NCBI GenBank assembly: GCA_902385635.1 | Contig: CABMGN010000008.1 | Location: 130,894 to 194,893 of the forward strand | Direction of reading: 5' to 3' | Source of the DNA: an uncultured archaeon | GTDB lineage: Archaea; Nanobdellota; Nanobdellia; Pacearchaeales; GW2011-AR1 | Length of the DNA stretch: 64,000 nucleotides | In this document: piece by piece, positions 1 through 64,000 of the stretch | Position numbering within the stretch: the stretch's first letter is position 1 | Layout: every line of letters starts with the position of its first letter | Program-made: the position numbers and the translations under genes | Notes under the pieces: model-generated | Told to the model about the DNA's origin: nothing | Seen by the model: the letters and a program-made list of their open reading frames with translations, nothing else | Databases searched by the model: none

Positions 1-592
1 CAGGTAAATAATAAGTAACTTGGCCGATTCCAAAAGCATTTTGTATATCATAATTTAGTGTAGCAGTCAAATTTCCACTGACAAAATCAGGCATTGAACT
101 CTCATTTTTATTTTGTTTTAGTACAACAACAACATATCCAATATTTTCTAAGATAGGAGAATTAAGAAGAGTCTCACTATTTGTTTTCAAAGCAGCTCTT
201 GCGGGGTGATAACCGATTCCCGCTACAGAATCAGGATACTTTCCAGAGAAAGTAATTGAACTAATTGCATTAACATCAATCAACGGATTTACTTTTGTCG
301 CAGAGATAGAACAAAAGACAGGATAATTTTGTTCTTCAAGTATATCACTTCTAACAACAGTTGGACTACACCCCAGCGGACTAACTTGTAAAATAAAATC
401 CTGACCTGTATTACAAACATTTGCATCAAAACCAGAAGATAAAGAGATTCCCTGATTAGCTAAATACCCTGCCGAAGTAGTTCGGGGAGAAGTGTACTGA
501 GATCCAGTAGAATAAAAATAAGATTGTACATTAAAGCTAAAGAATAAAATTCCAACTAGTAAAATTACAAAAATTAGCTTTTTACTTTTCAT
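1..592 (-). CDS. Secreted hypothetical protein, partial (C-terminus lies beyond the window edge)
   Basis: ATG at 592..590 is read open on the minus strand to position 1. The N-terminus MKSKKLIFVILLVGILFFSFNV looks like a Sec signal peptide. The start lies 1 nt after the stop of the upstream ORF 594..2489. It is absent from the ORF track because it is truncated. Confidence 0.45.
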   Translation of the reverse strand, partial: MKSKKLIFVILLVGILFFSFNVQSYFYSTGSQYTSPRTTSAGYLANQGISLSSGFDANVCNTGQDFILQVSPLGCSPTVVRSDILEEQNYPVFCSISATKVNPLIDVNAISSITFSGKYPDSVAGIGYHPARAALKTNSETLLNSPILENIGYVVVVLKQNKNESSMPDFVSGNLTATLNYDIQNAFGIGQVTYYLP

Positions 593-593
593 T

Positions 594-2489
594 TTATCCA
601 AAAGTTATATCTGCTCCACTATTTTCAAATAAATTATAATTTCTTTCTAAGTCCGCAATGCTGCCTGGAGCGGGGAGGCTGTGTACATTTATCTTTATCT
701 CCTTAGAATTTTTAAGTTGAGATTCCAAGATATAATAACTCTGCTTTCCGCCTCCAGCTAAAACACTTGTAACTGTCTGGTCTGGAATTTCTATATCAAA
801 ACATTTTTCTCGAGTAAATCCAAACATTCCAAGCACCCCTGCTTGCGGCACATCTGTACACTGATTTGTTTTTGTTCCGGGAATAGTAAATGAACCCTCC
901 TTGAAAATTTGAACCTGAACCTCATACTGACCTTCACTAAGTTGTATTTCTCTTTGCGAAGGGTAACTAATTGAATTTGAATTTTCTTCAGAAGCAAAGC
1001 TTACAAGAGCACTTCCAGAAAAAGAGCTTCCATCAACAGTAATAGAAACTGTTTGATTGTAAAGTTTATTCAAGAAAATATTCACGCTTCCAGAATCTAC
1101 TGTTGAAGCCATATATTTTGCATCAGAGAATCCAGGGGAATTAACTAAAATAAATCCATTTGCGCACTGAGGGAACTTTCCATTAAGAGCCCCACTAGAA
1201 GTTTGACCCATATCACATTTCTGGCCTAAGCAAGAGTAAGAAACAAAACCATCTACTGGATTGAATTCAGAATCGTAAACATGAACTTGCATCTCTGTAT
1301 TTTGATAAGCGCATAATTCTGGTGGTGCAACAGCAGAACCACTTACATCCTGGGCTTTTCGTGGTTTATTTCCTTCTAAAACAACTGCGAAAGGAAACTG
1401 GAAAACTTCCTCTCCTTCCATAACTTGAACCATCACAGGGTATCTAACATTATAGACGTAATGATACGGAACATAACAGAAACCAAGTATTCCTAATCCA
1501 GTTTGAGTCCCTATAGGTTTAGCTACAAGTAAACTTCCTTCCGAAGGATTCACTTCGAAAGAAGAAGGCCAAGATTTAGAATTTAAGAAACTCACAGACT
1601 GATCTACACTCAAATCAAGAACAAAATATTTTTCTTCCTTATTCTTAAGATCGTAATTATTTGATTTTAATTTTATAGCTGCAGTATTTGCTTCTATTGC
1701 ATCCTGTAGATGACTAAAAACCTCTTGAGCGTTCCAAATTTTTGGAGCACAAGAAATGTCAACACCATCTACTGGTGCGTAAAGTCTTAGAGTATCGACA
1801 GCGTAATTCTCTAGGAACATATTCTTTTGTTCATAATCATAAACTTTCTTAGCAGAATTGTATAATGCACCAAGATAAGATTTAACAGTCACCTCGTGTT
1901 TTCTTATAACAACACTTTTTTCTTTGTAAGTTATATTCATTGGCATAGTAACTACGATTCCAACAGCCGGGTCAGATATTTTCGTTGTAACATTAGGGGC
2001 GCCTAGAGAAAAAACAAAACCTTGCTCTCGGTAAGAATCAAGGTTACAACCCGGAACATTCTCTTCAATAAATTGGGAAAGTTGTCTTTGCATTTCTTCT
2101 TTAGTTGGTACTTGTTCTTTTTCTAAATTTGAAGCAGAACGATAATACCAATACGGAACAGGATTGCCAAAAAAGTCCATCTGAGAAGAGAACGGGTCGT
2201 ACCTAGATCCGGGTTCAAATTCTGGAGGGTAAATATAACCTCCCTGCGTTTCTAATACAGAAATCCCGTTTGAAGTTGTTTGTTTTATACAATCAAGCAG
2301 AGCATTGTGAAGGGGTTCAAACTCAGTAGGAATAATTTCTCCAGAAATAGGACCAGTAATTTTATCTTTGAAAATAAAAAATAATGATAGTGCGGCTATG
2401 ATTAAAATTCCAACTATAATAAAAATTGTAACCTGCCCACGATTCGATTTTCCATTAGAAACAACACACAAAAACACTCTTTTTATCAT
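594..2489 (-). CDS. Large extracellular protein with a class III (type IV pilin-like) signal peptide
   Basis: 631 aa. The N-terminus ...NGKSNRGQ|VTIFIIVGILIIAALSLFFIF is a basic leader, G-Q, then a ~20-residue hydrophobic helix. No other family motif was recognised. Confidence 0.5.
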   Translation of the reverse strand: MIKRVFLCVVSNGKSNRGQVTIFIIVGILIIAALSLFFIFKDKITGPISGEIIPTEFEPLHNALLDCIKQTTSNGISVLETQGGYIYPPEFEPGSRYDPFSSQMDFFGNPVPYWYYRSASNLEKEQVPTKEEMQRQLSQFIEENVPGCNLDSYREQGFVFSLGAPNVTTKISDPAVGIVVTMPMNITYKEKSVVIRKHEVTVKSYLGALYNSAKKVYDYEQKNMFLENYAVDTLRLYAPVDGVDISCAPKIWNAQEVFSHLQDAIEANTAAIKLKSNNYDLKNKEEKYFVLDLSVDQSVSFLNSKSWPSSFEVNPSEGSLLVAKPIGTQTGLGILGFCYVPYHYVYNVRYPVMVQVMEGEEVFQFPFAVVLEGNKPRKAQDVSGSAVAPPELCAYQNTEMQVHVYDSEFNPVDGFVSYSCLGQKCDMGQTSSGALNGKFPQCANGFILVNSPGFSDAKYMASTVDSGSVNIFLNKLYNQTVSITVDGSSFSGSALVSFASEENSNSISYPSQREIQLSEGQYEVQVQIFKEGSFTIPGTKTNQCTDVPQAGVLGMFGFTREKCFDIEIPDQTVTSVLAGGGKQSYYILESQLKNSKEIKINVHSLPAPGSIADLERNYNLFENSGADITFG

Positions 2490-2542
2490 TACAATTAAAG
2501 ACTGAAAATATGTATATAAACTTTATTGAGATCAGAGAAAAA

Positions 2543-2800
2543 TTAGTAAACTCTTGGCTTAATTCCAGCCATTAATCCTAGGACAATTAAAAGAACACCA
2601 ACAACCCCATTAAAGTAAGGTCCTAACGCTGTTGAGACACTTTCAGATATTTTAATCCACTGAAAAGAAAGGTTAAGAAAGTATAAACCGAAAATAACTC
2701 CTAAGATTAAAAGAATAGTTCTGCCACTTCCACTTCTTCTTGGAGGCATTCCACCATAACCCCCACCATACGCTGGCGGACCACGATTAAAGAAACTCAT
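2543..2800 (-). CDS. Small membrane protein (Gly-rich N-terminus, two TM helices)
   Basis: 85 aa with two clear hydrophobic helices and a basic C-terminus. No recognisable family. Confidence 0.4.
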   Translation of the reverse strand: MSFFNRGPPAYGGGYGGMPPRRSGSGRTILLILGVIFGLYFLNLSFQWIKISESVSTALGPYFNGVVGVLLIVLGLMAGIKPRVY

Positions 2801-2852
2801 ACATAAAAGAAAAGAAGAATATATTTAAACATTTCTAACCGCAAAAAAGTAC

Positions 2853-2924
2853 GGCCTTGTAGTCCAACGGCTAAGACATTTCCTTGACGTGGAAAGGACC
2901 GAGGTTCAACTCCTCGCAGGGCCA
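2853..2924 (+). tRNA. tRNA-Val (anticodon GAC)
   Basis: Hand-folded cloverleaf. Acceptor GGCCTTG/CAGGGCC, anticodon stem TTTCC/GGAAA with loop TTGACGT, T arm CGAGG-TTCAACT-CCTCG, discriminator A. No intron and no encoded CCA. TTTAAA sits 29 nt upstream. Confidence 0.9.
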
Positions 2925-2957
2925 TAAATATAAAAACAAAAAACTTCTTACAAGAAT

Positions 2958-3224
2958 ATGTTAAGAAAACAACACGAAGATAAGTTAGATAAAAAAATTC
3001 AAAACGATTTGGCTGCCGGAGTTGTTGGGGGAGTTGGGGGTGGTTTGATTCTATCATCAAAAGTACTAACTGGCGCAGCAACAGCAAACAGTATGAGGCC
3101 AACAGCATATTTGGGAATAATTTTGCTTGTCATCGGAGTTTTAGCAGGATTTCTGTACATAAAAAGAGAGAAGAAAAAACTAAAAGTTAAAGTCAAAAAA
3201 ACTTCTAAGAAAAAGAGGAAATAG
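2958..3224 (+). CDS. Small membrane protein with a C-terminal TM-hairpin module and Lys-rich tail
   Basis: 88 aa. TM1 (AAGVVGGVGGGLILS), loop SKVLTGAATANSMRPTA, TM2 (YLGIILLVIGVLAGFLYI), then KREKKKLKVKVKK. Preferred over the antisense ORF 2999..3196. Confidence 0.4.
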   Translation: MLRKQHEDKLDKKIQNDLAAGVVGGVGGGLILSSKVLTGAATANSMRPTAYLGIILLVIGVLAGFLYIKREKKKLKVKVKKTSKKKRK

Positions 3225-3266
3225 CTTATGCAAAGCTTTTAAAAACCTCATTTTTTATCAATATTC

Positions 3267-3578
3267 ATGAAATATCCTAAAGCAACAAAAAGATACTGCC
3301 CATACTGTAAGAAGAAAACAGACCAAAAAGTAAAGCTAGTATCTACCGGTGCACAAAGAGGATCACTTAGAAGAGGAGGTATCCCAAGAGCAAAACTTAG
3401 GGGAAGAGGAATTGGAATCGGAAATAAAGGAAAATGGGGATCAAAACCAGCTGTTTCAAAGTTTAAAAGAAAATCTAAAACAACAAAGAAAACAAATATA
3501 ATGTATACATGTAAAGTTTGTAATAAATCAAAATACCAGTACAAAGGAATAAGATCTGGTAAACAGGTACAAGAATAA
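3267..3578 (+). CDS. rpl44e: 50S ribosomal protein L44e (eL42)
   Basis: 103 aa and highly basic. N-terminal KRYCPYCKKKT plus C-terminal YTCKVCNKS form the CxxC...CxxC zinc ribbon and spacing typical of L44e. Confidence 0.9.
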   Translation: MKYPKATKRYCPYCKKKTDQKVKLVSTGAQRGSLRRGGIPRAKLRGRGIGIGNKGKWGSKPAVSKFKRKSKTTKKTNIMYTCKVCNKSKYQYKGIRSGKQVQE

Positions 3579-3579
3579 A

Positions 3580-4116
3580 ATGGCAGATGCAAAAAGAAAA
3601 AAAAGATTTTTTGAAGTAGACATCCCGGTAATTAACAAATCAACCTTCCTTCTTGGATATGATGTAGAAGAACTAGCCGGAAGACAGTTTACATACGATC
3701 TAACAAGAGTCCTAAGAGGAAAAAATGCCCTAGTTTCTCTAAAGGTAAAAGTAAAAGAAGGAAAAGCAGAAGCTAATGCTATTGGTTTAGAGTTAGTTCC
3801 TTCATATATAAGAAGAATGGTTAGGAAAGGAACAAATTATGTTGAAGACTCATTCTCTACAGAAGCAAAAGATTCAGTAGTAAGAATAAAACCTTTCCTA
3901 GTTACAAGAAGAAAAGTATCTAGAGAAGTAAGAAAAGCCCTTCGAAACAAAGCAAAAGAAGAATTAGCAGCATATGTTAAAACAAAAACAGCAGAAGCAA
4001 TTGTAGAAGAATTGCTCCACGGATCATTACAAAAAACATTAAGCATAAAGCTAAAAAAAGTTTACCCGCTCTCTGTTTGTGAAATCAAAACATTCAAGGC
4101 AGAAAAGTTCAAATAA
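3580..4116 (+). CDS. rps3ae: 30S ribosomal protein S3Ae (eS1)
   Basis: 178 aa. KKRFFEVDIP..., SYIRRMVRKGTNYVEDSF and RIKPFLVTRRK match the conserved S3Ae layout. It starts 1 nt after the L44e stop. Confidence 0.85.
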   Translation: MADAKRKKRFFEVDIPVINKSTFLLGYDVEELAGRQFTYDLTRVLRGKNALVSLKVKVKEGKAEANAIGLELVPSYIRRMVRKGTNYVEDSFSTEAKDSVVRIKPFLVTRRKVSREVRKALRNKAKEELAAYVKTKTAEAIVEELLHGSLQKTLSIKLKKVYPLSVCEIKTFKAEKFK

Positions 4117-4179
4117 TTCTAATTAGTGACAAAAACAAAATCTTTTAAAGCGTTTTTTTCTAGGTTAAATATCCACTGC

Positions 4180-4251
4180 GCCTCCATAGCTCAGTGGCAG
4201 AGCGGCTGCCTTGTAAGCAGTAGGTCGGGGGTTCAAATCCCTCTGGAGGCT
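4180..4251 (+). tRNA. tRNA-Thr (anticodon UGU)
   Basis: Hand-folded. Acceptor GCCTCCA/TGGAGGC, D arm GCTC-AGTGGCA-GAGC, anticodon stem GCTGC/GCAGT with loop CTTGTAA, T arm GGGGG-TTCAAAT-CCCTC. Confidence 0.9.
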
Positions 4252-4290
4252 TTGAAAAAAAAGAAAAGAGCCAGGATTGTATCTTTATAG

Positions 4291-4851
4291 TTAATTAACC
4301 CGATCCAGGCTCTCAGCACTTCCGCTATCAATAAGAATTTTTGTGATCTCTTTAGGAATATTTGCAATCTGGCCCTTTTCATACGGCCCCATTTTGTTTC
4401 CATCAAGATCTAAGAATTCTTCAGTATCTGTTAAGAAAACAACCATTTCATTTTTAGTAGTTTCCTCTCTTTTTCCATTAAGAAGTTCGTTAAGCTTCTT
4501 ATCCGAACTATCAATACACTTCATCAAATCCTCAAACATTTCTTTTTCAAACTGGAGCATGTTATCAAAATCTTGTTTAGAAATACCTGTTTCAGCAGCA
4601 ATAAGAACCAGATTCAAAATTTTTTTTCTTCTTCTAATCATTAACTCTTTAAACAAAGTCAGAGCATTTTCCAATTGTTTCTTTGTCTTGATAATAACAT
4701 CAGAAAAAATATCATCTTGCTTTGAAGCAATTTCTCTTTTCTCTCTTAAATACTCTGCAACCTCTTTCACAAAATTCTTTGGTATTCCTTGTAATTGTTC
4801 GCTATACCTCTCTTTCCTACCTGCCTCATAAATATCATTATAGGTAATCAT
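4291..4851 (-). CDS. GINS subunit-like protein (Gins51/Sld5-like)
   Basis: 186 aa. An N-terminal helical region (YEAGRKERYSEQLQGIPKNFVKEVAEYLRE) and a C-terminal small domain (VVFLTDTEEFLDLDGNKMGPYEKGQIANIPKEITKILIDSGSA) follow the archaeal GINS51 pattern. Confidence 0.5.
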   Translation of the reverse strand: MITYNDIYEAGRKERYSEQLQGIPKNFVKEVAEYLREKREIASKQDDIFSDVIIKTKKQLENALTLFKELMIRRRKKILNLVLIAAETGISKQDFDNMLQFEKEMFEDLMKCIDSSDKKLNELLNGKREETTKNEMVVFLTDTEEFLDLDGNKMGPYEKGQIANIPKEITKILIDSGSAESLDRVN

Positions 4852-4906
4852 AAAATTAGAACAAAAGCCACATTTTTAACTATTATTATACCTGAAAAAG
4901 TGATTT

Positions 4907-6157
4907 TTACTTGTCAAATCCAACTTTTTTCAATAAGCTTCTACCGTTAAACTCTCCAAGTTCCCCCTTCAAGCAAGACTCTTCACAAAAATGAGTCTCT
5001 CCACCAATAGAAACAGAAGAAGGGTTAAAAAATAAAACCGGGACAGGATCAGCAGAATGATTTTTCACAACACACGGGGTTGCCTGATTAGCTGTAATTA
5101 AAAGAGAAACATTATTCTCCAAACAGAAAAGTCTCAAGTAAGAAAAAAGAGTTTTATCTAGATATTCTAACATCTTCACCCGATCAATTGGACGATTATC
5201 ATGACCTGGAAAGTCTGTCTCATTTATATGAATATAACAAAAATGGTATAAATCCTTATTTTCGTCTAAAACAAGTTCAGGCAGAGCACAAGCAGACTTA
5301 AGTCCCTCCTGGATATTTTCATATGCATCAAAATTGTCTAGTCTAGGATAATTAAAAGAAAAAACTTTCATACCAGAAGTCTTAGCAAATCCTTTTTCTA
5401 GCGGAGTATAAACAAGAGCCATCCAACGATGATAGTCTTTCATTTTAGGCATCTCGGTCCCGGCCCCCCTAAGTAAAAAATAATTTGCAGGAAGAAGTCC
5501 TTTTCTAACTCTCTCCAGATTAACCGGGTGATCTTCTAAAATAGCACAGGCTCTTTCAAGAAAAACATTAACAACATTAGCGGTATGAGTAGAATTATCA
5601 GAATCATCAAGAGCCTTACAAAAACTTATTTTGTCAACATCACTAATCTTTCCGTGAAAATATCCAGAGTCATTAGTAGAAATACTTTCAGAAAAACCCC
5701 CTTTAAGAACAAGAACAGCCCTATGCTGGGTTGTTGGTTTGAATAAAAAAGGGTAAGAAAACTTTATCTTACTAACCGCATTTGCAAGAGCATCTGCCTC
5801 AGAGGTTTTCAAAGACCTTCCGACTCTTCTATCTAAAATAATACCTGTTTTTTTATCAACACTTGCAAAATTAACTCTAAAGGAAATATCCCCCCTCTTC
5901 AAATCTAACCCACTACCAATAGCTTCAAGTTCCCCCCTAATACTCTTATTAAAATCATTTCCAAAAATACTCATTAAAGACTGATCAGATTCAGGAATAA
6001 ATCCTGGCTTTATCGGATACATTAAACCGAGTTTTGCACCACTTGAGATAAAAAAGTCTAAATTTGGGGTATTTGCTACATCTAAAGGGGTTTTTCCCTG
6101 AAGTTCTGGACACGGGCGGTCACAAACCCCATCTAATAAAACTAGGATACCTTTCAT
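4907..6157 (-). CDS. apgM: Cofactor-independent phosphoglycerate mutase, archaeal type
   Basis: 416 aa. The N-terminus MKGILVLLDGVCDRP...GKTPLDVANTPNLD, FRVNFASVD and HINETDFPGHD are typical of ApgM and the alkaline-phosphatase superfamily. Confidence 0.85.
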   Translation of the reverse strand: MKGILVLLDGVCDRPCPELQGKTPLDVANTPNLDFFISSGAKLGLMYPIKPGFIPESDQSLMSIFGNDFNKSIRGELEAIGSGLDLKRGDISFRVNFASVDKKTGIILDRRVGRSLKTSEADALANAVSKIKFSYPFLFKPTTQHRAVLVLKGGFSESISTNDSGYFHGKISDVDKISFCKALDDSDNSTHTANVVNVFLERACAILEDHPVNLERVRKGLLPANYFLLRGAGTEMPKMKDYHRWMALVYTPLEKGFAKTSGMKVFSFNYPRLDNFDAYENIQEGLKSACALPELVLDENKDLYHFCYIHINETDFPGHDNRPIDRVKMLEYLDKTLFSYLRLFCLENNVSLLITANQATPCVVKNHSADPVPVLFFNPSSVSIGGETHFCEESCLKGELGEFNGRSLLKKVGFDK

Positions 6158-6223
6158 TTTGAGTTTTAGGTAAAAACCATTTAAAAGAATTTGTGTAATA
6201 AACTTGGATTTAAAACAGAAGGG

Positions 6224-6231
6224 TTATAAAT
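6224..6231 (+). promoter_or_regulatory. TATA-box-like element upstream of ftsY
   Basis: TTATAAAT begins 28 nt upstream of the ATG at 6252. The same spacing is seen at many genes in this window. Confidence 0.5.
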
Positions 6232-6251
6232 ATTAGAACATAAATAAGCAT

Positions 6252-7484
6252 ATGTTCAAGTTCCTAAAAGAAAAAATAAGCAGCTGGACCAAAAAGATTT
6301 CTGAAAGCAAAGCAAAAGAAGTAGAAGTTGAAGAAACAGAAGAAATTGAACTAAAGGAAGTAAAAGAAAAGCCCCAGAAAAAAGAGAAAAAGAAGAAGGA
6401 AAAGAAACCAAAAAAGGAGAAAAAGAGAAAAGAAGTCAAGGAAGAACCTGTAGAAGAACCATCTAAATTTAAAGAAGCTCAAAAAAGGCCAGAACAAAAA
6501 GAAGAAAGAGAGTTAGGAGAAAAAATCTGGGAAGATATTAAAGAAGACGCAGTAGAAGACTCAATAAAATTTCCCAACTTTGATAAAAAAGAAGAGAAAG
6601 AACCCGAGAAAAAGGGATTCTTTTCAAAACTGAAAGAAAAATTCACCAAAACAAAAATATCTGAAGAAGAATTTACACAGTACTCTGAAGATCTTTTAAT
6701 GATTCTAATAGAAAATAATGTGGCTTTTGAAGTAGCAGATAAGATAATTACAGAACTAAAAGAAAAAGTTGTAAATAAAGAGCTTTCAAGAAAAGATTTA
6801 GAAGAAGAAATTAAAAATTCATTAAAAGAAACAATTGAAACGATACTAGTTGAGCCGTTTGATATCATTAAGAGAATAAAAGAGAAAAAAGATCCGTACG
6901 TTATGCTATTTTGCGGGATTAACGGGACAGGCAAAACAACAACAATAGCAAAACTGGCAACATTACTAAAAAAAGAGGATATATCTTGTGTTATGGCTGC
7001 AGGGGATACTTTCAGAGCAGCTTCAATAGAGCAGCTAAAACTTCACGGAGAAAGAACAAATACAAAAGTAATAGCCCATGACTACGGATCAGATCCTGCC
7101 GCAGTAGGTTTTGATGCAATTCAGTACGCAAAGAAGAATAACATAAAAGTAGTTTTAATAGACACTGCAGGAAGGATGCATACTGCAAAAAATCTTCTAA
7201 AAGAAATAGAAAAGATTTCAAGTGTGTGTAAACCTGACGTAAAGATATTCGTAGGAGAATCTATTACAGGTAATGACGCGGTAGAACAGGTAAAGGCGTT
7301 TAATGAATCAATCGGGATTGATGGGATTATTCTAAGTAAAGCAGACATAGACGAAAAAGGCGGAACAGCCCTTTCTGTTGGGTATGTAACAGGCAAACCA
7401 ATTTTATTCTTAGGTATGGGCCAAGAGTATAAAGATCTCGAATTATTTAACAAAAAGAAATTCATTGAAAAACTTGGATTATAA
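6252..7484 (+). CDS. ftsY: Signal recognition particle receptor FtsY
   Basis: 410 aa. A K/E-rich acidic-basic N-terminal domain is followed by the SRP GTPase core: GINGTGKTTTIAKLA, DTAGR, SKADID. Confidence 0.9.
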   Translation: MFKFLKEKISSWTKKISESKAKEVEVEETEEIELKEVKEKPQKKEKKKKEKKPKKEKKRKEVKEEPVEEPSKFKEAQKRPEQKEERELGEKIWEDIKEDAVEDSIKFPNFDKKEEKEPEKKGFFSKLKEKFTKTKISEEEFTQYSEDLLMILIENNVAFEVADKIITELKEKVVNKELSRKDLEEEIKNSLKETIETILVEPFDIIKRIKEKKDPYVMLFCGINGTGKTTTIAKLATLLKKEDISCVMAAGDTFRAASIEQLKLHGERTNTKVIAHDYGSDPAAVGFDAIQYAKKNNIKVVLIDTAGRMHTAKNLLKEIEKISSVCKPDVKIFVGESITGNDAVEQVKAFNESIGIDGIILSKADIDEKGGTALSVGYVTGKPILFLGMGQEYKDLELFNKKKFIEKLGL

Positions 7485-7486
7485 AA

Positions 7487-8539
7487 ATGAATATTCTATA
7501 CGGAGTAACTGGTGAAGGCTTCGGCCATAGTTCAAGATCTCAGGAAATAATTCTACATTTACAAAAAGAAGGGCATAGAGTTTTAATTTTAACATACGGA
7601 CAAGCATATCCGGTACTAAAAGATTTTTTTAACAAAAAAGAGTACAAGAATAAAGTTGAAATCTATAGGGTAGAAGGGTTTCATATCTCTTTTGAGAAAG
7701 GAAAAGTTTCTGTTTCAGAGACGATATTAAAGAATATAGAACCAGCAGTTAAAAACATAAAAAACTGGGACAAAATAATAAAGAAAGTAAAAAGTTTTTC
7801 TCCAAAAGTTGCAATTACTGATTTTGAGCCTCTAACAGCAAATATATCTTACTACTTAGGTTTACCCTTAATAAGTATAGATAATCAGCATAGAATAACC
7901 CATATGAAAATAAAGGTTCCTGCAAAGTACCAAACAGATTTTTTTATCGCAAAGGGGTACGTATCACTCTGCCCACCCATTGCAACTAATTATATCACCC
8001 TATCCTTCACAAAGAGTAAACTTCATTCAAAAAAAGATTTTATTGTCTCGCCTGTTCTCAGAAAAGAAATAATAAATCTTAAAAAAAGAGAGGGTACAAG
8101 GATTTTAGTCTATCAAACACAAAAAGATTTAGAATTCTTAAAGGTTCTAAAAGAAATAAAAGAAAAGTTTATTGTTTACGGGTATAATAAAAACTTAGTT
8201 GATGGGAACATTCATTATAAAAAAGCCGGGAGAGAATTTCTCAAGGACCTTTCAGAATGCAAAGGGATCATAGCCACAGCAGGCTTTACTCTAATATCAG
8301 AAGCCCTTTACCTAAAAAAACCGTATTTTGCTGTTCCGCTACGAGGCCAGTTCGAACAAGTTCTTAATGCACTCTACCTTAAACAGTCAGGAATGGGAGA
8401 TTTTTCTGAAGAACCCACAAAAGATCAACTAGAAAAGTTTGTGAGTGACCTTCCCAGGTATAGAAAAAAATTCAAAGATTACAAGACAAATCCTGAAGAA
8501 GCAAATGAGGTTTTAGACAAAATTCTCAGAAAGTTATAG
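7487..8539 (+). CDS. Glycosyltransferase (MJ1255-like, GT-B fold)
   Basis: 350 aa. The N-terminus ILYGVTGEGFGHSSRSQEI and the C-terminal GIIATAGFTLISEALYLKKP resemble the MJ1255/GT28-like family. Confidence 0.6.
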   Translation: MNILYGVTGEGFGHSSRSQEIILHLQKEGHRVLILTYGQAYPVLKDFFNKKEYKNKVEIYRVEGFHISFEKGKVSVSETILKNIEPAVKNIKNWDKIIKKVKSFSPKVAITDFEPLTANISYYLGLPLISIDNQHRITHMKIKVPAKYQTDFFIAKGYVSLCPPIATNYITLSFTKSKLHSKKDFIVSPVLRKEIINLKKREGTRILVYQTQKDLEFLKVLKEIKEKFIVYGYNKNLVDGNIHYKKAGREFLKDLSECKGIIATAGFTLISEALYLKKPYFAVPLRGQFEQVLNALYLKQSGMGDFSEEPTKDQLEKFVSDLPRYRKKFKDYKTNPEEANEVLDKILRKL

Positions 8540-8869
8540 ATTAAAATATCTATTTATCTCTGCAATAAAGGCCAATCTCTCTCGCTTAGCATTTGGTTTT
8601 AAATACTTTGTATGAAGCCGTTCTTTAACTAGCCTTGCAACCTGTTCTGGGCAAAGAGGATCTAGATTTTCTAAACCATTTAACTCTAAAACACATCCTT
8701 CATTACGCGGAGCACCTTTTTTTCTTGGGAGATCCGAGTAGTTAGAAAATTCAATCAAAAAGTTTTGAACATAGGTTATTCTTTCTCTTTCACTAACACA
8801 ACTTGAAACAAAAGCAGAAAATAGTTGGGCCTCAAATCTCCCGACCTTACCAAATCTAGTTTCACCCAT
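8534..8869 (-). CDS. Hypothetical protein
   Basis: 111-aa ORF in an otherwise uncovered gap, convergent with the glycosyltransferase (6-nt overlap). No motif recognised. Confidence 0.35.
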   Translation of the reverse strand: MGETRFGKVGRFEAQLFSAFVSSCVSERERITYVQNFLIEFSNYSDLPRKKGAPRNEGCVLELNGLENLDPLCPEQVARLVKERLHTKYLKPNAKRERLAFIAEINRYFNL

Positions 8870-8981
8870 TAAAAAATAAAAAGCAGAACTTTCTTTAAAA
8901 AAGTGCTCAACAAAAAATAGTGTATATTAAAAAGCAATAATTATTTAATCTCAGATTTGCCTCTAATTATATATTTTAATT

Positions 8982-9533
8982 TTAAAACTTCTTCTTAGCA
9001 AAAAGATATATCCCCATTAAACCCAAGAAAAAAAGAGCTAAACCTATTATTCCAAGTTGTGATGAAGAAACACTAGCAATAGAGTTTCCCGTAAGAGCAC
9101 CAGTAGAAACAACACTCGCACCAACCAAGCTCACTAGACCAATAAACCCTGCCAATTTTTCCTGGAGAGTTGTTCTTTTAGAATGTTTTTTCTTTTCCTG
9201 TTCAACTCTTCTAACCTCAACATGACAACCAATCTTAGTAAATAAGTGTAAAGCCCGGTCAAAGTCCTCTCCCCTCTCCGCAAGTTTAGCAGCCATATAA
9301 TCTCTACCTGACTTTTCAGCTAGTTTAGAAGCTTCAGAATAATATCCTCCCTCAACTAAGATATTTATTGCTTTGTCATGTAAACCAAGTTTGTTAAAAA
9401 TCCGGGAAGAATTTAAAAAATCTCCAGTCTCCAGATAAGAATCTGCTGCAAGATTCAAAAGCCCCTTTTTTTCTAGTTCAACAGGAGATCTCTTTTTTTC
9501 TTCTCTTTTCAAATGCTCAAGACCAACAATCAT
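8982..9533 (-). CDS. Membrane-anchored protein: helical-repeat N-domain plus C-terminal TM-hairpin module
   Basis: 183 aa. A soluble TPR-like N-terminal half is followed by TM1 (FIGLVSLVGASVVSTGA), loop LTGNSIASVSSSQ, TM2 (LGIIGLALFFLGLMGIYLF) and the tail AKKKF. Confidence 0.45.
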   Translation of the reverse strand: MIVGLEHLKREEKKRSPVELEKKGLLNLAADSYLETGDFLNSSRIFNKLGLHDKAINILVEGGYYSEASKLAEKSGRDYMAAKLAERGEDFDRALHLFTKIGCHVEVRRVEQEKKKHSKRTTLQEKLAGFIGLVSLVGASVVSTGALTGNSIASVSSSQLGIIGLALFFLGLMGIYLFAKKKF

Positions 9534-9575
9534 ATTTTATTAAGGACAAACTAGATTTTAAATCTTTTTAGAGGA

Positions 9576-10073
9576 TTATCTTTTTCTCCACATAAAAATA
9601 CCAAAACAACCAACTAAGAAAAAGAGCAAACCAAAAAATTGCATAGGCGAAGAACTAGAAACACCAATTGCTGCAGCAGTCATAGATTGATTATACAAAA
9701 AACTTCCAATTGCTCCTCCGAAACCTATAATAGTTAAGGCAATTAGAGGAGAGGATCTTCTAGAAGGCTTATGACCCCCTAAGGAAATACGGTAGTTCTG
9801 GGCCATTCGGACTAAGTCCCATTTTGCTCCAGACTCTCTTAGGGTATCTCCCAAGATTCCAAATTGGTAATCTATATGTGTTCGTAGTTGAGATCTAGCG
9901 TCCGGGTCTCCTTTAGATTCGTGCAATGCTGCGGAATAATGAGTGCCAGCATCAGCAATATACCCTGAAATAGATTTTTCATCCCTCCGCACAAGGGCGC
10001 TCAAAGCAGACCTTACTGCAGCATTTCCAGCTCTTTCTTCTCTAACTGCGGGGATACCATTACCTCTTCTCAT
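9576..10073 (-). CDS. Membrane-anchored protein with C-terminal TM-hairpin module
   Basis: 165 aa. A soluble N-domain is followed by TM1 (LIALTIIGFGGAIGSFLY), loop NQSMTAAAIGVSSSSPMQ, TM2 (FFGLLFFLVGCFGIFMW) and the tail RKR. Two 60-nt lines counted by hand gave 48% GC, clearly above the window norm. Confidence 0.45.
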   Translation of the reverse strand: MRRGNGIPAVREERAGNAAVRSALSALVRRDEKSISGYIADAGTHYSAALHESKGDPDARSQLRTHIDYQFGILGDTLRESGAKWDLVRMAQNYRISLGGHKPSRRSSPLIALTIIGFGGAIGSFLYNQSMTAAAIGVSSSSPMQFFGLLFFLVGCFGIFMWRKR

Positions 10074-10151
10074 AAGAAATGATAAGGTCTCTTATTTATT
10101 AACTTTTCTTAAAACCACAAATTTATTAACCCTCTTTAGGCTTGGATTTCT

Positions 10152-11525
10152 ATGTTTGAAAAACTAAGCCAGTCTCTCAAAAAAGCAACAGATAAGATCA
10201 CAAATGCAATTTTCCTAGATAAAGATCTAGTTGAAGGTATAGTAAAAGATCTTCAAAGATCGCTAATTGAAGCAGATGTAAACATACTATTAGTAAAAAA
10301 ACTAAGTGATAAAATACGTCAGGAAGCCCTAGATGAAAGAGTAAAAGGCATAGACAAGAAAGAACATCTAATAAAACTCCTACATGAAGAACTTGTAAAA
10401 ATTCTAGGTAAGTACAAACCCCTTGAGTTACAAACAGGTCAGAATAGAATAATGCTTCTTGGTTTATACGGAGCAGGAAAAACAACAACAATAGCCAAGT
10501 TAGGTAATTACTTTGCAAAGAGGGGAAAGAAAGTAGCACTAATCGGACTAGATGTCCACAGACCGGCAGCAAAAGAACAGTTAAAACAACTTGCAGAAAA
10601 AAACAAACTAAACTACTTTATTGACGAAAAAGAAACAAATGCACTAAAAACCTGGAAAAGTTTTGAGCCAAAACTTAAAGGTTACGATTTAATCCTAATT
10701 GATACTGCGGGAAGACACACCTTAGATGAAGAGTTAGTTAAGGAGATTAAAACACTTGGCAAAGAAATCAAACCAACAGAAACTATTCTAGTAATGCCGG
10801 CAGATATAGGACAAGCAGCAAAAAAACAAGCATCTGAATTTCAAGATGCACTAAAAATTTCAGGAGTCATTATCACAAGAATGGATTCAACAGCAAAGGG
10901 GGGTGGAGCTCTGACTGCTTGCGCAGAAACAAACGCAGGAGTTTATTTTATAACAACTGGAGAAAAAATAAATGATTTGGAAACATTCAATCCACAAACC
11001 TTCTTATCCCGCCTTCTTGGAATGGGAGATTTAGACGCACTTCTAGAGAAAATAAAGTTAGTAACCGATGAGGGCCAGCAGAAAAAAATGCAAGAGAAGT
11101 TACAGGGGGGAAAACTGACCCTTGAAGATGTTGTTGAACAAGTAAAATCAATGAATAAAATTGGTGGGTTCGGAAAGATAAAATCAATGATTCCGGGTTT
11201 AGGAAATGCAAAGATCTCTGATGAACTACTAGAAGGGCAGCAAGAAAAAATAGCAAAATGGGAGCACATAATCAAGTCAATGACTAAAGAAGAAAGAGAA
11301 AACCCCGACGTCTTTAACAAAACACCCTCAAGAATTTCTCGTGTTGCGGCAGGTGCAGGAGTAAATAATTCAGAAATTAAAGCTCTACTAAAGCAATACA
11401 AAATACTTAATGATATGATAAAAGAAAGTTCAGGATTAGAAATGGATGAATCAGGAACACTCTCACAAAAGCAGATGATGAAACTTGCGAAGAAATTTGG
11501 TAAAGTAAAAAAGATGAGGTTCTAG
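10152..11525 (+). CDS. srp54: Signal recognition particle protein SRP54
   Basis: 457 aa. N domain, then G domain (GLYGAGKTTTIAKLG, DTAGRH, TRMDSTAKGG), then a Met-rich M domain. Confidence 0.92.
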   Translation: MFEKLSQSLKKATDKITNAIFLDKDLVEGIVKDLQRSLIEADVNILLVKKLSDKIRQEALDERVKGIDKKEHLIKLLHEELVKILGKYKPLELQTGQNRIMLLGLYGAGKTTTIAKLGNYFAKRGKKVALIGLDVHRPAAKEQLKQLAEKNKLNYFIDEKETNALKTWKSFEPKLKGYDLILIDTAGRHTLDEELVKEIKTLGKEIKPTETILVMPADIGQAAKKQASEFQDALKISGVIITRMDSTAKGGGALTACAETNAGVYFITTGEKINDLETFNPQTFLSRLLGMGDLDALLEKIKLVTDEGQQKKMQEKLQGGKLTLEDVVEQVKSMNKIGGFGKIKSMIPGLGNAKISDELLEGQQEKIAKWEHIIKSMTKEERENPDVFNKTPSRISRVAAGAGVNNSEIKALLKQYKILNDMIKESSGLEMDESGTLSQKQMMKLAKKFGKVKKMRF

Positions 11526-11527
11526 AA

Positions 11528-12133
11528 ATGAAAAAAGTTATTCTAATCGGTGGGCCACCAACAGTAGGTAAGAGTTATACTGCAAATAAAATTGCCAAAG
11601 AATTAAAACTTTCTTGGATTTCAACAGATACTATCCGGGGACAGATGAGAAAGATTGTAAGAAAAGAGGACTATCCAAAACTATTCTTACATGAAAATGC
11701 AAATTCAAACATGGCTATAGAATTCTTATCAAAGAAATCTCCAAAAGAGATAGTTCAACACCAAAATGATGAAAGTGAAGAAGTATGGGCTGGAGTTAAA
11801 GCACTAATTGAAACAGATTATCCTTGGGACTCATTTATTATAGAAGGCATAGCAATTTTACCTCATTTAATAAAAAATTTAAAAAGTCATAAGGAAGTTA
11901 AAGTGCTCTTTTTAGTTGATGAAAATAAAGAACGAATAAGAAAAACTATTTTTACACGAGGTTTGTGGGATGATGCAGACAAATATCCCGATAGCGTTAA
12001 AGAAAAAGAAGTAGATTGGGTAGTAGAATTTAATAAATATATAAAAGAAGAAGCAAAAAAGTATAATCTCCCCATAGTAGAAATAAAAGATCAAAAAGGA
12101 TATCTAAAAGAAGTTAAAAAATTAATAAAATGA
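11528..12133 (+). CDS. P-loop kinase, 2-phosphoglycerate-kinase-like
   Basis: 201 aa. Walker A ILIGGPPTVGKSY followed by ISTDTIRGQMRK, as in 2-PGK/AAA_33 kinases. Confidence 0.55.
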   Translation: MKKVILIGGPPTVGKSYTANKIAKELKLSWISTDTIRGQMRKIVRKEDYPKLFLHENANSNMAIEFLSKKSPKEIVQHQNDESEEVWAGVKALIETDYPWDSFIIEGIAILPHLIKNLKSHKEVKVLFLVDENKERIRKTIFTRGLWDDADKYPDSVKEKEVDWVVEFNKYIKEEAKKYNLPIVEIKDQKGYLKEVKKLIK

Positions 12134-12747
12134 CTCCAAAAAAGATTCTAGGACGTGGTGCAGAAGCAATAATTTTTCTAGAAAAGGGATTTGTTATAAA
12201 AGACAGAATAAAAAAAGCATATAGAATTCCCGAGCTAGACGATCAGATAAGAAAGCTCAGAACACGTGCAGAAGGAAAAAGTTTAGAAAAAGCAGGGAAA
12301 GTAATCTCAGTTCCAAAAGTTTTCAAAGCAGATGAAAAAGAAAAAAAGCTAACAATAGAGTTTATCAAAGGAAAAAAACTTTCAGACTCACTTGATTCTT
12401 TTTCATTAAAAGAACAAAAAGAGATTTGTAAGAAGATAGGGAATAGTACTGGAAAACTCCATGATTCCGGAATAGTGCACGGAGATCTAACAACAAGTAA
12501 TATGATTCTAAAAAATAAAAAAGTTTACTTCATTGACTTCGGCTTATCATTTAATAGCCCAAAGTATGAAGATCGGGCAGTAGATTTACATCTTTTAAAG
12601 CAAGCGCTAGAAGCCAAACATTTTCAGCACTGGGAAGTTCTGTTCAAAGAAGTAAGTTCAGAGTACAAAAAAGCATCAAAAGAAGCAGAAAAAACACTAG
12701 TGCAGTTTAAGGAAGTTGAAAAACGCGGAAGATACAAAGAGCACTAA
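12130..12747 (+). CDS. bud32: Kae1-associated kinase Bud32 (KEOPS subunit)
   Basis: 205 aa. GRGAEAII, RTRAEGKSLEKA, HGDLTTSNMIL and YFIDFGLS are characteristic of the RIO-like Bud32 mini-kinase. It overlaps the upstream gene by 4 nt. Confidence 0.8.
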   Translation: MTPKKILGRGAEAIIFLEKGFVIKDRIKKAYRIPELDDQIRKLRTRAEGKSLEKAGKVISVPKVFKADEKEKKLTIEFIKGKKLSDSLDSFSLKEQKEICKKIGNSTGKLHDSGIVHGDLTTSNMILKNKKVYFIDFGLSFNSPKYEDRAVDLHLLKQALEAKHFQHWEVLFKEVSSEYKKASKEAEKTLVQFKEVEKRGRYKEH

Positions 12748-13232
12748 TATTTAGAAAAGTTTCCAAACACAACACCTAAATTAGTAAGTAAAACTTTCAA
12801 ATCTTCAGTCTTTACTTTAACTGAATGGGTTCTTAGCCCAATATTAAAAGCACTCATCTGATTATCAAATACGCCCTCATCTACAAATATTTGAATCTCC
12901 TCTTTATGCCCAAATGGAGGTACACTACCAATTTCACAACCAGTTTTTTCAAAAACTTCTTCAGGAGTAGCCATTCTTATTTTACTTTTACTCCAACTTA
13001 AAAATTCCGCAATAATCTTCTGATTAACTTGTCTATCTGCAGGGACATCTGCAATAGCCCACCCATCAGACTGATTGGTAAAAAGAATAGCTTTAACCCC
13101 TTGCTTTAATTCAAATCCGCGTTGTTTAGCAGCATCTTCTGAAGTCAAAACAGGCTCATGTACAAGATATTCAACATTAATTTGATTGTCAGAAAATATT
13201 TGTTTTATCCGTTCTACTTCTTCTATTCCCAT
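12744..13232 (-). CDS. YbaK/ProX-type aminoacyl-tRNA deacylase
   Basis: 162 aa. GVKAILF, TGCEIGSVPPFGH and SAFNIGLRTHSV fit the YbaK/EbsC editing-domain pattern. Confidence 0.65.
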   Translation of the reverse strand: MGIEEVERIKQIFSDNQINVEYLVHEPVLTSEDAAKQRGFELKQGVKAILFTNQSDGWAIADVPADRQVNQKIIAEFLSWSKSKIRMATPEEVFEKTGCEIGSVPPFGHKEEIQIFVDEGVFDNQMSAFNIGLRTHSVKVKTEDLKVLLTNLGVVFGNFSKY

Positions 13233-13237
13233 TTTTA

Positions 13238-13310
13238 TAGCCCCACCCGGATTCGAACCGGGGTCACAGCCTCCAAAGGGCTGTATACTTGACCGCTGTA
13301 CTATGGGGCT
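13238..13310 (-). tRNA. tRNA-Gln (anticodon UUG)
   Basis: The reverse complement folds as a cloverleaf. Acceptor AGCCCCA/TGGGGCT, anticodon stem CAGCC/GGCTG with loop CTTTGGA, T arm CCCGG-TTCGAAT-CCGGG, discriminator A. Confidence 0.9.
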
Positions 13311-13373
13311 CTACGTCTGAAAACTTAGAGTAATTTATAAGGGTTTTGGAGCCCAAAAAGAAGAAAAAAATCT

Positions 13374-14168
13374 TTACTGAAAAACACTTTCATAGAATAT
13401 TTCTCTATTAACATCCTGCAGAGTTGGTGTAAATCTAAACAAACCCTTTAAATCAAAACTCTTACACTTTTCACCAAGTAACGAAGCGGCAAGTTTTCTA
13501 AATTCCCTACTGCCCTCAGAATATGCTTTGTACTCTGTATATGGCTTATACTGAGATAAAGCCCTAAGCATGTTTATATCATGAGGAATAACTGCTAAAA
13601 CAGGAACCCCCGAATTCTTTTCTATCTGTCTCAAAGGAATTTCAAATCTTTTGTTATGAACTTTATTCACAATTAATCCAGCAATAGGTGTATCTCTTTG
13701 TTTAGCAATATTAACTGCTTTGATGGTCATTTCAAGAGTAGGTAAATCTGGGGTCGTAACAACAAGAAGTTCATCAGCAGCAAGAATAACTGCGAGAGTT
13801 TCCTCATTCAGAGAAGGTGAACCATCAATAAGAATAAAATCATAATCATGTTTAATGTAATTAAGTTTATCTCGCAGTTTAAGAGGATTTGTCTTAGATT
13901 TATTGAGTATAGATGCCGGCAAAACATCCAGGCCCCCAATATCAGTAATAGCGTCTCTTATGTTAGCTTCTCCACGTAAAACATGGTGCAAAGTTAGTTC
14001 AGGATGATGAATATTTAAGTGTAAACCAAGATTGGGCGCAGAAAGATTCCCATCAACAAGCAAAACCTTTCTTCCAAGTTCAGAAATAGCACTACCTAAA
14101 GCAACAGAAGTAGAAGTTTTACCAACACCCCCCTTTAAGCTCAAAATTCCTATAGTTTTAGCTACCAT
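13374..14168 (-). CDS. MinD/ParA-family P-loop ATPase
   Basis: 264 aa. Deviant Walker A LKGGVGKTSTSVALG, then LLVDGNL and a DFILIDGSPS switch region. Confidence 0.8.
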   Translation of the reverse strand: MVAKTIGILSLKGGVGKTSTSVALGSAISELGRKVLLVDGNLSAPNLGLHLNIHHPELTLHHVLRGEANIRDAITDIGGLDVLPASILNKSKTNPLKLRDKLNYIKHDYDFILIDGSPSLNEETLAVILAADELLVVTTPDLPTLEMTIKAVNIAKQRDTPIAGLIVNKVHNKRFEIPLRQIEKNSGVPVLAVIPHDINMLRALSQYKPYTEYKAYSEGSREFRKLAASLLGEKCKSFDLKGLFRFTPTLQDVNREIFYESVFQ

Positions 14169-14239
14169 TTTCCCCTTTTTACTAAGATGAAAAGTAGAAA
14201 ATCATTTATAAACATTTCCGAAAGAGCGCCACAGGAAGG

Positions 14240-14247
14240 TTTAAAAA
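14240..14247 (+). promoter_or_regulatory. TATA-box-like element upstream of the S15 gene
   Basis: TTTAAAAA begins 29 nt upstream of the ATG at 14269. Confidence 0.5.
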
Positions 14248-14268
14248 AGTAGGTTACGATTTTTTAAA

Positions 14269-14670
14269 ATGCCTGAAGAAAAAGAAGAAAAAATAACTGA
14301 AGAGAAGCCAACAAAGAAGACTTCTAAGAAACCGACTAAAGCAAAGAAACCAGAAAAGAAGAAGCTTACAGAAGCAGAGTTTGAGAAGAAAGTGCTAGAA
14401 CTAGCAAAAACCGGACTTACTTCAGAAAAGATTGGAGAAAAACTAAGAAAAGAAGGTATACACACAAAAGAGCACGGGATAAAAATCTCTAAAATTCTTA
14501 AAAAAAATAAATTATGGGTGAACCCAGATTTAAAAAACGTTTCTGAAAAACTTGAAAGGATAACTACGCACTACTCAAAAAACAAGCAAGATAAAAGAGC
14601 TATGCGTGAAAAAGATAGGTTTTTTTCACACAAAAGAAAGCTAGGCATCTATTATAGCAAGAAAGAATAA
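14269..14670 (+). CDS. rps15: 30S ribosomal protein S15 (uS15/S13e-type)
   Basis: 133 aa. A Lys-rich N-terminus is followed by LAKTGLTSEKIGEKLRKEGI, NPDLKNVSEKLERITTHYSKNKQDKRA and the C-terminal YYSK typical of archaeal S15. Confidence 0.8.
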   Translation: MPEEKEEKITEEKPTKKTSKKPTKAKKPEKKKLTEAEFEKKVLELAKTGLTSEKIGEKLRKEGIHTKEHGIKISKILKKNKLWVNPDLKNVSEKLERITTHYSKNKQDKRAMREKDRFFSHKRKLGIYYSKKE

Positions 14671-14701
14671 GATCATACTTTTAATTAAAAAGAGGTTTTA
14701 A

Positions 14702-16048
14702 ATGGAAAATTCTTTAGAGTCACAAATAAAAAACATATCCCAGAAGTTCGTTGATCTAATAAAAGAGAGTGGTAAAGAAATTCTGGTAGTAAGCCACTTT
14801 GATACAGATGGGATAAGTTCAGCGGCAATTCTTGTTCAAACACTAAAAAGGCTTGATAAAAAGTTCTCACTTAAAATTCTCAAAGGACTAGAAAAAAACT
14901 TTACAAAAACCCTCCCAGAAGACAGAATAATCTTCTTCCTAGATCTAGGCTCAGGGGTTCTAGACGAGCTTGGCCGAGTCTTTAATGATAATATTTTCGT
15001 AATAGATCATCACGAAGTCCACCAAAAGATTCCAAAAAATGTTCTAATAATAAATACAGAGTTACACGAGAATAAACAAAAAATTTCTGCTTCGGGATTA
15101 ACCTACTTATTTTGTAGAGAAATAAATGAAAAAAACAAAGATCTAGCGAAGTTATCTGTTCTGGGTATGATTGGAGACTTACTAGAGAAAGAGATAGATA
15201 AGCTAAACCACTCTATACTAGAAGATTCTGAAGTAAAAAGAAAAAGAGGGTTGTTAGTGTATCCTGCAACACGGCCGCTAAACATAACATTAGAGTTTTC
15301 ATCAAATCCCTTCATACCTGGAGTAACCGGAGATCAAAAAGGAGTTCTTGAATTACTTAGAGATGCAGAACTAACAACAGAAGACGGAAAGTACAAGTCA
15401 CTCTTAGAGTTAAAAGAAGAGGAAATGGAAAGGTTGGTTACTTCAATAAGCCTAAGGAACCCTTCTATGAAACACGAAGAACTACTCGGAGATATATTCT
15501 TAGTAAAAATGTTTAACAAGTTAGAAGATGCAAGAGAGCTAAGTGCAAAGATAAATGCTTGTTCTAGAATGGGTGAGCCTGAAATAGCACTACAAATGTG
15601 TCTAGAATCAACAAAAGCGAAAAAGCGCGCAGATGCTATACACATAAAGTATAAACAAGAAATCCTATCTGGAATGCGTTTCGTAGCAGAAACACAAAAA
15701 ATTTCTGGGGAGGGATTTGTAATAATAAACGCCCAGGATAATATTAAAGAAACAATAGTTGGCACAATTGCAAGCATTATTTCAAACTCATCGACATACT
15801 CGAGAGGCACAGCTATTTTTACCATGGCTTACGATCAGGAAAATATACAGAAAATAAAAGTTTCGGCTAGAGCTGTTGGAAGAGAAGGCAAAAATGTTAG
15901 ACAGATTCTAAGCAAAGTTATAGACCTTACTGGTGGAGAAGTTGGGGGCCACGAATTTGCAGCAGGTTGTGTTATCTCGAGAGAAAAAGAAAATGAATTT
16001 ATAGACTGCCTAAAAAAGAACTTTGAAATTGAGCTAGTAAAGATTTAA
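14702..16048 (+). CDS. RecJ/Cdc45-like DHH phosphoesterase (GAN-like)
   Basis: 448 aa. SHFDTDGISSAAIL (DHH motif I/II region), VIDHH, and GGHEFAAG in the C-terminal DHHA1 region. It sits directly downstream of S15, a neighbourhood I recall as conserved in archaea. Confidence 0.75.
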   Translation: MENSLESQIKNISQKFVDLIKESGKEILVVSHFDTDGISSAAILVQTLKRLDKKFSLKILKGLEKNFTKTLPEDRIIFFLDLGSGVLDELGRVFNDNIFVIDHHEVHQKIPKNVLIINTELHENKQKISASGLTYLFCREINEKNKDLAKLSVLGMIGDLLEKEIDKLNHSILEDSEVKRKRGLLVYPATRPLNITLEFSSNPFIPGVTGDQKGVLELLRDAELTTEDGKYKSLLELKEEEMERLVTSISLRNPSMKHEELLGDIFLVKMFNKLEDARELSAKINACSRMGEPEIALQMCLESTKAKKRADAIHIKYKQEILSGMRFVAETQKISGEGFVIINAQDNIKETIVGTIASIISNSSTYSRGTAIFTMAYDQENIQKIKVSARAVGREGKNVRQILSKVIDLTGGEVGGHEFAAGCVISREKENEFIDCLKKNFEIELVKI

Positions 16049-16072
16049 AATCCCCTCGTTTCTAGATATTTT

Positions 16073-16771
16073 ATGACACTACAAGAAGGAGATATTGTCT
16101 GGACCACAGTAGATAGAATCATGGGAACAGTAGTTTTCATGAAAATAGACGGAGATGGTGAAGGCACAGTAATAGAAAGCGAAATTGCCCCCGGAAGAGT
16201 AAAAAACATCAGAGATTATGTTGTTCCTAAAAAAAGAGTAGTTTGTAAGGTAATAAGAATAAATGGTGACAGAGTAGATTTATCAATGAGGAGGGTTTCT
16301 GCAAAAGAACAAAAAGAAGCGAAAGAAGACGAGGAAAAAGAAAGAAATTATAAGAGCATTCTAAGAACAATTCTAAAAGAGAAACTACCCGAGACAGTAA
16401 ATAAAATAGAATCAGACAAAAGAAAAGTCTCAGAGTTATTAGAAGAAGCTAAAGCAAACCCAAAAATTCTTGAAAAATATCTAACAAAAGAGGAATCTGC
16501 AAAAATAGTAGAAATACTCGGTAATCAAAAGCAAAAAAAAGCAGAAGTAAAAAAGGAAATAGCTCTAACAACAATAAAACCTAACGGAATTTCTCTAATA
16601 AAAGAAATTTTAAAAGGATTTAATGCCAAATATATTGCAGCAGGAAAGTACCTAATTTCTTCGGAGTCAACAGATCTTAAATCAGCAGATAACCAGTTAA
16701 AGAAAAATCTTGAAGAAATTGAATCAAGATCTAAAAAAAGAGATGTTGAATTTAGTATAAAAGAAAAATGA
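16073..16771 (+). CDS. eif2a: Translation initiation factor aIF-2 alpha subunit (short form)
   Basis: 232 aa. N-terminal S1/OB domain (EGDIVWTTVDRIMGTVVFMKIDG...VDLSMRRVS), a helical middle, and a C-terminal alpha/beta domain (AKYIAAGKYLISSESTDLKSADNQL). It lies in the same operon as Nop10. Confidence 0.6.
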   Translation: MTLQEGDIVWTTVDRIMGTVVFMKIDGDGEGTVIESEIAPGRVKNIRDYVVPKKRVVCKVIRINGDRVDLSMRRVSAKEQKEAKEDEEKERNYKSILRTILKEKLPETVNKIESDKRKVSELLEEAKANPKILEKYLTKEESAKIVEILGNQKQKKAEVKKEIALTTIKPNGISLIKEILKGFNAKYIAAGKYLISSESTDLKSADNQLKKNLEEIESRSKKRDVEFSIKEK

Positions 16772-17694
16772 AAGACCTAGGCAAGAAAGCAGAAGGCATA
16801 AGAAGGTTAAAAGAAAGGGGCCTATTCACTAGGAGGTTATTATTCTTTACAGAACTCCCTTCAGAAGAAGATTTCAAAAAAAGATTAGGGCAAGAGGGTT
16901 TTAAGGACGGCGATCATATAGCAGTAAGATTCTCTTCTCCAAAAGAAGCGATTCATTTACCTAGAAGTGTTTTAATAGAATCTATAGACAGAGCATACAA
17001 GTTTCTAAAAGAAAATATGGGGGAAGATTTAGTTGCAATTATTCATGATTTTATTACTCCCGAGTTTAGCGGAGCAATTTTTATGAAAGGAAAAAAGATT
17101 TATGTTAATCTTCTTCCGGGAGCGTGGGAATCTCTACATGCCAAGAGCTGTGATCAAATTTTATTCGAGGGGAATTCAGCTACAGCGTGGTTTTCTCCAA
17201 ATAAAAAAGAGGCGTTGTTTGTAGACGGAGAAAGATTGATAAAAAAAGAGGTTGAAATCCCTAGAGAAAAGTTCTTAGAACTAATTAGTTTTATTTATGA
17301 TCGAATAAAAAACCTTAATCTAGAGGAAAAAACATTATATGAGTTCATGTTAACTAAAGATAAAGAACTTCAAGTGGTTGAAGCAAAAAGTAAAGACGAT
17401 TTTGATTTCTCAGAATTTGGGGGAAAAGAAGAGGTTCATGAAGTATCAACACCTGGAGATATAGAAAAGTGGAATAATAAACAAGAAATATTACTCTCTG
17501 TTCCTTTAGATAGACATGACGACTTAGTACTTCATCAATTAATAGAGAAAATCAAGCCACACAAAGACAAGGTATATGTTAGATATGGTATCTGCTCACA
17601 CCCCTGCATTGTTCTTAGAGAATTTGGGATAAAAACAATCCCCTATAATGAAGATATCGAAGTTTTAGAGGTAGACTTAAATGATAGTAGTTGA
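16768..17694 (+). CDS. PEP-utilising-enzyme-like protein (PPDK_N-type ATP-grasp plus swivel phosphohistidine-like domain, no TIM-barrel domain)
   Basis: 308 aa. LGKKAEGIRRLKERGL, IAVRFSSPKE and LVAIIHDFITPEFSGAIFM parallel the PEP synthase/PPDK N-terminal nucleotide-binding domain. The C-terminal YGICSHPCIVLREFGIKTIPY parallels the GG.TSHAAIVARELGIP mobile-His motif. Confidence 0.45.
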   Translation: MKDLGKKAEGIRRLKERGLFTRRLLFFTELPSEEDFKKRLGQEGFKDGDHIAVRFSSPKEAIHLPRSVLIESIDRAYKFLKENMGEDLVAIIHDFITPEFSGAIFMKGKKIYVNLLPGAWESLHAKSCDQILFEGNSATAWFSPNKKEALFVDGERLIKKEVEIPREKFLELISFIYDRIKNLNLEEKTLYEFMLTKDKELQVVEAKSKDDFDFSEFGGKEEVHEVSTPGDIEKWNNKQEILLSVPLDRHDDLVLHQLIEKIKPHKDKVYVRYGICSHPCIVLREFGIKTIPYNEDIEVLEVDLNDSS

Positions 17695-18292
17695 TCTAGA
17701 AATGTCTGGTACGGACCCAGAAAAATGTGGAATAGTCGAAATAGGTGCAGTAGAACTGGAAAGCCCTAAAAACATCTTTTCTCAAGAAGCTAAACTAGAA
17801 AAAGAAGAAATAATATACAATGATCCAACCTGTCAAAAAACCGTGCTAGAAGTATTAAATAAAACAGAAGAAGAACTAAGAAAACCCAAAAGACAAACAC
17901 AAAAAGAATTGTTGGTAAATTTCTTTGAATGGATAAGTAAAACCCCGGATAAAGTATTCGTCTGTCAGAACTATTTGGACATCTTATTTATAAGGCTTAA
18001 GTGCAAGAAGTACTCTCTAGCTCCCCCGCCAGTGATGTTCATAGACATAGGTTCGGTGGCTCAGACAAAGTATTACGCCCTCTATAAAAAGCCTCTAATA
18101 AATGCTGAAGGGTTTAATGATATGACTTTAAAGAAGGTTTCAGAATTTTGTGGGATGTTAGATGAAAGGAAAAGTCACACGGCCTTAGAAGATGTTAAGT
18201 TTGAAGCAGAATTAATATCAAGATTATTAAATGGAAAAAATCTGTTTAAAGAGTATAAACAGTTTAAAATTCCCCCACACCTTTTGAAATGA
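17681..18292 (+). CDS. DEDDh 3'-5' exonuclease (DnaQ/RNase T-like)
   Basis: 203 aa. ExoI VVDLEMSG, ExoII-like CQNYLDILFI, ExoIII HTALEDVKFEAEL. It overlaps the upstream gene by 14 nt. Confidence 0.7.
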   Translation: MIVVDLEMSGTDPEKCGIVEIGAVELESPKNIFSQEAKLEKEEIIYNDPTCQKTVLEVLNKTEEELRKPKRQTQKELLVNFFEWISKTPDKVFVCQNYLDILFIRLKCKKYSLAPPPVMFIDIGSVAQTKYYALYKKPLINAEGFNDMTLKKVSEFCGMLDERKSHTALEDVKFEAELISRLLNGKNLFKEYKQFKIPPHLLK

Positions 18293-18780
18293 AATTAAAG
18301 ATTCCTTTTTTTAAACAAAGGACTGGTTTCTATTGTGGTCCAGCCTCGCTAGAAATGGTTCTTGCATTCTTTAAGAAATACAAAACACAAAAGGAATTAG
18401 CAAAAGAAGCCAGAACAAAAAAAGATGGAACAACTCATGAAGAAATGATTAAAGTTGCGAGAAGGGAAGGTTTCTACTGCTATGTTCATAATAATTCAAC
18501 TATTGAAGAAATAAAACATTTTATCAAACAAGGACTTCCAGTCATAATTAATTATAAAGAGCCCTCCTCAGAAGAAGGACATTATGCAGTAATCTCCGGA
18601 TATAAAAAAAGCAGACTGATCTTAAATGACCCTTGGAATGGAAATAATTTCAAAATAAAGGAAAAAGAATTCTTAAGGAGATGGCATGACTATCATAAAA
18701 AACACGAATACAAAAATTGGATTTTAGTGCTCTCTAGGAAGAATTTAAATCTCGGTAAGTTATTTCTCCCTACGAAATGA
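18289..18780 (+). CDS. Peptidase C39-like (papain-fold cysteine peptidase, C39_2 type)
   Basis: 163 aa. FFKQRTGFYCGPASLEMVL supplies the oxyanion Q and catalytic C. EEGHYAVISGY supplies the catalytic H, followed by LNDPWNG. Confidence 0.65.
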   Translation: MKLKIPFFKQRTGFYCGPASLEMVLAFFKKYKTQKELAKEARTKKDGTTHEEMIKVARREGFYCYVHNNSTIEEIKHFIKQGLPVIINYKEPSSEEGHYAVISGYKKSRLILNDPWNGNNFKIKEKEFLRRWHDYHKKHEYKNWILVLSRKNLNLGKLFLPTK

Positions 18781-18914
18781 AACTTCGCAAATGCCCAAAA
18801 TGTAAAGAATACTCTTTAAAAGAAAATTGTAAAAAATGTAAATTACCAACAGAAGACGCGCATTACAAATTTATAAAATTAAGAGACGAAGCAGAGATTC
18901 ATCCACGAGATTAG
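18777..18914 (+). CDS. nop10: H/ACA RNP component Nop10
   Basis: 45-aa ORF absent from the track: MKLRKCPKCKEYSLKENCKKCKLPTEDAHYKFIKLRDEAEIHPRD. It has the CxxC...CxxC zinc ribbon followed by an AH-x-x-F segment, as in archaeal Nop10. Its ATG overlaps the upstream TGA (ATGA). Confidence 0.7.
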   Translation: MKLRKCPKCKEYSLKENCKKCKLPTEDAHYKFIKLRDEAEIHPRD

Positions 18915-20200
18915 GAGGTAAGCTTTTTTTGAATTAAGTTATTTTTTCTCTCTAATTTTTTCTTTTCAGCTTCAAAGTCAGAAGTTGTTTTAAGGTTGCT
19001 AGGCAATTCCAAAACTCCGTACGCTCCGTCGTAACCAGGCTTAACATACAGCTTTCCATCCCTATTAAGTATAATCAATTCAACTAATCTATCATTAAAT
19101 CCTTCTTTAGATAATTCTTCTTTAGAAATATGTAACAAAACATTAAATTCGTTTTCAAACTTTTCGATAAACCTATTATAAACTTCCCAAGTTTTATTAG
19201 AAGCTAAAGGACTTCCCAAATCAAGAGCGATAAGTTCATGTAGGGGAAGAAGTTTGAAAAAAGGTTTTCTATTAGGGTAATTTTCAATTTTTTGACTAGT
19301 CAAATCTACAACCCTATTCGCAACACCAATAGTCATCATCTTACCGCAAATAGGACAAATACCTTTCAGTTTCTGAGTCTCTTCCGGAGAAGCTGAAAAA
19401 CCGTGATCTTTATGGCCTGAAAAATGGTAGATACCATAAGAGGGATCCGTTTCCACAGTTCCAATAAAGTCATTCTCCCTAATTTGTCTTATTAACTCCG
19501 AGTAAGAATCAAGTTTCTTAAAAATAGTTGCCTCCCGGCCCATTCTCCACGGCCAAAAAGAGTGCGAATCTGAAAAACTAATAATTGATTTAGTATTTAA
19601 TTCAGAAATGGCCCAGTTCATTTCTGGGTCAGACGACATTCCAGTCTCTATTGCATGAATATTTTTTATCTGCTCGCCAAATGCTTCTTTTAGAGAATCA
19701 AACCCGCTCTTGCTTCCAAAAACTCCAAAATAAGGGGTCCAGACATGTGCGGGGATTACTTCTATTTCAGGAGAGATAGAAAACATTTCTCGAGTAAATT
19801 CTTCACAAGAAATCTTGAAGATAGGCCTACCGTCATAATCACGTCTCCCCTTCGTATCAAGATAACTGTTTATCTTGTCGACCACTTCAAAAGAAGGAGC
19901 TAAAAGAACAAGGTGAATTCTTCTTCCTCTCCCTTGAGTATACATTAAACTAATCTCACCAGAAAGAATAAATCTGAAACCAGTCTTTGAAGTTAAAATT
20001 CCTCTCTCTTCTTTAAGATTCTGTTTTAATTCATCCAACCAAACAGGATGTGTAAAATCACTAGTACCAAGAAGATCAAGGCCTTTCATTCTACCATACT
20101 TTTCCATTTTGTCTAAAGTAATATCTTTGCTACAAGCCCTTGAAAATCTAGAATGAAGATGTAAGTCTGCAATTACTCCTTCTTCTTTATAGTCTACCAT
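18911..20200 (-). CDS. endoQ: Endonuclease Q-like PHP-domain nuclease
   Basis: 429 aa. The N-terminal PHP motif ADLHLHSRFSRACSKD, GLDLLGTSDFTHP, and the C-terminal zinc finger CPICGKMMTIGVANRV match my recollection of archaeal EndoQ. Confidence 0.6.
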   Translation of the reverse strand: MVDYKEEGVIADLHLHSRFSRACSKDITLDKMEKYGRMKGLDLLGTSDFTHPVWLDELKQNLKEERGILTSKTGFRFILSGEISLMYTQGRGRRIHLVLLAPSFEVVDKINSYLDTKGRRDYDGRPIFKISCEEFTREMFSISPEIEVIPAHVWTPYFGVFGSKSGFDSLKEAFGEQIKNIHAIETGMSSDPEMNWAISELNTKSIISFSDSHSFWPWRMGREATIFKKLDSYSELIRQIRENDFIGTVETDPSYGIYHFSGHKDHGFSASPEETQKLKGICPICGKMMTIGVANRVVDLTSQKIENYPNRKPFFKLLPLHELIALDLGSPLASNKTWEVYNRFIEKFENEFNVLLHISKEELSKEGFNDRLVELIILNRDGKLYVKPGYDGAYGVLELPSNLKTTSDFEAEKKKLERKNNLIQKKLTS

Positions 20201-20257
20201 AAAAAAAAGAGATCTAGCCTATTAAAAAACATTCCTGTACTTTTCTTTACAGAAGAA

Positions 20258-20265
20258 TTTAAAAA
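20258..20265 (+). promoter_or_regulatory. TATA-box-like element upstream of ndk
   Basis: TTTAAAAA begins 29 nt upstream of the ATG at 20287. Confidence 0.5.
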
Positions 20266-20286
20266 CTACCTTCAAGGGTTTTATAT

Positions 20287-20856
20287 ATGACTACAGAAAA
20301 AACACTTGTTTTGATTAAACCAGATGCAGTATTAAGAGGATTAGTTGGAGAGATTATTCAAAGATTTGAACGTGTTGGGATGAAGATCTCTGCAATTAAA
20401 ATGATTAAAGCTCCACGAAAGATTTTAGAGAAGCATTATTACAAAGATGAAAAGTGGTTAAGAGAGAAAGGGGAGCTATACAAAAAAAAGTTAAACCTTC
20501 CCGAAAATACAGATCCAATTCCCGTAGGACAAAGCATTGTCGAGGGCTTAATCAAAGATATGCAATTTTCTCCTATAATAGCTATGGTTCTTGAAGGGCA
20601 TAATGCAGTTCATACAGTAAAAAGGTTGAATGGACCGACAAACATTGATCAAGCACAACCTGGAACAATAAGAGGAGATTACTCTCACGACACATTTGGT
20701 TTAGCAAACAAGTCAAACAGACCAAACATAACAATTATTCATGCAACAGACAATCCAGCTGTGGCTCAAAATGAAATTGATTTCTGGTTCTCTCCAGATG
20801 AAATCCACGAGTACAAAAAACCAGAAGAAGATGTTCACTATCGAAGAATAGACTAA
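20287..20856 (+). CDS. ndk: Nucleoside diphosphate kinase (with internal insertion)
   Basis: 189 aa. TLVLIKPDAV, RFERVGMKISAIKM, GTIRGDYS and NITIIHATD (active-site His). It has a ~40-aa insert relative to canonical ~150-aa Ndk. Confidence 0.85.
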   Translation: MTTEKTLVLIKPDAVLRGLVGEIIQRFERVGMKISAIKMIKAPRKILEKHYYKDEKWLREKGELYKKKLNLPENTDPIPVGQSIVEGLIKDMQFSPIIAMVLEGHNAVHTVKRLNGPTNIDQAQPGTIRGDYSHDTFGLANKSNRPNITIIHATDNPAVAQNEIDFWFSPDEIHEYKKPEEDVHYRRID

Positions 20857-20857
20857 A

Positions 20858-20929
20858 CGCCCCCACGAGGAATTGAACCTCGACCTTCTCGACCGCAACG
20901 AGAAATTCTATCCGTTAAACTATAAGGGC
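20858..20929 (-). tRNA. tRNA-Arg (anticodon GCG)
   Basis: The reverse complement folds. Acceptor GCCCTTA/TGGGGGC (with G-U pairs), anticodon stem TCTCG/CGAGA with loop TTGCGGT, T arm CGAGG-TTCAATT-CCTCG, discriminator G. Confidence 0.88.
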
Positions 20930-20977
20930 ATTAATTTAGCTAAGAAAAAATACTTATTAATCTATCGGAGAATAAAA

Positions 20978-22012
20978 TTATTCCTCGTCAACAACTCCAC
21001 CGTCTGTAACCCAAAAGACACATTCGTTATCTGGCAAATTTGGAGAGTCTATTAATTTCGCAACTCTACTTCCCGCTTTTCCTCTTCGTAGATACATTCT
21101 ATAAGTTGAAGCGTGGCCAACAATATTTCCCCCAATAGCTGTTGTTGGATCCCCAAACATCATTGCAGGATTCGCCATAACTTGATTTGTAACGTAAACA
21201 GCGAGATTATGTGTTTCTGCTAACTTCATTAAATCGTGCAGATATCTATTCAGTTTCTGTTGCCTATCTGCAAGTTGGCCTCTTCCAGCAAATTCTGCCC
21301 TAAAATGAGCAGTCAAAGAGTCGATGATAACCATTTTAATTGGTTCTCCATTTTTAATCATCTCAGCAACTTTCTCCAAGAGTAAAATTTGGTGATCAGA
21401 GTTAAATGCCCTAGCAACTAAGATATTTTTTAAAACAGTCTCGGGATTCAAACCAAGTTTGTCTGCAATCTGTTTTATTCTTTGTGGTCTAAAAGTTCCT
21501 TCAGTATCAATAAAAACAGTTTTTCCGTTTGCCCCCCCTTTTTCTATAGGCAATTGAACATTAACAGCTAGTGTAAGTCCTAGCTGAGTTTTACCACTTC
21601 CAAAAGCGCCATAGGCTTCTGTAATTGCCCGAGACTCAACACCTCTTCCCCCCAGGAGATCATTCAAAGATTTGCTTCCAGTAGTAACATAAGTGACGTT
21701 CTGTCTTTTTTTAGCAAACTCCATTCCATCTGTAAAACCAAGATCAAGTAAATTTCTAGCAGCTTGTATAGCTTTTCTTGCAACAGCAGCGCCAACACCC
21801 GCAATATCCCCAAGAGTTGTCGGAGACATAACAGCAAGAGACATTAAATCATAAATTCCTGCAGATTCTAATTTAGCTGCAACGGCTGGACCAATTCCCG
21901 GAAGATCTGTTAAAGAAGGCTCTTCTTTTACTTCATCATCTACCTTCTTTCTTTTCTTCTTAGAATCATCATCAATAGCCTCTTTTATCTCCTCAATATC
22001 CTTCTTAGCCAT
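20978..22012 (-). CDS. radA: DNA repair and recombination protein RadA
   Basis: N-terminal HhH (LTDLPGIGPAVAAKLESAGI), Walker A GAFGSGKTQL, Walker B VIIDSL. The start is set at MAKKDIEE (22012) because a palindromic TTTATAAA sits at 22034..22041, the window-typical spacing. The 17-aa extension in the track is probably not translated. Confidence 0.92.
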   Translation of the reverse strand: MAKKDIEEIKEAIDDDSKKKRKKVDDEVKEEPSLTDLPGIGPAVAAKLESAGIYDLMSLAVMSPTTLGDIAGVGAAVARKAIQAARNLLDLGFTDGMEFAKKRQNVTYVTTGSKSLNDLLGGRGVESRAITEAYGAFGSGKTQLGLTLAVNVQLPIEKGGANGKTVFIDTEGTFRPQRIKQIADKLGLNPETVLKNILVARAFNSDHQILLLEKVAEMIKNGEPIKMVIIDSLTAHFRAEFAGRGQLADRQQKLNRYLHDLMKLAETHNLAVYVTNQVMANPAMMFGDPTTAIGGNIVGHASTYRMYLRRGKAGSRVAKLIDSPNLPDNECVFWVTDGGVVDEE

Positions 22013-22033
22013 TATATACAAAAATAGAGGCTG

Positions 22034-22041
22034 TTTATAAA
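22034..22041 (-). promoter_or_regulatory. TATA-box-like element upstream of radA
   Basis: TTTATAAA lies 22-29 nt upstream of the ATG at 22012. Confidence 0.5.
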
Positions 22042-22099
22042 CATTATTTGCATTTTGAAACATGTGTTCAAAATTGTATTATCACTCAAAAAGAAAAAA

Positions 22100-22558
22100 T
22101 TAAGCAAGACTAGCAAACTTTATCCCTATAAAGATAACATCTAAAATAAGGAAGAAAAAGAATAAAGATGTTTCAAAATGGCCCCCCGCTTCAATCTTCC
22201 CACTAACTTTTTTCTTAAATGGCCAGAAAGGAGCAATTCCTTGCACAGTAAAACAGTCAGCAAAGAGATGAAAGCTATAACCAACAAAAAAAGCGAAGGC
22301 TATTTGTGGGATAAACAAGGAAAAAAGGATAGTGATCAGTAATAAGAAAGTAAAACTATGAAGAAATCCTCTATGTTTTGTAAAAAAATTTATTAGTCTA
22401 GAAAGTTTTTTTCTACCGATTACAGAAAGAGGAGTATCAATATCTGGAAGAATAGTAGCAAATAAAACAATGCAAGCAAAAAGTATTGCATGAGAAGAAT
22501 AACTAATAAAAGCTAAAATAACTAAAAGACCAATCGCGAGATGTGTTCGAACTAACAT
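22100..22558 (-). CDS. Membrane-bound metal-dependent hydrolase (YdjM/DUF457-like)
   Basis: 152 aa. MLVRTHLAIGLL..., ILPDIDTP, RGFLHS and HLFADCFT are His/Asp motifs embedded in 4 TM helices. Confidence 0.55.
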   Translation of the reverse strand: MLVRTHLAIGLLVILAFISYSSHAILFACIVLFATILPDIDTPLSVIGRKKLSRLINFFTKHRGFLHSFTFLLLITILFSLFIPQIAFAFFVGYSFHLFADCFTVQGIAPFWPFKKKVSGKIEAGGHFETSLFFFFLILDVIFIGIKFASLA

Positions 22559-22585
22559 CTAATAGGAATGAAAAGATAGTTTAAA

Positions 22586-25228
22586 TTATTTCCTTCTAAA
22601 CAGATTACTAAACCAGGTAGAAATACTCTGTACTAAAGATCTTTTCTGAACAGAAGATGTTTGTGGAGAGGCTTGTGAATTAATTCCTTCAGATCCAGAA
22701 GAACTTCTTCCCCCACTACTTGCAGCACCTTCTCCTTGTTGAGACTCCGGACCTTCTCTCCCTGTACCTTGTCGTTCTTGTTGTTGGGGCGCAGGTGATC
22801 CGCCTCCACCGCCACCAAGAGGATTAACACAAGCAGCATCAAGAAGATAAACATTAGCATAAACTTCGCCACCATGATATTCCACATTAGCAGAATAAGT
22901 ATTGCTATTCGTTTTATCCCAAATTACCTTTGTAGCTAGAGGGGTTTTCATATAAGTTTCCCATACTTTCGATCCAGAACTTGTTTCCTGGAAAGTAGAA
23001 GCAGTATTAACAGAGCTAACCGTAACCTCATGCGCTCCATTTATTCCACCAGTACCATCAATAGTCATATTAAAGATTTCACGATCAAGACTTCCGTATT
23101 TATCAGCTTCGCCAAACTTGAGTAAAGCCCCACCAGTAGAGGGATAAGGAGGTAAAGATAATTTGAGTCCATCTTTGGTATAAAAAGTATTGAAAGAACC
23201 ACCCGAATTGATTATAGCGGTAACCCATCTGTCTGTAGAATTGTAACCAATATACACAACAGTTAAAGTGATGCTCCCAACATTACAAGTTTGCCCCGCA
23301 TAAAGTCCCTCACAAAGTGTAACACTCTCTCCGCCAATTGGTGGAACAGTAACCAAACTAGCCTCATTTCTCCCAGCATCAATATTTGCGGTTATTCCTA
23401 CAAATCTTAAATAGTAAGATTCAGCATCTCTTCCATTATTCCAGGAGGCTACAAATCCTCGATCATAATTATCTCCAAACTTAAGACCATAATAAGTAAG
23501 AGTTTGTGTATCAGAGGTAGCCAGTCGTTCTGTAGATGATTTTCCAGAGCCCAAGATAGAACCCGAAGATGGATCTATATATAGAAAAGGAATTAGATAT
23601 TCATTATCGTCCTTAAGAATTGTGTTAATCGAAGCGTAATCACCAGTTGATTCTATCTTAGTCATTTCTCGGTCAGGGATTGTAACATCTGCCATAGATA
23701 ACTTAATTGATCCAAAACCCGGCATGATTAATTCTGATGCTGGAGCTAAAAATAATTTATCCGATGATTTCCACTCAAGAGTTATCCATCTAAGGTTTCC
23801 TGTTGCAACTAAAAAGCTAGAACTTAAATCGGAGATGATTTGGTCATTGAACTTAACATTACCGGCATAAGGATATAACTCAAAAACATCTCCAGTAAGA
23901 ACATCGCTTAAAACCAACTTGTCAGTTGCTGCACTAGTAACTAAATATTTTTTGCCCAAGATTTCTATATCAGTTCCAGGCATCTTAGCTAAAGAAGGAT
24001 AGTCAGTAAAACTTAAGGTATAATTAAGTATATTCTGATTTGCACTAATTTTGAATCCTAAAACTGGAACATTATTATTAAAGTCTGGGTCCCTAAAGTG
24101 AGAGAAAGGTGCAGTTCCCTGCTGAATACTCTGGAGGTAGAAAAAAGATTGGGAATCGCTATCTACATAATTTTGAGATGCTAAAATTCTAGGCATAGAA
24201 GAGTCATTAATAGGCTTCAACCACACACTCCTAAGATTTTCTCGAAGATTTAATTTTTTGTCTGGACTTTCAAACTTAAAAGAATCGTCACATTGATTAT
24301 TTGATTGAACTAAGGCACCATCTATACACGAAGCGTTATATTCTATATATCCGTAATACTCCCCCTGGCAAACAAATTCTCTAAGATGATCTCCTTCCGG
24401 AACAACAAGTCCAGAGTCATCATAACAAAAATCAGTATAATCATTTCTTGCAGAGTCCAAGACCCTTCCCTTTATGTAAGGTTTGTCTCCACCATCAGAA
24501 TCTGTACAATTAGAACCAATACAAAAGCCATTTTGACAACCAGAAGAACAGGAATGACAATATCCTCCTCCGCTAAATGCAGCACATCTTGAAGAAGGAG
24601 TTCCGGGATTCTCACATCGATAGTTAGTAGTATTACCACAAGCAGAACCATTTTGACAGAATATTAAAGTTTGTGGAGGACAACCGGCATCATCATAACA
24701 AGTGATTGTTTGATTTGGAGGCTGTTCTACGCAAGCGCCACTTCTACAAGTATGTTGACAAGTGTACTGTCTAGTGGCAGGTCTAGAACCGTTACAAAAA
24801 TTTTCAGTCAAAACATTTAGTGCGACTCCACACATATCAGAGTAACTTTTTCCCCCGTATACAACTGTACCAAAGGTAAAGGGTTTGTCTCCACCATCAG
24901 AATCTGTACAAGAAAAAACCCCCGGAGTAATGCTTGTTGAATTAGTTGAAGGTCTAACAATAGTTGTATTTGGTTTTGTTGTGGTAGAAACTGTGGGTTT
25001 TACAGTAACAGTAGTTGTAGTAGATGTAGGATAATAAGTAGATGTTGTTGAAGAGGCAGAAGTATTGCTCTTAAGAGTGGTGGAACCGGCCGTTACTGAA
25101 GATGCTGGACTAATACTTATTACGTGTCCAGTTAAACCAGAATAAAGATCCGAAAAAAGTCCTGCACTTACAAAAGATAAAACTAAGATAAATACTAAAG
25201 AACCACAAACAATCCCCTTATTCACCAT
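22586..25228 (-). CDS. Giant secreted surface (S-layer-like) protein with Thr/Ser-rich linker and Cys-rich C[TS]D[ST]DGG modules
   Basis: 880 aa. Signal anchor plus the SAGLFSDLYSGLTGH leader, a T/S-rich stretch, two CTDSDGGDKP modules, a large beta-rich region, and a G/S/Q-rich basic C-terminus. Confidence 0.6.
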   Translation of the reverse strand: MVNKGIVCGSLVFILVLSFVSAGLFSDLYSGLTGHVISISPASSVTAGSTTLKSNTSASSTTSTYYPTSTTTTVTVKPTVSTTTKPNTTIVRPSTNSTSITPGVFSCTDSDGGDKPFTFGTVVYGGKSYSDMCGVALNVLTENFCNGSRPATRQYTCQHTCRSGACVEQPPNQTITCYDDAGCPPQTLIFCQNGSACGNTTNYRCENPGTPSSRCAAFSGGGYCHSCSSGCQNGFCIGSNCTDSDGGDKPYIKGRVLDSARNDYTDFCYDDSGLVVPEGDHLREFVCQGEYYGYIEYNASCIDGALVQSNNQCDDSFKFESPDKKLNLRENLRSVWLKPINDSSMPRILASQNYVDSDSQSFFYLQSIQQGTAPFSHFRDPDFNNNVPVLGFKISANQNILNYTLSFTDYPSLAKMPGTDIEILGKKYLVTSAATDKLVLSDVLTGDVFELYPYAGNVKFNDQIISDLSSSFLVATGNLRWITLEWKSSDKLFLAPASELIMPGFGSIKLSMADVTIPDREMTKIESTGDYASINTILKDDNEYLIPFLYIDPSSGSILGSGKSSTERLATSDTQTLTYYGLKFGDNYDRGFVASWNNGRDAESYYLRFVGITANIDAGRNEASLVTVPPIGGESVTLCEGLYAGQTCNVGSITLTVVYIGYNSTDRWVTAIINSGGSFNTFYTKDGLKLSLPPYPSTGGALLKFGEADKYGSLDREIFNMTIDGTGGINGAHEVTVSSVNTASTFQETSSGSKVWETYMKTPLATKVIWDKTNSNTYSANVEYHGGEVYANVYLLDAACVNPLGGGGGGSPAPQQQERQGTGREGPESQQGEGAASSGGRSSSGSEGINSQASPQTSSVQKRSLVQSISTWFSNLFRRK
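24480..24509. repeat. 30-nt perfect direct repeat, copy 1 (partner at 24882..24911)
   Basis: GGTTTGTCTCCACCATCAGAATCTGTACAA is present identically at both positions. Each copy encodes (minus strand) the CTDSDGGDKP core of a duplicated Cys-rich module. Confidence 0.85.
24882..24911. repeat. 30-nt perfect direct repeat, copy 2 (partner at 24480..24509)
   Basis: Same 30-mer as copy 1. Confidence 0.85.
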
Positions 25229-25274
25229 CTTTTATAACAAATCTAAATAAAACTAGTTTAAAAATATTCTTATT

Positions 25275-26216
25275 CTACTTGTCTAATTTTTTTAGGAGAG
25301 CGTCTAGGTCAACATCATCTATACTTTCTATAGAAAATTCAGGATTATTGAAGTAAGAATTCATTTTAACATTTCCCGTAAAAATAAGCTCTTTGCCTAA
25401 AAGATTCTGTCTTTGTTGAGATAATAATTCTAAGTTTTCGAAATCAGTTAAGCCAAGTTTAGGAAGCACATCATTAAATGCAACAGACCTAATTGTACCA
25501 GACCCGTCGTCTAAGATAACATTCATCAAAGCTCTTTTTTCTGGAGAGACTTTCCCGTGTTCAACGCAGAAAAATCCTTCAACATTTTGTGAAGCCTTCT
25601 TTTTGCACTCAGGACAAACATAAAAAAATTTAGGTTCAAAAACCTGAACAATAAATGCACGCACCTTTGCGCTATCCCCAATATTCAAAGAACCCACTGT
25701 TTTATCTCTAGAAACTTTTTCTTTTACTAAGTTAGAGAAAATTTCGCTACTAGGTTTAAACTCAGAAAAGCTACCAAGATGTACCTCTCCCATTCGCATA
25801 CTCCCATTAACTATTTCTACAACACTTCCTTCAGAAAGAGTCCCGCTTTCAATAAGGCCAATATGATTAGTATCCCAAAGAACAACTTTTATATTAGAAG
25901 TATCATCGGCAATAATTATATTTGCAACCCTTCCTTCCTCTCCTTTCTTTGTTGTGAAATTTCTAATAGGGAAAAGCTTGATTATCTGGCCAGTAATGTT
26001 TACCTTCTTTAAGCCAGGAACAAGTTCATCAATTTTAAATTTTTCATTATCAAAATTTATCCCAAGTTCCGCAGCAATAACCTGCAAAGCACCTTCTTTG
26101 CTGATTAACCCTGAAAGTTTGGCCTGTTTAGCGTTAACTCTTCGATCAATCTCCTCTTTTTCTAAACCAGAAACTCTTGAAACTCTATCCAAAAGTTTCT
26201 CATAATTTCCATCCAT
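25275..26216 (-). CDS. rpa: Replication protein A (ssDNA-binding, OB folds plus zinc finger)
   Basis: 313 aa. N-terminal helical domain, then the OB-fold signature (VNITGQIIKLFPIRNFTTKKGEEGRVANIIIADDTSNIKVVLWD), and a second OB fold interrupted by CPECKKK...CVEHG. Confidence 0.75.
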   Translation of the reverse strand: MDGNYEKLLDRVSRVSGLEKEEIDRRVNAKQAKLSGLISKEGALQVIAAELGINFDNEKFKIDELVPGLKKVNITGQIIKLFPIRNFTTKKGEEGRVANIIIADDTSNIKVVLWDTNHIGLIESGTLSEGSVVEIVNGSMRMGEVHLGSFSEFKPSSEIFSNLVKEKVSRDKTVGSLNIGDSAKVRAFIVQVFEPKFFYVCPECKKKASQNVEGFFCVEHGKVSPEKRALMNVILDDGSGTIRSVAFNDVLPKLGLTDFENLELLSQQRQNLLGKELIFTGNVKMNSYFNNPEFSIESIDDVDLDALLKKLDK

Positions 26217-26275
26217 TAAAGAGCAAAAGAGTTTTCCTTTAAAAGGATTTATGCTTTTTCAAAAGATACAAAACA

Positions 26276-26283
26276 CTTATAAA
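26276..26283 (+). promoter_or_regulatory. TATA-box-like element upstream of the aEF-1beta gene
   Basis: CTTATAAA lies 22-29 nt upstream of the ATG at 26305. This supports the shorter start. Confidence 0.5.
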
Positions 26284-26304
26284 CCAACATTACAAAAACT
26301 TACC

Positions 26305-26580
26305 ATGGTTGGAACAGTTTTAATAAAAACAAAAGTAATGCCAGAATCACCCGAGATAAACCTGGAAGAACTAAAAGAAAAAATTTCTAAGGTTATAACC
26401 GGGAATCAAGGAAAAAATCCAAGATATGAAGAAGAAGAGGTAGCATTCGGATTGAAAGCTCTAATTACTTACTTCACATTAAAAGAAGATCTTCCTTTAG
26501 AACCAATTGAAAATGCAATAAGTGAAGTAGAGGGTGTTAGCTCTATGCAAATGTTAGATATGAGAAGAGCTGTTGAATAA
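26305..26580 (+). CDS. ef1b: Translation elongation factor aEF-1 beta
   Basis: 91 aa from MVGTVLIKTKVMPESPEINLEELKEKI...VAFGLKALITYF...VEGVSSMQMLDMRR, the canonical aEF-1beta pattern. The start was moved from 26251 on promoter spacing and family length. Confidence 0.8.
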   Translation: MVGTVLIKTKVMPESPEINLEELKEKISKVITGNQGKNPRYEEEEVAFGLKALITYFTLKEDLPLEPIENAISEVEGVSSMQMLDMRRAVE

Positions 26581-26624
26581 ATTTCTACAATAAAGTATAT
26601 TAATTATCTTTCTTTACAAAAGTT

Positions 26625-27269
26625 ATGACCTTAACACCAGAGCAAGTTAAAAAAGTAAAGGAACAACTTCTAGGGCAGATAGAACAAAATTTTCCTGCTG
26701 AGAATAAAGAGTCTGCACGAGAACAGATTTCCGCGATGAATCCTCAAGAACTTGAAGATTTCCTCGTTCAAAATAACTTACTGAACTTTTCAGAAGAAAA
26801 CGAAACTCCGGAATCAAGATGTATCATGTGTATGGTGGTAGCAGGGAAAGTAAAAGCATACAAAATAGATGAGAACGAAGAAGCAATAGCTACACTAGAA
26901 ATAAAGCCAATATCCAAGGGGCACTCCCTAGTTATTCCCAAAAAACATATAACAGATGCTAAGGATATCCCAAAGTCAATCTTTGAATTTGCTGAGAAGA
27001 TTTCAGCGAAACTAGAAAAAATCCTAGAACCAAAACAAATAATGGTTTATACCACGAATGTTCTTGGTCATGAACTAGTAAACATTCTCCCAATTTATAA
27101 AACAGAAACCCCAGAGTCAGAAAGAAAAAATCTTCCCCCAGAAGAACTAGAGCAAGTCCAAAAAGAAATAGTTGAGTTTAAGGAAAAGCCTAAAAAAGAA
27201 GTTAAAGAAGAAAAGAAAGAAGAGGCAGTTGATTACTCGAAATGGTGGCTTCCACTAAGATTGCCCTAG
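26625..27269 (+). CDS. HIT-family protein with N-terminal extension
   Basis: 214 aa. CIMCMVVAGKVKAYKIDENEEAIATLEIKPISKGHSLVIPKKH is a typical HIT N-terminal core. The histidine-triad region (LGHELVNILP) is degenerate. Confidence 0.55.
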   Translation: MTLTPEQVKKVKEQLLGQIEQNFPAENKESAREQISAMNPQELEDFLVQNNLLNFSEENETPESRCIMCMVVAGKVKAYKIDENEEAIATLEIKPISKGHSLVIPKKHITDAKDIPKSIFEFAEKISAKLEKILEPKQIMVYTTNVLGHELVNILPIYKTETPESERKNLPPEELEQVQKEIVEFKEKPKKEVKEEKKEEAVDYSKWWLPLRLP

Positions 27270-28111
27270 AAAAAAGAAAAAATAATTTCTAAAATACCTG
27301 TAAAGAATAAAATAAAGAAAAGAACAAAACTGATTAGAAAAACTGGTGCAAAGGGTATGCCCTCTTTAATTTTTATTTTTTGATTAGACTTTTTAAGAAC
27401 TTTAATCTGATCTAAGGTTAAACCTTCCCAAGAAGTTTTCATGATTTTCCTGCCGATCCTAACATCTTTAAGAAGCCAGTCACCTTCCTGAAGTTTATTT
27501 GAAGAAATACTCTTGACTAAACAACTTCTTTCTAAAGTCTTAGCATAGATAAAAAGATATGGCATAATAAAAATTAAAAGGCCTAAATAAAAGAATAATT
27601 CCGATATAAACCCAAGAACCCCCAGTATAATAGCAAAGAGTAAGAAGAGTAGTATAACTGTTTTGTTTCTTTTAATAGACAAAGAAAAATTCTTTCTAAA
27701 ATTATTAAAATTTTTACCAACCAAAAAGAAGCTATATACCAATCCGTAAAATGCGCCTATAAATAAGAAGAGGATTAAGAAAAAGACAAAAGAAGTGAGA
27801 TTACTAGTAAAGCTAGAGAAGATTGGAAGAATAGCCCCCAAAGAAATTAAAAGTTTAGCATCTCCCCCCGCAAAAATGCGTGTGTAATAAAAGATATTCC
27901 CCAATACAAAAAATATTCCTAAACCAATTAATCCTTGGAAGAGAAAATTCCAATTAGAAGAAAATAAACTGTAGAAGAACCTGAAGCCAATAGCAAAAAT
28001 AGCAAGAGAAAAATTAAGCCAGTTTGAAATCTCTCTCGTCTTGGCATCTTGAACCGTCGCGAATATAATCCAGATTAAACCCAAAACAAAAAGGAAGACT
28101 ATTTCAAACAT
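27266..28111 (-). CDS. A24-family prepilin/preflagellin (class III signal) peptidase
   Basis: 281 aa and polytopic. First catalytic Asp context ATVQDAKTREISNW, second in IFAGGDAKLLISLG, plus an extra C-terminal soluble domain and TM. It is the last gene of the pilin-rich operon. Confidence 0.75.
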   Translation of the reverse strand: MFEIVFLFVLGLIWIIFATVQDAKTREISNWLNFSLAIFAIGFRFFYSLFSSNWNFLFQGLIGLGIFFVLGNIFYYTRIFAGGDAKLLISLGAILPIFSSFTSNLTSFVFFLILFLFIGAFYGLVYSFFLVGKNFNNFRKNFSLSIKRNKTVILLFLLFAIILGVLGFISELFFYLGLLIFIMPYLFIYAKTLERSCLVKSISSNKLQEGDWLLKDVRIGRKIMKTSWEGLTLDQIKVLKKSNQKIKIKEGIPFAPVFLISFVLFFILFFTGILEIIFSFF

Positions 28112-28148
28112 CTTAAATCAAAGAGAGTATAAGAATTTATAAAATAAA

Positions 28149-28265
28149 CTAATTTTTAATTTCAGTAGATCTATATTTTCCACCACGGTTATAAGGGTGT
28201 TTCTTTTTCTCTTTTCTCTTATCTTTAGACTTATTTCTTTTTTCAGCGCAGCAGTAGTCTGACAT
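28149..28265 (-). CDS. Possible small basic protein (38 aa)
   Basis: MSDYCCAEKRNKSKDKRKEKKKHPYNRGGKYRSTEIKN fills the gap between the last pilin-like gene and the peptidase. There is no family match or own promoter, so it is speculative. Confidence 0.2.
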   Translation of the reverse strand: MSDYCCAEKRNKSKDKRKEKKKHPYNRGGKYRSTEIKN

Positions 28266-28277
28266 TATTATTTAGAA

Positions 28278-28877
28278 TTAAAGCTTTACATCTGTGTCAG
28301 TACAAGTATACTGACTAGGAGCAGAGGAACTAGGAGAATCTAAGCAGAATATTTTATCTTGAGATTTTTTTCCAGAACATAAATTTTTAGCCACTAAAGG
28401 ATCTCCCCCAGTAACAGGACAAGCAGGATAGTTACAAAGGTAATTCTTTAGTACGCCCTTATCTAAGTAATAAACCTGAACTTGCTTTCCAACATTTTGG
28501 TTATCTGCACAAGCAGCAGTTAGAGCAGCAGGATCTGTACTTGAAACAAACATAAATTCAGGACAGGTTATAGAAGCACAACCCGCAACCGCGTAAGTAG
28601 GTCTCTGTTTATTCAAAAAGTCACAAGTAACCTGACTAAGCTTTTCAGTATCTGAAACTAAAGTTCTTTGAGCAGAACAGAAATCATACTGGCTATTTGT
28701 ACTACATGCAATCTCACAATTTGATACAACATCCTTAACATTATTCTTAGAGAAGTAACTAGAAAATTTATCCCATCCAGCAGAGAAACCAATAATCAAA
28801 AAGACCAAGATTACAATTCCCAATATCAAAAGAATAATTGTGCTAATAGGCAAACCTTGACCCCTTTTATTATCCAT
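28278..28877 (-). CDS. Type IV pilin-like protein (class III signal peptide), Cys-rich
   Basis: 199 aa. MDNKRG|QGLPISTIILLILGIVILVFLII, then a Cys-rich globular part (12 Cys). Confidence 0.6.
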   Translation of the reverse strand: MDNKRGQGLPISTIILLILGIVILVFLIIGFSAGWDKFSSYFSKNNVKDVVSNCEIACSTNSQYDFCSAQRTLVSDTEKLSQVTCDFLNKQRPTYAVAGCASITCPEFMFVSSTDPAALTAACADNQNVGKQVQVYYLDKGVLKNYLCNYPACPVTGGDPLVAKNLCSGKKSQDKIFCLDSPSSSAPSQYTCTDTDVKL

Positions 28878-28925
28878 GAATTACCTAGCCTTCTTTTGTT
28901 TAAAAAGCTTTTTATGATGTAAGGT

Positions 28926-29354
28926 CTATGGGTGATATGGGTACTGAACGTAAAGAACTTCCTTTTCATAAGGAATAACAAAAAACTTATACTCGGTAGA
29001 AGTATAGGTTCCAGTAATAACATACTCTTCAGAAGGTTTCTCTACAAAAAAAGATGAAGACTGTAAGTTGAAATTAACCGCCCCAGATTTTTTAAGGAAT
29101 GAGACCTTTTTATACATAGAATTAACGCTAGCTAAAATATTTTGTTCGTCTAAGGTTTTAGAGTTAATCAAAACAGAATAAAGGAGAAATTTATCTGAGA
29201 TTAAATCTACGGTTTGTATAACAAAAATCTGGGAGAAAGTTCCCTGAACTTTTTGTTCAGAAGAATAAAAACTAAGAAGTGTTAAAGAGCACACAGCAAG
29301 AACCCCTAAAACCAGAAGAGTTATTGGAATATTAGCTTTTTTTGATTTAATCAT
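28926..29354 (-). CDS. Type IV pilin-like protein
   Basis: 142 aa. MIKSKKA|NIPITLLVLGVLAVCSLTLL. Its start overlaps the upstream stop by 4 nt. Confidence 0.5.
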   Translation of the reverse strand: MIKSKKANIPITLLVLGVLAVCSLTLLSFYSSEQKVQGTFSQIFVIQTVDLISDKFLLYSVLINSKTLDEQNILASVNSMYKKVSFLKKSGAVNFNLQSSSFFVEKPSEEYVITGTYTSTEYKFFVIPYEKEVLYVQYPYHP

Positions 29355-29830
29355 TTTGAAAAAGCAAAGTCTAACCTCCGATCATTGTTTATTCTTAGAG
29401 TATCACAGTAGAAAGTATAGCCGAACCACTGGATATTACAAACGGTAACTGATTCAAAATAAGGATTTTTCAATTGCTCTACTTTATTATTGTTATTATA
29501 AGAAATAATGAAGGAGGACTTAGTGTAGATTGATTCTAGATTGTTAACAAAAATTTTAACAGCTAAACTCCCAGTATTCTGATCCAAGTTTCCAAAATTA
29601 GCAATCTGAGAGAAAACAAAAGAACCAGACAGAGGAGTAGCTAAATAACTCATAACTTCTTTATTTTTTATTAAATCCCAAGAAAAAGGATTGATAACCT
29701 TTCTCGTTTGAGAACCCCCCCACAAGATAGAAGGCGCAAGTATTGATAAAAAAAGAATAACTATAATAATAATTGTTGCGATAAACCATGTAAGGGTATC
29801 CCCGATTTGTCCTTTCTTAGAGTTTAGCAT
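29351..29830 (-). CDS. Type IV pilin-like protein
   Basis: 159 aa. MLNSKKG|QIGDTLTWFIATIIIIVILFLSIL. Confidence 0.6.
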   Translation of the reverse strand: MLNSKKGQIGDTLTWFIATIIIIVILFLSILAPSILWGGSQTRKVINPFSWDLIKNKEVMSYLATPLSGSFVFSQIANFGNLDQNTGSLAVKIFVNNLESIYTKSSFIISYNNNNKVEQLKNPYFESVTVCNIQWFGYTFYCDTLRINNDRRLDFAFSK

Positions 29831-30308
29831 TTTTTTCTCCTTTATTTATAGCAACATCCATATTCACAAAGTACTGAGTACCCTCACTGTCAACAGCGTA
29901 AACTTTTCTGCTCAGACAGTATGGAAGATTTTTTTGATGTCCATTTTTTTGGAGGTCGCAAAAGTCATTCAGCGAAGGGCTTCCTGTTTGATTGCTAAAA
30001 ATAACAGATCCAGTAGAAAAATCAGAGACAACAACAGAAACAAAAAACTGACTGTCATTTTCCCACTTAGCATACTTCTCAGTTTCAAAAGTAAGTTTAC
30101 AATAAGAGAAAAAATCTGGAGCATTAAAAGCATCCATTTTTAGATATAGTTCCGGAATTAAACAGTTAGAAATTTGATAAACAAGGGCGTTTGATTCAAC
30201 TTCACGTATATCATAAGGTTCACCATAAAAATTAGAAACCATATAGACTATTGCACCTGCGACTATAAAGATAATTGCAAACCAATAAACAGACATTACC
30301 TTTTCCAT
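29817..30308 (-). CDS. N-terminally anchored pilus-locus protein
   Basis: 163 aa. MEKVMSVYWFAIIFIVAGAIVYMV has no basic-G leader but is a single N-terminal helix, followed by a Cys-containing globular part. It overlaps both neighbours. Confidence 0.45.
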   Translation of the reverse strand: MEKVMSVYWFAIIFIVAGAIVYMVSNFYGEPYDIREVESNALVYQISNCLIPELYLKMDAFNAPDFFSYCKLTFETEKYAKWENDSQFFVSVVVSDFSTGSVIFSNQTGSPSLNDFCDLQKNGHQKNLPYCLSRKVYAVDSEGTQYFVNMDVAINKGEKNAKL

Positions 30309-30709
30309 TATTCTTTAGTAGTTATTCGCAAGACTAATTTATTTTCTTCAAGATATTTATCAATATTAATCTGTTTAGCATCTCTAAAAAAGGAGTAATC
30401 ATATCCCTTACGCCCGGCGATATTAACATTAACAACATTATTTGTAATAGTAACTACATTCTCGATAGGAACTCCGTTACTTTTCGCTTTTGAAAAGGCC
30501 TCTTCCATATCAAGCTTAATTAGCATCGGAGTTTTAGAGTAATCAACCAAGAGAGCTATCTGTTTAGAATACTGTTCTTCCATTAAAGCCGGACCAGACA
30601 TTTTTGAATAAATAAACAATATTAGAATACTCAAAAAAACCAGATTCAGAATAATAAAAATAAGATTTTCGGTAAGAATTTGTCCGTTTTTATCCCTCAA
30701 TTTCAGCAT
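30308..30709 (-). CDS. Type IV pilin-like protein
   Basis: 133 aa. MLKLRDKNG|QILTENLIFIILNLVFLSILILF. Confidence 0.6.
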   Translation of the reverse strand: MLKLRDKNGQILTENLIFIILNLVFLSILILFIYSKMSGPALMEEQYSKQIALLVDYSKTPMLIKLDMEEAFSKAKSNGVPIENVVTITNNVVNVNIAGRKGYDYSFFRDAKQINIDKYLEENKLVLRITTKE

Positions 30710-30754
30710 ACAAACAAAAGAAGAAGAATATTAATAAACTTTTAGAAAACAAAG

Positions 30755-31498
30755 TTAACCTTTAGTAACATCAAAAAGGTCACAAACCCCGGGGGTAGAA
30801 GGAATATCTTCTACCGCTATAATTGAAGGATGAACTGGAGAAGACTTTTGAAAACCAAACCATTCTAAGTCAGGATTTATTCCGGTTATTATTGCGTATT
30901 TCTTCTTTAAATCCAAGTCAGGGATTGGGTACATTCTACCCTTAGAAGAAAGAGCGTCTTCAACAGTGTTAGTAGAATATAAATAAGAAGCATACGTTTG
31001 AGAAGCATCTTTCTTTTCAAGCTCAAGATAAAGAGTTAGGTCATCTTTAGTTATTGAAATCGAGTTGAGAGAGTCTCCAAATTTAATAATAGAACAAACC
31101 GCACAGTGATAAGAATAACTACCCGAAACACTATTCTGAACATACTTAACATTTCCCTCACCAAACATCATCCAACAATCTGAAAGTTCATTAGCAAGAG
31201 CGCTAAGTATTTGTTTCCGCTCATCTCCGGGGAGTATTTTAATTGTTTCATCTGCCTTAATATCTGTACAAGCCTCACCGCGAGTTATACAAACGTAATT
31301 TGTTTCACAGTTTGGATTTTTACTCACAGGATCTTTTCCTGAGAGGATTACTGATGCCTTGCAGATTTCTCTTTTTGAGTCTTCCTGGAGATTTAAACGA
31401 GAGAGAAAAATAATTATTACTGCAAAACTTAAAACCAAAATGATAAGTGCAACTATCTGAGCAGTAGTTAATTCCCCTTTTTGATTTCTTTTAAACAT
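30755..31498 (-). CDS. Type IV pilin-like protein, Cys-rich
   Basis: 247 aa. MFKRNQKG|ELTTAQIVALIILVLSFAVIIIF, then a globular domain with 9 Cys. Confidence 0.6.
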   Translation of the reverse strand: MFKRNQKGELTTAQIVALIILVLSFAVIIIFLSRLNLQEDSKREICKASVILSGKDPVSKNPNCETNYVCITRGEACTDIKADETIKILPGDERKQILSALANELSDCWMMFGEGNVKYVQNSVSGSYSYHCAVCSIIKFGDSLNSISITKDDLTLYLELEKKDASQTYASYLYSTNTVEDALSSKGRMYPIPDLDLKKKYAIITGINPDLEWFGFQKSSPVHPSIIAVEDIPSTPGVCDLFDVTKG

Positions 31499-31499
31499 T

Positions 31500-31601
31500 T
31501 TAGATTATTGAAAGAGCTTTTAATAAACTGTATAAACCAAATAAAGCAATCATAAAAAATACAACCCAGATTATATATTTTATGAACTCATCAAAATTCA
31601 T
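31500..31601 (-). CDS. Micro-ORF: 33-aa single-TM protein
   Basis: MNFDEFIKYIIWVVFFMIALFGLYSLLKALSII. Its ATG overlaps the upstream TGA (ATGA) and its stop is 1 nt from the next ATG. It is below the ORF-track size cutoff. Confidence 0.35.
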   Translation of the reverse strand: MNFDEFIKYIIWVVFFMIALFGLYSLLKALSII

Positions 31602-32137
31602 TTTTTAGAAACCCCCACAAAAGTTGGATCAGAGTAATCCATCTGTAAATAAGTTGGGGAAGATTTTAGTTCCTCAAACAGATTATACAAAAAGACTTTC
31701 TCTTTATTTTCAGTACAAGACCACTTCGGACATTCTTCTAAAAGATTATCCTGGACATCTGTCCTAAAAATAGGGATAATATTTCCTAGGAGGTCTTTTA
31801 TTCCAAGACTATAAGAAGTTCTACAAATACAAACACAACTTGCCCAACCAACATTAGAGCAACTAGTTGGAAGAGGCCCACCTTCAGCCCAAGCAACAAG
31901 ATAGAATTTATTCAGAGATCCAGAAGTTGGATTAAAAACATCGAAAGTTTCGTGCTTTAAAGAAACTGCTTCATTAAACTTAGAGAGAGTTGACTTTGCC
32001 ATTTCTGCTTCTCTATTTGTAGTATAACTATTATAAATACCGAGAAGGAGGGAGACCAAGAAAATTATGCAAATTACTGCAATAACTATCTTTAAAGTTT
32101 CTTCAGAAAGTAAATTTCCTCTCTTATTGTTCAACAT
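31598..32137 (-). CDS. Type IV pilin-like protein
   Basis: 179 aa. MLNNKRG|NLLSEETLKIVIAVICIIFLVSLLLGI, with a Cys-containing C-terminal domain. Confidence 0.6.
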   Translation of the reverse strand: MLNNKRGNLLSEETLKIVIAVICIIFLVSLLLGIYNSYTTNREAEMAKSTLSKFNEAVSLKHETFDVFNPTSGSLNKFYLVAWAEGGPLPTSCSNVGWASCVCICRTSYSLGIKDLLGNIIPIFRTDVQDNLLEECPKWSCTENKEKVFLYNLFEELKSSPTYLQMDYSDPTFVGVSKK

Positions 32138-32138
32138 G

Positions 32139-32303
32139 TTAAATCAAACTTAAAAAGAATTTACTAACATTTCCTGAAGGCAGACCTTTAATGAAATCTA
32201 TATAATAGTTTTTAAAGAGAAAACTTACACCAATAACAACCAGTACAACAACAAGTATAGCTAGAATCGTTTTAACAAGTTGGCTGACAGTTAATTCACT
32301 CAT
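32139..32303 (-). CDS. Micro-ORF: 54-aa single-TM protein
   Basis: MSELTVSQLVKTILAILVVVLVVIGVSFLFKNYYIDFIKGLPSGNVSKFFLSLI. Its stop is 1 nt from the next ATG, and its start is 1 nt after the upstream stop. Confidence 0.4.
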   Translation of the reverse strand: MSELTVSQLVKTILAILVVVLVVIGVSFLFKNYYIDFIKGLPSGNVSKFFLSLI

Positions 32304-32304
32304 G

Positions 32305-32460
32305 CTAATGCCCCCCAGATTTAAATAAATTTTTAATCATATCTATAGCCGCAATTCCACGGTCCTTACTCAAAGCAATCCCAATAACTAAAATAGTCAA
32401 GACTACAAGAGCAATAATAATCCACGGAAGATAATCCATAACAATCCCTCTTTTCCTCAT
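32305..32460 (-). CDS. Micro-ORF: 51-aa minimal pilin-like protein
   Basis: MRKRG|IVMDYLPWIIIALVVLTILVIGIALSKDRGIAAIDMIKNLFKSGGH is a basic-G leader plus a hydrophobic helix. It is the first gene after the platform protein. Confidence 0.4.
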   Translation of the reverse strand: MRKRGIVMDYLPWIIIALVVLTILVIGIALSKDRGIAAIDMIKNLFKSGGH

Positions 32461-32495
32461 GTAGTTAGTTAAGAAAAAGAATTAATAAATTTAAC

Positions 32496-34724
32496 TTAAG
32501 AACCAAAACCCGTAAGGACAACGGAGGTTAGTACAAATAAGGCGATTGTTGCAAAGAAAGCAACAATAAAGTAAAGAGCAACTCCTGCCTGTAAATTTTT
32601 ACCTGTTTTGTTTACTTTTTCTAATTTATCCTCTCCAGAGTCTACAGCAACAAGGGTATCAGTTAAAATAAAGATTATTTCAATTAGGTAGATACCAACT
32701 ATAATCTGCAAAAAGTATGGTGGGATCATAGACTCCATCTTAAAAATATCTAAGATAGAACTTAAATTCCCTAAACCACTTGCGCCACTTGAGTCAAGTT
32801 GAGAAAGATTTAGCTTTCCAAGTATTGCGGTGATCATAGCTGCAAGACCAACAACAACTCCCGAAAGGAGCGGGGCTAAGAAAGTCATATTGCTCTTCAT
32901 ATCAGAAACAATTTCTGCGAGCATATCTCTAAGTCTAGCGCTTATCTTCTGAATATTTTTAACATACTCTGAAATGCTCATTAAAGAAATAGCCGCAACA
33001 TCTAATCCTTTTTTAGAAGATTCTATAAGAACCCTCATACTTGTCGCGATTAGTTCTGAAGGATAGTAAATTATTGCGCCGCGATTAGGATCAAAGATAG
33101 CTTTCTCTACACTCATACCCAACTGACGGATATTGTAATTGACTCTTCTAAAAAAATCCTCGGTCTTCAGACCCTTAGTAGACTCTGCAACATTTGCGAA
33201 GACTAACTCAGGAGGAACACCATTACCAATTCTGTTTCCTAACTGGAATAAAGAGCTATTAAATTCAGCTTCTAATTCTTTTGTTTTCTCCCTCTCAACA
33301 ATCAATTCTTTTGTTTTCCATCTATACGAAAGAGCAAAAAACAAACCCAGCCCAAGAGGAACAAACATTCCCATCAGAACAGAACCTATACCAAAAGGAC
33401 CAGCATAACTTCCATTAGCTAATTTAATGAAACCAAAAAGTTTCTCAGCACCCAAAGATTCCATTCCAGTTATGTCTCCTAATGATGGGTCATAAGGTTG
33501 TCCTGCGGAAGATAATCCTAACCAATGAGGTAGTGGGGTATAACCCATTAACAAGGGGAGAAACCCTATAATTAACAAAGGAAGACAGATTAAGAAAGCT
33601 TTCAGATAAGGTTTATTATCTTTATATTTGTAATAAAGAGGATTTTTTTCTAAAAGCGAGGACTCTCCATACCCCCCAGGTCTCAGGCTCATGACTTTAT
33701 CTGTTAAGAAGAAAACAAAAAAAGGAATCAGTAAATTAAATCCAACAAAAACAATAACCCAATTAATCATTCCCCCCAGCATTGCAGAAGCAAGAGGAAG
33801 CAAAGCAAGCCCCAGTGTTGGAAGGACAACCCCCAGCATGTAAACATTTGTAAGTGGACTTCGAACATTATGAGTAAACTTAAGCATTTTATCATAAACA
33901 CCATCTAAAACAACCTGCAAAGATTTTTCTAGGGTAGTAATTCTACGACCGTTATCTGGCTCAAACAAACTACTCTCGATTAAATGAAATGCCTCTATAA
34001 ACTCTGAAGAATAATCTCTCCAAGTTTCAAGATAGTTATCAAGACTATCCTTGATAGTAGAAAATTTTCCAATTTCAACATTGTAGAAAACTTTTTTGAA
34101 ATCTAAAGAAAGGGGATACTGTAAATGTTGTGAAGCAAAAGCAATCGCTTTCTCTAAATTAGGTGTATGCCTCATATAAACAACAATGTAAAGAATTGCT
34201 GGAACCATCTGAGAACTTGCTTTAAGTCTCCATTTATTTGCAAGTCTTCGCGGATATTCATTCACAAAGTAAAATAAAAATAAAGAAAAGATTAAGATAA
34301 GGAAGAAGAGTAAAAAAGGAAAAGCAGATATTAAATTTCCCAAAAAATCTCCAGTCAGGTTACTTGCTTGAATTATTGCAATCGCTAAACAAATCAAGGT
34401 TCCTACAAAGAAGACTCCAATGAAACTCATAACACCAAGGGTCAGAGCTTGCCAGGGTTCTAAATCAATATGGGCTATCTCTAAATTTTTCTTGACTTTA
34501 TCTTCATCTTTTGCAGAAACTTTTAATTTTATAACACTCCCTAAACTTCTCCCCCATCTTTCGTAACGAGAGAGTTCTGGAGCCATTTCTTCTTTGAATG
34601 TTGTATATTCTCTACTCCAGCCAGAAGAGCTACTAACTGCGTCTGTTTTTATCTGGCCTTCAATCTTAGCCCCATACTTGTTAAGAATATCCCTCACCTC
34701 TGGTTTTTTTTCATCACTAGACAT
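32496..34724 (-). CDS. Polytopic pilus platform protein (T2SS-F / FlaJ / TadC-like), enlarged
   Basis: 742 aa. A cytoplasmic N-domain is followed by at least 9 predicted TM helices in two clusters separated by soluble helical regions. Its position next to the secretion ATPase is typical for the platform subunit. Confidence 0.6.
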   Translation of the reverse strand: MSSDEKKPEVRDILNKYGAKIEGQIKTDAVSSSSGWSREYTTFKEEMAPELSRYERWGRSLGSVIKLKVSAKDEDKVKKNLEIAHIDLEPWQALTLGVMSFIGVFFVGTLICLAIAIIQASNLTGDFLGNLISAFPFLLFFLILIFSLFLFYFVNEYPRRLANKWRLKASSQMVPAILYIVVYMRHTPNLEKAIAFASQHLQYPLSLDFKKVFYNVEIGKFSTIKDSLDNYLETWRDYSSEFIEAFHLIESSLFEPDNGRRITTLEKSLQVVLDGVYDKMLKFTHNVRSPLTNVYMLGVVLPTLGLALLPLASAMLGGMINWVIVFVGFNLLIPFFVFFLTDKVMSLRPGGYGESSLLEKNPLYYKYKDNKPYLKAFLICLPLLIIGFLPLLMGYTPLPHWLGLSSAGQPYDPSLGDITGMESLGAEKLFGFIKLANGSYAGPFGIGSVLMGMFVPLGLGLFFALSYRWKTKELIVEREKTKELEAEFNSSLFQLGNRIGNGVPPELVFANVAESTKGLKTEDFFRRVNYNIRQLGMSVEKAIFDPNRGAIIYYPSELIATSMRVLIESSKKGLDVAAISLMSISEYVKNIQKISARLRDMLAEIVSDMKSNMTFLAPLLSGVVVGLAAMITAILGKLNLSQLDSSGASGLGNLSSILDIFKMESMIPPYFLQIIVGIYLIEIIFILTDTLVAVDSGEDKLEKVNKTGKNLQAGVALYFIVAFFATIALFVLTSVVLTGFGS

Positions 34725-34790
34725 AATAAATCACCACTGATATCTACGATAAAATAAGAACTTTTGATTAATAAACCTTCTTTTTTAGAA

Positions 34791-35540
34791 TTACTTTATC
34801 TTAAAGGTTGCACTTACTCTTGCGCTAACATCCTGGTCAGAAGGAGTTAAATTAGAAACAGCATCTTTAGCAACAGTTGCTTCAGCAGTCATTGCTCCCC
34901 CCATATTAGTATAAAGATTTCTTGGGGCATAATAATACTCATCAACAGAAACAGAAACTAACTTCCCAACCTGCTTTCCGAATCCTTCTGCAAGGGCCTG
35001 GGCTTTATTCTGAGCATCATCAGAAGCAAGTTTTATCGCTTGAGACTTATACTCTGATTGTTTTGTAGGACTCAACTCAAAGTTAATGGAGTTTATCTGT
35101 GCGCCAGCAGCTACTCCAGAATCTATTGCTTCACTAACTTTGTCAAAATTTTCTGAAGGTAATTCTAATTGAAGTGTATGCGTAGCTTTAAATCCATTTT
35201 TAGTGCTCTTTCCGTTTATCCACTCGATATTTTCATATATACTAAAAGACTGTGTTTGTAATTTATCAGAAGAAATTCCAACTTTATCCAGCTCTGCTTT
35301 CAATTTATCAAAAACCAAGTCATTCTTATCTTTTGCATCTTGACTAGTTGTTCCTTGAGTCTCGATACTATAATAGATTGTGATTAAGTCGGGAACAGCC
35401 TTAACAACCCCCGAACCCTGAACATTAACCGTATCAGAATAATTCTGGGGAGCAAATTGATTAAATGCGAAATATCCCAGAATAGCTACGATTAAAATCG
35501 TTGCACAAATTAACAAGGTAATCTTCACGCCTTTTTCCAT
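34791..35540 (-). CDS. SIMPL (DUF541) domain protein, N-terminally anchored
   Basis: 249 aa. A TM anchor, then VNVQGSGVVKAVPDLITIYYSIETQGTTSQDAKDKN... and the C-terminal VSARVSATFKI, which is the SIMPL/26-kDa periplasmic-antigen-like pattern. Confidence 0.7.
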   Translation of the reverse strand: MEKGVKITLLICATILIVAILGYFAFNQFAPQNYSDTVNVQGSGVVKAVPDLITIYYSIETQGTTSQDAKDKNDLVFDKLKAELDKVGISSDKLQTQSFSIYENIEWINGKSTKNGFKATHTLQLELPSENFDKVSEAIDSGVAAGAQINSINFELSPTKQSEYKSQAIKLASDDAQNKAQALAEGFGKQVGKLVSVSVDEYYYAPRNLYTNMGGAMTAEATVAKDAVSNLTPSDQDVSARVSATFKIK

Positions 35541-35574
35541 AGGTAGTAAAATAAGGCTAGGTTTTTAATTATTT

Positions 35575-37863
35575 CTACAGTTTTCTCTTTTTAACTTCTT
35601 GATTTAACCACTTCTGCCATTCAGGAAAGACCCTTTCCCCGGTAGGTAAACCTATGTCTTCCATTACACTCTCAGAAATTTGATGGAAAGCGTTATTTGA
35701 CAAAGCATTAAATTCAGACTCAAGTATTTTTTCATTTCCAAGCTTCTTAGAGATATCTACAATCTCTTTTTTTATTTTTGCCCTTAGAAGAATGTTATCA
35801 TAAACCGCATCCCAGTTTCCAGCCCAACCTTTAACATTAGAAGCTATATCTTTTACAATTTCAGAGTCTCCATTAATCAAATCGTCTGTTGGTTCTAGCT
35901 CATCTTTCTCAACATTATATTTTACGAGGTCGACAAAACCCTGTTCTGCTACAGGATCTTCTTTCCAGTGTTTCCTGATCTCAGATATTTGCAAAAGTCT
36001 TCTCATAAATTTCAATCCGTCAGGGGTTTTAATTGGATTTGCAACAGCAATAATATCTGTCGCTTTGAAACTTGTAGCTGGAACATTGAGATCATTTACA
36101 ACTCTGTCAAAAACACCATACGGGCTTGCACCGTGAATCGTACCTGCAACAACATTTGCTAGGGCACCAACCCTCATGGCCTCGTAAAGCGCTTTTGCTT
36201 CCTCACTTCTTACTTCACCAATAATTAAAGAGGAATCACCTAAACGCAAGCTTGTTCTGATCCCATCCTCTGCAGAAACCTCATTTGAAGTTTTAACCAT
36301 GGCAGATCTAACTTTCATCCTAACAATATTATAATTTAACTTCCTCAAGCTCTCAACAGGCAATTCTGGAGTATCCTCAATAACAACCATCCTATACTTC
36401 GGGATAATTTCTAACATCAAACTTCCCAGAAGGGAAGTTTTACCCGAAGACCTCGTACCAGCAACAAGCAAAGTTCTAGACCCGTCAATTAAAAAACTAA
36501 AGAGCCCTGCCCCGAACGGGTTCAACATTTTATTTTTAATAAAAAGAGGTAAAGTCCACGGATCCTCCCTATGTCTTCTGACTGCATAAGAAAGACCATC
36601 CATCGAAAGAGGTCTCTGGATAATTGCTATTCTTGCTCTCAAAGTTCCTATTTCTAGTTGAGTATCTAAGATTGGATTCGCTTCATCAAGCGGCCTTCCA
36701 GAGATCATTCTAAATTTAGCTGCCCAAGAATCAGTATCTTCCTGACTAGGAAGAATATTTGTTGTACACTCCCCATAATCGCCGTGTCTTAAAAAAATAT
36801 TTGTCTGAGGAATGGGGGCATTCAAATAAATATCCTGTAATTTTTTGTCTTGAAGAAGAACCTCAACAACACCAAAGCCAATAGTATGTCTAACTAAAAT
36901 AGTCGCAAGCTTATTTAGTCCAGCATAATCAAGATCAATGTTTTTCGTCTGAGCTAAGTCTTGAAGGAGATCTTTAGAGATATTAAAAAAAACTTGCCTA
37001 GTCCTCTCGGTGTCAGTAAACTCCTCTGCCTTGGGTTGATGCTCCATCAAAACAACTCGGGCCAAGTTTAGTAACAAGGTATAATCCTCCTCAAGAGTAT
37101 TTTCTGGAGGCGTAAGATGATAAATATATTTAGATTCGCTCTTCTTCTTCAAAATAGTTACTAAAGATTCATCAAAACTTTCTTGAGCAATTTTATACTG
37201 GTCAATAATCTCAGAATCATCTGGCAAGTCTAAAACAAGACGAGTAAAAGTAAAGTTAGGTATTGTATCTGCTTTGAAAATTTTATCATAAATTTCTCTA
37301 CTCCCCCGTTTGTAATCTCCAAGATACTGGAAAAGGTCACGAAGGATTTTAGTAGACTCCATTAGCTCAAAAGTCTTCATTAACAAATGCAAGTAACCAA
37401 CCTCATCTACCTTCCTTTTTTCAGGAAGTTTATCAATAAAGATTCTTTCTTCAATAAGAAGTTTTTTCAAATCATGATATGCTGCTACGGGGTCCTGCTT
37501 TAAGAGGAAAAGAAAAGAAAAGACATCATTATACCTTCTAGCAAAATCCTCATCACTTGTTGCAAATAAAGACTGCCTAGAAAGAATTTTTTCCTGTTTA
37601 ATTAAATAAACATAAATTTGAGCAAGCTCAATGAGATAGTTTGTTTCTTGTTTGTCATAATTATAATTTTTCTGTTGCACAAAGACAATTCTTGAAACAT
37701 TTGGATTCTCTATAAGAGCATCCACAGTTTTAGCCATAACATCAGCAGATTCTGCTATGTTTGGAACAAATGAAGCCCCCAGGTAATTAACATATAAAAT
37801 ATCTTCCCCCCCTTCCCTTTCAACCTGATGGGCATAAAGTGGAGACCCCTCTTTAAATTCCAT
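35575..37863 (-). CDS. Type II/IV secretion-family ATPase (FlaI/PilB/VirB11-like) with ~430-aa N-terminal and ~150-aa C-terminal extensions
   Basis: 762 aa. Walker A LLVAGTRSSGKTSLLGSL, Asp box VVIEDTPEL, Walker B LIIGEVRSEEA, His box AGTIHGASP. Confidence 0.85.
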   Translation of the reverse strand: MEFKEGSPLYAHQVEREGGEDILYVNYLGASFVPNIAESADVMAKTVDALIENPNVSRIVFVQQKNYNYDKQETNYLIELAQIYVYLIKQEKILSRQSLFATSDEDFARRYNDVFSFLFLLKQDPVAAYHDLKKLLIEERIFIDKLPEKRKVDEVGYLHLLMKTFELMESTKILRDLFQYLGDYKRGSREIYDKIFKADTIPNFTFTRLVLDLPDDSEIIDQYKIAQESFDESLVTILKKKSESKYIYHLTPPENTLEEDYTLLLNLARVVLMEHQPKAEEFTDTERTRQVFFNISKDLLQDLAQTKNIDLDYAGLNKLATILVRHTIGFGVVEVLLQDKKLQDIYLNAPIPQTNIFLRHGDYGECTTNILPSQEDTDSWAAKFRMISGRPLDEANPILDTQLEIGTLRARIAIIQRPLSMDGLSYAVRRHREDPWTLPLFIKNKMLNPFGAGLFSFLIDGSRTLLVAGTRSSGKTSLLGSLMLEIIPKYRMVVIEDTPELPVESLRKLNYNIVRMKVRSAMVKTSNEVSAEDGIRTSLRLGDSSLIIGEVRSEEAKALYEAMRVGALANVVAGTIHGASPYGVFDRVVNDLNVPATSFKATDIIAVANPIKTPDGLKFMRRLLQISEIRKHWKEDPVAEQGFVDLVKYNVEKDELEPTDDLINGDSEIVKDIASNVKGWAGNWDAVYDNILLRAKIKKEIVDISKKLGNEKILESEFNALSNNAFHQISESVMEDIGLPTGERVFPEWQKWLNQEVKKRKL

Positions 37864-37884
37864 GGCTCTTCAAAGTGAAATAAG

Positions 37885-37892
37885 TTTAAAAT
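37885..37892 (-). promoter_or_regulatory. TATA-box-like element for the pilus-locus operon
   Basis: The minus-strand ATTTTAAA lies 22-29 nt upstream of the ATPase ATG (37863). Confidence 0.5.
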
Positions 37893-37923
37893 CCTTTATA
37901 TGTTTAAGAATATTGCAAACAAA

Positions 37924-37930
37924 TTTAAAC
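37924..37930 (+). promoter_or_regulatory. TATA-box-like element for the divergent coiled-coil gene pair
   Basis: TTTAAAC begins 27 nt upstream of the ATG at 37951. No such element sits at the right distance from the alternative ATG at 37900. Confidence 0.45.
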
Positions 37931-37950
37931 TACTTTGGATTTGTTTATTC

Positions 37951-38301
37951 ATGGCTGAAGAGGTGGTGTATCAAGATCAGGGAGTAGCAGATTTAACATA
38001 TAAAGTTAGAGATTTAGAAGAAAAACAAAGAATTCTAAAGGATAGGCTTTTACTTATAGGTCAAAATTTAGTTGAGTTAAAAGAAGAAACAACCACAAAA
38101 AACCTAGAAATAAAAAAAGAACTAGAGGAAATAAAACAAGTGATAGAAAGGACAAAATCTTTCTTGGAATCCGCTTCCGATGAATTTACAAAATTTGCAA
38201 GAAAAGAAGATCTAGAAATACTTCAAAAACAAGCCAAACTCTTCCAACCGCTAGAATTTGTAAGAAAAAAAGATTTAAAAGAAATGATGGGCTCTAAATA
38301 A
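37951..38301 (+). CDS. Coiled-coil protein
   Basis: 116 aa from MAEEVVYQDQ. It shows heptad-like E/K/L periodicity throughout. The start was chosen by promoter spacing (the track gives 37900). Confidence 0.5.
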   Translation: MAEEVVYQDQGVADLTYKVRDLEEKQRILKDRLLLIGQNLVELKEETTTKNLEIKKELEEIKQVIERTKSFLESASDEFTKFARKEDLEILQKQAKLFQPLEFVRKKDLKEMMGSK

Positions 38302-38310
38302 TAAGAAAAG

Positions 38311-39030
38311 ATGGGAATAATTGATCAGATTCAACAAATGAAATCTCAGGGAATTCCAGATGATCAAATCGTGGAAAATTTAAAACAGCAGGGGGTTTCT
38401 CCAAAAGAAATAAATGATGCCCTCAATCAAGCTCAGATAAAAAACGCCGTAATGGGGGATCAACAAATGCAGAATCAAAATTACCCCCCAGAGTATCCTC
38501 AACAAGACCCCTATGCCGGACAGCAACAATACTATCAAGAAGGAGCTTACCCTCAACAGTACACAAGTGATCCTTACTCACAACAGCAAATGCCTGTTTC
38601 TAGCGGAATTGATGCTAATACAGTTATGGAAATAGCAGAAAAAGTTTTTGAAGAAAAAATTAAAAAAATAGAAAAACAGGTTTCAGAATTTTCTGAATTT
38701 AAAACACTCTCACAAACAAAACTAGATAATCTCTCTGAAAGATTAAAAAGGATGGAATCTCTGATGGACCAACTTCAAATAAAAATACTTGAAAAGATAT
38801 CCTCATACGGACAAAATTTAGAAGAGATAAAAGGTGAAATGTCTATGATGGAAGATTCCTTCCAAAAAATGACTAACCCTCTTTTAGATAAATCAAATTC
38901 TTCTCAGGAGAGATCACCCAAATCATTTGCTAGGCAAGATCAAACAGTAGAATCAAGTCTACAATCTCCAGGAGAAACAAGTTCAGCAGTAGATGAAATT
39001 TTAAGAAGAAGTCTTAACAAGAAAAAATAA
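38311..39030 (+). CDS. Q/P/Y-rich low-complexity plus coiled-coil protein
   Basis: 239 aa. A small N-terminal helical domain (QGIPDDQIVENLKQQGVSPKEINDALNQAQ), then a Q/Y/P-rich linker, then a coiled coil (KIEKQVSEFSEF...MESLMDQLQIKILEK). Confidence 0.5.
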   Translation: MGIIDQIQQMKSQGIPDDQIVENLKQQGVSPKEINDALNQAQIKNAVMGDQQMQNQNYPPEYPQQDPYAGQQQYYQEGAYPQQYTSDPYSQQQMPVSSGIDANTVMEIAEKVFEEKIKKIEKQVSEFSEFKTLSQTKLDNLSERLKRMESLMDQLQIKILEKISSYGQNLEEIKGEMSMMEDSFQKMTNPLLDKSNSSQERSPKSFARQDQTVESSLQSPGETSSAVDEILRRSLNKKK

Positions 39031-39038
39031 TTCTAAAT

Positions 39039-39617
39039 TTAATGAGCTGGCGCTCCACCATAATTAAGAGTCCTTGCTAGAGGTGAAGAAGTATCGATAC
39101 GATGGCCTTCGGCGTCTGGCCTTCTCGCCATTATTGCTATCAAGATAATAACAAAGACAAGGAGCAATAATCCAGCATTACCCAAAAGATCTATTTCCTG
39201 TCCCCATCCTAGAGCTCCAAAACCCTTTAGAACAACAAATGCAAAAGCAACAATCCCCATAACCAACCAGATCCAATTAGTATTTCTTCCAATAAAAAGA
39301 CCCATCATAATTACTCCTACAAGAACAACTGCAATACCTATTCCAAACCTAGGAAATAGTTCTGCAAAAAATTGTGAAACAAAACCAAATTGAAGAGAAA
39401 TTAAACCAACAGCAAGGCCAATTATCGCACTTACAGATCTATTCTCTTCTCCAAAAAGATTTAGCTTAATTAAAATACCGAAGACAAATGCGAAGATTAT
39501 TAAGAAAGGAAGTATATACGCAAATAGTCCGTACTGTTCCCACTGAGCTAATAAATCTCCGAAACTAACATTTTGTATTGGACCTATAGATACCAACGTC
39601 ACCAACTTTTCTAACAT
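39039..39617 (-). CDS. Integral membrane protein (paralogue of 39655..40167)
   Basis: 192 aa with ~5 TM helices. It shares YILPFLIIFAFVFGILIKLNLFGEENRSVSAIIGLAVGLI with FVLPFLLMFFVVFAVLEKTKVLGDKKQINALVSFVIGLI of its neighbour. Confidence 0.5.
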   Translation of the reverse strand: MLEKLVTLVSIGPIQNVSFGDLLAQWEQYGLFAYILPFLIIFAFVFGILIKLNLFGEENRSVSAIIGLAVGLISLQFGFVSQFFAELFPRFGIGIAVVLVGVIMMGLFIGRNTNWIWLVMGIVAFAFVVLKGFGALGWGQEIDLLGNAGLLLLVFVIILIAIMARRPDAEGHRIDTSSPLARTLNYGGAPAH

Positions 39618-39654
39618 CTTGAAGTTATAATGAAAGAATTATTTAAATATGTTT

Positions 39655-40167
39655 CTAACCCTTAACTTTTGACCCTGTCCAAAGTACAACTGCAAGAGCA
39701 ATTGCGATTATCAAAACAAAAACCGCATTGGTCCAGAAACCGCCACTCCAGCCACTATCAAATAGGAAGTTGAAAGTATCCGAAACACCCTGCCACTGAA
39801 TTCCCGCAGCCCATAAAGTTGCAATAATTACAGCAATAATAGCAACAACCACAATTGCGACTTTAACACTACTTTTTTCAGGAATTTTTATTTCTCCCTG
39901 GAAAGCAAATCCGATCAGTACGTATAACACAAAGATAACAATTACCGCGACAGTTAAGAATAGGATAAGATTTGTAGTCATTCCCCTCTGATAAGCTGCA
40001 CCAACAAAGATTAAACCAATGACAAATGAAACTAAAGCATTAATTTGTTTCTTATCTCCAAGAACTTTTGTTTTCTCTAAAACTGCGAAGACAACAAAAA
40101 ACATTAAGAGAAAAGGAAGTACAAACTGAGAGAATATCCAATGTTGTAGAATTGTCTCTTGCGCCAT
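39655..40167 (-). CDS. Integral membrane protein (paralogue of 39039..39617)
   Basis: 170 aa with ~5 TM helices. See the neighbour for the shared N-terminal motif. Confidence 0.5.
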   Translation of the reverse strand: MAQETILQHWIFSQFVLPFLLMFFVVFAVLEKTKVLGDKKQINALVSFVIGLIFVGAAYQRGMTTNLILFLTVAVIVIFVLYVLIGFAFQGEIKIPEKSSVKVAIVVVAIIAVIIATLWAAGIQWQGVSDTFNFLFDSGWSGGFWTNAVFVLIIAIALAVVLWTGSKVKG

Positions 40168-40431
40168 CTTCTTTATTAATAATAAAAGAGAGAAACTAAT
40201 TTAAATATGTTTCGAATTAATGGGGTTAAGGAAGTAAGTAGTTATTAGGTACAAAATTATTCTTTCGCATCCAAGGAAATATACTCAAGATTAAATTTAT
40301 CGGAATGTAACACCCACAGAGATCAAGGAATAATCCTTTCGTTTTAGAATGTGTATATTTGACAAATAAATTTTCAAATACTCTAAGAAAAAATACTCCA
40401 CGTCTTTTTAAGGTTAAAAATTAAAGGTAAA

Positions 40432-40707
40432 TTAAAATTCTGCTTCTTCAACGCCCATCTCAGCTCCGCCGCTTGGTAAAGCGCCTCGGCTTATAATGAA
40501 AACATCTGTGATAGCCTTAACAAAGTGATGAGGGATTATTACTCCTCTCGCACCGCTAATCATAGGAGACATTCCGCCAGTCACCCTGATTCTCCAGCCA
40601 TCAATTCTGTTCTCGTGAAGGTTACATTCTTCAACCTCTCCGAAGAATTCTCCAGAATCGGTGTATACCTTTTTTCTCAAAACCTCACTTATTCTTCTAA
40701 CTTTCAT
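40432..40707 (-). CDS. PRC-barrel domain protein
   Basis: 91 aa from MKVRRISEVLRKKVYTDSGEFFGEVEECNLHENRIDGWRIRV...VIIPHHFVKAITDVFII. The start is set at 40707 because ATTTAAAT lies at 40729..40736. Confidence 0.65.
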   Translation of the reverse strand: MKVRRISEVLRKKVYTDSGEFFGEVEECNLHENRIDGWRIRVTGGMSPMISGARGVIIPHHFVKAITDVFIISRGALPSGGAEMGVEEAEF

Positions 40708-40760
40708 GGTATAAAAACAACTAAACTTATTTAAATACTTTTCCATTCACTACAATAACC

Positions 40761-40768
40761 TTTATAAA
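40761..40768 (+). promoter_or_regulatory. TATA-box-like element
   Basis: TTTATAAA begins 29 nt upstream of the ATG at 40790. Confidence 0.5.
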
Positions 40769-40789
40769 AAATACTTTCGAGGATATATT

Positions 40790-41416
40790 ATGTTCAATCA
40801 AAAAGAAGTTGGAGTAGTAATATTAGTAACAATAATTCTAGCACTAATAATAAGCTCCGTACAAACTTGGGATAAATTTTTGTATCTCCTTCCAGTAGTA
40901 TTCTTAGTAATTGCAGTAAATGTTATCGCAAAAAAAGTTGCAAGTTTTTATTTAGACTCTGAAGTAGAAATAAAGCTGTGGGAAATTGAAAGATACGGAT
41001 TTAAATCGCACCATAGATTCAACAAAGCAATTCCGGCAGGAGTAATCATGCCAATACTTCTGAAGGTTCTTTCATTTGGATATCTAAATTGGTTAGCCGT
41101 CACTAGTTTTGATGTAAAACCAAAAACATACCGGGCTGCAAAGAGATTTGGTTTATACTCTTTTTCAGAGGTAAGTGAATTTCATATAGGAATAATCGCT
41201 GCCGCAGGAGTAGTTGCGAATTTATTTTTTGCTATTGTTGCTTACCTACTAAATATCCCAGATTTTGCTAGAATAAGCATATTCTACACATTCTTTAATA
41301 TGATTCCAATATCAGACCTAGACGGAAATAAAATCTTCTTTGGAAGTTTGATTTTATGGGCTTTCTTAGCTTCCCTAGTTGTAATTGGAATGTTCTTTGC
41401 TTTATTTGTGATTTAA
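40790..41416 (+). CDS. Site-2-protease (M50)-like membrane protein lacking the HExxH motif
   Basis: 208 aa. It retains the C-terminal FNMIPISDLDGNKIF (the NxxPxxxLDG motif). Where HExxH is expected, the first TM region reads VIAVNVIAKKVASFYLD. Confidence 0.4.
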   Translation: MFNQKEVGVVILVTIILALIISSVQTWDKFLYLLPVVFLVIAVNVIAKKVASFYLDSEVEIKLWEIERYGFKSHHRFNKAIPAGVIMPILLKVLSFGYLNWLAVTSFDVKPKTYRAAKRFGLYSFSEVSEFHIGIIAAAGVVANLFFAIVAYLLNIPDFARISIFYTFFNMIPISDLDGNKIFFGSLILWAFLASLVVIGMFFALFVI

Positions 41417-41417
41417 G

Positions 41418-41645
41418 ATGAAACAGAAAAATAAGAAAAAACAAGAATCTTTTTTCAAAAAAAAGAAAGTTATCTCAGTATTTGCAATTATCTCGCTAGT
41501 TGCAGGGGTTGGATTTCTGAATAAAACAATGACTGGAAATGCGGTTTTAAACCAATCAGCAAGTATACAGTTTACCCCTTTAATTGGTATAGCACTAATA
41601 ATCTGCTCCGGAATTCTAAGTGCATATATTATATTCAGGAGGTAA
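41418..41645 (+). CDS. Small membrane protein consisting of the TM-hairpin module
   Basis: 75 aa. A basic N-terminus, TM1 (VISVFAIISLVAGVGFL), loop NKTMTGNAVLNQSASIQ, TM2 (FTPLIGIALIICSGILSAYIIF), then RR. Confidence 0.45.
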   Translation: MKQKNKKKQESFFKKKKVISVFAIISLVAGVGFLNKTMTGNAVLNQSASIQFTPLIGIALIICSGILSAYIIFRR

Positions 41646-41653
41646 GTTTTCTC

Positions 41654-43237
41654 ATGGAAGAAATTTTTACTAAGATAAAACCTAGAGAATACCAGGAAAA
41701 AATATTTTTAACCTGTCTAGAGAGAAATACATTAATTGTTCTACCCACCGGTTTAGGAAAAACTTTGATTGCATTAATGGTAACGGTTCAAAGAATGAAA
41801 GATTTTCCGGGGAAAAAGGTAGTTTTTCTCGCACCAACAAGACCTTTAGCTGAACAACACTTAAATTACTTCAAAAAAAATCTTCCAGAATTATTTGCAT
41901 CAATGGAACTTTTCACCGGAAAGGTAAACCCCCCAGAAAGAAGAAAAATTTGGCAAACTGCAGATATAATTTTTTCAACACCCCAATGCGTTGCTAATGA
42001 TCTAAAGAATAGATTGTACAATCTTAATGACGTTTGTCTTCTAATAGAAGATGAAGCACATAGATGTGTTAAGAATTATGATTATACTTACATTGCAGCT
42101 AGCTATAAACAGCAAGCCCCAACAGGAATCCAAAGAATAATAGGAATGACTGCCTCTCCTGGAAGCGAAGCTCAAAAAATAAAAGAAATTTGTAAAAATC
42201 TTTCAATAGAAGAAGTAGAATTAAGAAGCAGAATAAGCCCAGATGTTAAAGGATACTTACAAGAACTAGAATTTGAAAAAATAATTGTTGATTTTCCAGA
42301 AGATTTTAATAAAATTAGATTAGCTCTCCAGAAAATAATCGATAACTATATAGAAGAATTAAGAGCGAGAAATGTTCTTTTTGGGGCAGTAAACAAAATA
42401 AAATTAATAGAATTACAAAGAAGCATGATGGCTTCAATTTCTAGAGGAAATCAAAATTTCGGGTATTTTTCAGCAGTAAGTGCGTGTTCGCAAGCAATAA
42501 AACTCCAACACGCGCTAGAGTTATTAGAAACTCAAACACTAGACGGAGTTAATAAGTATCTAAAAGGTTTATTTGACCAGGCATCAAAGAAAAAATCTAA
42601 GGGAGTAGTAAAATTAGTGGCGAGTACAGAATTTAATTTTATATTCGAAGGAGTAACCGAACTGATAGCCAAAGGGAGAGAACACCCCAAAGTAGAACAA
42701 ATATTAGAGATTGTTAAAAGAGAGAAACAGGAGAATAAAAACGTAAAACTAATAGTCTTTACCCAATTTAGAGAAACTGCGGGGCATTTATCAAAAAAGA
42801 TAAATGAAATTTCTGGGGTAACTTCTAAAGTGTTTATCGGTCAAGCAAAAAAATCAAATTCAAAGGGGGAACAAACTGGCCTGAGTCAAAAAGAACAAAA
42901 AAATATAATAGAAGACTTTTCTAATGGAAAAATAAATGTTATCTGCGCAACATCTATTGCAGAGGAAGGGTTGGACATCCCAGAAGTAAACGCAGTTATT
43001 TTTTATGAAACAATTCCCTCGGCAATAAGAGCGATTCAAAGAACAGGACGTACAGCTAGATTAAAAAAAGGTAAATTAATCTTGTTAATAACAAAAAAAA
43101 CAAGAGACGAATCAAATTATTATGTATCAAGAAGTCGAGAAAAGAAAATGACTTCTGCAATTGAAACTGTAAAAAAAGATTTAATAAACAACTCTAGGGG
43201 GTTATCTGAAAAAAATCCCCAAAAGAAATTATTTTAG
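41654..43237 (+). CDS. hef: Hef/FANCM-like SF2 helicase (helicase part only)
   Basis: 527 aa. Motif I LPTGLGKTLIA, motif II IEDEAHR, an inserted helical domain, and motif VI IQRTGRTAR. Confidence 0.8.
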   Translation: MEEIFTKIKPREYQEKIFLTCLERNTLIVLPTGLGKTLIALMVTVQRMKDFPGKKVVFLAPTRPLAEQHLNYFKKNLPELFASMELFTGKVNPPERRKIWQTADIIFSTPQCVANDLKNRLYNLNDVCLLIEDEAHRCVKNYDYTYIAASYKQQAPTGIQRIIGMTASPGSEAQKIKEICKNLSIEEVELRSRISPDVKGYLQELEFEKIIVDFPEDFNKIRLALQKIIDNYIEELRARNVLFGAVNKIKLIELQRSMMASISRGNQNFGYFSAVSACSQAIKLQHALELLETQTLDGVNKYLKGLFDQASKKKSKGVVKLVASTEFNFIFEGVTELIAKGREHPKVEQILEIVKREKQENKNVKLIVFTQFRETAGHLSKKINEISGVTSKVFIGQAKKSNSKGEQTGLSQKEQKNIIEDFSNGKINVICATSIAEEGLDIPEVNAVIFYETIPSAIRAIQRTGRTARLKKGKLILLITKKTRDESNYYVSRSREKKMTSAIETVKKDLINNSRGLSEKNPQKKLF

Positions 43238-43240
43238 AAA

Positions 43241-43936
43241 ATGACAGAAAAGAAGAAAGAAGAAGTATTTGATATATTTTCCAGAAAAAATCCCCTAATC
43301 AAAGAAGAAAGTAAAATAAAAATAATCATAGACCATCGAGAAAAAAATTCTCTAGTTATTCAAGAATTAGTTAAAATGGGTTTTGAAATAGAGTACCAAC
43401 AAATGAAAGTCGGAGATTATCTAGTTAAAGATGTTATAATAGAAAGAAAGACTGTTAGGGATTTTCTCTCATCCATGCTAAATAGAAGATTGGTTCAACA
43501 ATTACAAGAGCTACAACAGTATCCAAACAAACTTCTTTTAATAGAAGGGATAAACAAAGAAGAATTGTATAGCGAAAAAAAAGAAGGCATTAATCCAAAT
43601 GCGATTAGAGGTTTTCTTATTTCAATTTTACTTAAGTTTAAAATTCCAATTATTTTTACAAAAGACTACGAAGATACCGCAAAGTTTATTTCAGTTATAG
43701 CAAAGAAGAAACAGAGATCAGAACTCCCGTTAAATGTAAAGAAAAAAGTATTTAATAAAAAAGAGCAGATGCAGTATATCTTAGAGTCTTTTCCCGGAAT
43801 AGGCCCAGCAACAGCAAAAAAACTTCTTGAAAAGCACAGGACCCTTAAAAAAATATTTAGCCTTTCTAAAGAAAAACTTGAAAAAGACCTTGGGAAAAAA
43901 GCAGGAACATTTGGAATTATCAAAGAAGAGTATTAA
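43241..43936 (+). CDS. xpf: ERCC4/XPF-type nuclease with C-terminal (HhH)2
   Basis: 231 aa. IIIDHREKNS, KVGDYLV...IIERKTVRDFLSS (ERK motif), and FPGIGPATAKKLLEKH (HhH). It is in the same frame as the helicase gene, separated only by TAG-AAA. Confidence 0.8.
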   Translation: MTEKKKEEVFDIFSRKNPLIKEESKIKIIIDHREKNSLVIQELVKMGFEIEYQQMKVGDYLVKDVIIERKTVRDFLSSMLNRRLVQQLQELQQYPNKLLLIEGINKEELYSEKKEGINPNAIRGFLISILLKFKIPIIFTKDYEDTAKFISVIAKKKQRSELPLNVKKKVFNKKEQMQYILESFPGIGPATAKKLLEKHRTLKKIFSLSKEKLEKDLGKKAGTFGIIKEEY

Positions 43937-44751
43937 ATAAACTCGGCCAAAGCTTTTGCAGAAAGCTTAACTGTCTTATGTTCTGTGTCTTTTTTCTCGT
44001 TTACTTCCACTATATCAACACCCTTAAGATTTTTCATTTTACTAATCCTGCTAAGAATGTACAAAAATTCTCTAGAGGTTAGTCCTCCAGGTTCTAAATA
44101 CCCTGTAGCTGGAGCAAAAACAGGATCAACAACATCTATATCAAGACTAAGGTATAACTCTTTTTTATCTGCAAACTCCATGATTAACTCACAAGTTTCC
44201 TCGAGATTCTCTTGGAGTTGATTCATAGTTATAACCCGAATTTTTTTTTCTTTAATTACCCTTAATTCTTCCTTGTCCGAATTTCTAATCCCAACTAAAA
44301 GAATATTTGGGGGGGAAATAAGTTTTTTATCAAGTAAACCCCTAAGCCACTCTTCATGTGTCGGAAAATCCTCGGCATTCTTTACCGGAGGCATTAAATC
44401 TGGATGAGCATCAAAAACAATCAAACAAGGCTCTTTTTTTATTGACTTACAATAAGAAACAAAGCCTTTTACAAGGTTATAAGAAATAGAGTGATCACCC
44501 CCAAGAAAAATAACCTTCTCCTGGTTTTGAAAAGCTTCTAGACTATTTCTATAAACTAACTCACTAGTAATCTCTAGATTAGAATTATCGAGATGTATCT
44601 CTTCCAGATCAAGTTTGCTAAATTCTATCTCTTTCTGGGCACTATTGCTAAAAATTTCATCTTTAAGACAAGATAAGATAACATTACCAGCTCTTTCACA
44701 TCCGCTTGTTTTTCCTAAACCGTTTATTCCAGGAACTTTAATTATTTGCAT
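43933..44751 (-). CDS. speB: Agmatinase/arginase-family ureohydrolase
   Basis: 272 aa. FLGGDHSISY, VFDAHPDLM and SLDIDVVDPVFAPATG are the Mn-binding motifs of the family. Confidence 0.8.
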   Translation of the reverse strand: MQIIKVPGINGLGKTSGCERAGNVILSCLKDEIFSNSAQKEIEFSKLDLEEIHLDNSNLEITSELVYRNSLEAFQNQEKVIFLGGDHSISYNLVKGFVSYCKSIKKEPCLIVFDAHPDLMPPVKNAEDFPTHEEWLRGLLDKKLISPPNILLVGIRNSDKEELRVIKEKKIRVITMNQLQENLEETCELIMEFADKKELYLSLDIDVVDPVFAPATGYLEPGGLTSREFLYILSRISKMKNLKGVDIVEVNEKKDTEHKTVKLSAKALAEFI

Positions 44752-44781
44752 AATTTAAATAGAAAAAAAGTATTTTTAAAG

Positions 44782-45459
44782 CTAATAGTTGACTCGCCCC
44801 AAATGAATAGTAGCGTTCTTTAGAGCAGGTAACTTATTTTTATATATTGAAAAAATAACGAAGTTTCTTCCAAGAGATGAGGTATAGACGGGGGGAGTTA
44901 TATCGCTCCGAAGAGTATAAGAAGGAATAGCTGAAGGATTATAAGTAGAAACAGGTAATTCTATAAAAACGATCTTAAACATTTCCTGGTTGATAAAAGA
45001 ATTCTTCAATCCAACTTTCTTTCCATTAATATTCATACTAACAAGGTTATTGGAGATAGCGTCCATAGAGAGATCTATACCCTCATAGGTTAATTTCTCA
45101 GACTCGTAAAGTTTACAAACATTTGCGATACATCTAGATACATTCAAATCTAAAACCTTAGCTACTTGCGTATTTATTTTAAGTGGAACATTCTGGGCCG
45201 GGGTTTTACAAGTGTTTAAGCAAAGATTATAGTTTTTAGAAGTACAGATTTTTTTAGAGAATCCCTCTAAAGAGGAAGGACAAGCGTTAAGTGTGCAGGT
45301 TTTAACACAATCCCCCAGTATATCTGCCTTATCAACAACGGCATTTCCACTAATCTTCCCCCAAGCACCAGTTAGCCACGAAGCAGAAACCATAGAAAAT
45401 GAAAGTAAAACTACTAAAATAAGAATAGAAGATAAAACCACCTTTTTCATACTAACCAA
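44782..45459 (-). CDS. Secreted Cys-rich protein
   Basis: 225 aa. A signal anchor followed by SWLTGAWGKISGNAVV (the same xTG/SGNAV motif as other surface proteins here), then 11 Cys in the next ~100 aa. Confidence 0.45.
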   Translation of the reverse strand: MVSMKKVVLSSILILVVLLSFSMVSASWLTGAWGKISGNAVVDKADILGDCVKTCTLNACPSSLEGFSKKICTSKNYNLCLNTCKTPAQNVPLKINTQVAKVLDLNVSRCIANVCKLYESEKLTYEGIDLSMDAISNNLVSMNINGKKVGLKNSFINQEMFKIVFIELPVSTYNPSAIPSYTLRSDITPPVYTSSLGRNFVIFSIYKNKLPALKNATIHLGRVNY

Positions 45460-45486
45460 AGGAGAAGACTATTTATAAATTTTTAT

Positions 45487-46698
45487 CTATTTAGGGACAA
45501 GAGCTAGAAAACTGTATTTTTTCAAAGCCAAAGAGGCTATTTTTTTTATATCATTAAGCTTAACAGCCCGTATATTTTTTTCAAAATCGTAAAAATCTTT
45601 AGCATTACCATTTAACTCATATGTAAGAAGATTTGTCATTTGGCTCTGGGAGTCTTCCATTGAAATCTGATAAGTCCCAATAACCTGCTCCTTAACATGT
45701 TCCAAATCCTCAATAGAAAGCGTATTTGCAACTTTTTTTATTTCTTCAAGAATCAAACTCTTGACAACAGAAACATTCTCTTTAGTAGTTCCTACGTAGA
45801 TCATGTTGTATGCAAACTCCAAATTGATATTTGCTTGTCCAGAAACAACATAAGCTAAATTCCTCTTTTCCCGAATTTCATTAAAAAGTCTAGAAGACTG
45901 CCCTTCACAAAGCAAGGAATTAAGAAGATATGCCGCATAAGACAGTTTAGAATTAGCTAAAGGAACATGATAAGCTAAAACTAAGTTAGCCTGATCTATC
46001 CCTTTACGGTATTCAATCTTAGAATAATTCTTTTCTACAATTTTAATCTTTTTTACTTTTTTCTTTGATTTAGTAAAATGTTTTTCAGCAAATCTTACCA
46101 CTTTATCAAAAGAGGTATTTCCAACAACAAGAAAAATTAAGTTATCTGAGGTATAAGAATCATTAAATCTAGAAAGTATTTGCGACCTAGTTATAGAATT
46201 CATTGTTTTTTCTGTCCCAATAAGGTTTAGTCCTACTGGACTCTCATAAAGAAATTGATGGATCTTGTCTAGAACATAAACTCTTGGTGTATCTTTTCTC
46301 ATTTTCATTTCTTCAAAAATGATCTTTCTCTCTTTTTCGATCTCTTCCGGGTCAAAAAGAGGGTTCTGTATCATCTCTTCTAGTATGTTTAAGGCTAGAT
46401 CAAAATGTTTTGAAGGGATTTTACAATAGAAAGCAGTGACATTTTCAGAAGTGAAACCATTAAGATCTCCCCCATTACGTTCTATTTCACTTACAATTTC
46501 CATACGTGTTCTTTTCTTAGTACCCTTATACATCATATGCTCAATAAAATGAGATATTCCTTTTTCCTCTGCAGATTCAAATAGCCCGCCAGATTTAACA
46601 GCAAATGTGAAACTAACCACCGGAAGATCTCTTTTTTCTAGAATAACAGTCACACCATTTTTCAAAACCTTTCTATAAAACTTCACACTCTTTAACAT
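45487..46698 (-). CDS. M16-family (pitrilysin/insulinase-like) zinc peptidase
   Basis: 403 aa. The inverted zinc motif GISHFIEHMMYKGT (HxxEH) and the downstream E in NGGDLNGFTSENVT. Confidence 0.8.
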   Translation of the reverse strand: MLKSVKFYRKVLKNGVTVILEKRDLPVVSFTFAVKSGGLFESAEEKGISHFIEHMMYKGTKKRTRMEIVSEIERNGGDLNGFTSENVTAFYCKIPSKHFDLALNILEEMIQNPLFDPEEIEKERKIIFEEMKMRKDTPRVYVLDKIHQFLYESPVGLNLIGTEKTMNSITRSQILSRFNDSYTSDNLIFLVVGNTSFDKVVRFAEKHFTKSKKKVKKIKIVEKNYSKIEYRKGIDQANLVLAYHVPLANSKLSYAAYLLNSLLCEGQSSRLFNEIREKRNLAYVVSGQANINLEFAYNMIYVGTTKENVSVVKSLILEEIKKVANTLSIEDLEHVKEQVIGTYQISMEDSQSQMTNLLTYELNGNAKDFYDFEKNIRAVKLNDIKKIASLALKKYSFLALVPK

Positions 46699-46738
46699 AG
46701 GTTAAATAATTTTTCTTAGTATAAAAATCTGTGCAAAT

Positions 46739-49441
46739 TTATCTAGTTGGGAAAGCACTTCCACCAGAAGGCCTAGACTGCCAAGTTTGAGATGCTTTAG
46801 CGGCGTTCCTCTTTTTGACTATTCTTATTATAAGAATAGCTCCAACAATAATAAGAATGACCAATACTCCAATTAGAACCCAAATTAGAATAGCCCCAAG
46901 TTTAGAAGGTTCAGTAGTAGTAGTTGGCTCTGCAGGGGGTTCTTCATTAGTTGTAGTCATAATACAAAGGGTTTTATCATAAGTTTTACAGTTAGAAGAA
47001 CAACTTAACTCACCAGAATCAAAACCCTGAGTTTTACATGTTGCATCATTAAGAAGAGCGCCATCACAGACCTCGCCAGAGTCAATTTTTCCATTTCCAC
47101 AAGTATCAGTAGTAGACCCAACAATTAGAGACCAAGAACGACTTATCGAATTAAGTCCGTCAGAAACCCAGATTACAATGGTATACGCCCCAGAAGAAGA
47201 GGAGGAAAAATTAAAAGAAGAGCCATAACCAGTCTTTAGATTGGAAGAATTTCCAGACTTAGTAGCAGTCCAAGTTAGTTGCAAAGGATCCCCATCTAGA
47301 TCAGAAGCATTGATAGAGTAAAATTCTGGCTCATTCACATCTACATTGGTTATATTTTCTATAGGAGAGTAAGAGTTAATTGTGGGGTTATGATTACTAG
47401 CGCTTATAGTAAGATACAACACCCCTTGGAGGGGAGCATTAAAACCGTCACTTGCGTTTATGCTAAGATTCCTCTGCCCTATGAAATTTGAAGGAGAACC
47501 ACTTAAGTTAAGAGTATGGTTGTTTATTACCTGCAGAGTAATATTCTCTGCACCACTCCAATTGTAAAAAACATAACCCCCATCAGGATCATAAAAAAAG
47601 TTATTCAGATCTATAACCGTACTCTGGCCTAAAGCCCACTGAACAGTTGAATTTGCTTGGATTGGAGGAAAATTAAAGGGTTGGACCGTTACCTTAAGAG
47701 CTTTCATCTCAACAGAAGAACTTCCGTTAGAGGTTGCATTAAAAGTAATATTTGTAATACCATTCCAATAAGCAACTTTTGTAGTTAGATCTATAGAGGT
47801 TCTAGATAAAAAATTTACATTTAAATCAGGAGATACCGCAGAGTAAACGATACTACTTTTATCATTAATGAGCTTTCCACCGACTATAAGAGTAAAATAA
47901 TTATCAAAAGTAGGATAAACCGAAAAGGAAAGATTGCCATTTTCAACAAAAACCCTTTCACCAATCATACCGCCGTTATAAATGAGTGTAGCATTTGACT
48001 TAGCAATATAAAACGCTCTTTCGGTAGAATTTATTGTCGTTGAAGAAAGTTTACCAACACATTTCATTTGGTAAATTCCATCAGGGTAAATAACATTAGG
48101 GGTAACCTCTCCGCCTTGCCCATAAGTACCCCAAGAAGTATCCCCAAATCCAGATTTTTTACCAGAAGCAAAAGAATAAACTTTAACCGTAGAATTAGAA
48201 TAAGAGGGAGTACTATTTTTTGCAAGCATAACTAAAGCCCCATTAAGAGTAGTATAAACTTGCATTTCAACAAGGGGAGTTGAAGAATTTGTAGAACAAG
48301 CAAAGACTACATGTGAAGAGTTAAATACATAGTTTGAAGGTGGAAAAGAAACCCAAGCGCTATACCCACTATAACTTGGGGCAGAATTACACTTCCCATT
48401 AACACAACCATTTGAGCAAGGAGTGCTCTCGGGTAAAGCAACTCCCCCCGTAGGAGATTCACAACTATACTGCAAGACATTATTTCCGTTAGTAGAACAT
48501 TCGTCATAAACAACACAAGTCCCAGAAGGAGAATCGCAAGGAACCTGATAAGGCACAGAACCAAAACCCCACTTATAAGTGCTATAAGTTATATTCCCTT
48601 TTACAAGAGGGTCATCACTAGGATCAGTATCGCTGCAAAAACTAGTAGGTACAATAATAAAATCTCCTCCTTGTGCTACTTGAGCTTCCGCCCCACTTTT
48701 AGGAGTACAAGAACCCGCATGGGTTTGCGCTCCGGTAACACAAAGACCAGAACAATCATAAGTCTGATTTTTAACGACTGTTCCACTACAGTAATATTCT
48801 ATTAATTTATTCCCTGAAATGCAAGCATCTGTTTTAGAACCAGAAGAAACAGCATGGCCTGTAATTAAAGGAGTCTGTATCGTTCGTTGAACAACAACAC
48901 CTTGTTGAGTATTAATTTTGGTATTCAAATTAAGAGTATTCCCCTTAACATTTAAATTTGCTCCAACTTTTTTAGTAATTTGTTTAATTCCAAATAATCC
49001 CCCAATAAAATTTCTAATCTTATCTGCAGTAGTAAGGGGGACCGTTTCTTCTACATTTGGCCCGCCAACAACTAACTGATCTTTATCAACAACGAGAGTA
49101 TCGTCGACATTAGCGGTAAGCTGCCCAACTTCGCCAGGATTTAAGGTTTGGCCCCCAACATTAACGGTATTGGTTGCATCTTGTATATTTCCTACTTGAC
49201 CGACCGCAGTATTAACTGCAGGGCCAGAGCTATAACCAAATGTTGTTGTCCCGCCGTGAGTTGGATCATTTCCACCATCAGTTTCAGTACATGTGGCAGC
49301 GATCATTACTGCATTACCCGTAATACTATGCCCAGTCATTCCAGAATATAAATCAGAAAATATTCCCGCAGATAAGAGAGAAAAAGTTAAAACTAAAACC
49401 AAAGAAAATCCAATTAAAAGTGAAACCTCTTTTCTAACCAT
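46739..49441 (-). CDS. Giant surface protein with N-terminal leader, Cys-rich modules, Ig/cadherin-like repeats and a C-terminal TM anchor
   Basis: 900 aa from MVRKEVSLLIGF. It has the leader SAGIFSDLYSGMTGHSITGNAV, CTETDGGNDP and FCSDTDPSDDP modules, repeated beta-rich regions (DPDGG, SDLDGDPL), a T/P/E-rich stalk, the TM LGAILIWVLIGVLVILIIVGAILII, and a basic tail. The start is supported by TTTATAAA at 49464..49471. Confidence 0.6.
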   Translation of the reverse strand: MVRKEVSLLIGFSLVLVLTFSLLSAGIFSDLYSGMTGHSITGNAVMIAATCTETDGGNDPTHGGTTTFGYSSGPAVNTAVGQVGNIQDATNTVNVGGQTLNPGEVGQLTANVDDTLVVDKDQLVVGGPNVEETVPLTTADKIRNFIGGLFGIKQITKKVGANLNVKGNTLNLNTKINTQQGVVVQRTIQTPLITGHAVSSGSKTDACISGNKLIEYYCSGTVVKNQTYDCSGLCVTGAQTHAGSCTPKSGAEAQVAQGGDFIIVPTSFCSDTDPSDDPLVKGNITYSTYKWGFGSVPYQVPCDSPSGTCVVYDECSTNGNNVLQYSCESPTGGVALPESTPCSNGCVNGKCNSAPSYSGYSAWVSFPPSNYVFNSSHVVFACSTNSSTPLVEMQVYTTLNGALVMLAKNSTPSYSNSTVKVYSFASGKKSGFGDTSWGTYGQGGEVTPNVIYPDGIYQMKCVGKLSSTTINSTERAFYIAKSNATLIYNGGMIGERVFVENGNLSFSVYPTFDNYFTLIVGGKLINDKSSIVYSAVSPDLNVNFLSRTSIDLTTKVAYWNGITNITFNATSNGSSSVEMKALKVTVQPFNFPPIQANSTVQWALGQSTVIDLNNFFYDPDGGYVFYNWSGAENITLQVINNHTLNLSGSPSNFIGQRNLSINASDGFNAPLQGVLYLTISASNHNPTINSYSPIENITNVDVNEPEFYSINASDLDGDPLQLTWTATKSGNSSNLKTGYGSSFNFSSSSSGAYTIVIWVSDGLNSISRSWSLIVGSTTDTCGNGKIDSGEVCDGALLNDATCKTQGFDSGELSCSSNCKTYDKTLCIMTTTNEEPPAEPTTTTEPSKLGAILIWVLIGVLVILIIVGAILIIRIVKKRNAAKASQTWQSRPSGGSAFPTR

Positions 49442-49463
49442 TAGATAATAATAGCTAAAACCA

Positions 49464-49471
49464 TTTATAAA
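49464..49471 (-). promoter_or_regulatory. TATA-box-like element for the giant surface-protein gene
   Basis: TTTATAAA lies 23-30 nt upstream of the ATG at 49441, directly after the stop of the upstream methyltransferase gene. Confidence 0.5.
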
Positions 49472-49472
49472 T

Positions 49473-50264
49473 TTACTTATATTTGTTTTCAATTATAAGG
49501 TATCTCTCTCCACCAAGCTCAAAATCATCCACGAGATTAAAATTTTCATTAATGAAATCTAAAATCCATTTTCGGCTAACAAAAAACTTCTTTCTAGAAA
49601 CAAGACTTCGTGTTGCAAAACTTAAAACAAGACGAGTACAAAAAGGAACAATCTCTTTCAAAAGCTTCTTAGAATAATCTCTGTCGAGCATTTCTAGAGA
49701 GTCTATCACCTTAAAAAGAAAAATAATTCTTGGTTTCTTTTGTTTTTGAATCAGGTTGGAAAGCTCGGAAAGATCAAACAAACTCATCTTAATTGCAGAA
49801 GCTGAATTAATTTTCTTAATACTAAAATAAGAATTCATCAGAGCATCTAACTGCCCAACACCCTCAACTGCAAGGTACTTTATTTTCTTCTCTTTAGGGA
49901 AAAAGTTAAAAGATAGCCCATTAATTCCTGCACCCAAATCTATTATAGAAATCTCTTTTTCATTAATTCCTTGAAAAATTTTAGTGTAAACCTCTTCATA
50001 AAAGGGAAATCTTTCTTTTGTAGAAAGATGTTTCTTAAGAATCCATTCTTCATCTCTTTTATTTAAGTGATTTAAAGAGAAAGTTTTATTGCTAGCAAAA
50101 ACAGAAAAAGTTTTTCTAAGTAAATCCCGAGTTAATTTAATTTTTTCCTCGTCACTTGTTTGTCTCCTTTCAAACTTAGAAAAAGCTAGTTCTACATCCT
50201 TTTCAGGAAGTTGTGAAAATTCAGACTTTTGGGTAATTTTAGATATTATTTCAGATTTATCCAT
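49473..50264 (-). CDS. FmrO/Rmt-ArmA-like SAM-dependent 16S rRNA (m7G1405-type) methyltransferase homologue
   Basis: 263 aa. An N-terminal helical domain, then HLSTKERFPFYEEVYTKIF, IIDLGAGINGLSF (SAM motif I), LFKVIDSLEMLDRDYSKKLL and RLVLSFATRSLVSRKK. These are collinear with my recollection of the Rmt/ArmA family. Confidence 0.55.
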   Translation of the reverse strand: MDKSEIISKITQKSEFSQLPEKDVELAFSKFERRQTSDEEKIKLTRDLLRKTFSVFASNKTFSLNHLNKRDEEWILKKHLSTKERFPFYEEVYTKIFQGINEKEISIIDLGAGINGLSFNFFPKEKKIKYLAVEGVGQLDALMNSYFSIKKINSASAIKMSLFDLSELSNLIQKQKKPRIIFLFKVIDSLEMLDRDYSKKLLKEIVPFCTRLVLSFATRSLVSRKKFFVSRKWILDFINENFNLVDDFELGGERYLIIENKYK

Positions 50265-50265
50265 C

Positions 50266-50634
50266 TTACTCCGAAGCGTGATTCATTTTTACATCTCTAA
50301 AACCAAGGCCCGTTTCTTCAACAACTTGATTTTTTACAGAGATTCTTTTTTTGTTCAACTCACGAATAGCTATAGCCCTTCTTCCAACTTCTTCCAAACC
50401 TAACTCATTTTCTTTACCACGCCTAACATCAGATTCTAAATCCCAGATCTTTCCATTTATTTCATGTAAGGTTTTAATCCAGGCAGGATCTATTTTAACA
50501 CCCTTAGATTCAAATTCTTCCAAAGCTTTTTCATACTCAGACATTTCTAATTTTAAATGAGGCTCGCCGATTCTTTCAATTTTCAATTTAAGGATACTCA
50601 TTCTATCAAGAATCTCGGGTAAAGGCATTTCCAT
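50266..50634 (-). CDS. Helical hypothetical protein (DUF4254-like pattern)
   Basis: 122 aa. LHEINGKIWDLESDVRRGKENELGLEEVGRRAIAIRELNKKRISVKNQV resembles the H-x-N-x-x-W-x-x-E-D-x-R helix pattern. The family call is weak. Confidence 0.35.
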   Translation of the reverse strand: MEMPLPEILDRMSILKLKIERIGEPHLKLEMSEYEKALEEFESKGVKIDPAWIKTLHEINGKIWDLESDVRRGKENELGLEEVGRRAIAIRELNKKRISVKNQVVEETGLGFRDVKMNHASE

Positions 50635-50675
50635 GAAATAACAAAAGTTATAAGTGTTTTAAACTTAATTGTATT

Positions 50676-51575
50676 ATGTGTCCAGTTAATGTTTCACCAG
50701 AATACGCCCATGCCGAAAAAGAGCACTTAGAAGCAAAAACAGTAGAAGATAAAATAAAGACCCTTGAAAGACTAATTTCTGTAGCACCATCACATAAAGG
50801 AGCTGAGAATCTTCGGGCACAGTTAAAAACAAGGTATAAAACACTTATTGAAAAATTAGAAAAAAAGAAGAAAGCCGCAAAAGCCTCCAGCAAACCTGGA
50901 ATAAAAAAAGAAGATATGCAAGCAATCCTAGTTGGTTTTGAAAATTCTGGAAAGTCAACACTTCTTTCAACTATAACAAGTACACAAATTAGTTACATAA
51001 AAAATCAGCCTGTAATAAGAATGATGTCTTACCTAGACTCTCAAATACAAATCATAGAAAACCCTTCAATAGATTCCGAAAGTTACGACAAGGGGTTAAC
51101 GAATGGGGCAGATACAGTATTAATTACTGTAGAAAAAGTAGAAGATATCGAGAAAATTTTTTCTAAAATAGTTATGGCTGAAGGCGAAAGAATAGTTATC
51201 TTAACAAAAACAGATTTGCTTACTGAAGAAGAGAAGAGAAAAGTATCCTCTAAACTACAAAGCAAAAAATACAACTTTATTTTAGTTTCTTCTTATACCG
51301 GAGAGGGAATTCGGGACCTCAAAAAAAAATTATTTGAAACATTTAAGATAATAAGGATTTACACCAAAGAACCGGGAAAAGAAAAGTCACAAAAGCCGAT
51401 TATCATGAAGCCCGGGTCTACTGTAAAAGATGTTGCAGAAAAAATAGCAAAAGGTTTTTCTAGTAAGGTAGTTGAAACAAAAATTTGGGGCCCTAGTAGC
51501 AAATTTGGGGGACAAAAAGTCGGGCTAAAACATAAACTTCTGAACCTAGATATTGTAGAATTTAAGACTAAATAG
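50676..51575 (+). CDS. DRG/Obg-like GTP-binding protein with C-terminal TGS domain
   Basis: 299 aa. An archaeal DRG-type N-terminus (VNVSPEYAHAEKEHLEAKTVEDKIKTLERLISVAPSHKGAENLRAQLK), the P-loop GFENSGKSTL, TKTD (G4) and a TGS-like C-terminus (IRIYTKEPGKE...IVEF). Confidence 0.7.
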   Translation: MCPVNVSPEYAHAEKEHLEAKTVEDKIKTLERLISVAPSHKGAENLRAQLKTRYKTLIEKLEKKKKAAKASSKPGIKKEDMQAILVGFENSGKSTLLSTITSTQISYIKNQPVIRMMSYLDSQIQIIENPSIDSESYDKGLTNGADTVLITVEKVEDIEKIFSKIVMAEGERIVILTKTDLLTEEEKRKVSSKLQSKKYNFILVSSYTGEGIRDLKKKLFETFKIIRIYTKEPGKEKSQKPIIMKPGSTVKDVAEKIAKGFSSKVVETKIWGPSSKFGGQKVGLKHKLLNLDIVEFKTK

Positions 51576-52634
51576 TTAAAAAAATCTTTTTATCTTCTCA
51601 AAGATTAATTCCAAAACTTTTATTGCAGAAGATCTTCTTCTCCAATCACTAAAAGAGAATGGCTGTGAGTGGGTAAGAGTTTCTTCAAAGTGATCTTTAA
51701 GGGCAAGAGAAATGTCTTTATTACGGCCAAGAAGATTTATTTCGAAATTATGAATAAGGCTTCTATAATCTAAATTGCTAGATCCAAGAATAAAAAAAGA
51801 ACCATCCACTATGAGAAGTTTAGAGTGAAGCATACCGGGTTTGTAATAGTAGATCTGAGCACCAACATTATTCAAAAAGCCGAGATACCTATTTCTAAGA
51901 ACATCTACAATTCTCCAATTAGATCTATACGGGAGAATAATTTTAATCTTAACTTTTCTTTTCACAGCATTCAAAAAAGCCCTTCTTATCCTAAAAGAAG
52001 GAATAAAATAAGGGGTCTCTATCAAAATTTCTTTCTTAGCTTTCTTGATAAGATGGACATACTTCTCCTCAGTATATCTTTTCAGGTCGGAGGGGATATC
52101 CTGAATTATCTCAAACTCTTCGTGAATAAACCTGAAAACTTTTTTAAGAGTAATCTGACCGTAGTTTCTCCACGTACTATTAAACGCTCTGACAAAATCA
52201 AAAGTTATATCTCCCTCAAGTCTTAAAACAAGTTCCCGCCAGTCAATAAAATCTTTAGTAATATTTATAGAACCGATATAGGATATTTTATTATCTATTA
52301 AAAGTAATTTCCTATGATCTCGTTCATGATTTTTGCTCACAATTCTCCAAGTATACTGAATTTCTCTAAAAAATCTGACTTCCCCCCCTACTTTAGTAAG
52401 TTCTCTAAAAAATCTTTCATCAACCCACGAGCCATAAGAGTCCAAGAGTATTTTTATCTTAACACCTTCTCTAGCTTTTTTCGTCAGAGCTTCTCTAAAT
52501 TCTCGGCCAACTTCATCATTTCGATATATATAATTCTCCAAGAAAATAAATTTCTTAGCCCCTCGAATATCTTCTAGCATCCGTCGGTAAATCTTAATAG
52601 GGTTTGAGAGAACCTCAAAGTTTTTAGCCACCAT
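51576..52634 (-). CDS. Phospholipase D-family enzyme (cardiolipin-synthase-like, two HKD motifs)
   Basis: 352 aa. HKD1 is DHRKLLLIDNKISYIGSINI and HKD2 is LHSKLLIVDGSFFILGSSNLD. There are no N-terminal TM helices. Confidence 0.75.
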   Translation of the reverse strand: MVAKNFEVLSNPIKIYRRMLEDIRGAKKFIFLENYIYRNDEVGREFREALTKKAREGVKIKILLDSYGSWVDERFFRELTKVGGEVRFFREIQYTWRIVSKNHERDHRKLLLIDNKISYIGSINITKDFIDWRELVLRLEGDITFDFVRAFNSTWRNYGQITLKKVFRFIHEEFEIIQDIPSDLKRYTEEKYVHLIKKAKKEILIETPYFIPSFRIRRAFLNAVKRKVKIKIILPYRSNWRIVDVLRNRYLGFLNNVGAQIYYYKPGMLHSKLLIVDGSFFILGSSNLDYRSLIHNFEINLLGRNKDISLALKDHFEETLTHSQPFSFSDWRRRSSAIKVLELIFEKIKRFF

Positions 52635-52671
52635 AGATAAAGCAATAGAAAAGGATATTAAAATTTATCAC

Positions 52672-53733
52672 TTAGTTATTTTTAGGATAAGCTTCATCAA
52701 TTAATTTTCTCTGTTTTTCTAACTTAGAACGAAGGGGGGATATAAATAAAATTATTTCTTCCGCAATACCCTGCTTTAGATCAATCGAAGATAACTTCTT
52801 ACTAGAAAAGGCTTTTTCAACTTCAAGGTAACTCTTAAATTCTATTTTTCCCCCGTATTTATCCGGGCGATTAATCACAAAGGGCCTATTCTTTTTTTCT
52901 AATTCTCTAAAAAGGATATATTTAAGGATTGCAAGTAAACCATTTCCTTCAACGATTCCATCAACACAGTAAGCTTTGTTTATTTTCTGTCTAATCACCT
53001 GATCTGAGTCCTCGAAATCTATTTTAGAATTTGGCTCAGAAGAGCTCATTTTTCCAGATTCGCTTAAACCCGGAATTAGTGGATTCATAAGATGAATCCT
53101 TTTCTCATAACCAACTGCAGGTAAAAATTCTCTCGCAAACATAAAAATCTTTCTCTGATCAACCCCCCCAAATTGAGCATCAACTTTAAGGTATACTTCA
53201 TCAAGTGCTTGGAGTATAGGATACAAAAGTCCGCTCATCTTAGGGTTTTCAAGTTGTTTAACAACTTCCGCCCCTGCTTTTTGTGTATCTTTTGTGGTAG
53301 CCAAGGCAGACATTTTGTAAACATCTAAAGTATACTTTTCAGAAAGCTGGAAATCTGTACCTTTCACAAATTTAAGCTTAGTTAAAGGAACCCCTGCAGA
53401 AGAAAGCATTTCTTTGATGAGAAATTCGTAATATTTTGTCCTCTTGTCTAATAAGTCCCAGGAAGTTTTCATATTATCAAGATATGCGTGAATGTTGGCA
53501 AAAAGAATGGTAACATCACAACCTGCTTCTAAAAAATCAGCAATCTTATACATCGGAACAAAATATCCCAGGTGGGGTTTTCCAGTTGGGGCAGTACCCC
53601 AGTATATAGAAAAACTTTTTTGTGACTTCAATTTTTTGTTTAAATCTTCTAAACCAACAACCTCTTGAAGATTCTTTGTTATAAGACTAGATTTTTCTTC
53701 AGTATTCAATTCTTTCTTTACAGGTTTACTCAT
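52672..53733 (-). CDS. tyrS: Tyrosyl-tRNA synthetase (archaeal/eukaryotic type)
   Basis: 353 aa. YWGTAPTGKPHLGY (HIGH-type motif), QFGGVDQRKI and KMSSS (KMSKS motif). Confidence 0.9.
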   Translation of the reverse strand: MSKPVKKELNTEEKSSLITKNLQEVVGLEDLNKKLKSQKSFSIYWGTAPTGKPHLGYFVPMYKIADFLEAGCDVTILFANIHAYLDNMKTSWDLLDKRTKYYEFLIKEMLSSAGVPLTKLKFVKGTDFQLSEKYTLDVYKMSALATTKDTQKAGAEVVKQLENPKMSGLLYPILQALDEVYLKVDAQFGGVDQRKIFMFAREFLPAVGYEKRIHLMNPLIPGLSESGKMSSSEPNSKIDFEDSDQVIRQKINKAYCVDGIVEGNGLLAILKYILFRELEKKNRPFVINRPDKYGGKIEFKSYLEVEKAFSSKKLSSIDLKQGIAEEIILFISPLRSKLEKQRKLIDEAYPKNN

Positions 53734-53771
53734 ATTCTAGCCAGCAGAAGGCAATATTAAAATGTTTTGAC

Positions 53772-54800
53772 TCATTCAGCAAGCATAACCCTATTTCTAC
53801 CAGATTCTTTAGCTTTGTAAAGTGCGCTATCCACTCTTTTAATAAAAGATTCTACATTTTCTTCTTGTTTTATTTCTCCAACACCCAAACTAACAGTAAC
53901 CTGTCTCTTAGCTTTTTCCGGATAAAATGTTTCAACAGCTTGTCTAAAAGTTTCAGCAGTAGTTATAGCTTCTTCTAAACTATTTTCCAAAATAAAAGCA
54001 AATTCTTCCCCCCCGTACCTACAAGCCCTAACCTTTCTAAACTCTGTAGAAATAAGTTGACCTAAATTTCTAAGAAGATTATCCCCTTCGACATGTCCGT
54101 AAGTGTCGTTATAACTCTTAAAGAAATCCAAATCCAACATAACTAAAAATATTTTATTTCCTTTTTCATACTCAGAATTTATAAGTTCAGTAAAATACCG
54201 TTTATTAAAGAGTCCAGTAAGAGCGTCTGTTACAGCTTTCTTGGCTTCCTTATCGTATAATTTATTATATAACTGAGTGATTGTTTGCTCCTTCAAACTT
54301 ACGGCTTGCTTAAGTTTTAAGTGATCAACCAGAGAAGCAGTTTGATTTGCGATTGTTCCAAGGAGCTTAGAAGAAGAATATGAAAAATTATAATCTCTAT
54401 TCATGACAACAATACAACCAATACATCCAGTATAAGTCATAAGCGGGGCGCTAATAAAACTTTTTATTCCAAAAAGTGAAGCCACGGTCCCGTATCTTGT
54501 TTCTTCTATAAGAAGAGGAGAAGCACTCAAGACAGTGTCATTCGCAATTGTTTGAACTAAATCATAAAAACCCGGTTCAAGAGAGTATACCCCCTCAAAA
54601 TTCCTCGCACGAAGACCTTCCTGATCTTTTAAAAAAATAAAAACATAATGGGTATTAAACTCACCAATAAGAATTTTTGCGATTTTATTTAGAGTAACAT
54701 CAATATTCTCAGTAGAGCTAGAAATTTCCTGAATAATTTTGATGATGCGAAGCTCTCTAGAGGTATAAACTAATTTTTTAAGAACATCTTCGTCAGGCAT
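53772..54800 (-). CDS. GAF-GGDEF diguanylate cyclase
   Basis: 342 aa. An N-terminal GAF-like sensor is followed by the canonical GGDEF domain: DALTGLFNKRYF, LVMLDLDFFKSYNDTYGHVEGDNLL, ACRYGGEEFAFIL and VSLGVG. No RxxD I-site is present 5 residues upstream of GGEEF. Confidence 0.8.
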   Translation of the reverse strand: MPDEDVLKKLVYTSRELRIIKIIQEISSSTENIDVTLNKIAKILIGEFNTHYVFIFLKDQEGLRARNFEGVYSLEPGFYDLVQTIANDTVLSASPLLIEETRYGTVASLFGIKSFISAPLMTYTGCIGCIVVMNRDYNFSYSSSKLLGTIANQTASLVDHLKLKQAVSLKEQTITQLYNKLYDKEAKKAVTDALTGLFNKRYFTELINSEYEKGNKIFLVMLDLDFFKSYNDTYGHVEGDNLLRNLGQLISTEFRKVRACRYGGEEFAFILENSLEEAITTAETFRQAVETFYPEKAKRQVTVSLGVGEIKQEENVESFIKRVDSALYKAKESGRNRVMLAE

Positions 54801-54865
54801 AAAGATCCATCAAAGAAACTCTTTTTAAGCATTGTCAAATTTTAGTATACAGATAGGATTAATCT

Positions 54866-57800
54866 CTAAAACCACTTCTGTAACCCTTCTTGTTTTTCTA
54901 TCTCTTTACCAAAAATGCTATCAATAGCTTCTTTAGTTAATTCTACGCTCTGCTTAATATACGGAGAAAGATTATATTTCTTAATTAAATCAAGAGCAGG
55001 ATCTAAATATTTTCTTATCCCCCCCTCGTGAATTGTGAAAATAATTTTACCCTTACACTTTGGACAAACACCCGAAAGGGGGGGTCTCCTCATAATCTCA
55101 TTACAATCAACACATCTAAAACCCTGCATTGAAAACTTTCTTAAATTACCCCTCATATCCGAGATAAAATGCCTCTCAATAACAAGTCTTGCAACATCAC
55201 TCTCAGTAACTGCTCTAATCTTTTCTACAAGTTCCATCTGGTGTTTTAATTTATCCTGCATGGTTGCAAGAGTTTTATAACTAGAACATAGAACACCATC
55301 ATTAAAATTAGAAGTATCATGAGTAAACCCGAAACCAACGAACGGATTTTTTCCTTCTTTCAAAATCTGCTTAACATTGTAAATCTTTACTTTAGAAGAG
55401 TGCTCCCTTGTTTCAGCCAAGCGATACATTTCAAGAGGATAATGTCCATCTTTAATAAACTCGAAATCTAAAATCTGATCATCAACTTCCCCAGCATCAA
55501 TTTTAGCATTTAAAACAAGAGGGGCGTCTTGAGTTCCACCCCTATGCCCCGGTAGAAATTCTCTAGAAAAATTAAGCAGAACATCTCCTAAAAGCATGAT
55601 AGCTGCCTCGTCACCATCACAATCTCTCCTCACAGCCGCATGCATAAAGGGGCTTGCAAATAAACCGAGAGTGTTAGAAAATCCTATAAATCTACAAACA
55701 ACTCCCGCGCAGTTATGGGGGGCCATGCATACCCCAAGATGGCCTATCAAGTCCTCCTTCTTTTTTATGTTATAAAAAGGTTGTAACCCATAGAACTTAA
55801 CTAAGAGGTCATCAATAAAATCACACACTTTATGAAAAACATCATCAGCCCTTTCATCCGGGGTATCGGTACAACTAGGCAAAAGAACATCATGAGGCAT
55901 CAATTCCAGAATTTGGTTCTCATCAACTAACTCTTTATCATAAATATCTAAGTCATACCCTAGTTCTCGAAGTTTTTTAACACTAACACCAATTTCCTTA
56001 GGTTTAAATGAAACTATAGGTAACTCCGTAGCATCAAATCTAACTGTTCCGTCCTTGTTTACCTGAAGATCATACTTTGCACGAAGGATACCCTTTTCTA
56101 AATGTTCAGTAGCGTGAGAATCTGAGGAAGTTCCTCTAATCCCTTTTATTAATGGAGGCAATTCTTCCCGCCTCATATTCAATTTCTTTAAAGCAGTTTG
56201 AAGATAATAATTAATATCCAAATTTTGTGAGCAATAGCAGCTACCTTCCTTTTCACATTCCGAAATATTTTTTTCAGAAGATTTTCTTCCAAGTTCATAA
56301 AAGTAATATTGTTTTTTTGCTGGAAACCCACAAGTTTCACAAGAAGGAAAAATAGTTTCTTTACTACATTTTTCACAGAAATAAAGAGGGAAATCTCCTT
56401 TGACAAAACCCTTCTCACACGCCGTATTCAAACTCCTTAATTTTCCACCCTCCCAACCCACGGGGAAGAGAGTATTTGGACTACCAGTAAGTTTTCTAAG
56501 TTTAGCCTTTTCCGGACGGCCCATCCTAGTTCCGATGAAATCTCCAGATTTGTCCTTAATAAAAAACTTAGAAAAAGAATTAACAACTTCTAAAATAGAC
56601 TTATCCTCAGTAAAGGCCGCCTCAAACAAATTCTTATCAAAAAGTTCAGAAAGAAAAAAGTCTACTCTGCTAGAAACAAGGTTAAAGTCCAAACCAAGAT
56701 TAGAAAAAAGAATCTTGGCTGCAGGCTCTCCAACAATAACATGTTCTAAAGAAAGATCGTGTTCAAGTCCTAACAGTTCTAAGGCTCTTTTACCTTCCTT
56801 AAATTTTTCTTGCTCTGCTTTATTGAAAGGCAAAATTATTTTTCCAGAAATTCTTGAGTATGAAAGCCAAGAGATAAGATTCAAAAATTGATCCTTAGAA
56901 ATTTCAGACCAATAAATAATAAATTTAGGGTTCAAAGGAATTTCATATTTCAAACTTATATCTGCGGCCTCTTCTAAACTAACTGAAAAAGGATTAATAA
57001 TTTTAGAGAACTCCAGGTCCTTCTCTGCCAGGTCTAGGTGCCACCACTCCTCAACATAACCTGGCTTAATTAGCGCGTGATTCCTATTTGCAAGATCGCT
57101 AAATGGAAAGAGGATATCCCCTAAGTAAATTATTTCTTCTATGTCTGAATAAACCTTTCTAGCCTCTTCAAGACTTTTCAATTTTCTTACATTTCCATTA
57201 AACAATTTTACAATCGGCCCGTCAACAACGTCTGAACTAGTGATAGCACAGCCCTTTGTTGGTTTCTCAATCTTCAATTGTGTTCCAATAGCAATAAAGT
57301 CGTCTGTAACTGCCATAGTGGCGGGATGTAACGAAGCAGCAGAAAATCCAGAAGTCCTTCCCCGGCCATACCTAAACCTAAACGCTCCCGAACGAGAAGG
57401 GTGTCCAAATACCGGTCTTCCAGCTACGAGATCTTTAATATAAGTAGGGCTAGAATCAGTTTTTCCAGTATCTCTCTTTTTGTGCAATTCAACATAATCC
57501 TTCAAAAAATCCCAATCAGTTAACTTAAATCCCTTCTCTCTTACAGAAGTAATATATCTCTGAATTTTTGGGGCTTTCTGCGCTAGACCCTCCCCAATAA
57601 CAAGGCAAAAACCACCACGAATAAAATTTGTTTCTATTCTGCTAAGATTTTTGTAATTTGAAACTTCTAATTTTTCAGAAGGTTCCCCATTTACTTGTAA
57701 AGGAATATTTCTAGCTAAAAAAAGGCACTCTTCTTCCGTCGGCATATACTGCAAGTTAGTAATTCTCTCGTGATAGTCCGCAAGTTCTGTTGCAGTTCTC

Positions 57801-58366
57801 TTAATTTCTTCTTCAGTAGGGTCATATTTTACAAAACCAAAAACTTCTCTAAGATGGTCTAGTATTACAAGAGAAAACGCTGCACCAGTACCTCCTGCGC
57901 TTCTAACCGGGCCAGAGTAGTAAGCGGAAAGGTATTCTTTTCCTTCCCTAGTTTTCATTATTTTAACTTCAGTTAGACCCTCGATAGGGCTAGAAACTAC
58001 TCCTAGAGTAATATATGCAAAAGCGATTCTTGTTCCCGCATCTATAGCCTGGATCAAGCTATCAAACTTACAAAACTTTTGCTTAGCTACTTCTTCAGCA
58101 ATCTGCAAACAAATTGCAGGGTCTAATTTCCCCCACTGCTTCTCAAGCTCGGTAATTCTCTCAGCAATACCCGCGCCCATCATCTGGGGATAAATAGTAG
58201 AAATTAAACCAACAACTTTCTCCGCCATAGACATAGCTAGAGGAATTTCAACTTTGCTTTTAGGATCTAGATTCTTACTTCTAGCTTCTTCAGCAATAAG
58301 ATAAACTCTATCAACGTCGGATTTCAAGTTTTTGAAATATTGTTCTGTGTTCATTTTATTGCTCAA
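54866..58366 (-). CDS. dp2: DNA polymerase II (PolD) large subunit DP2
   Basis: 1166 aa. The conserved N-terminus (YF..L...VDRVYLIAEEARSKNLDP...AMSMAEKVVGL), internal zinc fingers (CEKCSKETIFPSCETCG; CVDCNEIMRRPPLSGVCPKCKG) and DCDGDE. The contiguous length gives no sign of an intein. Confidence 0.92.
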   Translation of the reverse strand: MSNKMNTEQYFKNLKSDVDRVYLIAEEARSKNLDPKSKVEIPLAMSMAEKVVGLISTIYPQMMGAGIAERITELEKQWGKLDPAICLQIAEEVAKQKFCKFDSLIQAIDAGTRIAFAYITLGVVSSPIEGLTEVKIMKTREGKEYLSAYYSGPVRSAGGTGAAFSLVILDHLREVFGFVKYDPTEEEIKRTATELADYHERITNLQYMPTEEECLFLARNIPLQVNGEPSEKLEVSNYKNLSRIETNFIRGGFCLVIGEGLAQKAPKIQRYITSVREKGFKLTDWDFLKDYVELHKKRDTGKTDSSPTYIKDLVAGRPVFGHPSRSGAFRFRYGRGRTSGFSAASLHPATMAVTDDFIAIGTQLKIEKPTKGCAITSSDVVDGPIVKLFNGNVRKLKSLEEARKVYSDIEEIIYLGDILFPFSDLANRNHALIKPGYVEEWWHLDLAEKDLEFSKIINPFSVSLEEAADISLKYEIPLNPKFIIYWSEISKDQFLNLISWLSYSRISGKIILPFNKAEQEKFKEGKRALELLGLEHDLSLEHVIVGEPAAKILFSNLGLDFNLVSSRVDFFLSELFDKNLFEAAFTEDKSILEVVNSFSKFFIKDKSGDFIGTRMGRPEKAKLRKLTGSPNTLFPVGWEGGKLRSLNTACEKGFVKGDFPLYFCEKCSKETIFPSCETCGFPAKKQYYFYELGRKSSEKNISECEKEGSCYCSQNLDINYYLQTALKKLNMRREELPPLIKGIRGTSSDSHATEHLEKGILRAKYDLQVNKDGTVRFDATELPIVSFKPKEIGVSVKKLRELGYDLDIYDKELVDENQILELMPHDVLLPSCTDTPDERADDVFHKVCDFIDDLLVKFYGLQPFYNIKKKEDLIGHLGVCMAPHNCAGVVCRFIGFSNTLGLFASPFMHAAVRRDCDGDEAAIMLLGDVLLNFSREFLPGHRGGTQDAPLVLNAKIDAGEVDDQILDFEFIKDGHYPLEMYRLAETREHSSKVKIYNVKQILKEGKNPFVGFGFTHDTSNFNDGVLCSSYKTLATMQDKLKHQMELVEKIRAVTESDVARLVIERHFISDMRGNLRKFSMQGFRCVDCNEIMRRPPLSGVCPKCKGKIIFTIHEGGIRKYLDPALDLIKKYNLSPYIKQSVELTKEAIDSIFGKEIEKQEGLQKWF

Positions 58367-59915
58367 AGTCTAAAATTTTAATTGCACCTGTTTTAAGATT
58401 CAAAATAGGGACTTTACAAAAATCTGGAATAGCTCCCCTCTTTTCCTGATAAGCAGTCATTGATTCCCAAGAAGACACAGAAATAACTAATATGTTATTG
58501 TAATAAGTTATACCCGACTTATGGGTATGTCCCGCAAGAAATATATCCGGCACTGTTCGAATTATATGAGAATCTTTTTCTTGAGGAAAATACTGAGTAG
58601 AAGAGTGTGTAGGGCAAAGGTGCCTATTCTTAAGAAGATAAGTCATTACTAACTCCGGAGCATGCGCAGCTTTCTGCTTAATTAGGCTAGGTATATTATC
58701 TACGTAATGGAAAAAAGAGAATCCGTGATACGTCAAAGCATTAAATCCAGAAAAACCTTTTTTTGCAGCAAAATTAACTAAGGACGGATTTGTTGTAAAA
58801 ATTACATTTTTTAAATTATAGAGTGGCCAAGCATACTTTTCACTTATCATTGGTTGAGGTTCCATTAAACGTACTCCGTCGTGATTTCCGCTTGAGATAA
58901 TAATTTTAATGTCGGGTCTTATTTTTCCCAGAAGTTCTGCGGCTTTTTCAAAATGACTTTCTAAATCCGGAAGGCAAATTTGTTTTTCTTGATTGGGATA
59001 ATTACCAACACCCGTGATTACGTCCCCAATAACAAAGAGATATTTTATTTTTTGGACCTCGGGCGTATTTGGAACCTTACCATTGAGGTATTCTATAAAC
59101 TTTAGGAATTGTTCTTCCATAAAAAGTTTACTCCCAATATGCATATCCCCAATAAATACAGCATACTCTTCAACAGGGGATCTTTTCCGTTCAGGAAGTG
59201 ACGCTTCTGGAAGAATAACCTCATTAACAAAAAAGATCTCTCTGCTTCCAGCGCCCTTAAAACCAACAACACTATCTAAAGCGAGGTCTTCTGCTTTAGC
59301 ATAAAGCTCTTTTTTGTCTTTGTTTATTAAAACTTTTATTTTCCCAGTAAGATCCTCAACTTCTAACATAAGATTTTTGTTTTTAGTTACTTTTTTGTCT
59401 GCAATCAGACCAATTATAGAAATCCCCTGGCGGTCGTTAGAAATTTTATTTATTGAAACAAGGTTAGTAAGCTCTGAATGCTCTTGTAGGATGTTTCTTA
59501 ATTCAACGAATCTTCCTTTAAAGTACCCAACAAAATCAGAGACCGTTAGTTTTTTGCTAACAGGCTCAAAATTAGACAAAACCCTAACACTAGAAACTTC
59601 TTCAGGAGAAGTAGAAACCGCAGTAGAAGAAACTTCCTTACAAATTTCTATACTCAAACCAAGATTGATCCGAAGTTTTTCAAAATCTTGTCTGTATTGG
59701 GCTGGAAGAATTTCTAAGATTTGATTTACTTGTTCCCTATTCTCCAAAAGTATATGTTTTGTTAGAATTTTACTTGTTGGATTAGACTCTCTTACCTTCT
59801 CAATAATAAGCTTAGCCGACTCAAAGTCTTGGGTTTCACTAAACAGGCTAAGAACTTCTTTATCAACAAGCAAACCTTTCTTTAAGCAGTATGCTAGAAC
59901 TTCTTTTGTCTCCAC
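58356..59915 (-). CDS. dp1: DNA polymerase II (PolD) small subunit DP1 (3'-5' exonuclease)
   Basis: 519 aa. An OB fold plus calcineurin-like phosphoesterase motifs FIGDMHIGS, VIGDV, SGNHD and AGHTH. It overlaps DP2 by 11 nt. Confidence 0.88.
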   Translation of the reverse strand: METKEVLAYCLKKGLLVDKEVLSLFSETQDFESAKLIIEKVRESNPTSKILTKHILLENREQVNQILEILPAQYRQDFEKLRINLGLSIEICKEVSSTAVSTSPEEVSSVRVLSNFEPVSKKLTVSDFVGYFKGRFVELRNILQEHSELTNLVSINKISNDRQGISIIGLIADKKVTKNKNLMLEVEDLTGKIKVLINKDKKELYAKAEDLALDSVVGFKGAGSREIFFVNEVILPEASLPERKRSPVEEYAVFIGDMHIGSKLFMEEQFLKFIEYLNGKVPNTPEVQKIKYLFVIGDVITGVGNYPNQEKQICLPDLESHFEKAAELLGKIRPDIKIIISSGNHDGVRLMEPQPMISEKYAWPLYNLKNVIFTTNPSLVNFAAKKGFSGFNALTYHGFSFFHYVDNIPSLIKQKAAHAPELVMTYLLKNRHLCPTHSSTQYFPQEKDSHIIRTVPDIFLAGHTHKSGITYYNNILVISVSSWESMTAYQEKRGAIPDFCKVPILNLKTGAIKILDFEQ

Positions 59916-59964
59916 TCTTTGTTTTCCTCCAGATATTTAGTTTGTGAAAGTGAAGCTTAAATAA

Positions 59965-61224
59965 TTACTTATAGTCTAGTGAGTCCTCTATAATCCCTTT
60001 AACTTTCTCCATTACATTTTTTGATATCGCGAGCTTTATCTCTCTCATTCTTCCCCCACGCCCCTTAGAGATTACATTAACATTAATTATACCCAACATG
60101 TCAAATTCCTGAACAATATCAGAAACCCTTCTTTGAGTAAGGACCTCACACTTATTTGACTGACAGAGCTCCTGATAGACATTATAAAGATCTCCAGTAA
60201 ATATAGGTTCCGATTTAGCAGTTTTAAACCCGTTAGGATCTAAAGTATTCTGGATTACACCAGTTCTCTTCTCAGATAGTTTAATGATGGAGTATAAAAC
60301 TAGCTGAAACTGTTTGGGTTCTGTTCGTACTATATCTAAAATTTTATCCTTCTCAATCTTAGAGTTAGATTCGTCTATGTGAGAAAGGGAAATTTTTTTA
60401 GAATTATCTCTTTCCGCTAATTCCCCAGCCACCCGCAAGAGGTCTAAGGCTCTACGAGCATCCCCATGCTCCCTTGCTGCAAATGCAGCACATTTAGCAA
60501 TAACCCCTTCCTCAACAACCCCTTCTTTAAATGCTAATTTTGATCTTTTATTCAAAATCTCTTGCAACTGAACAGCGTTATATGGTGGGAAAATAAGCTC
60601 TTCTTCAGACAAACTACTTCTAACTCGAGGATCAAGTTCGTCTAAGAAGGTAAGATTATTACTAATACCAACTATACAAATCTGGCTTTTAGATAACTCA
60701 GAGTTAAGTCTTGTTAAATTATAAAGGAAGTCACTTGAAATTTTCTTAACAGCCTGATCTATTTCATCAAGGATTAACACAACCAATTGTTTCTTTGAAT
60801 CAATTAGCTCCAAAAATTTTGTATAAACTGCTTCTGTAGGTAAACCAGTAGTTGGGATTTCTCCCCCTAATTTTTTAATAAGTTCTGCGAGTATTCTATA
60901 CTCAGTGTCAGCAACTTTCTTAAGTTTACAATTAAGGTACTCTATTTTTAAAACAAAACCAGCATTCTTCTGCATTCTACTTATTAATTCGTCCTTCACA
61001 TAGAGAATTGACAGGGTTTTCCCAGTACCAGTCTTCCCGTAAAGAAAAAGGTTACTTGGTTTGTCTCCCCTAAGAACTGGCGCTAGAATAGAAGCTATCT
61101 GCCTTATTTGCTCGTCCCGATAAGAAACCTCTTCTGGTCTGTATGTGTGTTGTAAAATATTTTTATCTTTGAAAATATTATTCTGACTAAAAGAATCAAA
61201 AAGATTATCTAATTTGTTAACCAT
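59965..61224 (-). CDS. cdc6: Orc1/Cdc6 replication initiator
   Basis: 419 aa. YRDEQIRQIASIL, Walker A LFLYGKTGTGKT, Walker B LILDEID, sensor motifs (GDARRALDLLR) and a C-terminal winged helix. Confidence 0.92.
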   Translation of the reverse strand: MVNKLDNLFDSFSQNNIFKDKNILQHTYRPEEVSYRDEQIRQIASILAPVLRGDKPSNLFLYGKTGTGKTLSILYVKDELISRMQKNAGFVLKIEYLNCKLKKVADTEYRILAELIKKLGGEIPTTGLPTEAVYTKFLELIDSKKQLVVLILDEIDQAVKKISSDFLYNLTRLNSELSKSQICIVGISNNLTFLDELDPRVRSSLSEEELIFPPYNAVQLQEILNKRSKLAFKEGVVEEGVIAKCAAFAAREHGDARRALDLLRVAGELAERDNSKKISLSHIDESNSKIEKDKILDIVRTEPKQFQLVLYSIIKLSEKRTGVIQNTLDPNGFKTAKSEPIFTGDLYNVYQELCQSNKCEVLTQRRVSDIVQEFDMLGIINVNVISKGRGGRMREIKLAISKNVMEKVKGIIEDSLDYK

Positions 61225-61245
61225 CTCTTTTAATAAATTTCCTGT

Positions 61246-61253
61246 ATTTAATA
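61246..61253 (-). promoter_or_regulatory. TATA-box-like element upstream of orc1/cdc6
   Basis: The minus-strand TATTAAAT lies 22-29 nt upstream of the ATG at 61224. Confidence 0.45.
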
Positions 61254-61280
61254 GTTTATGTGAATGAAGGAAGTATAGAG

Positions 61281-61505
61281 ACTCACACCCTCATTGCTAG
61301 TGGAATTATTATCTATACTACTAACTTTTTTATAAGTATTTATTTATTATTATAAAGAAGAAAATAATTAATAAAAAATTAAGTTAAAATTTAATATAAT
61401 ATATAATATATAATATAAATATTTATAATATAATAATAAACAATTCATTTTTATTTTTTATTAATAAACATTTCTATTGGAAATGGGGGGGTGTGGGGGT
61501 TTTGG
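61281..61505. promoter_or_regulatory. Probable replication origin (oriC): AT-rich unwinding element flanked by inverted ORB-like boxes
   Basis: 61321..61470 contains only 9 G/C in 150 nt (hand count) and carries TAATATA-type tandem repeats. The left box is CACACCCTCAT...GCTAGTGGAAT (61284..61308). The right box is TTGGAAATGGGGGGGTGTGGGGG (61477..61499). ATGAGGGTGTG (reverse complement of the left box) and ATGGGGGGGTGTG (right box) form an imperfect inverted pair. The region is adjacent to orc1/cdc6. Confidence 0.6.
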
Positions 61506-61565
61506 TCTAAACCCTTTTTGTCGATGAAGTATATCTTTTCAACTCTATCTTTTTTTACAGAAAAG

Positions 61566-61573
61566 TTTATAAA
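61566..61573 (+). promoter_or_regulatory. TATA-box-like element
   Basis: TTTATAAA begins 29 nt upstream of the ATG at 61595. Confidence 0.5.
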
Positions 61574-61594
61574 GAAATCTCTTTTGATTTAATC

Positions 61595-61855
61595 ATGCAA
61601 GCAGAAAAAAACACATACGGTTCTCTCGTAGGAAAGATGGTTGTTACAAAAGAAGGTAAAAGACTTGGATTTGTTAGAGATATTACTTTCGAGACTGCTA
61701 CAGGTGAATTAATAAGCCTAGTCTTAAAAGACAGTACTTCTTACGCAAATAATCTTAACTTAGAGAGAGTTGGTTCAAACGATGGTTTAATTCCTTACAA
61801 TGCAATTATTGCTATTGGGGATTTCATAATCGTTTCTGAAGAAGACTTAATTTAA
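61595..61855 (+). CDS. PRC-barrel domain protein
   Basis: 86 aa. LVGKMVVTKEGKRLGFVRDITFETATGELISLVL...IPYNAIIAIGDFIIV is a typical single-domain archaeal PRC barrel. Confidence 0.65.
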   Translation: MQAEKNTYGSLVGKMVVTKEGKRLGFVRDITFETATGELISLVLKDSTSYANNLNLERVGSNDGLIPYNAIIAIGDFIIVSEEDLI

Positions 61856-61951
61856 GCAAATTCTTTTTAATATTCTTTCTTATTTGAAAATCTCTTTCTT
61901 ATTCTAAATTACTAACCAAATCTTTAAAAACAAACTAAGAGTTCATCTCCT

Positions 61952-62356
61952 ATGAAAATACTTGCTTTCAATTTTGAGAAGCTTTCTGCAGAACGCCTTT
62001 CAAATACTAAAGACAATATAAAAGTGGGAACCCATGTTGATATCTCAGACATTTCTGAGGTAAAAGCAGAACTTCTTTCTCCGTCTGGGCTTATTCTTGG
62101 AGTTAAATTTAAGTTCTCTTTAGATTACGCTCCAAACTTTGCTAAAGTAGAGATTGCAGGCCATTTCCTTGTTGAAGTGGATAAGTCTCTTGGAGAAAAA
62201 ACCTTAAAAGAATGGAAAAATAAAAAGTTAACAGACGAGATACAGTATTCTTTAATTAATGTGATTTTAGAGAAGTCAACCCTTAAGGCTCTTGATTTGG
62301 AAGAGCAGATAGGCATTCCCTTACACTTCCCTATGCCTTCTTATAAGAAAGAGTAA
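61952..62356 (+). CDS. Hypothetical protein
   Basis: 134-aa ORF with a correctly spaced CTTTAAAAA at 61922..61930. No family motif recognised. Confidence 0.4.
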   Translation: MKILAFNFEKLSAERLSNTKDNIKVGTHVDISDISEVKAELLSPSGLILGVKFKFSLDYAPNFAKVEIAGHFLVEVDKSLGEKTLKEWKNKKLTDEIQYSLINVILEKSTLKALDLEEQIGIPLHFPMPSYKKE

Positions 62357-62400
62357 GTTTATACCGAATAACTTTTATACCTCTTATTTCTTACATATTA

Positions 62401-62712
62401 ATGAAAATTTCTAAACTAAAGCGAGATAAGATTGCTGAGCAAATTTTAGCACATCTTTATACCTTATCCCCCTCCTCAGTATTTACCTCTTACATTGCCA
62501 AAGAGCTTGCTAGAGATGAAGAATTTACAAAAAAGATATTAACTGACTTGAAAAAGAAGAAGTTGGTATTAGAGATAAAGAAAAATCCTAACGGAGTAGA
62601 TTACCTTCGAAGATCTCGTTGGAAATTAACTCCCGACGTTTTTGAAGTTTATAAAAAGAAACAGGCTATTTCAAAGTCTACTGAAAGTCATTCTGAGGAT
62701 TTGTTATATTAG
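62401..62712 (+). CDS. Small winged-helix DNA-binding protein
   Basis: 103 aa. IAEQILAHLYTLSPSSVFTSYIAKELARDEEFTKKILTDLKKKKLVLEIKK is a wHTH-like pattern. TTTTATAC at 62373..62380 gives the standard promoter spacing. Confidence 0.5.
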   Translation: MKISKLKRDKIAEQILAHLYTLSPSSVFTSYIAKELARDEEFTKKILTDLKKKKLVLEIKKNPNGVDYLRRSRWKLTPDVFEVYKKKQAISKSTESHSEDLLY

Positions 62713-62754
62713 ACTAGCTAGCATCTTTTTATAGCCCGACACCCTATTGTCTTA

Positions 62755-63414
62755 ATGGGTGAGATAAAAGAGGATATACTGGATTTACAGAATCAAATAG
62801 ATTTTCTGAAGAGGGAATTACTTCATTTAAAAAGGGAAATCTCTTCCCTAAAAGACTTACTCTTAAATTATTCTTCAAAAACTGATCCGCAGAAGGGGGG
62901 TCTTTCACCAGCAATTGTTGATTTTAGCCAGACAGACAGACAAAGAGCACCAATCAATAATAGCCTTTTTAAGCCGTTAAAAGCCAAGATTCTTGGTATC
63001 TCCATAGGAAATGGGGGGGTTCCAGCAGACAGAAAGACAGACCAGCAGACAGATAAATTAGGGGTATTTGACCAGAGAGACCCCCTAAAGGAAGCTCCAA
63101 AGTTATTAGAATCCCTCGACGATCTCCGTCGGGAAATACGCCTTAAATTTAAACAACTTACAGAACAGGAGTTCCTAGTTTTTTCAGCTATATACCAATT
63201 GGAGGAAGAGCGTGGATCCTGTGATTATAGGCTTCTGGCTACCCACTTAAACCTAACTGAGAGTTCTATACGAGATTATGTTGTTAAACTAATCAAGAAG
63301 GGAATTCCCGTCGAGAAAACAAAATTAAATAATAAATCAGTTACGCTCTCTATATCAAAAAATTTAAAAGTAATTTCTACTCTCCCGACGATATTTCAGT
63401 TAAGAAACTTATAG
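62755..63414 (+). CDS. Coiled-coil plus C-terminal winged-helix DNA-binding protein
   Basis: 219 aa. An N-terminal coiled coil (LDLQNQIDFLKRELLHLKREISSLKDLL), a central GNGGVPADRKTDQQTDK segment, and a C-terminal HTH (LTEQEFLVFSAIYQLEE...YRLLATHLNLTESSIRDYVVKLIKKGIPV). TTTTTATA lies at 62726..62733. Confidence 0.5.
   Translation: MGEIKEDILDLQNQIDFLKRELLHLKREISSLKDLLLNYSSKTDPQKGGLSPAIVDFSQTDRQRAPINNSLFKPLKAKILGISIGNGGVPADRKTDQQTDKLGVFDQRDPLKEAPKLLESLDDLRREIRLKFKQLTEQEFLVFSAIYQLEEERGSCDYRLLATHLNLTESSIRDYVVKLIKKGIPVEKTKLNNKSVTLSISKNLKVISTLPTIFQLRNL
63007..63020 (+). repeat. Second copy of the origin G-string box GGAAATGGGGGGGT
   Basis: The 14-mer is identical to 61479..61492 in the oriC right box. 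It is followed by two copies of CCAGCAGACAGA (63022..63033 and 63042..63053) spaced 20 nt apart. Confidence 0.7.
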
Positions 63415-63711
63415 AAAGCTTCTTCTAAGTAGTTATTCTGTTTAACGAATATCTAATTCTCTCTTTTCACCCGTGTTTTTGCCCAGATCAAAGCTCTTTT
63501 ATTCTATCTTTAACTTTCTCAAATTCTTTGGTAATTTCAAACAAATCTTCACTTTTTCTCTGCTTTTTATAAAAAAAGGACATATTTTCTTTAATTATAA
63601 CTCTCATTTTTTATGTTTACCCCCAAAAAGCTCACTTTTTATCTTTTAGGCTGATCTTTTTGTTAGTTTTTTAGTATTTTTTAATTAGCTTAACTCTCAC
63701 TTTCGGTCTTT

Positions 63712-63933
63712 TTACCTCTTTTTTGGTCGTTTTTGGCCATTTTCTCTCATTTTTGCTCTTTTTAGTAGTTTTTCTTTGATTTCTTCAGGGATAAATACCC
63801 TCTTTTTCCCATTTCTTTCAATTACTTCCTCTACAATACCCGGGCTTTTTTGTCTAATGGTATTTATCTGTCCGCGGATAGTTGATCTTTCCTTTCCCAT
63901 CATTGCAGCAAGGTCATCATAACTTAGTTTCAT
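63712..63933 (-). CDS. Small HTH DNA-binding protein with a basic tail
   Basis: 73 aa. SYDDLAAMMGKERSTIRGQINTIRQKSPGIVEEV resembles the HTH of 62755..63414 (LNLTESSIRDYVVKLIKKGIPVE). The C-terminal tail is K/R-rich. Confidence 0.45.
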   Translation of the reverse strand: MKLSYDDLAAMMGKERSTIRGQINTIRQKSPGIVEEVIERNGKKRVFIPEEIKEKLLKRAKMRENGQKRPKKR

Positions 63934-64000
63934 GTCTGAGTTAAGGATTATCCAGATAACGGCTCTTTCTGTTACTGAGAATTGTTCTAAATTGGGAGAT

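Follow-up and report, generated by a model that had tools for sequence, protein, structure and literature searches.

DPANN archaea have tiny genomes with many unannotated membrane proteins, and their envelope organisation and contact with hosts are largely unknown. In a 64,000-nucleotide stretch of DNA from an uncultured archaeon (the window, by which we mean this whole stretch), four open reading frames (ORFs) end alike, and the question is what such an ending is and what it does for the proteins that carry it. An earlier note on this DNA had pointed out the shared architecture, and all four ORFs are indeed present, their loops, second helices and basic tails agreeing exactly with those quoted; here, ORFs were delimited by a crude longest-ORF rule and transmembrane (TM) segments by a Kyte-Doolittle window (Table 1). 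As far as sequence can tell, the C-terminal ends of all four are one homologous domain of ~55-60 residues, and the reading that we favor, with moderate confidence, is that of a two-helix membrane anchor, portable and specific to one lineage, which would expose its loop as a recognition site.

Table 1. Genes of the window that carry the hairpin, adjoin it or encode the related motif, and further hairpin copies elsewhere in the same genome.
Feature	Coordinates	Strand	Description
h88	2958..3224	(+)	88 aa; ORF; leave-one-out rank 1, 23 bits
h183	8982..9533	(-)	183 aa; ORF; leave-one-out rank 1, E = 2.3e-9
h165	9576..10073	(-)	165 aa; ORF; leave-one-out rank 1, E = 7e-6
Secreted Ser/Thr-rich protein	22586-25228	(-)	880 aa; motif GLTGHVI
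M50-like gene	40790..41416	(+)	208-aa polytopic membrane protein, directly upstream of h75
h75	41418..41645	(+)	75 aa; ORF; leave-one-out rank 1, E = 8e-8
Secreted Cys-rich protein	44782-45459	(-)	225 aa; motif ISGNAVV
Secreted, C-terminally anchored protein	46739-49492	(-)	917 aa; motif GMTGHSITGNAV
Further hairpin copy outside the window	C4:21501-22361		
Further hairpin copy outside the window	C6:34545-35018		
Further hairpin copy outside the window	C8:105046-105870		
Further hairpin copy outside the window	C8:19863-21545		

The hairpin is a profile-recognisable family, unlike generic hydrophobic tails. A basic stretch leads into a first helix (TM1) ending in ..FFLS(P/S)N, followed by an uncharged loop of 13-20 residues, a second helix (TM2), an aromatic pair and a Lys/Arg tail, with the consensus ..GIFFLS(P/S)N(L/I)TGN(A/V)I.N(L/M)T..TSNIIGA.LF..GL.G.FFWFKK. 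The loop carries a nearly invariant Thr-Gly-Asn-(Ala/Val)-(Ile/Val), with column conservation of 98% for T, 98% for G and 92% for N; the core motif can be refined to (L/I/M)-T-G-N-(A/V)-(I/V), and (P/S)N(L/I)TGN lies 12-14 residues upstream of TM2. Glycine faces are conserved on both helices, and two invariant glycines of TM2, seven residues apart, are conserved at 99% and 97%. In a leave-one-out profile test among ~7,000 ORFs the hairpins ranked 1-3, with one at 7th place, and the window's four ORFs each ranked first (E = 2e-9 to 3e-5). Members score 45-73 bits, against less than 8 bits for the genome's other real two-TM proteins. The profile check that the earlier note had proposed, run against 1.84 billion proteins, returned a single family of 1,690 clusters at E <= 1e-3 (108 at E <= 1e-10), and the match lay at the extreme C-terminus in all 150 of the 150 best relatives. 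The window proteins, the canonical members and 143 relatives were scanned against Pfam, NCBIfam and PADLOC, none of which has a family for the hairpin; the match to a described sorting domain that the note had named as a possible refutation did not turn up. Literature searches by motif strings found nothing on the module, "TGNAV" matching unrelated work, and none of the titles and abstracts on C-terminal TM segments in DPANN archaea concerns it. We regard the module as an undescribed, predicted two-helix membrane anchor.

The four window genes differ in almost everything upstream of the hairpin. The longest, h183, begins with a TPR/SNAP-like cytoplasmic solenoid (residues ~17-101), from which a long helix runs into TM1; its hairpin (residues 125-183, nt ~8985-9161) has the loop ALTGNSIASVSSSQ, with the T-G-N codons at nt 9084-9092, then TM2 and the tail AKKKF. 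An AF2 model of h183 has a mean pLDDT of 80.6 and Foldseek matches to TPR/SNAP proteins, and the loop, at pLDDT < 50, has no confident structure. In orthologues of 83-87% identity TGN is retained while the remaining loop residues vary. In tandem with it, h165 joins an Arg/Ala-rich N-terminal part to a degenerate hairpin (..FLYNQSMTAAAIGVSSSSPMQ..FMWRKR; MTAAAI) at residues 110-165 (nt ~9579-9746), and the loop MT(S/A)AA recurs in its homologues P0032 and P0077. The third gene, h75, is hardly more than the hairpin itself: a basic N-terminus, TM1, the loop NKTMTGNAVLNQSASIQ with T-G-N codons at nt 41532-41540, TM2 and RR. Its orthologues in three relatives (L101, L102 and L107) retain T-G-N, and their loops have no N-x-S/T sequon. 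Finally, h88 combines a degenerate hairpin (..SSKVLTGAATANSMRPTA..FLYIKREKKK; LTGAAT) with a long Lys-rich tail; a homologue search matched only h88 itself, and this lack of any homologue makes h88 the least secure of the four genes. Word-based searches recovered close h183 orthologues only, and none for h88. The N-terminal parts of h183 and h165 are unrelated (BLASTP E = 0.7), and h75 and h88 are almost without one, as had been stated earlier. Rfam gave no match on either strand of 8400-10300.

Similarly, the wider family is made up of one module on many proteins. The 594-kb genome (78.6% complete) holds eight hairpin copies, and the module hardly occurs outside the GTDB family to which the window belongs; of the 301 genomes of that family, 155 are positive, with 1-9 copies each; in a class sample of 401 genomes, 42 of the 44 positives came from this family. 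A scan of metagenome contigs found only seven loci, each with a single copy, and viral contigs held no relatives. The 73 neighbouring genes from 20 genomes include no recurrent partner enzyme, sharing only NTP_transf_2 (three times) and T2SSE (twice), and most are housekeeping genes. The M50-like gene, whose stop at 41416 is followed by the h75 start at 41418, was considered as a conserved partner and rejected: it is found in 37 of 41 relatives, whether or not they have the hairpin gene, only four genomes have an h75-type gene after it, and it is a positional neighbour. Its product has a sub-threshold Peptidase_M50 match over the LDG-motif region only and no HExxH. As a point against the favored reading, the patchy distribution, tandem arrays and occasional toxin-antitoxin neighbours would also fit an accessory or conflict role.

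Exactly two TM segments, neither of them N-terminal, were found in 151 of 154 members. Net charge averages +1.8 ahead of TM1, +0.07 over the loop (50% N/S/T, 2.9% charged) and +3.1 over the tail; with basic flanks and an uncharged loop, both ends should be cytoplasmic, and we infer that the N-terminal domain and the tail face the cytoplasm and only the small loop lies outside. The carriers are without N-terminal signal peptides, so their cargo would remain cytoplasmic, and the recognisable N-terminal domains are all of cytoplasmic types (TPR, SNAP-like, receiver and aaRS, with weak JAB and PRTase matches). BLAST resolves the N-terminal parts of 132 members into 84 unrelated clusters, while 22 of the 154 members consist of the hairpin alone. 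In a few relatives the hairpin is N-terminal (L048 and L050) or internal (L092), which favors an anchor over a tag bound to the C-terminus. The genome encodes an Oxa1/DUF106-type insertase; no Get3 was found in it, PF02374 (Get3/ArsA) matching only the P-loop (positions 3-36) in two ORFs.

The loop is too conserved for a mere connector, and for this reason we read it as a recognition site; T-G-N is invariant among h183 orthologues and among h75 orthologues, and adjacent loop residues change. Loops are also enriched in N-x-S/T sequons, with 1.92 per loop where shuffling within the loop gives 1.08, a density of ~10 per 100 aa where the N-terminal parts have 0.5, and at least one (median 2) in 144 of 152 family loops. 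At sequons 2 and 3 the Asn co-varies with Ser/Thr (p = 0.007 and 0.003), although these statistics overstate independence because the sequences are related, and much of the excess follows from the N/S/T-rich composition of the loop. AglB is encoded in the genome. Sequons as such do not explain the invariant T-G-N: the loop Thr is 98% conserved regardless of Asn at -2, the two best-conserved Asn residues (in TGN and before TM2) never lie within sequons, and 4 of the 8 copies in the window's genome have no loop sequon. Genome-wide, sequon density follows composition (observed/expected 1.05 in both secreted and cytoplasmic proteins) and is therefore uninformative on glycosylation. The ruler of the eukaryotic OST would place a 13-20-residue loop too near the membrane for glycosylation, and it may not apply to archaeal AglB. 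Most likely the loop would be an N-glycosylation acceptor or a docking epitope for an envelope component, with N-glycosylation as the leading guess for its role in recognition.

A short motif of the same type also adjoins membrane segments outside the hairpins. As the earlier note had reported, it follows the signal anchors of three secreted proteins of the window. In the 880-aa protein, the signal peptide ends in VSA, followed by GLFSDLYSGLTGHVIS, which places the motif ~13 residues past the likely cleavage site; in the 917-aa protein it reads ..LLSAGIFSDLYSGMTGHSITGNAVMIA.. after the signal peptide, with a further ITGHAV at residue 211, and in the 225-aa protein ..SMVSASWLTGAWGKISGNAVVDK... 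Pfam finds no domain in the 880-aa and 225-aa proteins and only a weak Big_9 in the 917-aa protein. Across the genome there are 10 instances of [TS]GN[AVS][IV], where composition predicts 1.8, and 8 of the 10 lie at -4 to +12 residues from the end of a hydrophobic segment, where 0.54 would be expected by position (binomial p = 3e-9). Shuffled post-TM windows gave an expectation of 0.14 and reached 8 in none of 1000 shuffles. Moreover, of the 12 occurrences in a set of 80 independent loci from other species, 6 were juxtamembrane where 0.46 would be expected (p = 2e-6), and scrambled versions of the motif gave 0-1 in the same test. Whether the motif is commoner than composition predicts had been posed as a test beforehand, and in juxtamembrane position it is far above chance.

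We propose that the anchor holds many unrelated cytoplasmic domains at the inner membrane face, among them the TPR/SNAP-like part of 8982-9533 and domains of JAB-like, PRTase-like and receiver type. Insertion would probably be late or post-translational, because the module stands at the very end of the chain, and its likely route would be either the Oxa1/DUF106-type insertase or SecYEG, with the lack of charge in the loop as a help; the loop would then be exposed as a recognition site, the same short motif adjoining the anchors of secreted proteins. The sequences show homology, portability, restriction to a lineage, the charge pattern and the enrichment in sequons, whereas topology, insertion route and the binding partner of the loop are inferred. 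Of the earlier interpretation as a portable membrane-insertion, sorting or processing signal, portability and membrane insertion hold up, with at least 84 unrelated N-terminal parts, and the analogy with archaeosortase or rhombosortase tags is not supported by the features examined, given the lack of a recognisable sortase, archaeosortase/exosortase or C13 enzyme gene and of signal peptides.

The proposed anchor has much in common with tail-anchored proteins, which also have a cytoplasmic N-domain, no signal peptide and a C-terminal anchor that is portable across unrelated proteins and leaves the ribosome only at termination. Their anchor, however, is one helix and a physico-chemical signal, whereas here there are two helices, a conserved exposed loop and a homologous family with invariant residues; with two TM helices the hairpin acts like a tail anchor and is no member of that class. 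ToxR-like membrane-tethered one-component regulators share the cytoplasmic domain and the two-TM hairpin with conserved residues in a small outside loop, but their loops sense through Cys/His/Met and they carry one type of DNA-binding domain, while the hairpin has T-G-N and sequons and many kinds of domain. If the module is a plain anchor, it is still a clean case of a membrane-targeting domain invented and shuffled within one lineage; modification or cleavage of the loop would instead make it a new signal for sorting or glycosylation in archaea, and this in a lineage without archaeosortase. In either case, a 58-residue module that accounts for more than 1% of the genome's genes and at least 1,690 metagenome protein clusters offers an invariant tripeptide that can be mutated, hundreds of "hypothetical proteins" can now be annotated as membrane-tethered cytoplasmic proteins, and N-terminal domains such as the JAB-like, PRTase-like and TPR ones are flagged as working at the membrane.

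An unlikely alternative is that the hairpin resembles a phage procoat: TM1 and S-P-N-(L/I)-T-G would form a Sec-type signal peptide that signal peptidase I cuts after Gly, releasing a ~35-residue single-span peptide (N-out, C-in) that starts with N-A-I, with the upstream domain kept on TM1 or degraded. Like M13 procoat and other YidC/Oxa1 hairpin substrates, the module has a helix, a short near-uncharged translocated loop, a second helix and cytoplasmic ends, with a signal-peptidase-like site at the end of helix 1. The classical rule fits at the G|N bond (n-region of +1.8, hydrophobic core, Pro/Ser at -5, L/I/M/V at -3 in 99%, Gly at -1 in 98%), cleavage itself being a prediction from that rule. 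Additionally, the hairpin-only members, h75 included, amount to a signal peptide plus a small TM peptide, a signal peptidase I-like ORF (..VESCSMYH..) was recognised by eye at C8:30068-30706, and in four genomes h75 lies directly 3' of the gene for the M50-like membrane protein. That neighbour, however, has no HExxH and occurs regardless of the hairpin gene; a TM1 of ~18-20 residues is long for a cleaved signal, and signal peptidase sites normally need neither an invariant Thr at -2 nor Asn at +1. In the three secreted proteins the motif comes 11-14 residues after a canonical V-S-A site and is therefore not the cleavage site there. Nor is it evident why 84 different cytoplasmic domains should be joined to a signal peptide, and in contrast to procoat most members have large cytoplasmic domains before helix 1, and the module is archaeal and unrelated in sequence.

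It is similarly doubtful that the hairpin is a sortase- or archaeosortase-type C-terminal signal, in which a putative membrane peptidase or transpeptidase would cleave at T-G-N, so that TM2 is lost and the new end becomes attached to a lipid or an envelope polymer. The tripartite layout speaks for it: an invariant short motif, a TM helix that begins 12-14 residues further on, and a Lys/Arg tail. The module shares a motif, TM helix and basic cluster with LPXTG, PGF-CTERM, PEP-CTERM and GlyGly-CTERM signals (of sortase, archaeosortase, exosortase and rhombosortase), which are likewise lineage-restricted and have many unrelated carriers per genome. One signal-peptide protein, in L094, lacks the first helix and has ..ITGAVIGN.. 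near its end, followed by a spacer, a TM helix and KRKR; similar proteins occur in G000 (C6:22073-24022), L050 (558 aa) and L031 (577 aa). Asn/Asp followed by a small and an aliphatic residue also resembles an asparaginyl endopeptidase-type ligase site. TIGR01167 (LPXTG anchor) reaches its cut-off of 15.9 on three members, at 16.0-20.0 bits, but only model positions 8-33 align, which cover the TM helix with its basic tail; none of the LPXTG positions is matched, and no LPXTG pentapeptide stands directly before the hydrophobic segment. In NCBIfam scans of 15 members the sole sorting-domain match was GVDTG_CTERM, at 13.4 bits below its cut-off of 29, and the GlyGly-CTERM model gave none. In the genome, neither sortase (PF04203) nor archaeosortase/exosortase (PF09721) matched at E <= 1, while positive controls, including that from M. 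jannaschii for the latter, did; no C13 peptidase/transamidase gene was found. One rhomboid gene of apparently generic type is present (C8:95939-96526), rhomboids being near-universal. Unlike known signals, the module has a TM helix before the motif and a 12-14-residue spacer after it, its carriers have cytoplasmic-type domains and no signal peptides, some copies are not C-terminal, and no enzyme gene recurs among the 73 neighbours in 20 genomes.

With comparably low probability, the T-G-N beside membrane helices, whether within a hairpin, following a signal anchor or preceding the C-terminal anchor of a secreted protein, might mark the substrates of an undescribed processing or ligation system restricted to this Pacearchaeota-type DPANN lineage without archaeosortase, in which a membrane enzyme from no recognisable family would cut at or beside the Asn. 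Such a system would release a conserved ~35-residue single-pass peptide or attach the newly made end to a component such as a lipid, a glycan or the S-layer, and cleavage or modification at T-G-N would need an enzyme that is not recognisable in the genome.

A SLATT- or holin-type conflict effector, in which N-terminal sensors or enzymes would control hairpins that oligomerise through their glycine faces and permeabilise the membrane, is more improbable still. The variable N-terminal domains, the patchy distribution (51% of genomes), the tandem arrays and the conserved glycine faces would suit it, as would toxin-antitoxin neighbours (ParE, PemK, HEPN/MNT and NYN in L097, L129 and L131; NTP_transf_2 among the neighbours) and the FtsY-SRP54 interval, in which h183 and h165 sit and which holds integrases and RelE-like genes in relatives. 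SLATT proteins (NF033632) also carry a two-TM module on domains of various kinds, and their profile is weakly similar along the helices, but SLATT has a further helical region and no T-G-N loop; SLATT_4 scores only 14.9 and 17.9 bits on two window proteins against a cut-off of 55, and canonical members do not match. PADLOC was silent for all ten members tested and lends no support to a defence context, relatives are absent from viral contigs, neighbours are mostly housekeeping genes, and a pore would leave the invariant, sequon-rich external loop and the same motif in secreted proteins unexplained.

That generic hydrophobic tails with a Ser/Thr/Asn-rich linker resemble each other by composition in an AT-rich genome has a negligible chance of being right: TM helices and polar loops are low-complexity, HMMER E-values are optimistic on TM-rich sequence and two of the four window hairpins (MTAAAI and LTGAAT) are without the full motif, but the shuffles, replicated in independent loci, the profile scores, the leave-one-out ranks and the near-invariant columns across 1,690 clusters refute it. 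Lastly, a conserved synteny of h183 with SRP54 was considered and rejected, the two genes adjoining only in the window, L046 and L072, with other genes in the interval of the remaining 77 loci.

All four ORFs named in the earlier note (h183, h165, h75 and h88, numbered by length in residues) are present in the window with the sequences quoted for them, and each ends in a TM helix (TM1), a short polar loop, a second helix (TM2), an aromatic residue and a basic tail. Their N-terminal parts are, as had been claimed, unrelated (h183 vs. h165, E = 0.7) or, in h75 and h88, almost absent, and the short motif of the T-G-N type was found after the signal peptide in each of the three secreted proteins said to carry it. 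The window (C8:130894-194893) belongs to an archaeal genome (594 kb, nine contigs, 35% G+C, 78.6% complete), and scanning this genome revealed four additional C-terminal hairpins, with three further ones in relatives (loci L005, L046, and L072); public records label the relatives as Pacearchaeota, Woesearchaeota or Nanoarchaeota. The original observation is upheld and considerably enlarged.

Coordinates of hairpin genes, motif-bearing secreted proteins and other proteins noticed (window positions unless a contig, C4, C6 or C8, is named)
Feature	Position	Strand	Remark
h183	8982-9533	-	183 aa
h165	9576-10073	-	165 aa
h165, N-terminal half	9750-10073	-	46% G+C
h75	41418-41645	+	75 aa
h88	2958-3224	+	88 aa
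Secreted protein	22586-25228	-	short motif after signal peptide
Secreted protein	46739-49492	-	short motif after signal peptide
Secreted protein	44782-45459	-	short motif after signal peptide
Additional hairpin	C4:21501-22361		loop LTGNVI
Additional hairpin	C6:34545-35018		loop NLTGDVI
Additional hairpin	C8:105046-105870		loop LTGNAV
Additional hairpin	C8:19863-21545		loop MNGFAV
Two-TM protein	2543-2800	-	85 aa
Glycosyltransferase	7487-8539	+	Glyco_trans_1_3
M50-like protein	40790-41416	+	polytopic
Signal-peptide protein	C8:121754-131494	-	3,246 aa; 5' end reaches window 1-601

A profile built from 11 hairpins scores its members at 45-75 bits and every other ORF below 22 bits, the genome's remaining true two-TM proteins among them. 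When hairpins were left out one at a time, each ranked first to third (one seventh) among ~7,000 ORFs, and some omitted members were outranked only by ORFs in loci L048 and L050 that are hairpins too, with TGNV(I/V). These scores and ranks show that the module is a real sequence family. The 85-aa two-TM protein (..ILGVIFGLYFLNLSF..GVLLIVLGLMAG..) represents a different small hairpin family; it lacks T-G-N, scores below 8 bits with the profile, and in most of the 80 related loci is a conserved neighbor of the ribosomal L44e gene.

With ORFs called across the genome and hydrophobic segments delimited by a Kyte-Doolittle window (both gene calling and TM prediction being crude), the frequency of [TS]GN[AVS][IV], tested as the earlier note had asked, exceeds expectation from composition, at 10 occurrences in ~186,000 residues against 1.8. 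Eight of the 10 lie -4 to +12 residues from the end of a hydrophobic segment (positional expectation 0.54, p = 3e-9), and shuffling 586 post-TM windows gave 0.14 expected matches, with a maximum of 2 over 1000 shuffles. Because the pattern had been defined after viewing this genome, the test was repeated on an independent set of 80 loci (1.18 Mb) fetched around SRP54 from other species, where the juxtamembrane excess was replicated (6/12 occurrences, with 0.46 expected; p = 2e-6). Scrambling the motif in four ways left 0-1 juxtamembrane matches in either set. A longer mature N-terminus common to secreted proteins, in which an aromatic amphipathic stretch after a V/I-S-A site leads into the short motif, (G/S)(L/I/W)FSD(L/F)(Y/F)..(L/M/I)(T/S)G(H/N/K)(A/V/S)(I/V), looks like a second recurring context; its carriers are the three secreted proteins tabulated and L010:15723-16688. 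The 3,246-aa protein has ..GLAILDFGITGNAVSG.. in its interior (residue 2350), well away from all predicted TM helices, and the 917-aa secreted protein at 46739-49492 likewise has an internal ITGHAV.

Searched against 1.84 billion representative proteins, the hairpin profile (A1) matched 1,690 clusters at E <= 1e-3, 108 of them at E <= 1e-10. In the best 150 of the 1,690, a set skewed in the profile's favor, every match runs to within a few residues of the C-terminus. The consensus is ..S-I-I-G-I-x-G-x-x-x-G-I-F-F-L-S-(P/S)-N-(L/I)-T-G-N-(A/V)-I-(A/G)-N-(L/M)-(T/S)-x-x-(T/S)-S-N-I-I-G-A-x-L-F-x-x-G-L-V-G-x-F-F-W-F-K-K, with Thr at 98%, Gly at 98%, Asn at 92% and two TM2 glycines at 99% and 97%, all family statistics deriving from related sequences. 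Contigs with canonical members are archaeal, carrying genes for ribosomal protein L35Ae, thermosome and diphthamide synthase. In whole-genome scans the distribution proved to have sharp limits: of 301 genomes in the window's GTDB family, 155 (113 of 191 genera) have the hairpin, in 1-9 copies each, and 42 of the 44 positives in a class sample of 401 genomes belong to that family, with weaker TG(F/Y/A/S)(A/V)(I/V) variants sporadic in other families of the class. The window's genome, with 6-8 copies, lies near the top of this range, and its window copies are divergent members; h165 (MTAAAI) forms its own sub-family with the homologous proteins P0032 and P0077. The h165 gene is richer in G+C in its N-terminal half than in its hairpin half or the window (34% for both), and the Arg/Ala-rich domain encoded there was either acquired elsewhere or has its composition set by amino-acid content.

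Exactly two hydrophobic segments, both C-terminal and none at the N-terminus, are present in 151/154 members. Mean net charge is +1.8 in the 15-residue stretch ahead of TM1, +0.07 for the loop (19% Asn, 17.5% Ser, 13.7% Thr, 2.9% charged) and +3.1 for the tail, and by the positive-inside rule both ends would be cytoplasmic, with the 13-20-residue loop alone outside. The N-terminal parts of 132 members fall into 84 BLAST-unrelated clusters, 22 members being bare hairpins; the largest cluster (16) shows an H-x-H-P...P-S-x-x-D signature and weakly matches Prok-JAB. Other clusters match TPR, SNAP-like, receiver and class II aaRS domains or, weakly, PRTase, and all of these are cytoplasmic types. 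The h183 model has a confident TPR-like solenoid (pLDDT 91-97) whose long helix runs on into TM1, a low-confidence loop (< 50) and then TM2, and Foldseek returned TPR and SNAP proteins. Since the hairpin is also N-terminal in L048 and L050 and internal in L092, it behaves like an anchor domain and is not a C-terminal tag in the strict sense. The short uncharged loop might be inserted late, by an insertase or SecYEG, which would fit the presence of an Oxa1/DUF106-type insertase gene and our failure to find Get3 in this genome.

The earlier proposal of a portable membrane-targeting module is upheld, whereas its likening to cleaved archaeosortase-type tags is not, the tested evidence favoring a stable two-helix anchor. 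We consider it probable that the hairpin anchors cytoplasmic domains and exposes a selected recognition loop. It is undescribed in the curated libraries and literature searched, and we rate it among a known kind, C-terminal membrane anchors. In h183 orthologues (83-87% identity) T-G-N is invariant while surrounding residues vary, as in h75 orthologues (MTGNAV, ITGNII, VTGNTI, MTGNVV), so T-G-N is itself under selection.

Within the anchor reading, the foremost candidate role of the loop is N-glycosylation or docking. AglB is encoded in the window's genome, and 76% of members of the main family have the Thr as the last position of an N-x-T sequon, with one or two sequons after it; at least one sequon occurs in 144/152 loops (median 2), sequons being ~20 times as dense as in the N-terminal parts and 1.8 times as frequent as within-loop shuffling predicts (for related sequences), and Asn and Ser/Thr co-vary in the second and third. 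Glycosylation is, however, harder to reconcile with a Thr conserved with or without Asn at -2, the two most conserved Asn never lying within sequons, a very short loop, and the absence of sequons from half of the hairpin copies in the window's genome. Cleavage at T-G-N, by signal peptidase or a sortase- or ligase-type enzyme, seems on the whole unlikely. S-P-N-(L/I)-T-G|N conforms to the -3/-1 rule, has its helix breaker at -5 and follows a basic n-region, and bare hairpins such as h75 resemble a signal peptide plus a small single-pass peptide, but the invariant -2 and +1 are atypical and the three secreted proteins have a canonical V-S-A site 11-14 residues ahead of the motif. Similarly, the motif-spacer-helix-basic tail layout is reminiscent of sortase- or ligase-type signals, and L094 has a half-module of this layout behind a secreted ectodomain, but archaeosortase, sortase and C13 peptidase genes were not found in the 78.6% complete genome, no recurrent enzyme lies among the genes neighboring 27 hairpin genes in 20 genomes, and the curated libraries hold no described sorting domain matching the hairpin (borderline LPXTG-anchor matches span helix and tail only). 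A conflict-effector module is very improbable. A few members do adjoin toxin-antitoxin genes, but most neighbors of the 27 hairpin genes are unrelated housekeeping genes, none of ten members gave a PADLOC match, and viral contigs held no hairpin relatives.

In the window, h183 and h165 fill the FtsY-SRP54 interval (8534-10151) and adjoin the glycosyltransferase (a clear match, E = 2e-89); such tandem pairs recur in relatives. The equivalent stretch upstream of SRP54 varies in content among L001-L080, where different relatives have tyrosine integrases, RelE/ParE-like pairs, MFS transporters or, in the case of L046 and L072, a hairpin gene of the h183 type. The stop of the M50-like gene is 2 nt away from where h75 starts. 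Its product, kept in 37 of 41 relatives, may be a non-catalytic site-2-protease relative, since it retains NxxPxxxLDG but lacks HExxH. At L162:1856-7647 and L163:5719-11267 (genomes G504 and G509), TPR-plus-hairpin genes alternate with genes for a T2SSE-type secretion ATPase of 760 aa and a polytopic membrane protein of 724-732 aa, and this sub-family may be part of a type IV filament-like machine.

What the first reader, a model, noticed from the sequence alone, without database searches (positions are those of the whole stretch)
16768..18780. Three-gene cassette inserted into the conserved aIF2alpha-Nop10 gene pair
In many archaea the aIF-2 alpha and Nop10 genes are immediate neighbours, as part of the L44e-S27e-aIF2alpha-Nop10 cluster as I recall it. 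Here aIF2alpha (16073..16771) and an unlisted Nop10 ORF (18777..18914) are separated by three genes:
- a PEP-utilising-enzyme-like protein
- a DEDDh exonuclease
- a C39-like cysteine peptidase

All five genes are chained by ATGA or 14-nt overlaps, which implies strict co-translation. I do not recognise this trio (phosphotransfer, 3'-5' exonuclease, papain-like peptidase) as a described system. Its insertion into a translation/ribosome-biogenesis operon suggests either an RNA/RNP-processing role or a selfish or defence-like module riding on an essential operon.
Basis: partly seen in the sequence, partly recalled or inferred. Interest (0 to 1): 0.65.

Follow-up and report, generated by a model that had tools for sequence, protein, structure and literature searches.

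The report
Layered gene insertions in aIF2alpha–Nop10 operon
Three extra genes really do sit, tightly overlapped, between aIF2-alpha and Nop10 in this small archaeal genome. They are not one system: an exonuclease long resident there, a novel ATP-grasp/histidine enzyme that tends to travel with it, and an unrelated stray peptidase.

Summary
aIF2alpha (16073-16771), a 308-aa protein (X308, 16768-17694), a DEDDh exonuclease (EXO, 17681-18292), a C39 peptidase (18289-18780) and Nop10 (18777-18914) are chained by three ATGA overlaps and one 14-nt overlap.

The "three-gene cassette/system" reading does not hold. No other locus among about 45 examined carries the trio.
- **EXO:** in related DPANN contigs it sits alone between aIF2alpha and Nop10. 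More distant orthologues sit beside Gins51. It is a clade-specific housekeeping nuclease of the known replication/translation supercluster.
- **X308:** a previously unnamed family. It is a trimmed PPDK_N-type ATP-grasp domain (hhalign 95%; Foldseek: rifampin phosphotransferase, PEP synthase) plus a C-terminal domain with an invariant His in a PEP-synthase-like motif. It adjoins a DEDDh exonuclease in three independent arrangements. Its bacterial relatives lie in HIT–methyltransferase–PPDK_N–2H-phosphoesterase operons. This suggests phosphotransfer to a nucleotide or nucleic-acid end.
- **C39 peptidase:** a scattered stand-alone CPR/DPANN gene with intact catalytic residues and no link to the other two.

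I found no mobile-element or defence signatures. Interest is moderate. The X308–exonuclease pairing and the bacterial operon are the novel leads.

The parts
14269..14670 (+). Ribosomal protein S15 (S13e); first gene of the same-strand block S15-RecJ-aIF2alpha-X308-EXO-C39-Nop10
   Evidence: Pfam Ribosomal_S13_N 31.3 bits, NCBIfam PRK08561. The same order S15-RecJ-(S27e)-aIF2alpha-EXO is found in L003 and L005.
14702..16048 (+). RecJ/Cdc45 (GAN)-like DHH nuclease
   Evidence: Pfam DHH, DHH_CID, DHHA1; NCBIfam RecJ_archaeal 324 bits.
16073..16771 (+). aIF2 alpha subunit (232 aa). Its stop codon overlaps the X308 start (ATGA).
   Evidence: Pfam EIF_2_alpha above the cut-off; NCBIfam IF-2 alpha models E = 1e-23; junction read.
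16768..17694 (+). X308: a trimmed PPDK_N-type ATP-grasp domain (about residues 1-215) plus a C-terminal alpha/beta domain (about 222-308). The C-terminal domain carries the invariant His278 in the motif YG(I/L)(C/L)SHP(A/C)I(V/L)LRExG. Predicted ATP-dependent phosphotransferase of an unnamed family.
   Evidence: No Pfam or NCBIfam hit. 171 relatives by exhaustive profile search. AlphaFold2 model pLDDT 84. Foldseek top hits: rifampin phosphotransferase ATP domain and PEP synthase, E = 3e-9 to 9e-7. hhalign to the PPDK_N of fused relatives: 95%, E = 3.7e-8. Invariant K7, R54, S56, D129, H278, R284, E285. His278 aligns to E. coli PpsA 'GGRTCHAAIIARELGIP'.
17681..18292 (+). EXO: single-domain DEDDh (DnaQ/RNase T-like) 3'-5' exonuclease with a complete catalytic set (D5, E7, D100, H166, D171)
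   Evidence: Pfam RNase_T 37.6 bits. Family invariants. Profile search against PDB sequences: DnaQ 8h18 E = 2.5e-14, PolC exonuclease 2p1j, Cas2-DEDDh, RNase T. Orthologues sit between aIF2alpha and Nop10 in L003-L006.
18289..18780 (+). Stand-alone C39-like papain-fold cysteine peptidase (Q10, C16, H98, D114). No signal peptide and no ABC-transporter part.
   Evidence: Pfam Peptidase_C39_2 and C39, 68-69 bits. PDB sequence hits: PCAT double-glycine protease 6mpz E = 7e-10, endoisopeptidase PeiR 8z4h. 85 clusters in CPR bacteria and DPANN archaea. Invariant residues.
18777..18914 (+). Nop10 (45 aa), H/ACA RNP protein; last gene of the chain
   Evidence: Pfam Nop10p 28.9 vs 27.2; NCBIfam PRK13130 E = 8e-7. 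Homologous small ORFs follow EXO in L003-L006.

Best explanation
The block is a layered, lineage-specific elaboration of the archaeal L44e-S27e-aIF2alpha-Nop10 (LSIN) operon in a small-genome DPANN-type archaeon. It is not a three-component system.

**Layer 1, EXO.** EXO is a Mg-dependent DEDDh 3'-5' exonuclease. It is a clade-specific housekeeping enzyme of the replication/translation supercluster. It sits alone between aIF2alpha and Nop10 in sister lineages, and next to Gins51 in more distant ones. I infer that it trims or degrades nucleic-acid 3' ends. I favour stable-RNA 3'-end maturation or turnover; a DNA substrate is the alternative.

**Layer 2, X308.** X308 is a minimal dikinase-like enzyme. 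A PPDK_N-type ATP-grasp domain binds ATP. An invariant His278, in a PEP-synthase-like motif, is the probable phospho-carrier. No acceptor-binding domain is present, so the acceptor must be bound in trans. X308 recurs next to DEDDh exonucleases. Its bacterial relatives sit with HIT, SAM-methyltransferase and 2H-phosphoesterase genes. From this I infer that the acceptor is a nucleotide or a nucleic-acid end, and that X308 and EXO cooperate.

**Layer 3, C39.** The C39-like peptidase is an intact, cytoplasmic, stand-alone enzyme common in CPR bacteria and DPANN archaea. It landed here only in this lineage and works independently.

**Shown versus inferred.** Shown: gene order, overlaps, domain identities, catalytic residues, and the distribution of neighbours. 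Inferred: substrates, His phosphorylation, and X308-EXO cooperation.
For: **EXO is an old resident of this slot.**
- aIF2alpha-EXO-Nop10, without X308 or C39, is found in L003, L004 and L005/L006 (EXO 53-58% identical).
- These EXOs form one clade with the window and L042.
- EXO-Gins51 is found in L008/L009 and L010.
- The LSIN cluster is known to abut Gins/PCNA/PriS genes (PMC2643942).
- The window has Gins51 next to the same phosphoglycerate-mutase-like gene, but with no EXO there.

**X308 and EXO recur together.**
- aIF2alpha-X308-EXO in the window and in L042.
- L4-EXO-X308-L23, with the order reversed and in another ribosomal operon, in L001. That EXO belongs to a different EXO clade.
- A distant X308 lies next to a DnaQ-like DEDDh exonuclease in L041.

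**X308 identity.**

**Nucleotide or RNA-end context of the family.**
- HIT-methyltransferase-[X308 fused to PPDK_N]-2H phosphoesterase in 9 loci.
- Fusions to HIT domains in 11 of 67 multidomain relatives.

**C39 is independent.**
- It is absent from L042 and from all EXO and X308 loci.
- Its closest homologues lie in a bacterial L20/L35/IF3 context and in an unrelated Pacearchaeota context.

**No mobility or defence signs.**
Against: - The context sample is small. There are 9 distinct EXO loci, many of them short contigs. About 19 DPANN-type X308 loci show no EXO within 5 kb. The X308-EXO link therefore rests on 3-4 loci and could be partly inherited synteny.
- The C-terminal domain of X308, modelled alone, has no significant Foldseek match. 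In particular it does not match the PEP-utilizers swivelling domain.
- PF00391 matches are only marginal.
- hhalign to PpsA has 10% probability, P = 0.003. His phosphorylation is therefore inferred from a motif.
- The closest solved relatives of EXO by profile are DnaQ and PolC proofreading domains, not RNases. It also neighbours RecJ/Cdc45 and Gins51. A DNA role is nearly as likely as an RNA role.
- The four consecutive overlaps mean that C39 is at least co-expressed with the others.
Confidence: 0.6

Rival explanations
1. The three genes form one functional module (phosphotransfer + exonuclease + peptidase). Examples would be a stress, toxin or defence-like system, or an RNP-processing complex, riding on an essential operon.
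For: - Four consecutive start/stop overlaps imply co-expression.
- Some multidomain X308 relatives carry SIR2 or calcineurin-like nuclease domains that hit PADLOC effector models.
- EXO hits the PADLOC 'DEDDh, CAS-associated' model.
Against: - The trio was found nowhere else.
- EXO alone fills the slot in sister lineages.
- The closest relative, L042, lacks C39.
- X308 and C39 have no PADLOC hit.
- No viral-contig relatives, flanking repeats or compositional anomaly.
Confidence: 0.06
2. EXO is a replication or repair DNA exonuclease that works with the CMG components RecJ/Cdc45 and GINS. Possible roles are proofreading, flap or primer removal, and end resection. Its place between aIF2alpha and Nop10 reflects only the known replication-translation supercluster. 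X308 would be an accessory or an unrelated gene.
For: - The best profile matches to solved structures are DnaQ (8h18) and the PolC exonuclease domain.
- NCBIfam hits are to PolC and DEDD exonuclease models.
- EXO lies immediately upstream of Gins51 in L008-L010.
- RecJ/Cdc45 is in the same operon in the window, L003 and L005.
- The supercluster is documented in PMC2643942.
Against: - The genome already encodes PolD with its DP1 exonuclease subunit.
- In L001 the EXO-X308 pair lies between ribosomal proteins L4 and L23, with no replication gene in view.
- Relatives of X308 associate with RNA- or nucleotide-end enzymes: HIT, 2H phosphoesterase and methyltransferase.
- DEDDh sequence similarity does not discriminate between RNA and DNA substrates.
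Confidence: 0.25
3. All adjacencies, including X308-EXO, are neutral accidents of gene shuffling in highly compacted genomes. In such genomes new genes survive best when dropped into strongly expressed operons. Under this view there is no functional link between any of the three.
For: - Most X308 loci (about 19 DPANN-type) have no EXO nearby, and their neighbours vary.
- The operon is fluid here: S27e has been lost between RecJ and aIF2alpha, and C39 has been gained.
- 24% of same-strand gene pairs in the window overlap.
Against: - X308-EXO adjacency occurs in two different operons, in both orders, and in two EXO clades.
- It occurs again, with distant family members, in L041.
- For about 1000-gene genomes, a repeat of a specific adjacency by chance is of the order of 0.2-0.4% per genome.
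Confidence: 0.2
4. X308 and C39 form a RiPP-type pair. Graspetide and microviridin clusters combine an ATP-grasp macrocyclase with a C39 leader peptidase.
For: Foldseek lists the graspetide ligases MdnC and PsnB at E of about 1e-6 to 1e-5. C39 domains cleave double-glycine leaders (PDB 6mpz).
Against: - The better structural matches are rifampin phosphotransferase and PEP synthase.
- The X308 N-terminal domain is homologous to PPDK_N, which is of kinase type, not ligase type.
- There is no precursor-peptide ORF and no transporter in the block.
- C39 never accompanies X308 elsewhere.
Confidence: 0.03

Closest known systems
LSIN cluster (L44e-S27e-aIF2alpha-Nop10) and its supercluster with PCNA/PriS/Gins genes (Berthon et al. 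2008, PMC2643942)
   Same: aIF2alpha and Nop10 are on one strand in one operon. Replication genes (RecJ/Cdc45 in the operon, Gins51 12 kb away) are associated with it.
   Different: - The pair is split by three genes.
- S27e is absent from the operon, and L44e lies elsewhere (3267-3578).
- A DEDDh exonuclease is a clade-conserved extra member between aIF2alpha and Nop10. The 2008 survey does not mention this: the word 'exonuclease' does not occur in its text.
PEP-utilising dikinase and phosphotransferase enzymes (PEP synthase PpsA, PPDK, rifampin phosphotransferase RPH, PigC/RedH)
   Same: - PPDK_N-type ATP-grasp with the G-x-K-A and V-R-x-S motifs (hhalign 95%; Foldseek 5fbs, 5hv6, 2ols).
- The invariant His lies in SHPAIxLRExG, which aligns with the PpsA phospho-His motif TCHAAIIARELG.
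- Relatives are fused to canonical PPDK_N domains.
   Different: - Only 308 aa, with no acceptor-substrate domain (no PEP/pyruvate TIM barrel or rifampin-binding domain).
- No direct Pfam or NCBIfam hit.
- The C-terminal domain is predicted as a small beta-alpha-beta fold and has no significant match to the swivelling domain.
DnaQ / PolC-exo / RNase T / oligoribonuclease DEDDh exonucleases, including Cas2-DEDDh
   Same: Full DEDDh catalytic set and about 200-aa single-domain size.
   Different: - A distinct DPANN/CPR-restricted subfamily: 38 clusters, and only 33-76% identity among its members.
- Encoded within translation/replication operons.
- No polymerase, Cas or helicase fusion partner.
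C39 double-glycine peptidase domains of PCAT/ComA-type ABC exporters; PeiR endoisopeptidase
   Same: Papain-like fold family. The Gln/Cys/His/Asp residues are conserved.
   Different: - Stand-alone 163-aa protein with no transporter.
- No signal peptide and no identifiable double-glycine substrate gene nearby.
- The family is spread over CPR bacteria and DPANN archaea in unrelated contexts.

Membership tests
Conserved three-gene system (X308 + DEDDh + C39) | The three genes co-occur or are adjacent in other genomes | tested here: not met
   - 10 other EXO loci, 35 other X308 loci and 3 C39 loci were examined. None has all three.
- L042 (EXO 76% identical) has X308-EXO but no C39.
LSIN operon (aIF2alpha-Nop10 neighbourhood) | aIF2alpha and Nop10 genes on the same strand in one operon | tested here: met
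   Pfam hits above the cut-offs for both. Same strand, and a continuous overlapping chain. Strict adjacency is not met: three genes intervene.
DEDDh exonuclease (RNase_T, PF00929) | Exo I D-x-E, Exo II D, Exo III H-x4-D catalytic residues, and a Pfam score above the gathering cut-off | tested here: met
   RNase_T 37.6 bits vs 24. D5, E7, D100 and H166 are invariant and D171 is at least 90% conserved in 35 family members.
Peptidase C39 | Pfam score above the cut-off; catalytic Cys/His plus oxyanion Gln and Asp | tested here: met
   Peptidase_C39 68.1 vs 22; C39_2 69.2 vs 24. Q10, C16, H98 and D114 are invariant in 28 homologues.
Peptidase C39 (bacteriocin-processing PCAT type) | Fusion to or adjacency with an ABC exporter, and a double-glycine leader substrate | tested here: not met
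   The protein is a 163-aa stand-alone. There is no ABC transporter or small precursor ORF in the block.
PEP-utilising enzymes: PPDK_N ATP-grasp domain (PF01326) | Homology to the AMP/ATP-binding ATP-grasp domain | tested here: met
   - There is no direct Pfam hit.
- The profile of 20 X308 proteins aligns over 198 columns to the PPDK_N domains of fused relatives: hhalign 95%, E = 3.7e-8.
- Foldseek top hits are the ATP domain of rifampin phosphotransferase and PEP synthase.
PEP-utilising enzymes: mobile phospho-His domain (PF00391) | Swivelling-domain fold with the catalytic His in a T/S-H-x-A-I-x-A-R-E-x-G motif | tested here: inconclusive
   - Motif: His278, R284 and E285 are invariant. hhalign places His278 on the PpsA 'TCHAAIIARELG' His, but with only 10% probability and P = 0.003.
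- Pfam PF00391 gives only marginal hits: 2 of 20 members at E = 0.1 or weaker, and 4 of 67 fused forms at E = 0.004 or weaker.
- Fold: the isolated-domain model (pLDDT 84) has no Foldseek hit below E of about 1.
PEP-utilising enzymes (PEPS/PPDK/RPH architecture) | A third domain that binds the acceptor substrate | tested here: not met
   The 308 aa are fully accounted for by the ATP-grasp domain (1 to about 215) and the His-bearing domain (about 222-308).
Known anti-phage defence systems (PADLOC-DB) | Match of the components to defence-system models | tested here: not met
   X308 and C39 have no hits. EXO matches only the generic DEDDh and exonuclease effector models.
Mobile cassette / genomic island | Flanking repeats, integrase or transposase, compositional anomaly, presence on viral contigs | tested here: not met
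   - Only short, low-identity AT-rich repeats.
- GC is 0.30-0.37 throughout.
- No X308 relative, and only one weak EXO relative, on viral contigs.
COG2047 'ATP-grasp' protein next to Nop10 in Euryarchaeota (PMC2643942) | Homology to that family | not tested
   The family is mentioned, but no COG2047 sequence was available for comparison. X308 has no Pfam hit at all. Its gene is upstream of EXO, not adjacent to Nop10.

The most novel reading that the evidence does not exclude
X308 and the DEDDh exonuclease form a two-enzyme module for nucleic-acid ends or nucleotides. An ATP-grasp/phospho-His enzyme phosphorylates (or pyrophosphorylates) an RNA end or a released nucleotide, and this is coupled to 3'-5' trimming. 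The module would be the minimal archaeal counterpart of an undescribed bacterial operon: cysteine desulfurase, HIT, methyltransferase, X308 fused to PPDK_N, and 2H phosphoesterase. That operon could be a new RNA-end repair or modification pathway.
Probability: 0.22. Interest if true: 0.65.

Novelty: new variant of a known kind. Interest (0 to 1): 0.4.

Why it matters
For genome annotation, the result warns against reading tight overlap in ultra-compact DPANN genomes as evidence of a 'system'. Here, overlap chains unrelated genes to essential ones.

Three positive results stand out.
- **A clade-specific exonuclease in a rigid cluster.** A DEDDh exonuclease is a stable member of the aIF2alpha-Nop10 / Gins51 information-processing supercluster in one DPANN clade. 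It is a candidate for the poorly known 3'-end RNA (or DNA) processing machinery of these organisms.
- **An unnamed enzyme family.** X308 has 171 representatives at 50% clustering. It is a minimal PPDK_N ATP-grasp domain plus a His domain, with no acceptor domain. That design is unusual for dikinase-type enzymes.
- **A shared gene context.** The family associates with DEDDh, HIT, methyltransferase and 2H-phosphoesterase genes. This points to an unexplored nucleotide or RNA-end chemistry shared by CPR-like bacteria and DPANN archaea.

Tried and rejected
- **Direct family assignment of X308.** Pfam, NCBIfam and PADLOC gave nothing. phmmer and a profile hmmsearch against PDB sequences also gave nothing meaningful.
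- **Swivel-domain test.** I modelled residues 222-308 alone and ran Foldseek. There was no significant hit, so I do not claim the swivelling-domain fold.
- **RiPP (graspetide) reading of ATP-grasp + C39.** Rejected: no precursor gene, PPDK_N-type homology, and no co-occurrence.
- **Defence or mobile-cassette reading.** Rejected.
- **Identity with the COG2047 'ATP-grasp' neighbour of Nop10 in Euryarchaeota.** Considered, but not testable here.
- **Literature searches.** Searches for a described DEDDh/DPANN link or a PPDK_N-HIT operon found nothing relevant. The Burroughs & Aravind RNA-repair survey (recalled from memory; ids PMC5062991 and 10.1093/nar/gkw722) is not held in the library.
- **Technical failures.** The search for related loci with the 20-sequence alignment failed because no stretch was conserved enough.
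- **Exhausted caps.** The many short EXO contigs (P0007, P0008, P0011-P0020 and others) therefore could not be inspected.


Full report
**1. What is in the sequence**

The + strand between 14269 and 18914 carries a tight block:
- S15 (14269-14670)
- a RecJ/Cdc45-like DHH nuclease (14702-16048)
- aIF2alpha (16073-16771)
- a 308-aa protein, here called X308 (16768-17694)
- a 203-aa DEDDh exonuclease, EXO (17681-18292)
- a 163-aa C39-like peptidase (18289-18780)
- a 45-aa Nop10 (18777-18914)

Pfam scores exceed the curated cut-offs for aIF2alpha, EXO, C39 and Nop10. X308 has no Pfam or NCBIfam hit.

The Nop10 stop also overlaps the stop of the convergent gene 18911-20200. In this window 12 of 50 same-strand neighbour pairs overlap, and four of those twelve form this chain. 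The run is therefore tighter than the genome's already compact background. There is no GC anomaly, and only short, low-identity repeats flank the block.

**2. The exonuclease is an old resident of this slot, not part of a recent cassette**

The EXO family comprises 38 clusters at 90% identity, 33-76% identical to the window protein. The catalytic residues D5, E7, D100 and H166 are invariant, and D171 is nearly so.

Gene contexts of EXO relatives:

| Locus | EXO identity | Gene order |
|---|---|---|
| L003, L004, L005/L006 | 53-58% | (S15-RecJ-S27e)-aIF2alpha-EXO-Nop10; no X308, no C39 |
| L042 | 76% | aIF2alpha(C-terminus)-X308-EXO, then a gap and a Nudix-like gene; no C39, no Nop10 in the 130 nt that remain |
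| L008/L009, L010 | 42-45% | EXO immediately upstream of Gins51 |

- **Syntenic block.** In L008-L010 the EXO-Gins51 pair lies in a block (phosphoglycerate-mutase-like gene, NDK, S3Ae, L44e). The window contains the same block 12 kb upstream, but without EXO.
- **EXO tree.** A rough neighbour-joining tree puts all aIF2alpha-linked EXOs in one clade, with the window and L042 as a subclade.
- **Known supercluster.** Berthon et al. 2008 described the LSIN cluster (L44e-S27e-aIF2alpha-Nop10) and its near-systematic contiguity with PCNA/PriS/Gins genes (PMC2643942). EXO is thus a clade-specific member of that known replication/translation supercluster, and it has moved within it.
- **Substrate unresolved.** By profile search, the closest solved relatives are DnaQ (8h18, E = 2.5e-14), the PolC exonuclease domain, Cas2-DEDDh and then RNase T. 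Sequence does not settle RNA versus DNA. The genome already encodes PolD with its DP1 exonuclease subunit.

**3. X308 is a minimal PPDK_N-type ATP-grasp protein with a conserved His domain**

- **Family size.** A word-indexed search found only three relatives. An exhaustive profile search found 171.
- **Fold.** The AlphaFold2 model is confident (pLDDT 84, pTM 0.80). Its best PDB matches are the ATP-binding domain of rifampin phosphotransferase (5fbs/5hv6, E = 3e-9 to 5e-8) and PEP synthase (2ols). Generic ATP-grasp ligases follow.
- **Fused relatives.** Many relatives are 570-1000-aa proteins in which the X308 module is fused to a canonical PPDK_N domain. All 67 tested have one.
- **N-terminal domain.** hhalign aligns X308 residues 1-213 to that PPDK_N domain with 95% probability (E = 3.7e-8). 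G-x-K-A matches G-x-K-A, V-R-F-S matches V-R-S-S, and P-E-F-S-G matches P-E-Y-S-G.
- **Invariant residues.** Across 20 stand-alone members, K7, R54, S56, D129, H278, R284 and E285 are invariant.
- **The His motif.** It reads YG(I/L)(C/L)SHP(A/C)I(V/L)LRExG. In a profile-sequence comparison with the 792-aa E. coli PpsA, the only alignment returned places His278 on the His of 'GGRTCHAAIIARELGIP'. From my own knowledge this is the phospho-carrier His421. The statistics are weak (P = 0.003, 10% probability).
- **The C-terminal domain is not confirmed as a swivelling domain.** Modelled alone (pLDDT 84), it is a beta-alpha-beta-alpha-beta-alpha-beta unit with no significant Foldseek hit. PF00391 matches are marginal.

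I therefore file X308 as homologous to the PPDK_N ATP-grasp domain, and as working like a dikinase-type phosphotransferase. This is inferred. I do not file it as a demonstrated member of the PEP-utilizers mobile-domain family. It has no third, acceptor-binding domain.

**4. Does X308 belong with EXO?**

*Evidence for a link:*
- X308-EXO adjacency occurs in the window and in L042. L002 shows the same aIF2alpha-X308 junction.
- In L001 the two genes lie in reversed order and overlap by ATGA. They are wedged between ribosomal proteins L4 and L23.
- The L001 EXO belongs to a different EXO clade, and its X308 is sister to a non-adjacent X308 in L014.
- A distant, frameshifted X308 in L041 lies 1 kb from a DnaQ-like DEDDh exonuclease.

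*Evidence against a link:*
- None of about 19 DPANN-type stand-alone X308 loci (L011-L014, L017-L031) has an EXO, C39 or HIT gene within the fetched flanks. Their neighbours vary: DNA ligase, TyrRS/TrpRS, glycosyltransferases and others.

The link is therefore real but not obligatory.

**5. Context of the wider X308 family**

In nine bacterial loci (L015, L016, L034-L040) the X308 module is fused to a canonical PPDK_N domain. It sits in a conserved operon:
- (NifS/IscS/DndA-like cysteine desulfurase)
- HIT (DcpS_C/CwfJ_C-like)
- class I SAM methyltransferase
- X308 fused to PPDK_N
- 2H phosphoesterase

Variants and fusions:
- L032 has X308 next to a HIT-methyltransferase fusion.
- L041 inserts the DEDDh exonuclease and a radical-SAM protein into the operon.
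- Fusions occur with C-terminal HIT domains (11 of 67), SIR2 (2) and a calcineurin-like phosphoesterase (1).

These partners all act on nucleotides or nucleic-acid ends. This is the basis for my inference about the X308 acceptor. I found no literature on this operon.

**6. The C39 peptidase is unrelated to the other two**

- It has the full Gln10/Cys16/His98/Asp114 set.
- It resembles PCAT double-glycine protease domains and the PeiR endoisopeptidase.
- It is a stand-alone protein of about 165 aa, found in 85 clusters. Source names include Parcubacteria/Patescibacteria, Pacearchaeota and Nanoarchaeota.
- Its closest inspected homologue (60% identity, L043) lies in a bacterial L20/L35/IF3 neighbourhood. 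A Pacearchaeota homologue lies next to unrelated genes.
- It is absent from every other EXO and X308 locus.

**7. Rejected readings**

- **Defence or selfish element.** PADLOC gives only generic DEDDh hits. There are no viral-contig relatives of X308, and only one weak relative of EXO. There are no mobility genes or repeats.
- **RiPP cluster (ATP-grasp + C39).** There is no precursor or transporter gene. The homology is of PPDK_N type, not ligase type, and the two genes do not co-occur elsewhere.

**8. Verdict**

The interpretation as a three-gene system is not supported. The block is best explained as layered accretion in a fluid, highly expressed operon of a compact DPANN genome:
- an ancient clade-specific DEDDh exonuclease;
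- a later-arriving mini-dikinase that shows a recurrent but facultative association with such exonucleases;
- a lineage-private insertion of a promiscuous C39 peptidase.

S27e has been lost from the operon.

My confidence that the trio is not a unit is about 0.75-0.8. My confidence in X308-EXO cooperation is about 0.4-0.45. RNA versus DNA as the EXO substrate is roughly even, with a slight preference for RNA.

Novelty: a new variant of known kinds (an LSIN operon variant, and a new family related to PPDK_N enzymes). Interest is moderate (0.4). It comes mainly from the uncharacterised X308 family and its operon partners.

Noticed in passing
L015:90-3986, L016, L034-L040 (e.g. L035:391-5520): A conserved bacterial operon that I could not find described in the literature. 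Gene order: cysteine desulfurase (NifS/IscS/DndA-like), HIT (DcpS_C/CwfJ_C-like), class I SAM methyltransferase, X308 module fused to a canonical PPDK_N ATP-grasp (about 640 aa), and 2H phosphoesterase (RNA 2',3'-cyclic phosphodiesterase-like). It may be a nucleotide or RNA-end modification or repair pathway.
   Followed up: partly
L041:1945-5873: A variant of that operon: HIT, methyltransferase, DnaQ-like DEDDh exonuclease (231 aa), radical-SAM protein (Rv2578c-like), and X308. The X308 is split into two ORFs, so it is frameshifted or a pseudogene.
   Followed up: partly
Proteins P0167, P0185, P0109, P0077 and others: The PPDK_N/X308 module is fused to SIR2 in P0167 and P0185; those SIR2 domains hit the PADLOC pAgo-associated SIR2 models. 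It is fused to a calcineurin-like phosphoesterase in P0109, and to C-terminal HIT domains in 11 of 67 relatives.
   Followed up: partly
window 16048-16073, versus L003:2042-2212 and L005:2570-2755: Ribosomal protein S27e sits between RecJ/Cdc45 and aIF2alpha in related contigs. It is missing there in the window (a 24-nt gap) and was not found anywhere in the 64 kb.
   Followed up: partly
window 3267-6157: L44e (3267-3578), S3Ae (3580-4116), Gins51 (4291-4851, - strand) and a phosphoglycerate-mutase-like gene (4907-6157, - strand). In relatives L008-L010 the EXO orthologue sits between the mutase and Gins51. That slot is empty here (55 nt), which indicates relocation of EXO within the supercluster.
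   Followed up: yes
window 18911-20200 (-): A TIGR00375-family protein (429 aa, no Pfam hit) converges on Nop10. The two stop codons overlap by 4 nt.
   Followed up: no
window 28278-37863 (-): A run of seven small proteins (133-247 aa), each with an N-terminal hydrophobic helix (pilin-like). It is followed by a 742-aa protein with no Pfam hit and a 762-aa T2SSE-family ATPase. This is probably a type IV pilus-like locus.
   Followed up: partly
window 54866-61224 (-): PolD large subunit DP2 (54866-58366), small subunit DP1 (58356-59915) and Cdc6/Orc1 (59965-61224), in a row. RadA is at 20978-22063. The window is rich in replication genes.
   Followed up: partly
L001:1-1871: EXO and X308 are inserted between ribosomal proteins L4 and L23, inside what is normally an uninterrupted ribosomal-protein operon. 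All junctions are ATGA overlaps.
   Followed up: yes
L007:3217-5639: An EXO-family member (43% identity) lies on a contig that also encodes a sigma-70 factor, FtsZ and MnmA. It is probably a CPR-type bacterium, so the EXO subfamily may be shared between CPR bacteria and DPANN archaea.
   Followed up: no

Follow-up and report, generated by a model that had tools for sequence, protein, structure and literature searches.

A GAF-GGDEF protein native to a Pacearchaeota-type DPANN archaeon and its probable role as a c-di-GMP synthase

The locus

The window analyzed here is the whole 64-kb stretch of DNA from an uncultured archaeon to which all coordinates below refer. On its minus strand, at 53772..54800, it carries a complete coding sequence, identified from the ORF list with Pfam and NCBIfam models, for a 342-residue protein composed of a GAF domain, a long helix and a GGDEF domain. 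An identical protein is deposited in GenBank as VVB80144.1 under the title 'Diguanylate cyclase, GGDEF domain [uncultured archaeon]', on a contig of 262,881 bp; the gene has thus already been annotated automatically as a diguanylate cyclase, and we found no paper on it in the literature searched. Its downstream neighbor is tyrS (52672..53733, minus strand), an archaeal-type tyrosyl-tRNA synthetase gene by its match to the equivalog model NF006330 (323 bits, cut-off 220), and its upstream neighbor is the gene for the PolD large subunit DP2 (54866..58366, minus strand), recognized by the Pfam PolC_DP2_N, central and catalytic domains. The preliminary description of this DNA had named these two archaeal neighbors and placed them 38 nt (tyrS) and 65 nt (DP2) from the cyclase gene on one strand, and the profile matches and ORF coordinates confirm both the identities and the spacing. 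The true start of DP2 probably lies 12 nt downstream of the one chosen by the ORF finder, because the GenBank version of the protein has 1162 residues. PolD DP1 was also identified with Pfam, as were further archaeal hallmark genes in the surrounding window (Cdc6, RadA, GINS and aIF2-alpha, in addition to PolD), and the named close homologues of the window's DP2 (66-73% identity) all belong to Pacearchaeota, Nanoarchaeota or Nanobdellota archaea.

A cyclase gene in this setting bears on a long-standing question. Reviews up to 2023 report that no archaeon has ever been found to contain c-di-GMP and that nearly all diguanylate cyclases are bacterial, and census papers have explicitly left open whether the GGDEF matches in archaeal MAGs are real; the literature does, as stated when the gene was first noticed, regard c-di-GMP as essentially bacterial, and it treats archaeal GGDEF proteins as unconfirmed. 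GGDEF domains have been attributed to archaea before (Methanocella arvoryzae CAJ37382 and unverified BLAST matches in Asgard and DPANN MAGs), but, as they are described, these are single sequences or raw counts accompanied by doubts about contamination, whereas the family presented here is backed by synteny, selection, a promoter element and monophyly.

Domain architecture and predicted fold

The protein had been read as an intact-looking GGDEF catalytic domain behind a GAF-like sensor, a reading that Pfam, TIGR00254 and residue-level alignment all support. The GGDEF domain (aa 186-340; 53781..54245, minus strand) matches Pfam PF00990 from end to end (model positions 1-161 of 161, E=1.3e-37), its score of 129.5 bits being far above the cut-off of 23.8, and reaches 147.5 bits with TIGR00254 (cut-off 37.4). 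Its best PDB sequence matches are 3ign (E=1.4e-30) and PleD (E=1.7e-26), both of which were aligned with it residue by residue.

The GAF-like sensor domain was placed at aa ~14-134 (54399..54761, minus strand) from the Pfam match and the succession of alpha/beta elements in an AlphaFold2 model. Pfam PF01590 covers aa 33-155 at 30.1 bits, a small margin over its cut-off of 22.4, and a second GAF model, PF13185, reaches 25.6 bits, which is under its cut-off of 28.6; in the AlphaFold2 model the region has a pLDDT of ~80-96 and the alpha/beta order of a GAF domain. Residues of the domain that are invariant across the family include D88, T89, S114, S117, P119, L120 and M121. Comparison of the GAF half with PDB sequences returned chance-level matches only, with no informative relatives and hence no clue to the ligand, and the domain has neither a conserved Cys nor another sign of a bilin-binding site.

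Between the two domains the model of the monomer (mean pLDDT 82 over GAF domain, helix and GGDEF domain) places a single continuous helix of 42 residues (aa 141-182; 54255..54380, minus strand), a putative dimerizing signaling helix. By analogy with the closest structures, which are coiled-coil dimers, this linker presumably mediates the homodimerization that GGDEF cyclases need for catalysis. The best full-length structural matches are cyclases in which a PHY or GAF domain is followed by a coiled coil and a GGDEF domain, namely IsPadC (6et7, 5llw) and Dcsbis (4zmu). The bacteriophytochrome-activated IsPadC, the best of these, resembles the archaeal protein in its GAF/PHY-type sensor, long coiled-coil linker and GGDEF domain, but it is much larger and has a biliverdin-binding PAS-GAF-PHY photosensor; the register of its linker controls its activity, and we adopt this as the mechanistic model for the archaeal cyclase. 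Dcsbis (PA2771) of Pseudomonas aeruginosa has the same GAF-GGDEF layout at a similar length (338-341 aa vs 342 aa) and ranks near the top of the full-length structural matches (E=1.3e-16; E ~1e-17 for the GGDEF half by sequence), but it is bacterial, shares ~24-25% identity with the archaeal protein over the structural alignment and differs from the archaeal family in the RxxD I-site, which the latter lacks. Both the sequence and the model of the archaeal protein are without a signal peptide or a transmembrane segment.

Catalytic, guanine-specifying and regulatory residues

The three motifs originally quoted for the GGDEF domain are all present, at aa 192-203 (DALTGLFNKRYF), aa 223-240 (DLDFFKSYNDTYGHVEGD) and aa 261-271 (RYGGEEFAFIL). 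The last of these contains the A-site motif G263-G-E-E-F267 (54000..54014, minus strand), which is invariant in 26/26 orthologues (identity 47-100%), and the stretch R261-Y-G-G-E-E-F267 is identical to the motif of PleD, the reference GGDEF cyclase of Caulobacter (1w25, 2v0n). The catalytic, metal-, guanine- and phosphate-binding residues of the two proteins align: D223 and D225 correspond to PleD D327 and D329, K228 to K332, K331 to K442 and R335 to R446, and N231 corresponds to N335, D240 to D344, R261 to R366 and GGEEF 263-267 to 368-372. Loss of catalytic residues on careful alignment had been named as a finding that could overturn the proposal; compared with PleD, 3ign and the 26 orthologues, all of them are kept without exception, including the metal-binding Asp residues (D223, D225) and the phosphate-binding Lys and Arg (K331, R335). 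Positions invariant in the GGDEF domain of the 26 orthologues include D223, D225, K228, N231, D232, H236, D240, R261, K331, R335 and N336.

Regulation is where the archaeal protein departs from PleD. PleD is controlled through a pair of receiver domains and phosphorylation, whereas the archaeal protein is of the GAF-gated type, and PleD is feedback-inhibited via R359xxD362, where the archaeal protein has RKVR. The RxxD I-site expected five residues upstream of GG[D/E]EF is absent from the window's protein, and [R/K]xx[R/K] stands in its place in 26/26 orthologues. Classical product feedback is not expected, because the primary inhibitory site is replaced in this way.

cGAMP is the product of Hypr-type GGDEF enzymes, which carry a Ser at the position of PleD D344, and certain GGDEF domains serve as receptors or ATPases. 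The Hypr enzymes (for example Geobacter GacA; 6d9m is a Geobacter GGDEF) share the fold and the catalytic motif of the archaeal family but differ from it at this position, where the Ser is absent and Asp (D240) is invariant among the 26 orthologues. The earlier suggestion that the product may be something other than c-di-GMP is accordingly weakened, since N231 and D240, which specify guanine, do not vary and the Hypr Ser is missing.

Evidence for a native archaeal gene

The order DP1-DP2-GGDEF-tyrS-PLD recurs in two independent assemblies, with cyclase orthologues 90% and 73% identical to that of the window; synteny with the window is identical in one (L005) and nearly so in the other (L006), and the sequence data come from different runs (SRR29054604 and ERR7850080). 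The cyclase gene has a GC content of 0.337 (window mean 0.345) and a GC3 of 0.236 (window mean 0.260), its codon-usage distance ranks 6/20, and there is no break in composition at its borders. Further orthologues are found amid archaeal housekeeping genes on contigs 420-710 kb long, including a chromosome record of 710,724 bp (CP061211.1).

A TATA-like box (CTTAAAAAG; 54821..54829, minus strand) lies 22-29 nt 5' of the ATG and is presumed, from its sequence and position, to be the archaeal promoter of a leaderless mRNA. All three syntenic loci retain the box, also where a different gene stands upstream, and the more distant orthologues L001, L002 and L007 have an equivalent box, TTTAAAAA or TTTATAAA, at the same distance from the ATG. 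Positions -29/-28 are the window-wide peak for such boxes, found in front of 21/69 called ORFs, and by our reading of the sequence tyrS has a TATA-like box of its own (ttttaatatt) ~20-29 nt 5' of its ATG. The initial judgement that the locus is not obviously an assembly chimera is thus upheld by the synteny shared among three independent assemblies, by native composition and by the archaeal-type promoter. The cyclase gene is native to the archaeal chromosome, and for one lineage the first doubt about archaeal GGDEF proteins, whether they are real, is settled.

Family, selection and descent

The cyclase belongs to a family of ~27 clusters at 90% identity, all with an intact reading frame, and the named members come from Pacearchaeota or Woesearchaeota MAGs. 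An exhaustive profile search reduces the family at 50% identity to about three clusters plus two fragment representatives, and there is a sharp fall in score, from 333 bits to 143, where the first bacterial match appears. A scan of GTDB genomes with generic patterns derived from the family alignment (RYGGEEFA, DFFK.YND) added at least one archaeal orthologue, L007, the other matches listed being bacterial GGDEF proteins. In neighbor-joining trees, the method used throughout, the family is monophyletic with respect to bacterial homologues in 98/100 bootstraps and in 93/100 once two divergent members are added. A phylogeny of the GGDEF domain against bacterial homologues, which had been proposed as a check, gives modest support for monophyly: the core clade together with P0129 is recovered in 27/40 bootstraps, and the core clade alone is missing from the point-estimate tree.

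The dN/dS of the cyclase is 0.05-0.12, compared with 0.03-0.10 for flanking genes, values that are rough as dS is saturated (>1). Divergence of the cyclase follows the same rank order as that of the neighboring RsmF, MetAP and CDC48. Two types of synteny occur: in the sub-lineage of the window the gene adjoins PolD and tyrS, and in others it lies between RsmF/PUA methyltransferase genes and MetAP-CDC48; both consist of housekeeping genes, and across the loci compared no gene is always linked to the cyclase. The family is retained in genomes of ~0.6-0.7 Mb, and its distribution among DPANN lineages appears patchy.

These results refine two points of the preliminary description. The horizontal origin that it had raised is supported, but as an ancient transfer and not as a one-off insertion, the gene belonging to an orthologous family that is confined to DPANN archaea and passed on vertically. 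As to whether such genes are common and already characterized, they are indeed common in some Pacearchaeota sub-lineages and carry automatic GenBank annotation, but the literature searched yielded no characterizing paper, nor any on Pacearchaeota or Woesearchaeota GGDEF proteins.

Search for signaling partners

The window was described at the outset as free of EAL, HD-GYP and PilZ domains, and a Pfam scan of its ORFs (69 greedily called, non-overlapping, of at least 70 aa) agrees. The same scan of the 69 ORFs found neither a second GGDEF domain in the 64 kb nor a degenerate-GGDEF receptor, and Rfam detected four tRNAs only and no c-di-GMP riboswitch in the window. MshEN, proposed as a further receptor to check, is absent from the window by Pfam, and a regular-expression search for its motifs and those of PilZ likewise matched nothing there. 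A type IV pilus-like apparatus at 27266-37863 includes a FlaI-like ATPase (35575-37863), the unassigned N-terminal region of which (~250 aa) has no MshEN match. In all, EAL, HD-GYP, PilZ, MshEN and riboswitches are missing from the DNA sampled, that is, the 64-kb window and ~120 kb of related loci. For EAL and HD-GYP the related loci were read from precomputed Pfam tables. Neither these loci nor the window yielded a phosphodiesterase, receptor or riboswitch with which the cyclase would form a complete signaling circuit.

Two further readings were considered and set aside. A DHH-CID-DHHA1 protein (14702-16048) was rejected as a pGpG or dinucleotide phosphodiesterase, its CID domain being that of a GAN/Cdc45-like replication nuclease, and a defense-system reading was dropped because the PADLOC models gave only the expected weak Cas10-palm similarity. 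A relaxed Pfam scan of small unannotated ORFs near the cyclase in relatives yielded nothing receptor-like; one of these ORFs encodes a zinc-ribbon protein that travels with CDC48. Related genomes also contain a second, short GGDEF family, apparently circularly permuted, which neighbors the cyclase and is a candidate partner for it; it is absent from the window, and the literature searched yielded no paper on circularly permuted GGDEF domains.

Proposed function and alternative explanations

We consider it probable that the protein is an active, cytosolic c-di-GMP synthase gated by a single sensor and native to a Pacearchaeota/Nanoarchaeota-type DPANN archaeon, acquired long ago from bacteria and inherited vertically since. 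We propose that the N-terminal GAF domain binds a small ligand and that the signal would travel through the helix of ~42 residues, which may form a parallel coiled coil in a homodimer and so set the relative orientation of the two C-terminal GGDEF domains. Each GGDEF domain would bind one GTP-Mg2+, and the two GTPs would be condensed to 3',5'-cyclic di-GMP. Three things would determine output in the cell: the signal from the GAF domain, the rate at which the gene is transcribed from its own archaeal promoter, and turnover. The history that we envisage is one in which an ancestor gained a bacterial GAF-GGDEF module, which purifying selection would then have maintained during vertical descent in some Pacearchaeota-like lineages, with at least one change of chromosomal position between the PolD/tyrS and RsmF/PUA-MetAP-CDC48 contexts.

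That the gene is a bacterial contaminant or a chimera misplaced among archaeal genes is a natural suspicion, given that GGDEF genes are overwhelmingly bacterial and that earlier authors cautioned that matches in archaeal MAGs might be contamination. It is nevertheless improbable in the extreme, and in our view already refuted, by the identical gene order in assemblies from separate runs, the orthologues embedded among housekeeping genes on long archaeal contigs, the fit of codon usage and composition to the window, the lack of a compositional break at the borders, and the TATA-like box at the distance typical of the genome. Nearly as hard to maintain is the view that the gene is left over from an old transfer and is now decaying or without function, as the lack of identified partner genes and the seemingly patchy distribution among DPANN lineages might suggest: frames are intact in all ~27 clusters, catalytic residues are invariant, dN/dS is low and the promoter element is conserved, and useless genes would not be expected to persist in genomes as small as those that carry the cyclase. 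We regard this very improbable explanation, too, as refuted by the pattern of conservation.

The two remaining alternatives concern what the enzyme makes and for whom. It could be a nucleotide cyclase with another main product (3',3'-cGAMP, c-di-AMP or linear pppGpG), or chiefly a regulator that binds GTP or a dinucleotide, as the existence of cGAMP-making, receptor and ATPase GGDEF domains, the absence of c-di-GMP receptors and phosphodiesterases nearby and the failure to detect c-di-GMP in archaea would allow. We think this unlikely, as N231 and D240 are invariant, the latter at the position where Hypr enzymes have their Ser, the complete GGEEF motif together with the metal-binding Asp and phosphate-binding Lys and Arg residues is the signature of a competent c-di-GMP synthase and not of a degenerate receptor, and the RxxD dinucleotide-binding I-site of receptor-type GGDEF domains is missing. 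Alternatively, c-di-GMP might be made for a bacterial or archaeal partner, to which it would be delivered or released, or for conflict or defense, and not as the cell's own messenger; the pilus-like apparatus could mediate cell contact, the missing I-site would permit high output, and the DNA sampled yielded no intrinsic genes for a receptor or for degradation. Against this quite unlikely alternative, export, secretion or defense genes are linked to the cyclase at no locus, the protein has no signal for export or membrane anchoring, and internal signaling enzymes are typically laid out in just this way, as cytosolic, GAF-gated proteins under strong purifying selection.

Implications for DPANN archaea

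The family makes the question of archaeal c-di-GMP signaling testable with one small, soluble protein. It represents a bacterial signaling module domesticated by DPANN archaea and bears on how these presumed symbionts sense their own state or their partners. More tentatively, and with rather less confidence than we place in the enzyme itself, we suggest that some Pacearchaeota-type DPANN archaea possess signaling by c-di-GMP or a related cyclic dinucleotide, in which two lineage-specific GGDEF families, the GAF-gated cyclase and the short, apparently permuted GGDEF protein, would act with receptors and degraders outside the known c-di-GMP families. If this is true, it would give Archaea their first example of c-di-GMP second-messenger signaling, and the system might control pilus-mediated attachment to a host.

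Gene Structure and Promoter

The cyclase gene lies on the minus strand at 53772..54800 and encodes a protein of 342 aa, deposited in GenBank as VVB80144.1 under the name 'Diguanylate cyclase, GGDEF domain [uncultured archaeon]'. The domain order of the preliminary description, a GGDEF domain behind a GAF-like sensor, is confirmed by Pfam, whose GGDEF model is matched end to end (model positions 1-161/161, aa 189-337, E=1.3e-37, 129.5 bits vs a cut-off of 23.8) and whose GAF model is matched over its cut-off at aa 33-155 (30.1 bits vs 22.4); NCBIfam TIGR00254 scores 147.5 bits vs 37.4. The three motifs quoted there are located at aa 192-203, 223-240 and 261-271, and the ORF calls reproduce its spacing of exactly 38 nt to tyrS and 65 nt to the DP2 subunit of PolD, all three genes being on the minus strand. 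Downstream of the cyclase, tyrS encodes a genuine tyrosyl-tRNA synthetase (NF006330, 323 bits vs 220); upstream, Pfam identifies DP2 and DP1. The ORF finder places DP2 at 54866-58366 with a TTG start, which makes the protein 1166 aa long and lets its gene overlap DP1 (58356-59915) by 11 nt. The GenBank protein has 1162 aa, so translation probably begins at an ATG four codons further on, which leaves no overlap.

The box CTTAAAAAG occurs 22-29 nt 5' of the cyclase ATG and is kept in three syntenic loci, even with a different upstream neighbor, and distant orthologues carry equivalent TTTAAAAA or TTTATAAA boxes at an equal distance from the start. From established archaeal promoter architecture we infer that this geometry is that of an archaeal TATA promoter giving rise to a leaderless mRNA. 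Across the window, the positions of TATA-like boxes (TT[AT]A[AT]A[AT]) show a sharp maximum at -29/-28 from the start codon (21/69 called ORFs), which implies that its transcripts are mostly leaderless. In three related loci (L001, L087 and L088), the upstream regions of all but two genes are devoid of a Shine-Dalgarno-like motif near the start.

A Native Archaeal Gene

A bacterial-type cyclase on an archaeal contig could be an assembly chimera or contamination. The preliminary description had considered a chimera not obvious, and this judgment is borne out by gene order, composition, promoter and archaeal surroundings, on which grounds we reject both explanations. The contig of the 90%-identical orthologue P0002 (run SRR29054604) has the order DP1-DP2-GGDEF-tyrS-PLD-GTPase-...-M16-arginase, as in the window, and that of the 73%-identical P0003 (ERR7850080) repeats the window order with one TctA gene separating DP2 from the cyclase. 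More distant orthologues lie among archaeal RsmF, PUA methyltransferase, MetAP, CDC48, FEN1, family-B polymerase and LeuRS genes on very long contigs, one of them a chromosome-type record (CP061211.1, 710,724 bp). The GC content of the cyclase gene is 0.337 (window mean 0.345 ± 0.024), its GC3 is 0.236 (window mean 0.260 ± 0.034), the gene ranks 6/20 among those of similar size by codon-usage distance to the remainder of the window, and no composition break was found at its borders. The window is otherwise archaeal (Cdc6/Orc1, RadA, GINS51, aIF2-alpha, EF-1-beta, S3Ae, a FlaI-like ATPase), and every named close homologue of the adjacent DP2 comes from Pacearchaeota, Nanoarchaeota or Nanobdellota archaea. 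The cyclase is almost certainly a native archaeal gene.

Several differences are found within the conserved synteny of the window and the two loci that share its gene order, L005 and L006. The DP2/cyclase interval holds a TctA-family transporter gene in L006 only (L006:8752-9909, minus strand), where the cyclase promoter box is still kept. L005 is the closest relative (cyclase and DP1 both 90% identical), yet its TyrRS (L005:6393-7493) is only 32% identical to the window TyrRS at the same syntenic position (52672-53733), whereas that of the more distant L006 is 85% identical; this pattern looks like a xenologous replacement of tyrS in situ, both proteins scoring as tyrosine-tRNA ligase. The interval between the FmrO-like methyltransferase and TGS GTPase genes contains a 298-aa glycosyltransferase-9-like gene in L005 (9536-10432) and L006 (14174-15070), and in the window an unrelated ORF of 122 aa that matches DUF6165 weakly (50266-50634, minus strand), a small gene replacement. 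Three large minus-strand ORFs of the window have no Pfam or NCBIfam match: 22586-25228 (880 aa), 32496-34724 (742 aa) and 594-2489 (631 aa).

Catalytic Residues and Proposed Mechanism

Residues were assigned by alignment to PleD and 3ign and in a 26-sequence family alignment, in which no residue required for catalysis is missing or varies; the GGDEF domain, described earlier as intact-looking, has thus lost no catalytic residue. D223 and D225 correspond to the metal-binding PleD D327 and D329, K228 to the conserved active-site lysine K332, N231 and D240 to the guanine-recognizing N335 and D344, R261 and G263-GEEF-267 to the A-site (PleD R366 and 368-372), and K331 and R335 to the phosphate-binding K442 and R446. 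Unlike the Hypr cGAMP synthases, the window cyclase has Asp at position 240, which speaks for specificity toward GTP rather than for a Hypr-type enzyme. At the primary inhibitory site, the window cyclase has RKVR instead of RxxD and all family members have [R/K]xx[R/K], so classical product inhibition would not be expected.

In the AlphaFold2 model (mean pLDDT 82), an unbroken helix (aa 141-182) lies between the GAF domain (aa 14-134) and the GGDEF domain. The model's best full-length Foldseek matches are two sensor cyclases with a coiled-coil linker, IsPadC and Dcsbis, the latter a GAF-GGDEF enzyme of 340 aa; searched by sequence against the PDB, the GAF half returned no informative relatives. 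Taken together, the invariant residues, predicted layout and structural matches best support a diguanylate cyclase that is gated by its GAF domain and presumably homodimeric; binding of a ligand there would shift the register of the linker helix, and the product would be c-di-GMP. We consider it likely that c-di-GMP is what the enzyme makes in vivo.

Potential Partners in the Window

As reported earlier for EAL, HD-GYP and PilZ, Pfam scans of the 69 ORFs called in the window detected none of these domains, nor MshEN or a second GGDEF. Rfam found no c-di-GMP riboswitch in the window, receptor motif searches there were negative and PADLOC returned only a weak similarity to the Cas10 palm, as expected. 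No gene accompanies the cyclase at every locus examined, and unannotated small ORFs near the cyclase in relatives include nothing receptor-like.

Bacterial type IV pilus-like machines are controlled by c-di-GMP. The window contains a type IV pilus/archaellum-like locus (27266-37863) comprising an A24 prepilin peptidase (27266-28111), at least six small ORFs with pilin-like or class-III-signal-peptide-like N-termini (28278-32137), the unmatched 742-aa protein, a SIMPL/DUF541 protein (34791-35540) and a 762-aa FlaI/TadA-like ATPase whose N-terminal ~250 aa have no assigned domain (35575-37863); no link between it and the cyclase was found in the window. DHH-DHHA1 enzymes can break down pGpG and cyclic dinucleotides, but the CID domain of the DHH/DHH-CID/DHHA1 protein at 14702-16048 (plus strand), of the GAN/Cdc45-RecJ-like type, points instead to a replication nuclease.

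Family and Origin of the Cyclase

A search of 5.8 billion proteins recovered 27 clusters (90% identity) of full-length ~340 aa proteins with 47-100% identity, after which the score falls sharply from 333 to 143 bits at bacterial proteins aligned across the GGDEF half only. Sources, where named, are 'Candidatus Pacearchaeota archaeon', and one GTDB representative is labelled Woesearchaeota. An exhaustive profile search, run against 1.84 billion representatives at the 50% identity level, gave single-stretch matches of the family type only to the main cluster, to the full-length but divergent members P0129 and P0131, and to two fragment representatives (P0027 and P0133); all others were multi-domain bacterial proteins. 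P0129 and P0131 also look archaeal, because surrounding genes carry a TATA-like box near positions -26 to -30, with a Shine-Dalgarno-like motif near the start in one only, and because P0131 adjoins LonB and Kae1.

The whole-module neighbor-joining tree recovers the core clade in 98/100 bootstraps, the core with P0129 and P0131 in 93/100 and a sub-clade of the window cyclase, P0002 and P0003 in 100/100. The GGDEF-only tree is weaker: core plus P0129 is present in 27/40 bootstraps, and the point-estimate tree does not contain the core alone as a clade. Cyclase divergence follows the rank order of neighboring housekeeping genes in both synteny groups, and dN/dS (0.05-0.12) is comparable to that of flanking genes (0.03-0.10), with dS saturated. 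Trees, divergence ranks, dN/dS and the score drop indicate that a bacterial GAF-GGDEF module was acquired once, long ago, and was then inherited vertically and relocated at least once, in agreement with the horizontal acquisition suggested earlier. Several very long contigs with a window-like DP2 are missing among the family-bearing contigs, from which we infer that the distribution looks patchy.

A Second, Short GGDEF Family

In the related locus L002, a 207-aa GGDEF protein (18327-18950, minus strand) is encoded 7 kb from the GAF-GGDEF gene. It belongs to a family of 55 clusters of stand-alone ~200-230 aa proteins, whose named members are all Pacearchaeota and for which the family search gave no bacterial matches; other members are at L090:10001-10636 and L091:10001-10624 (both plus strand), and none is encoded in the 64-kb window. 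The family occurs on contigs equal in size to six GAF-GGDEF-family contigs, often 4-7 kb from the GAF-GGDEF gene across a MetAP-CDC48 block, which in L002 and L090 both genes flank.

The short proteins retain the DxLTGLLNK, DxD, WN, VD and 'AGDEF' motifs and lack the canonical C-terminal strand and helix, a piece that their N-terminus (ItVSCGIG...AKKxKGK) resembles. The GGDEF fold appears to be circularly permuted in this family, its C-terminal beta-alpha-beta unit having moved to the N-terminus, because the AlphaFold2 model (pLDDT 85, pTM 0.83) has the predicted order beta4-alpha4-beta5, then alpha0-alpha1-beta1-alpha2-beta2-beta3-alpha3, a second hhalign alignment places the N-terminus weakly (E=0.04) on the canonical beta4 strand, only ~124 residues align in sequence order in Foldseek, and de-permutation by hand extends the Pfam GGDEF match from positions 1-110 (38.3 bits) to 1-146 (48.7 bits). 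Our literature search found no paper on a circularly permuted GGDEF domain.

Significance for Archaeal Signaling

The view that c-di-GMP signaling is essentially bacterial agrees with the literature: a single archaeal GGDEF (Methanocella) was accepted and other MAG matches were left open as possible contamination (Galperin et al., 2018), archaeal GGDEFs 'need to be confirmed' (Roemling, 2022), and a 2023 review records c-di-GMP as undetected in any archaeon. More than 300 BLAST matches in Asgard and DPANN archaea have been listed, without analysis (Braun et al., 2021). No paper in the literature searched links GGDEF with Pacearchaeota, Woesearchaeota or Nanoarchaeota. The cyclase, which GenBank already auto-annotates, is a canonical enzyme of a well-known kind; its interest lies in its location: a native, conserved cyclase family, evidently functional as judged from its sequences, in reduced archaeal genomes, which makes archaeal c-di-GMP signaling directly testable.
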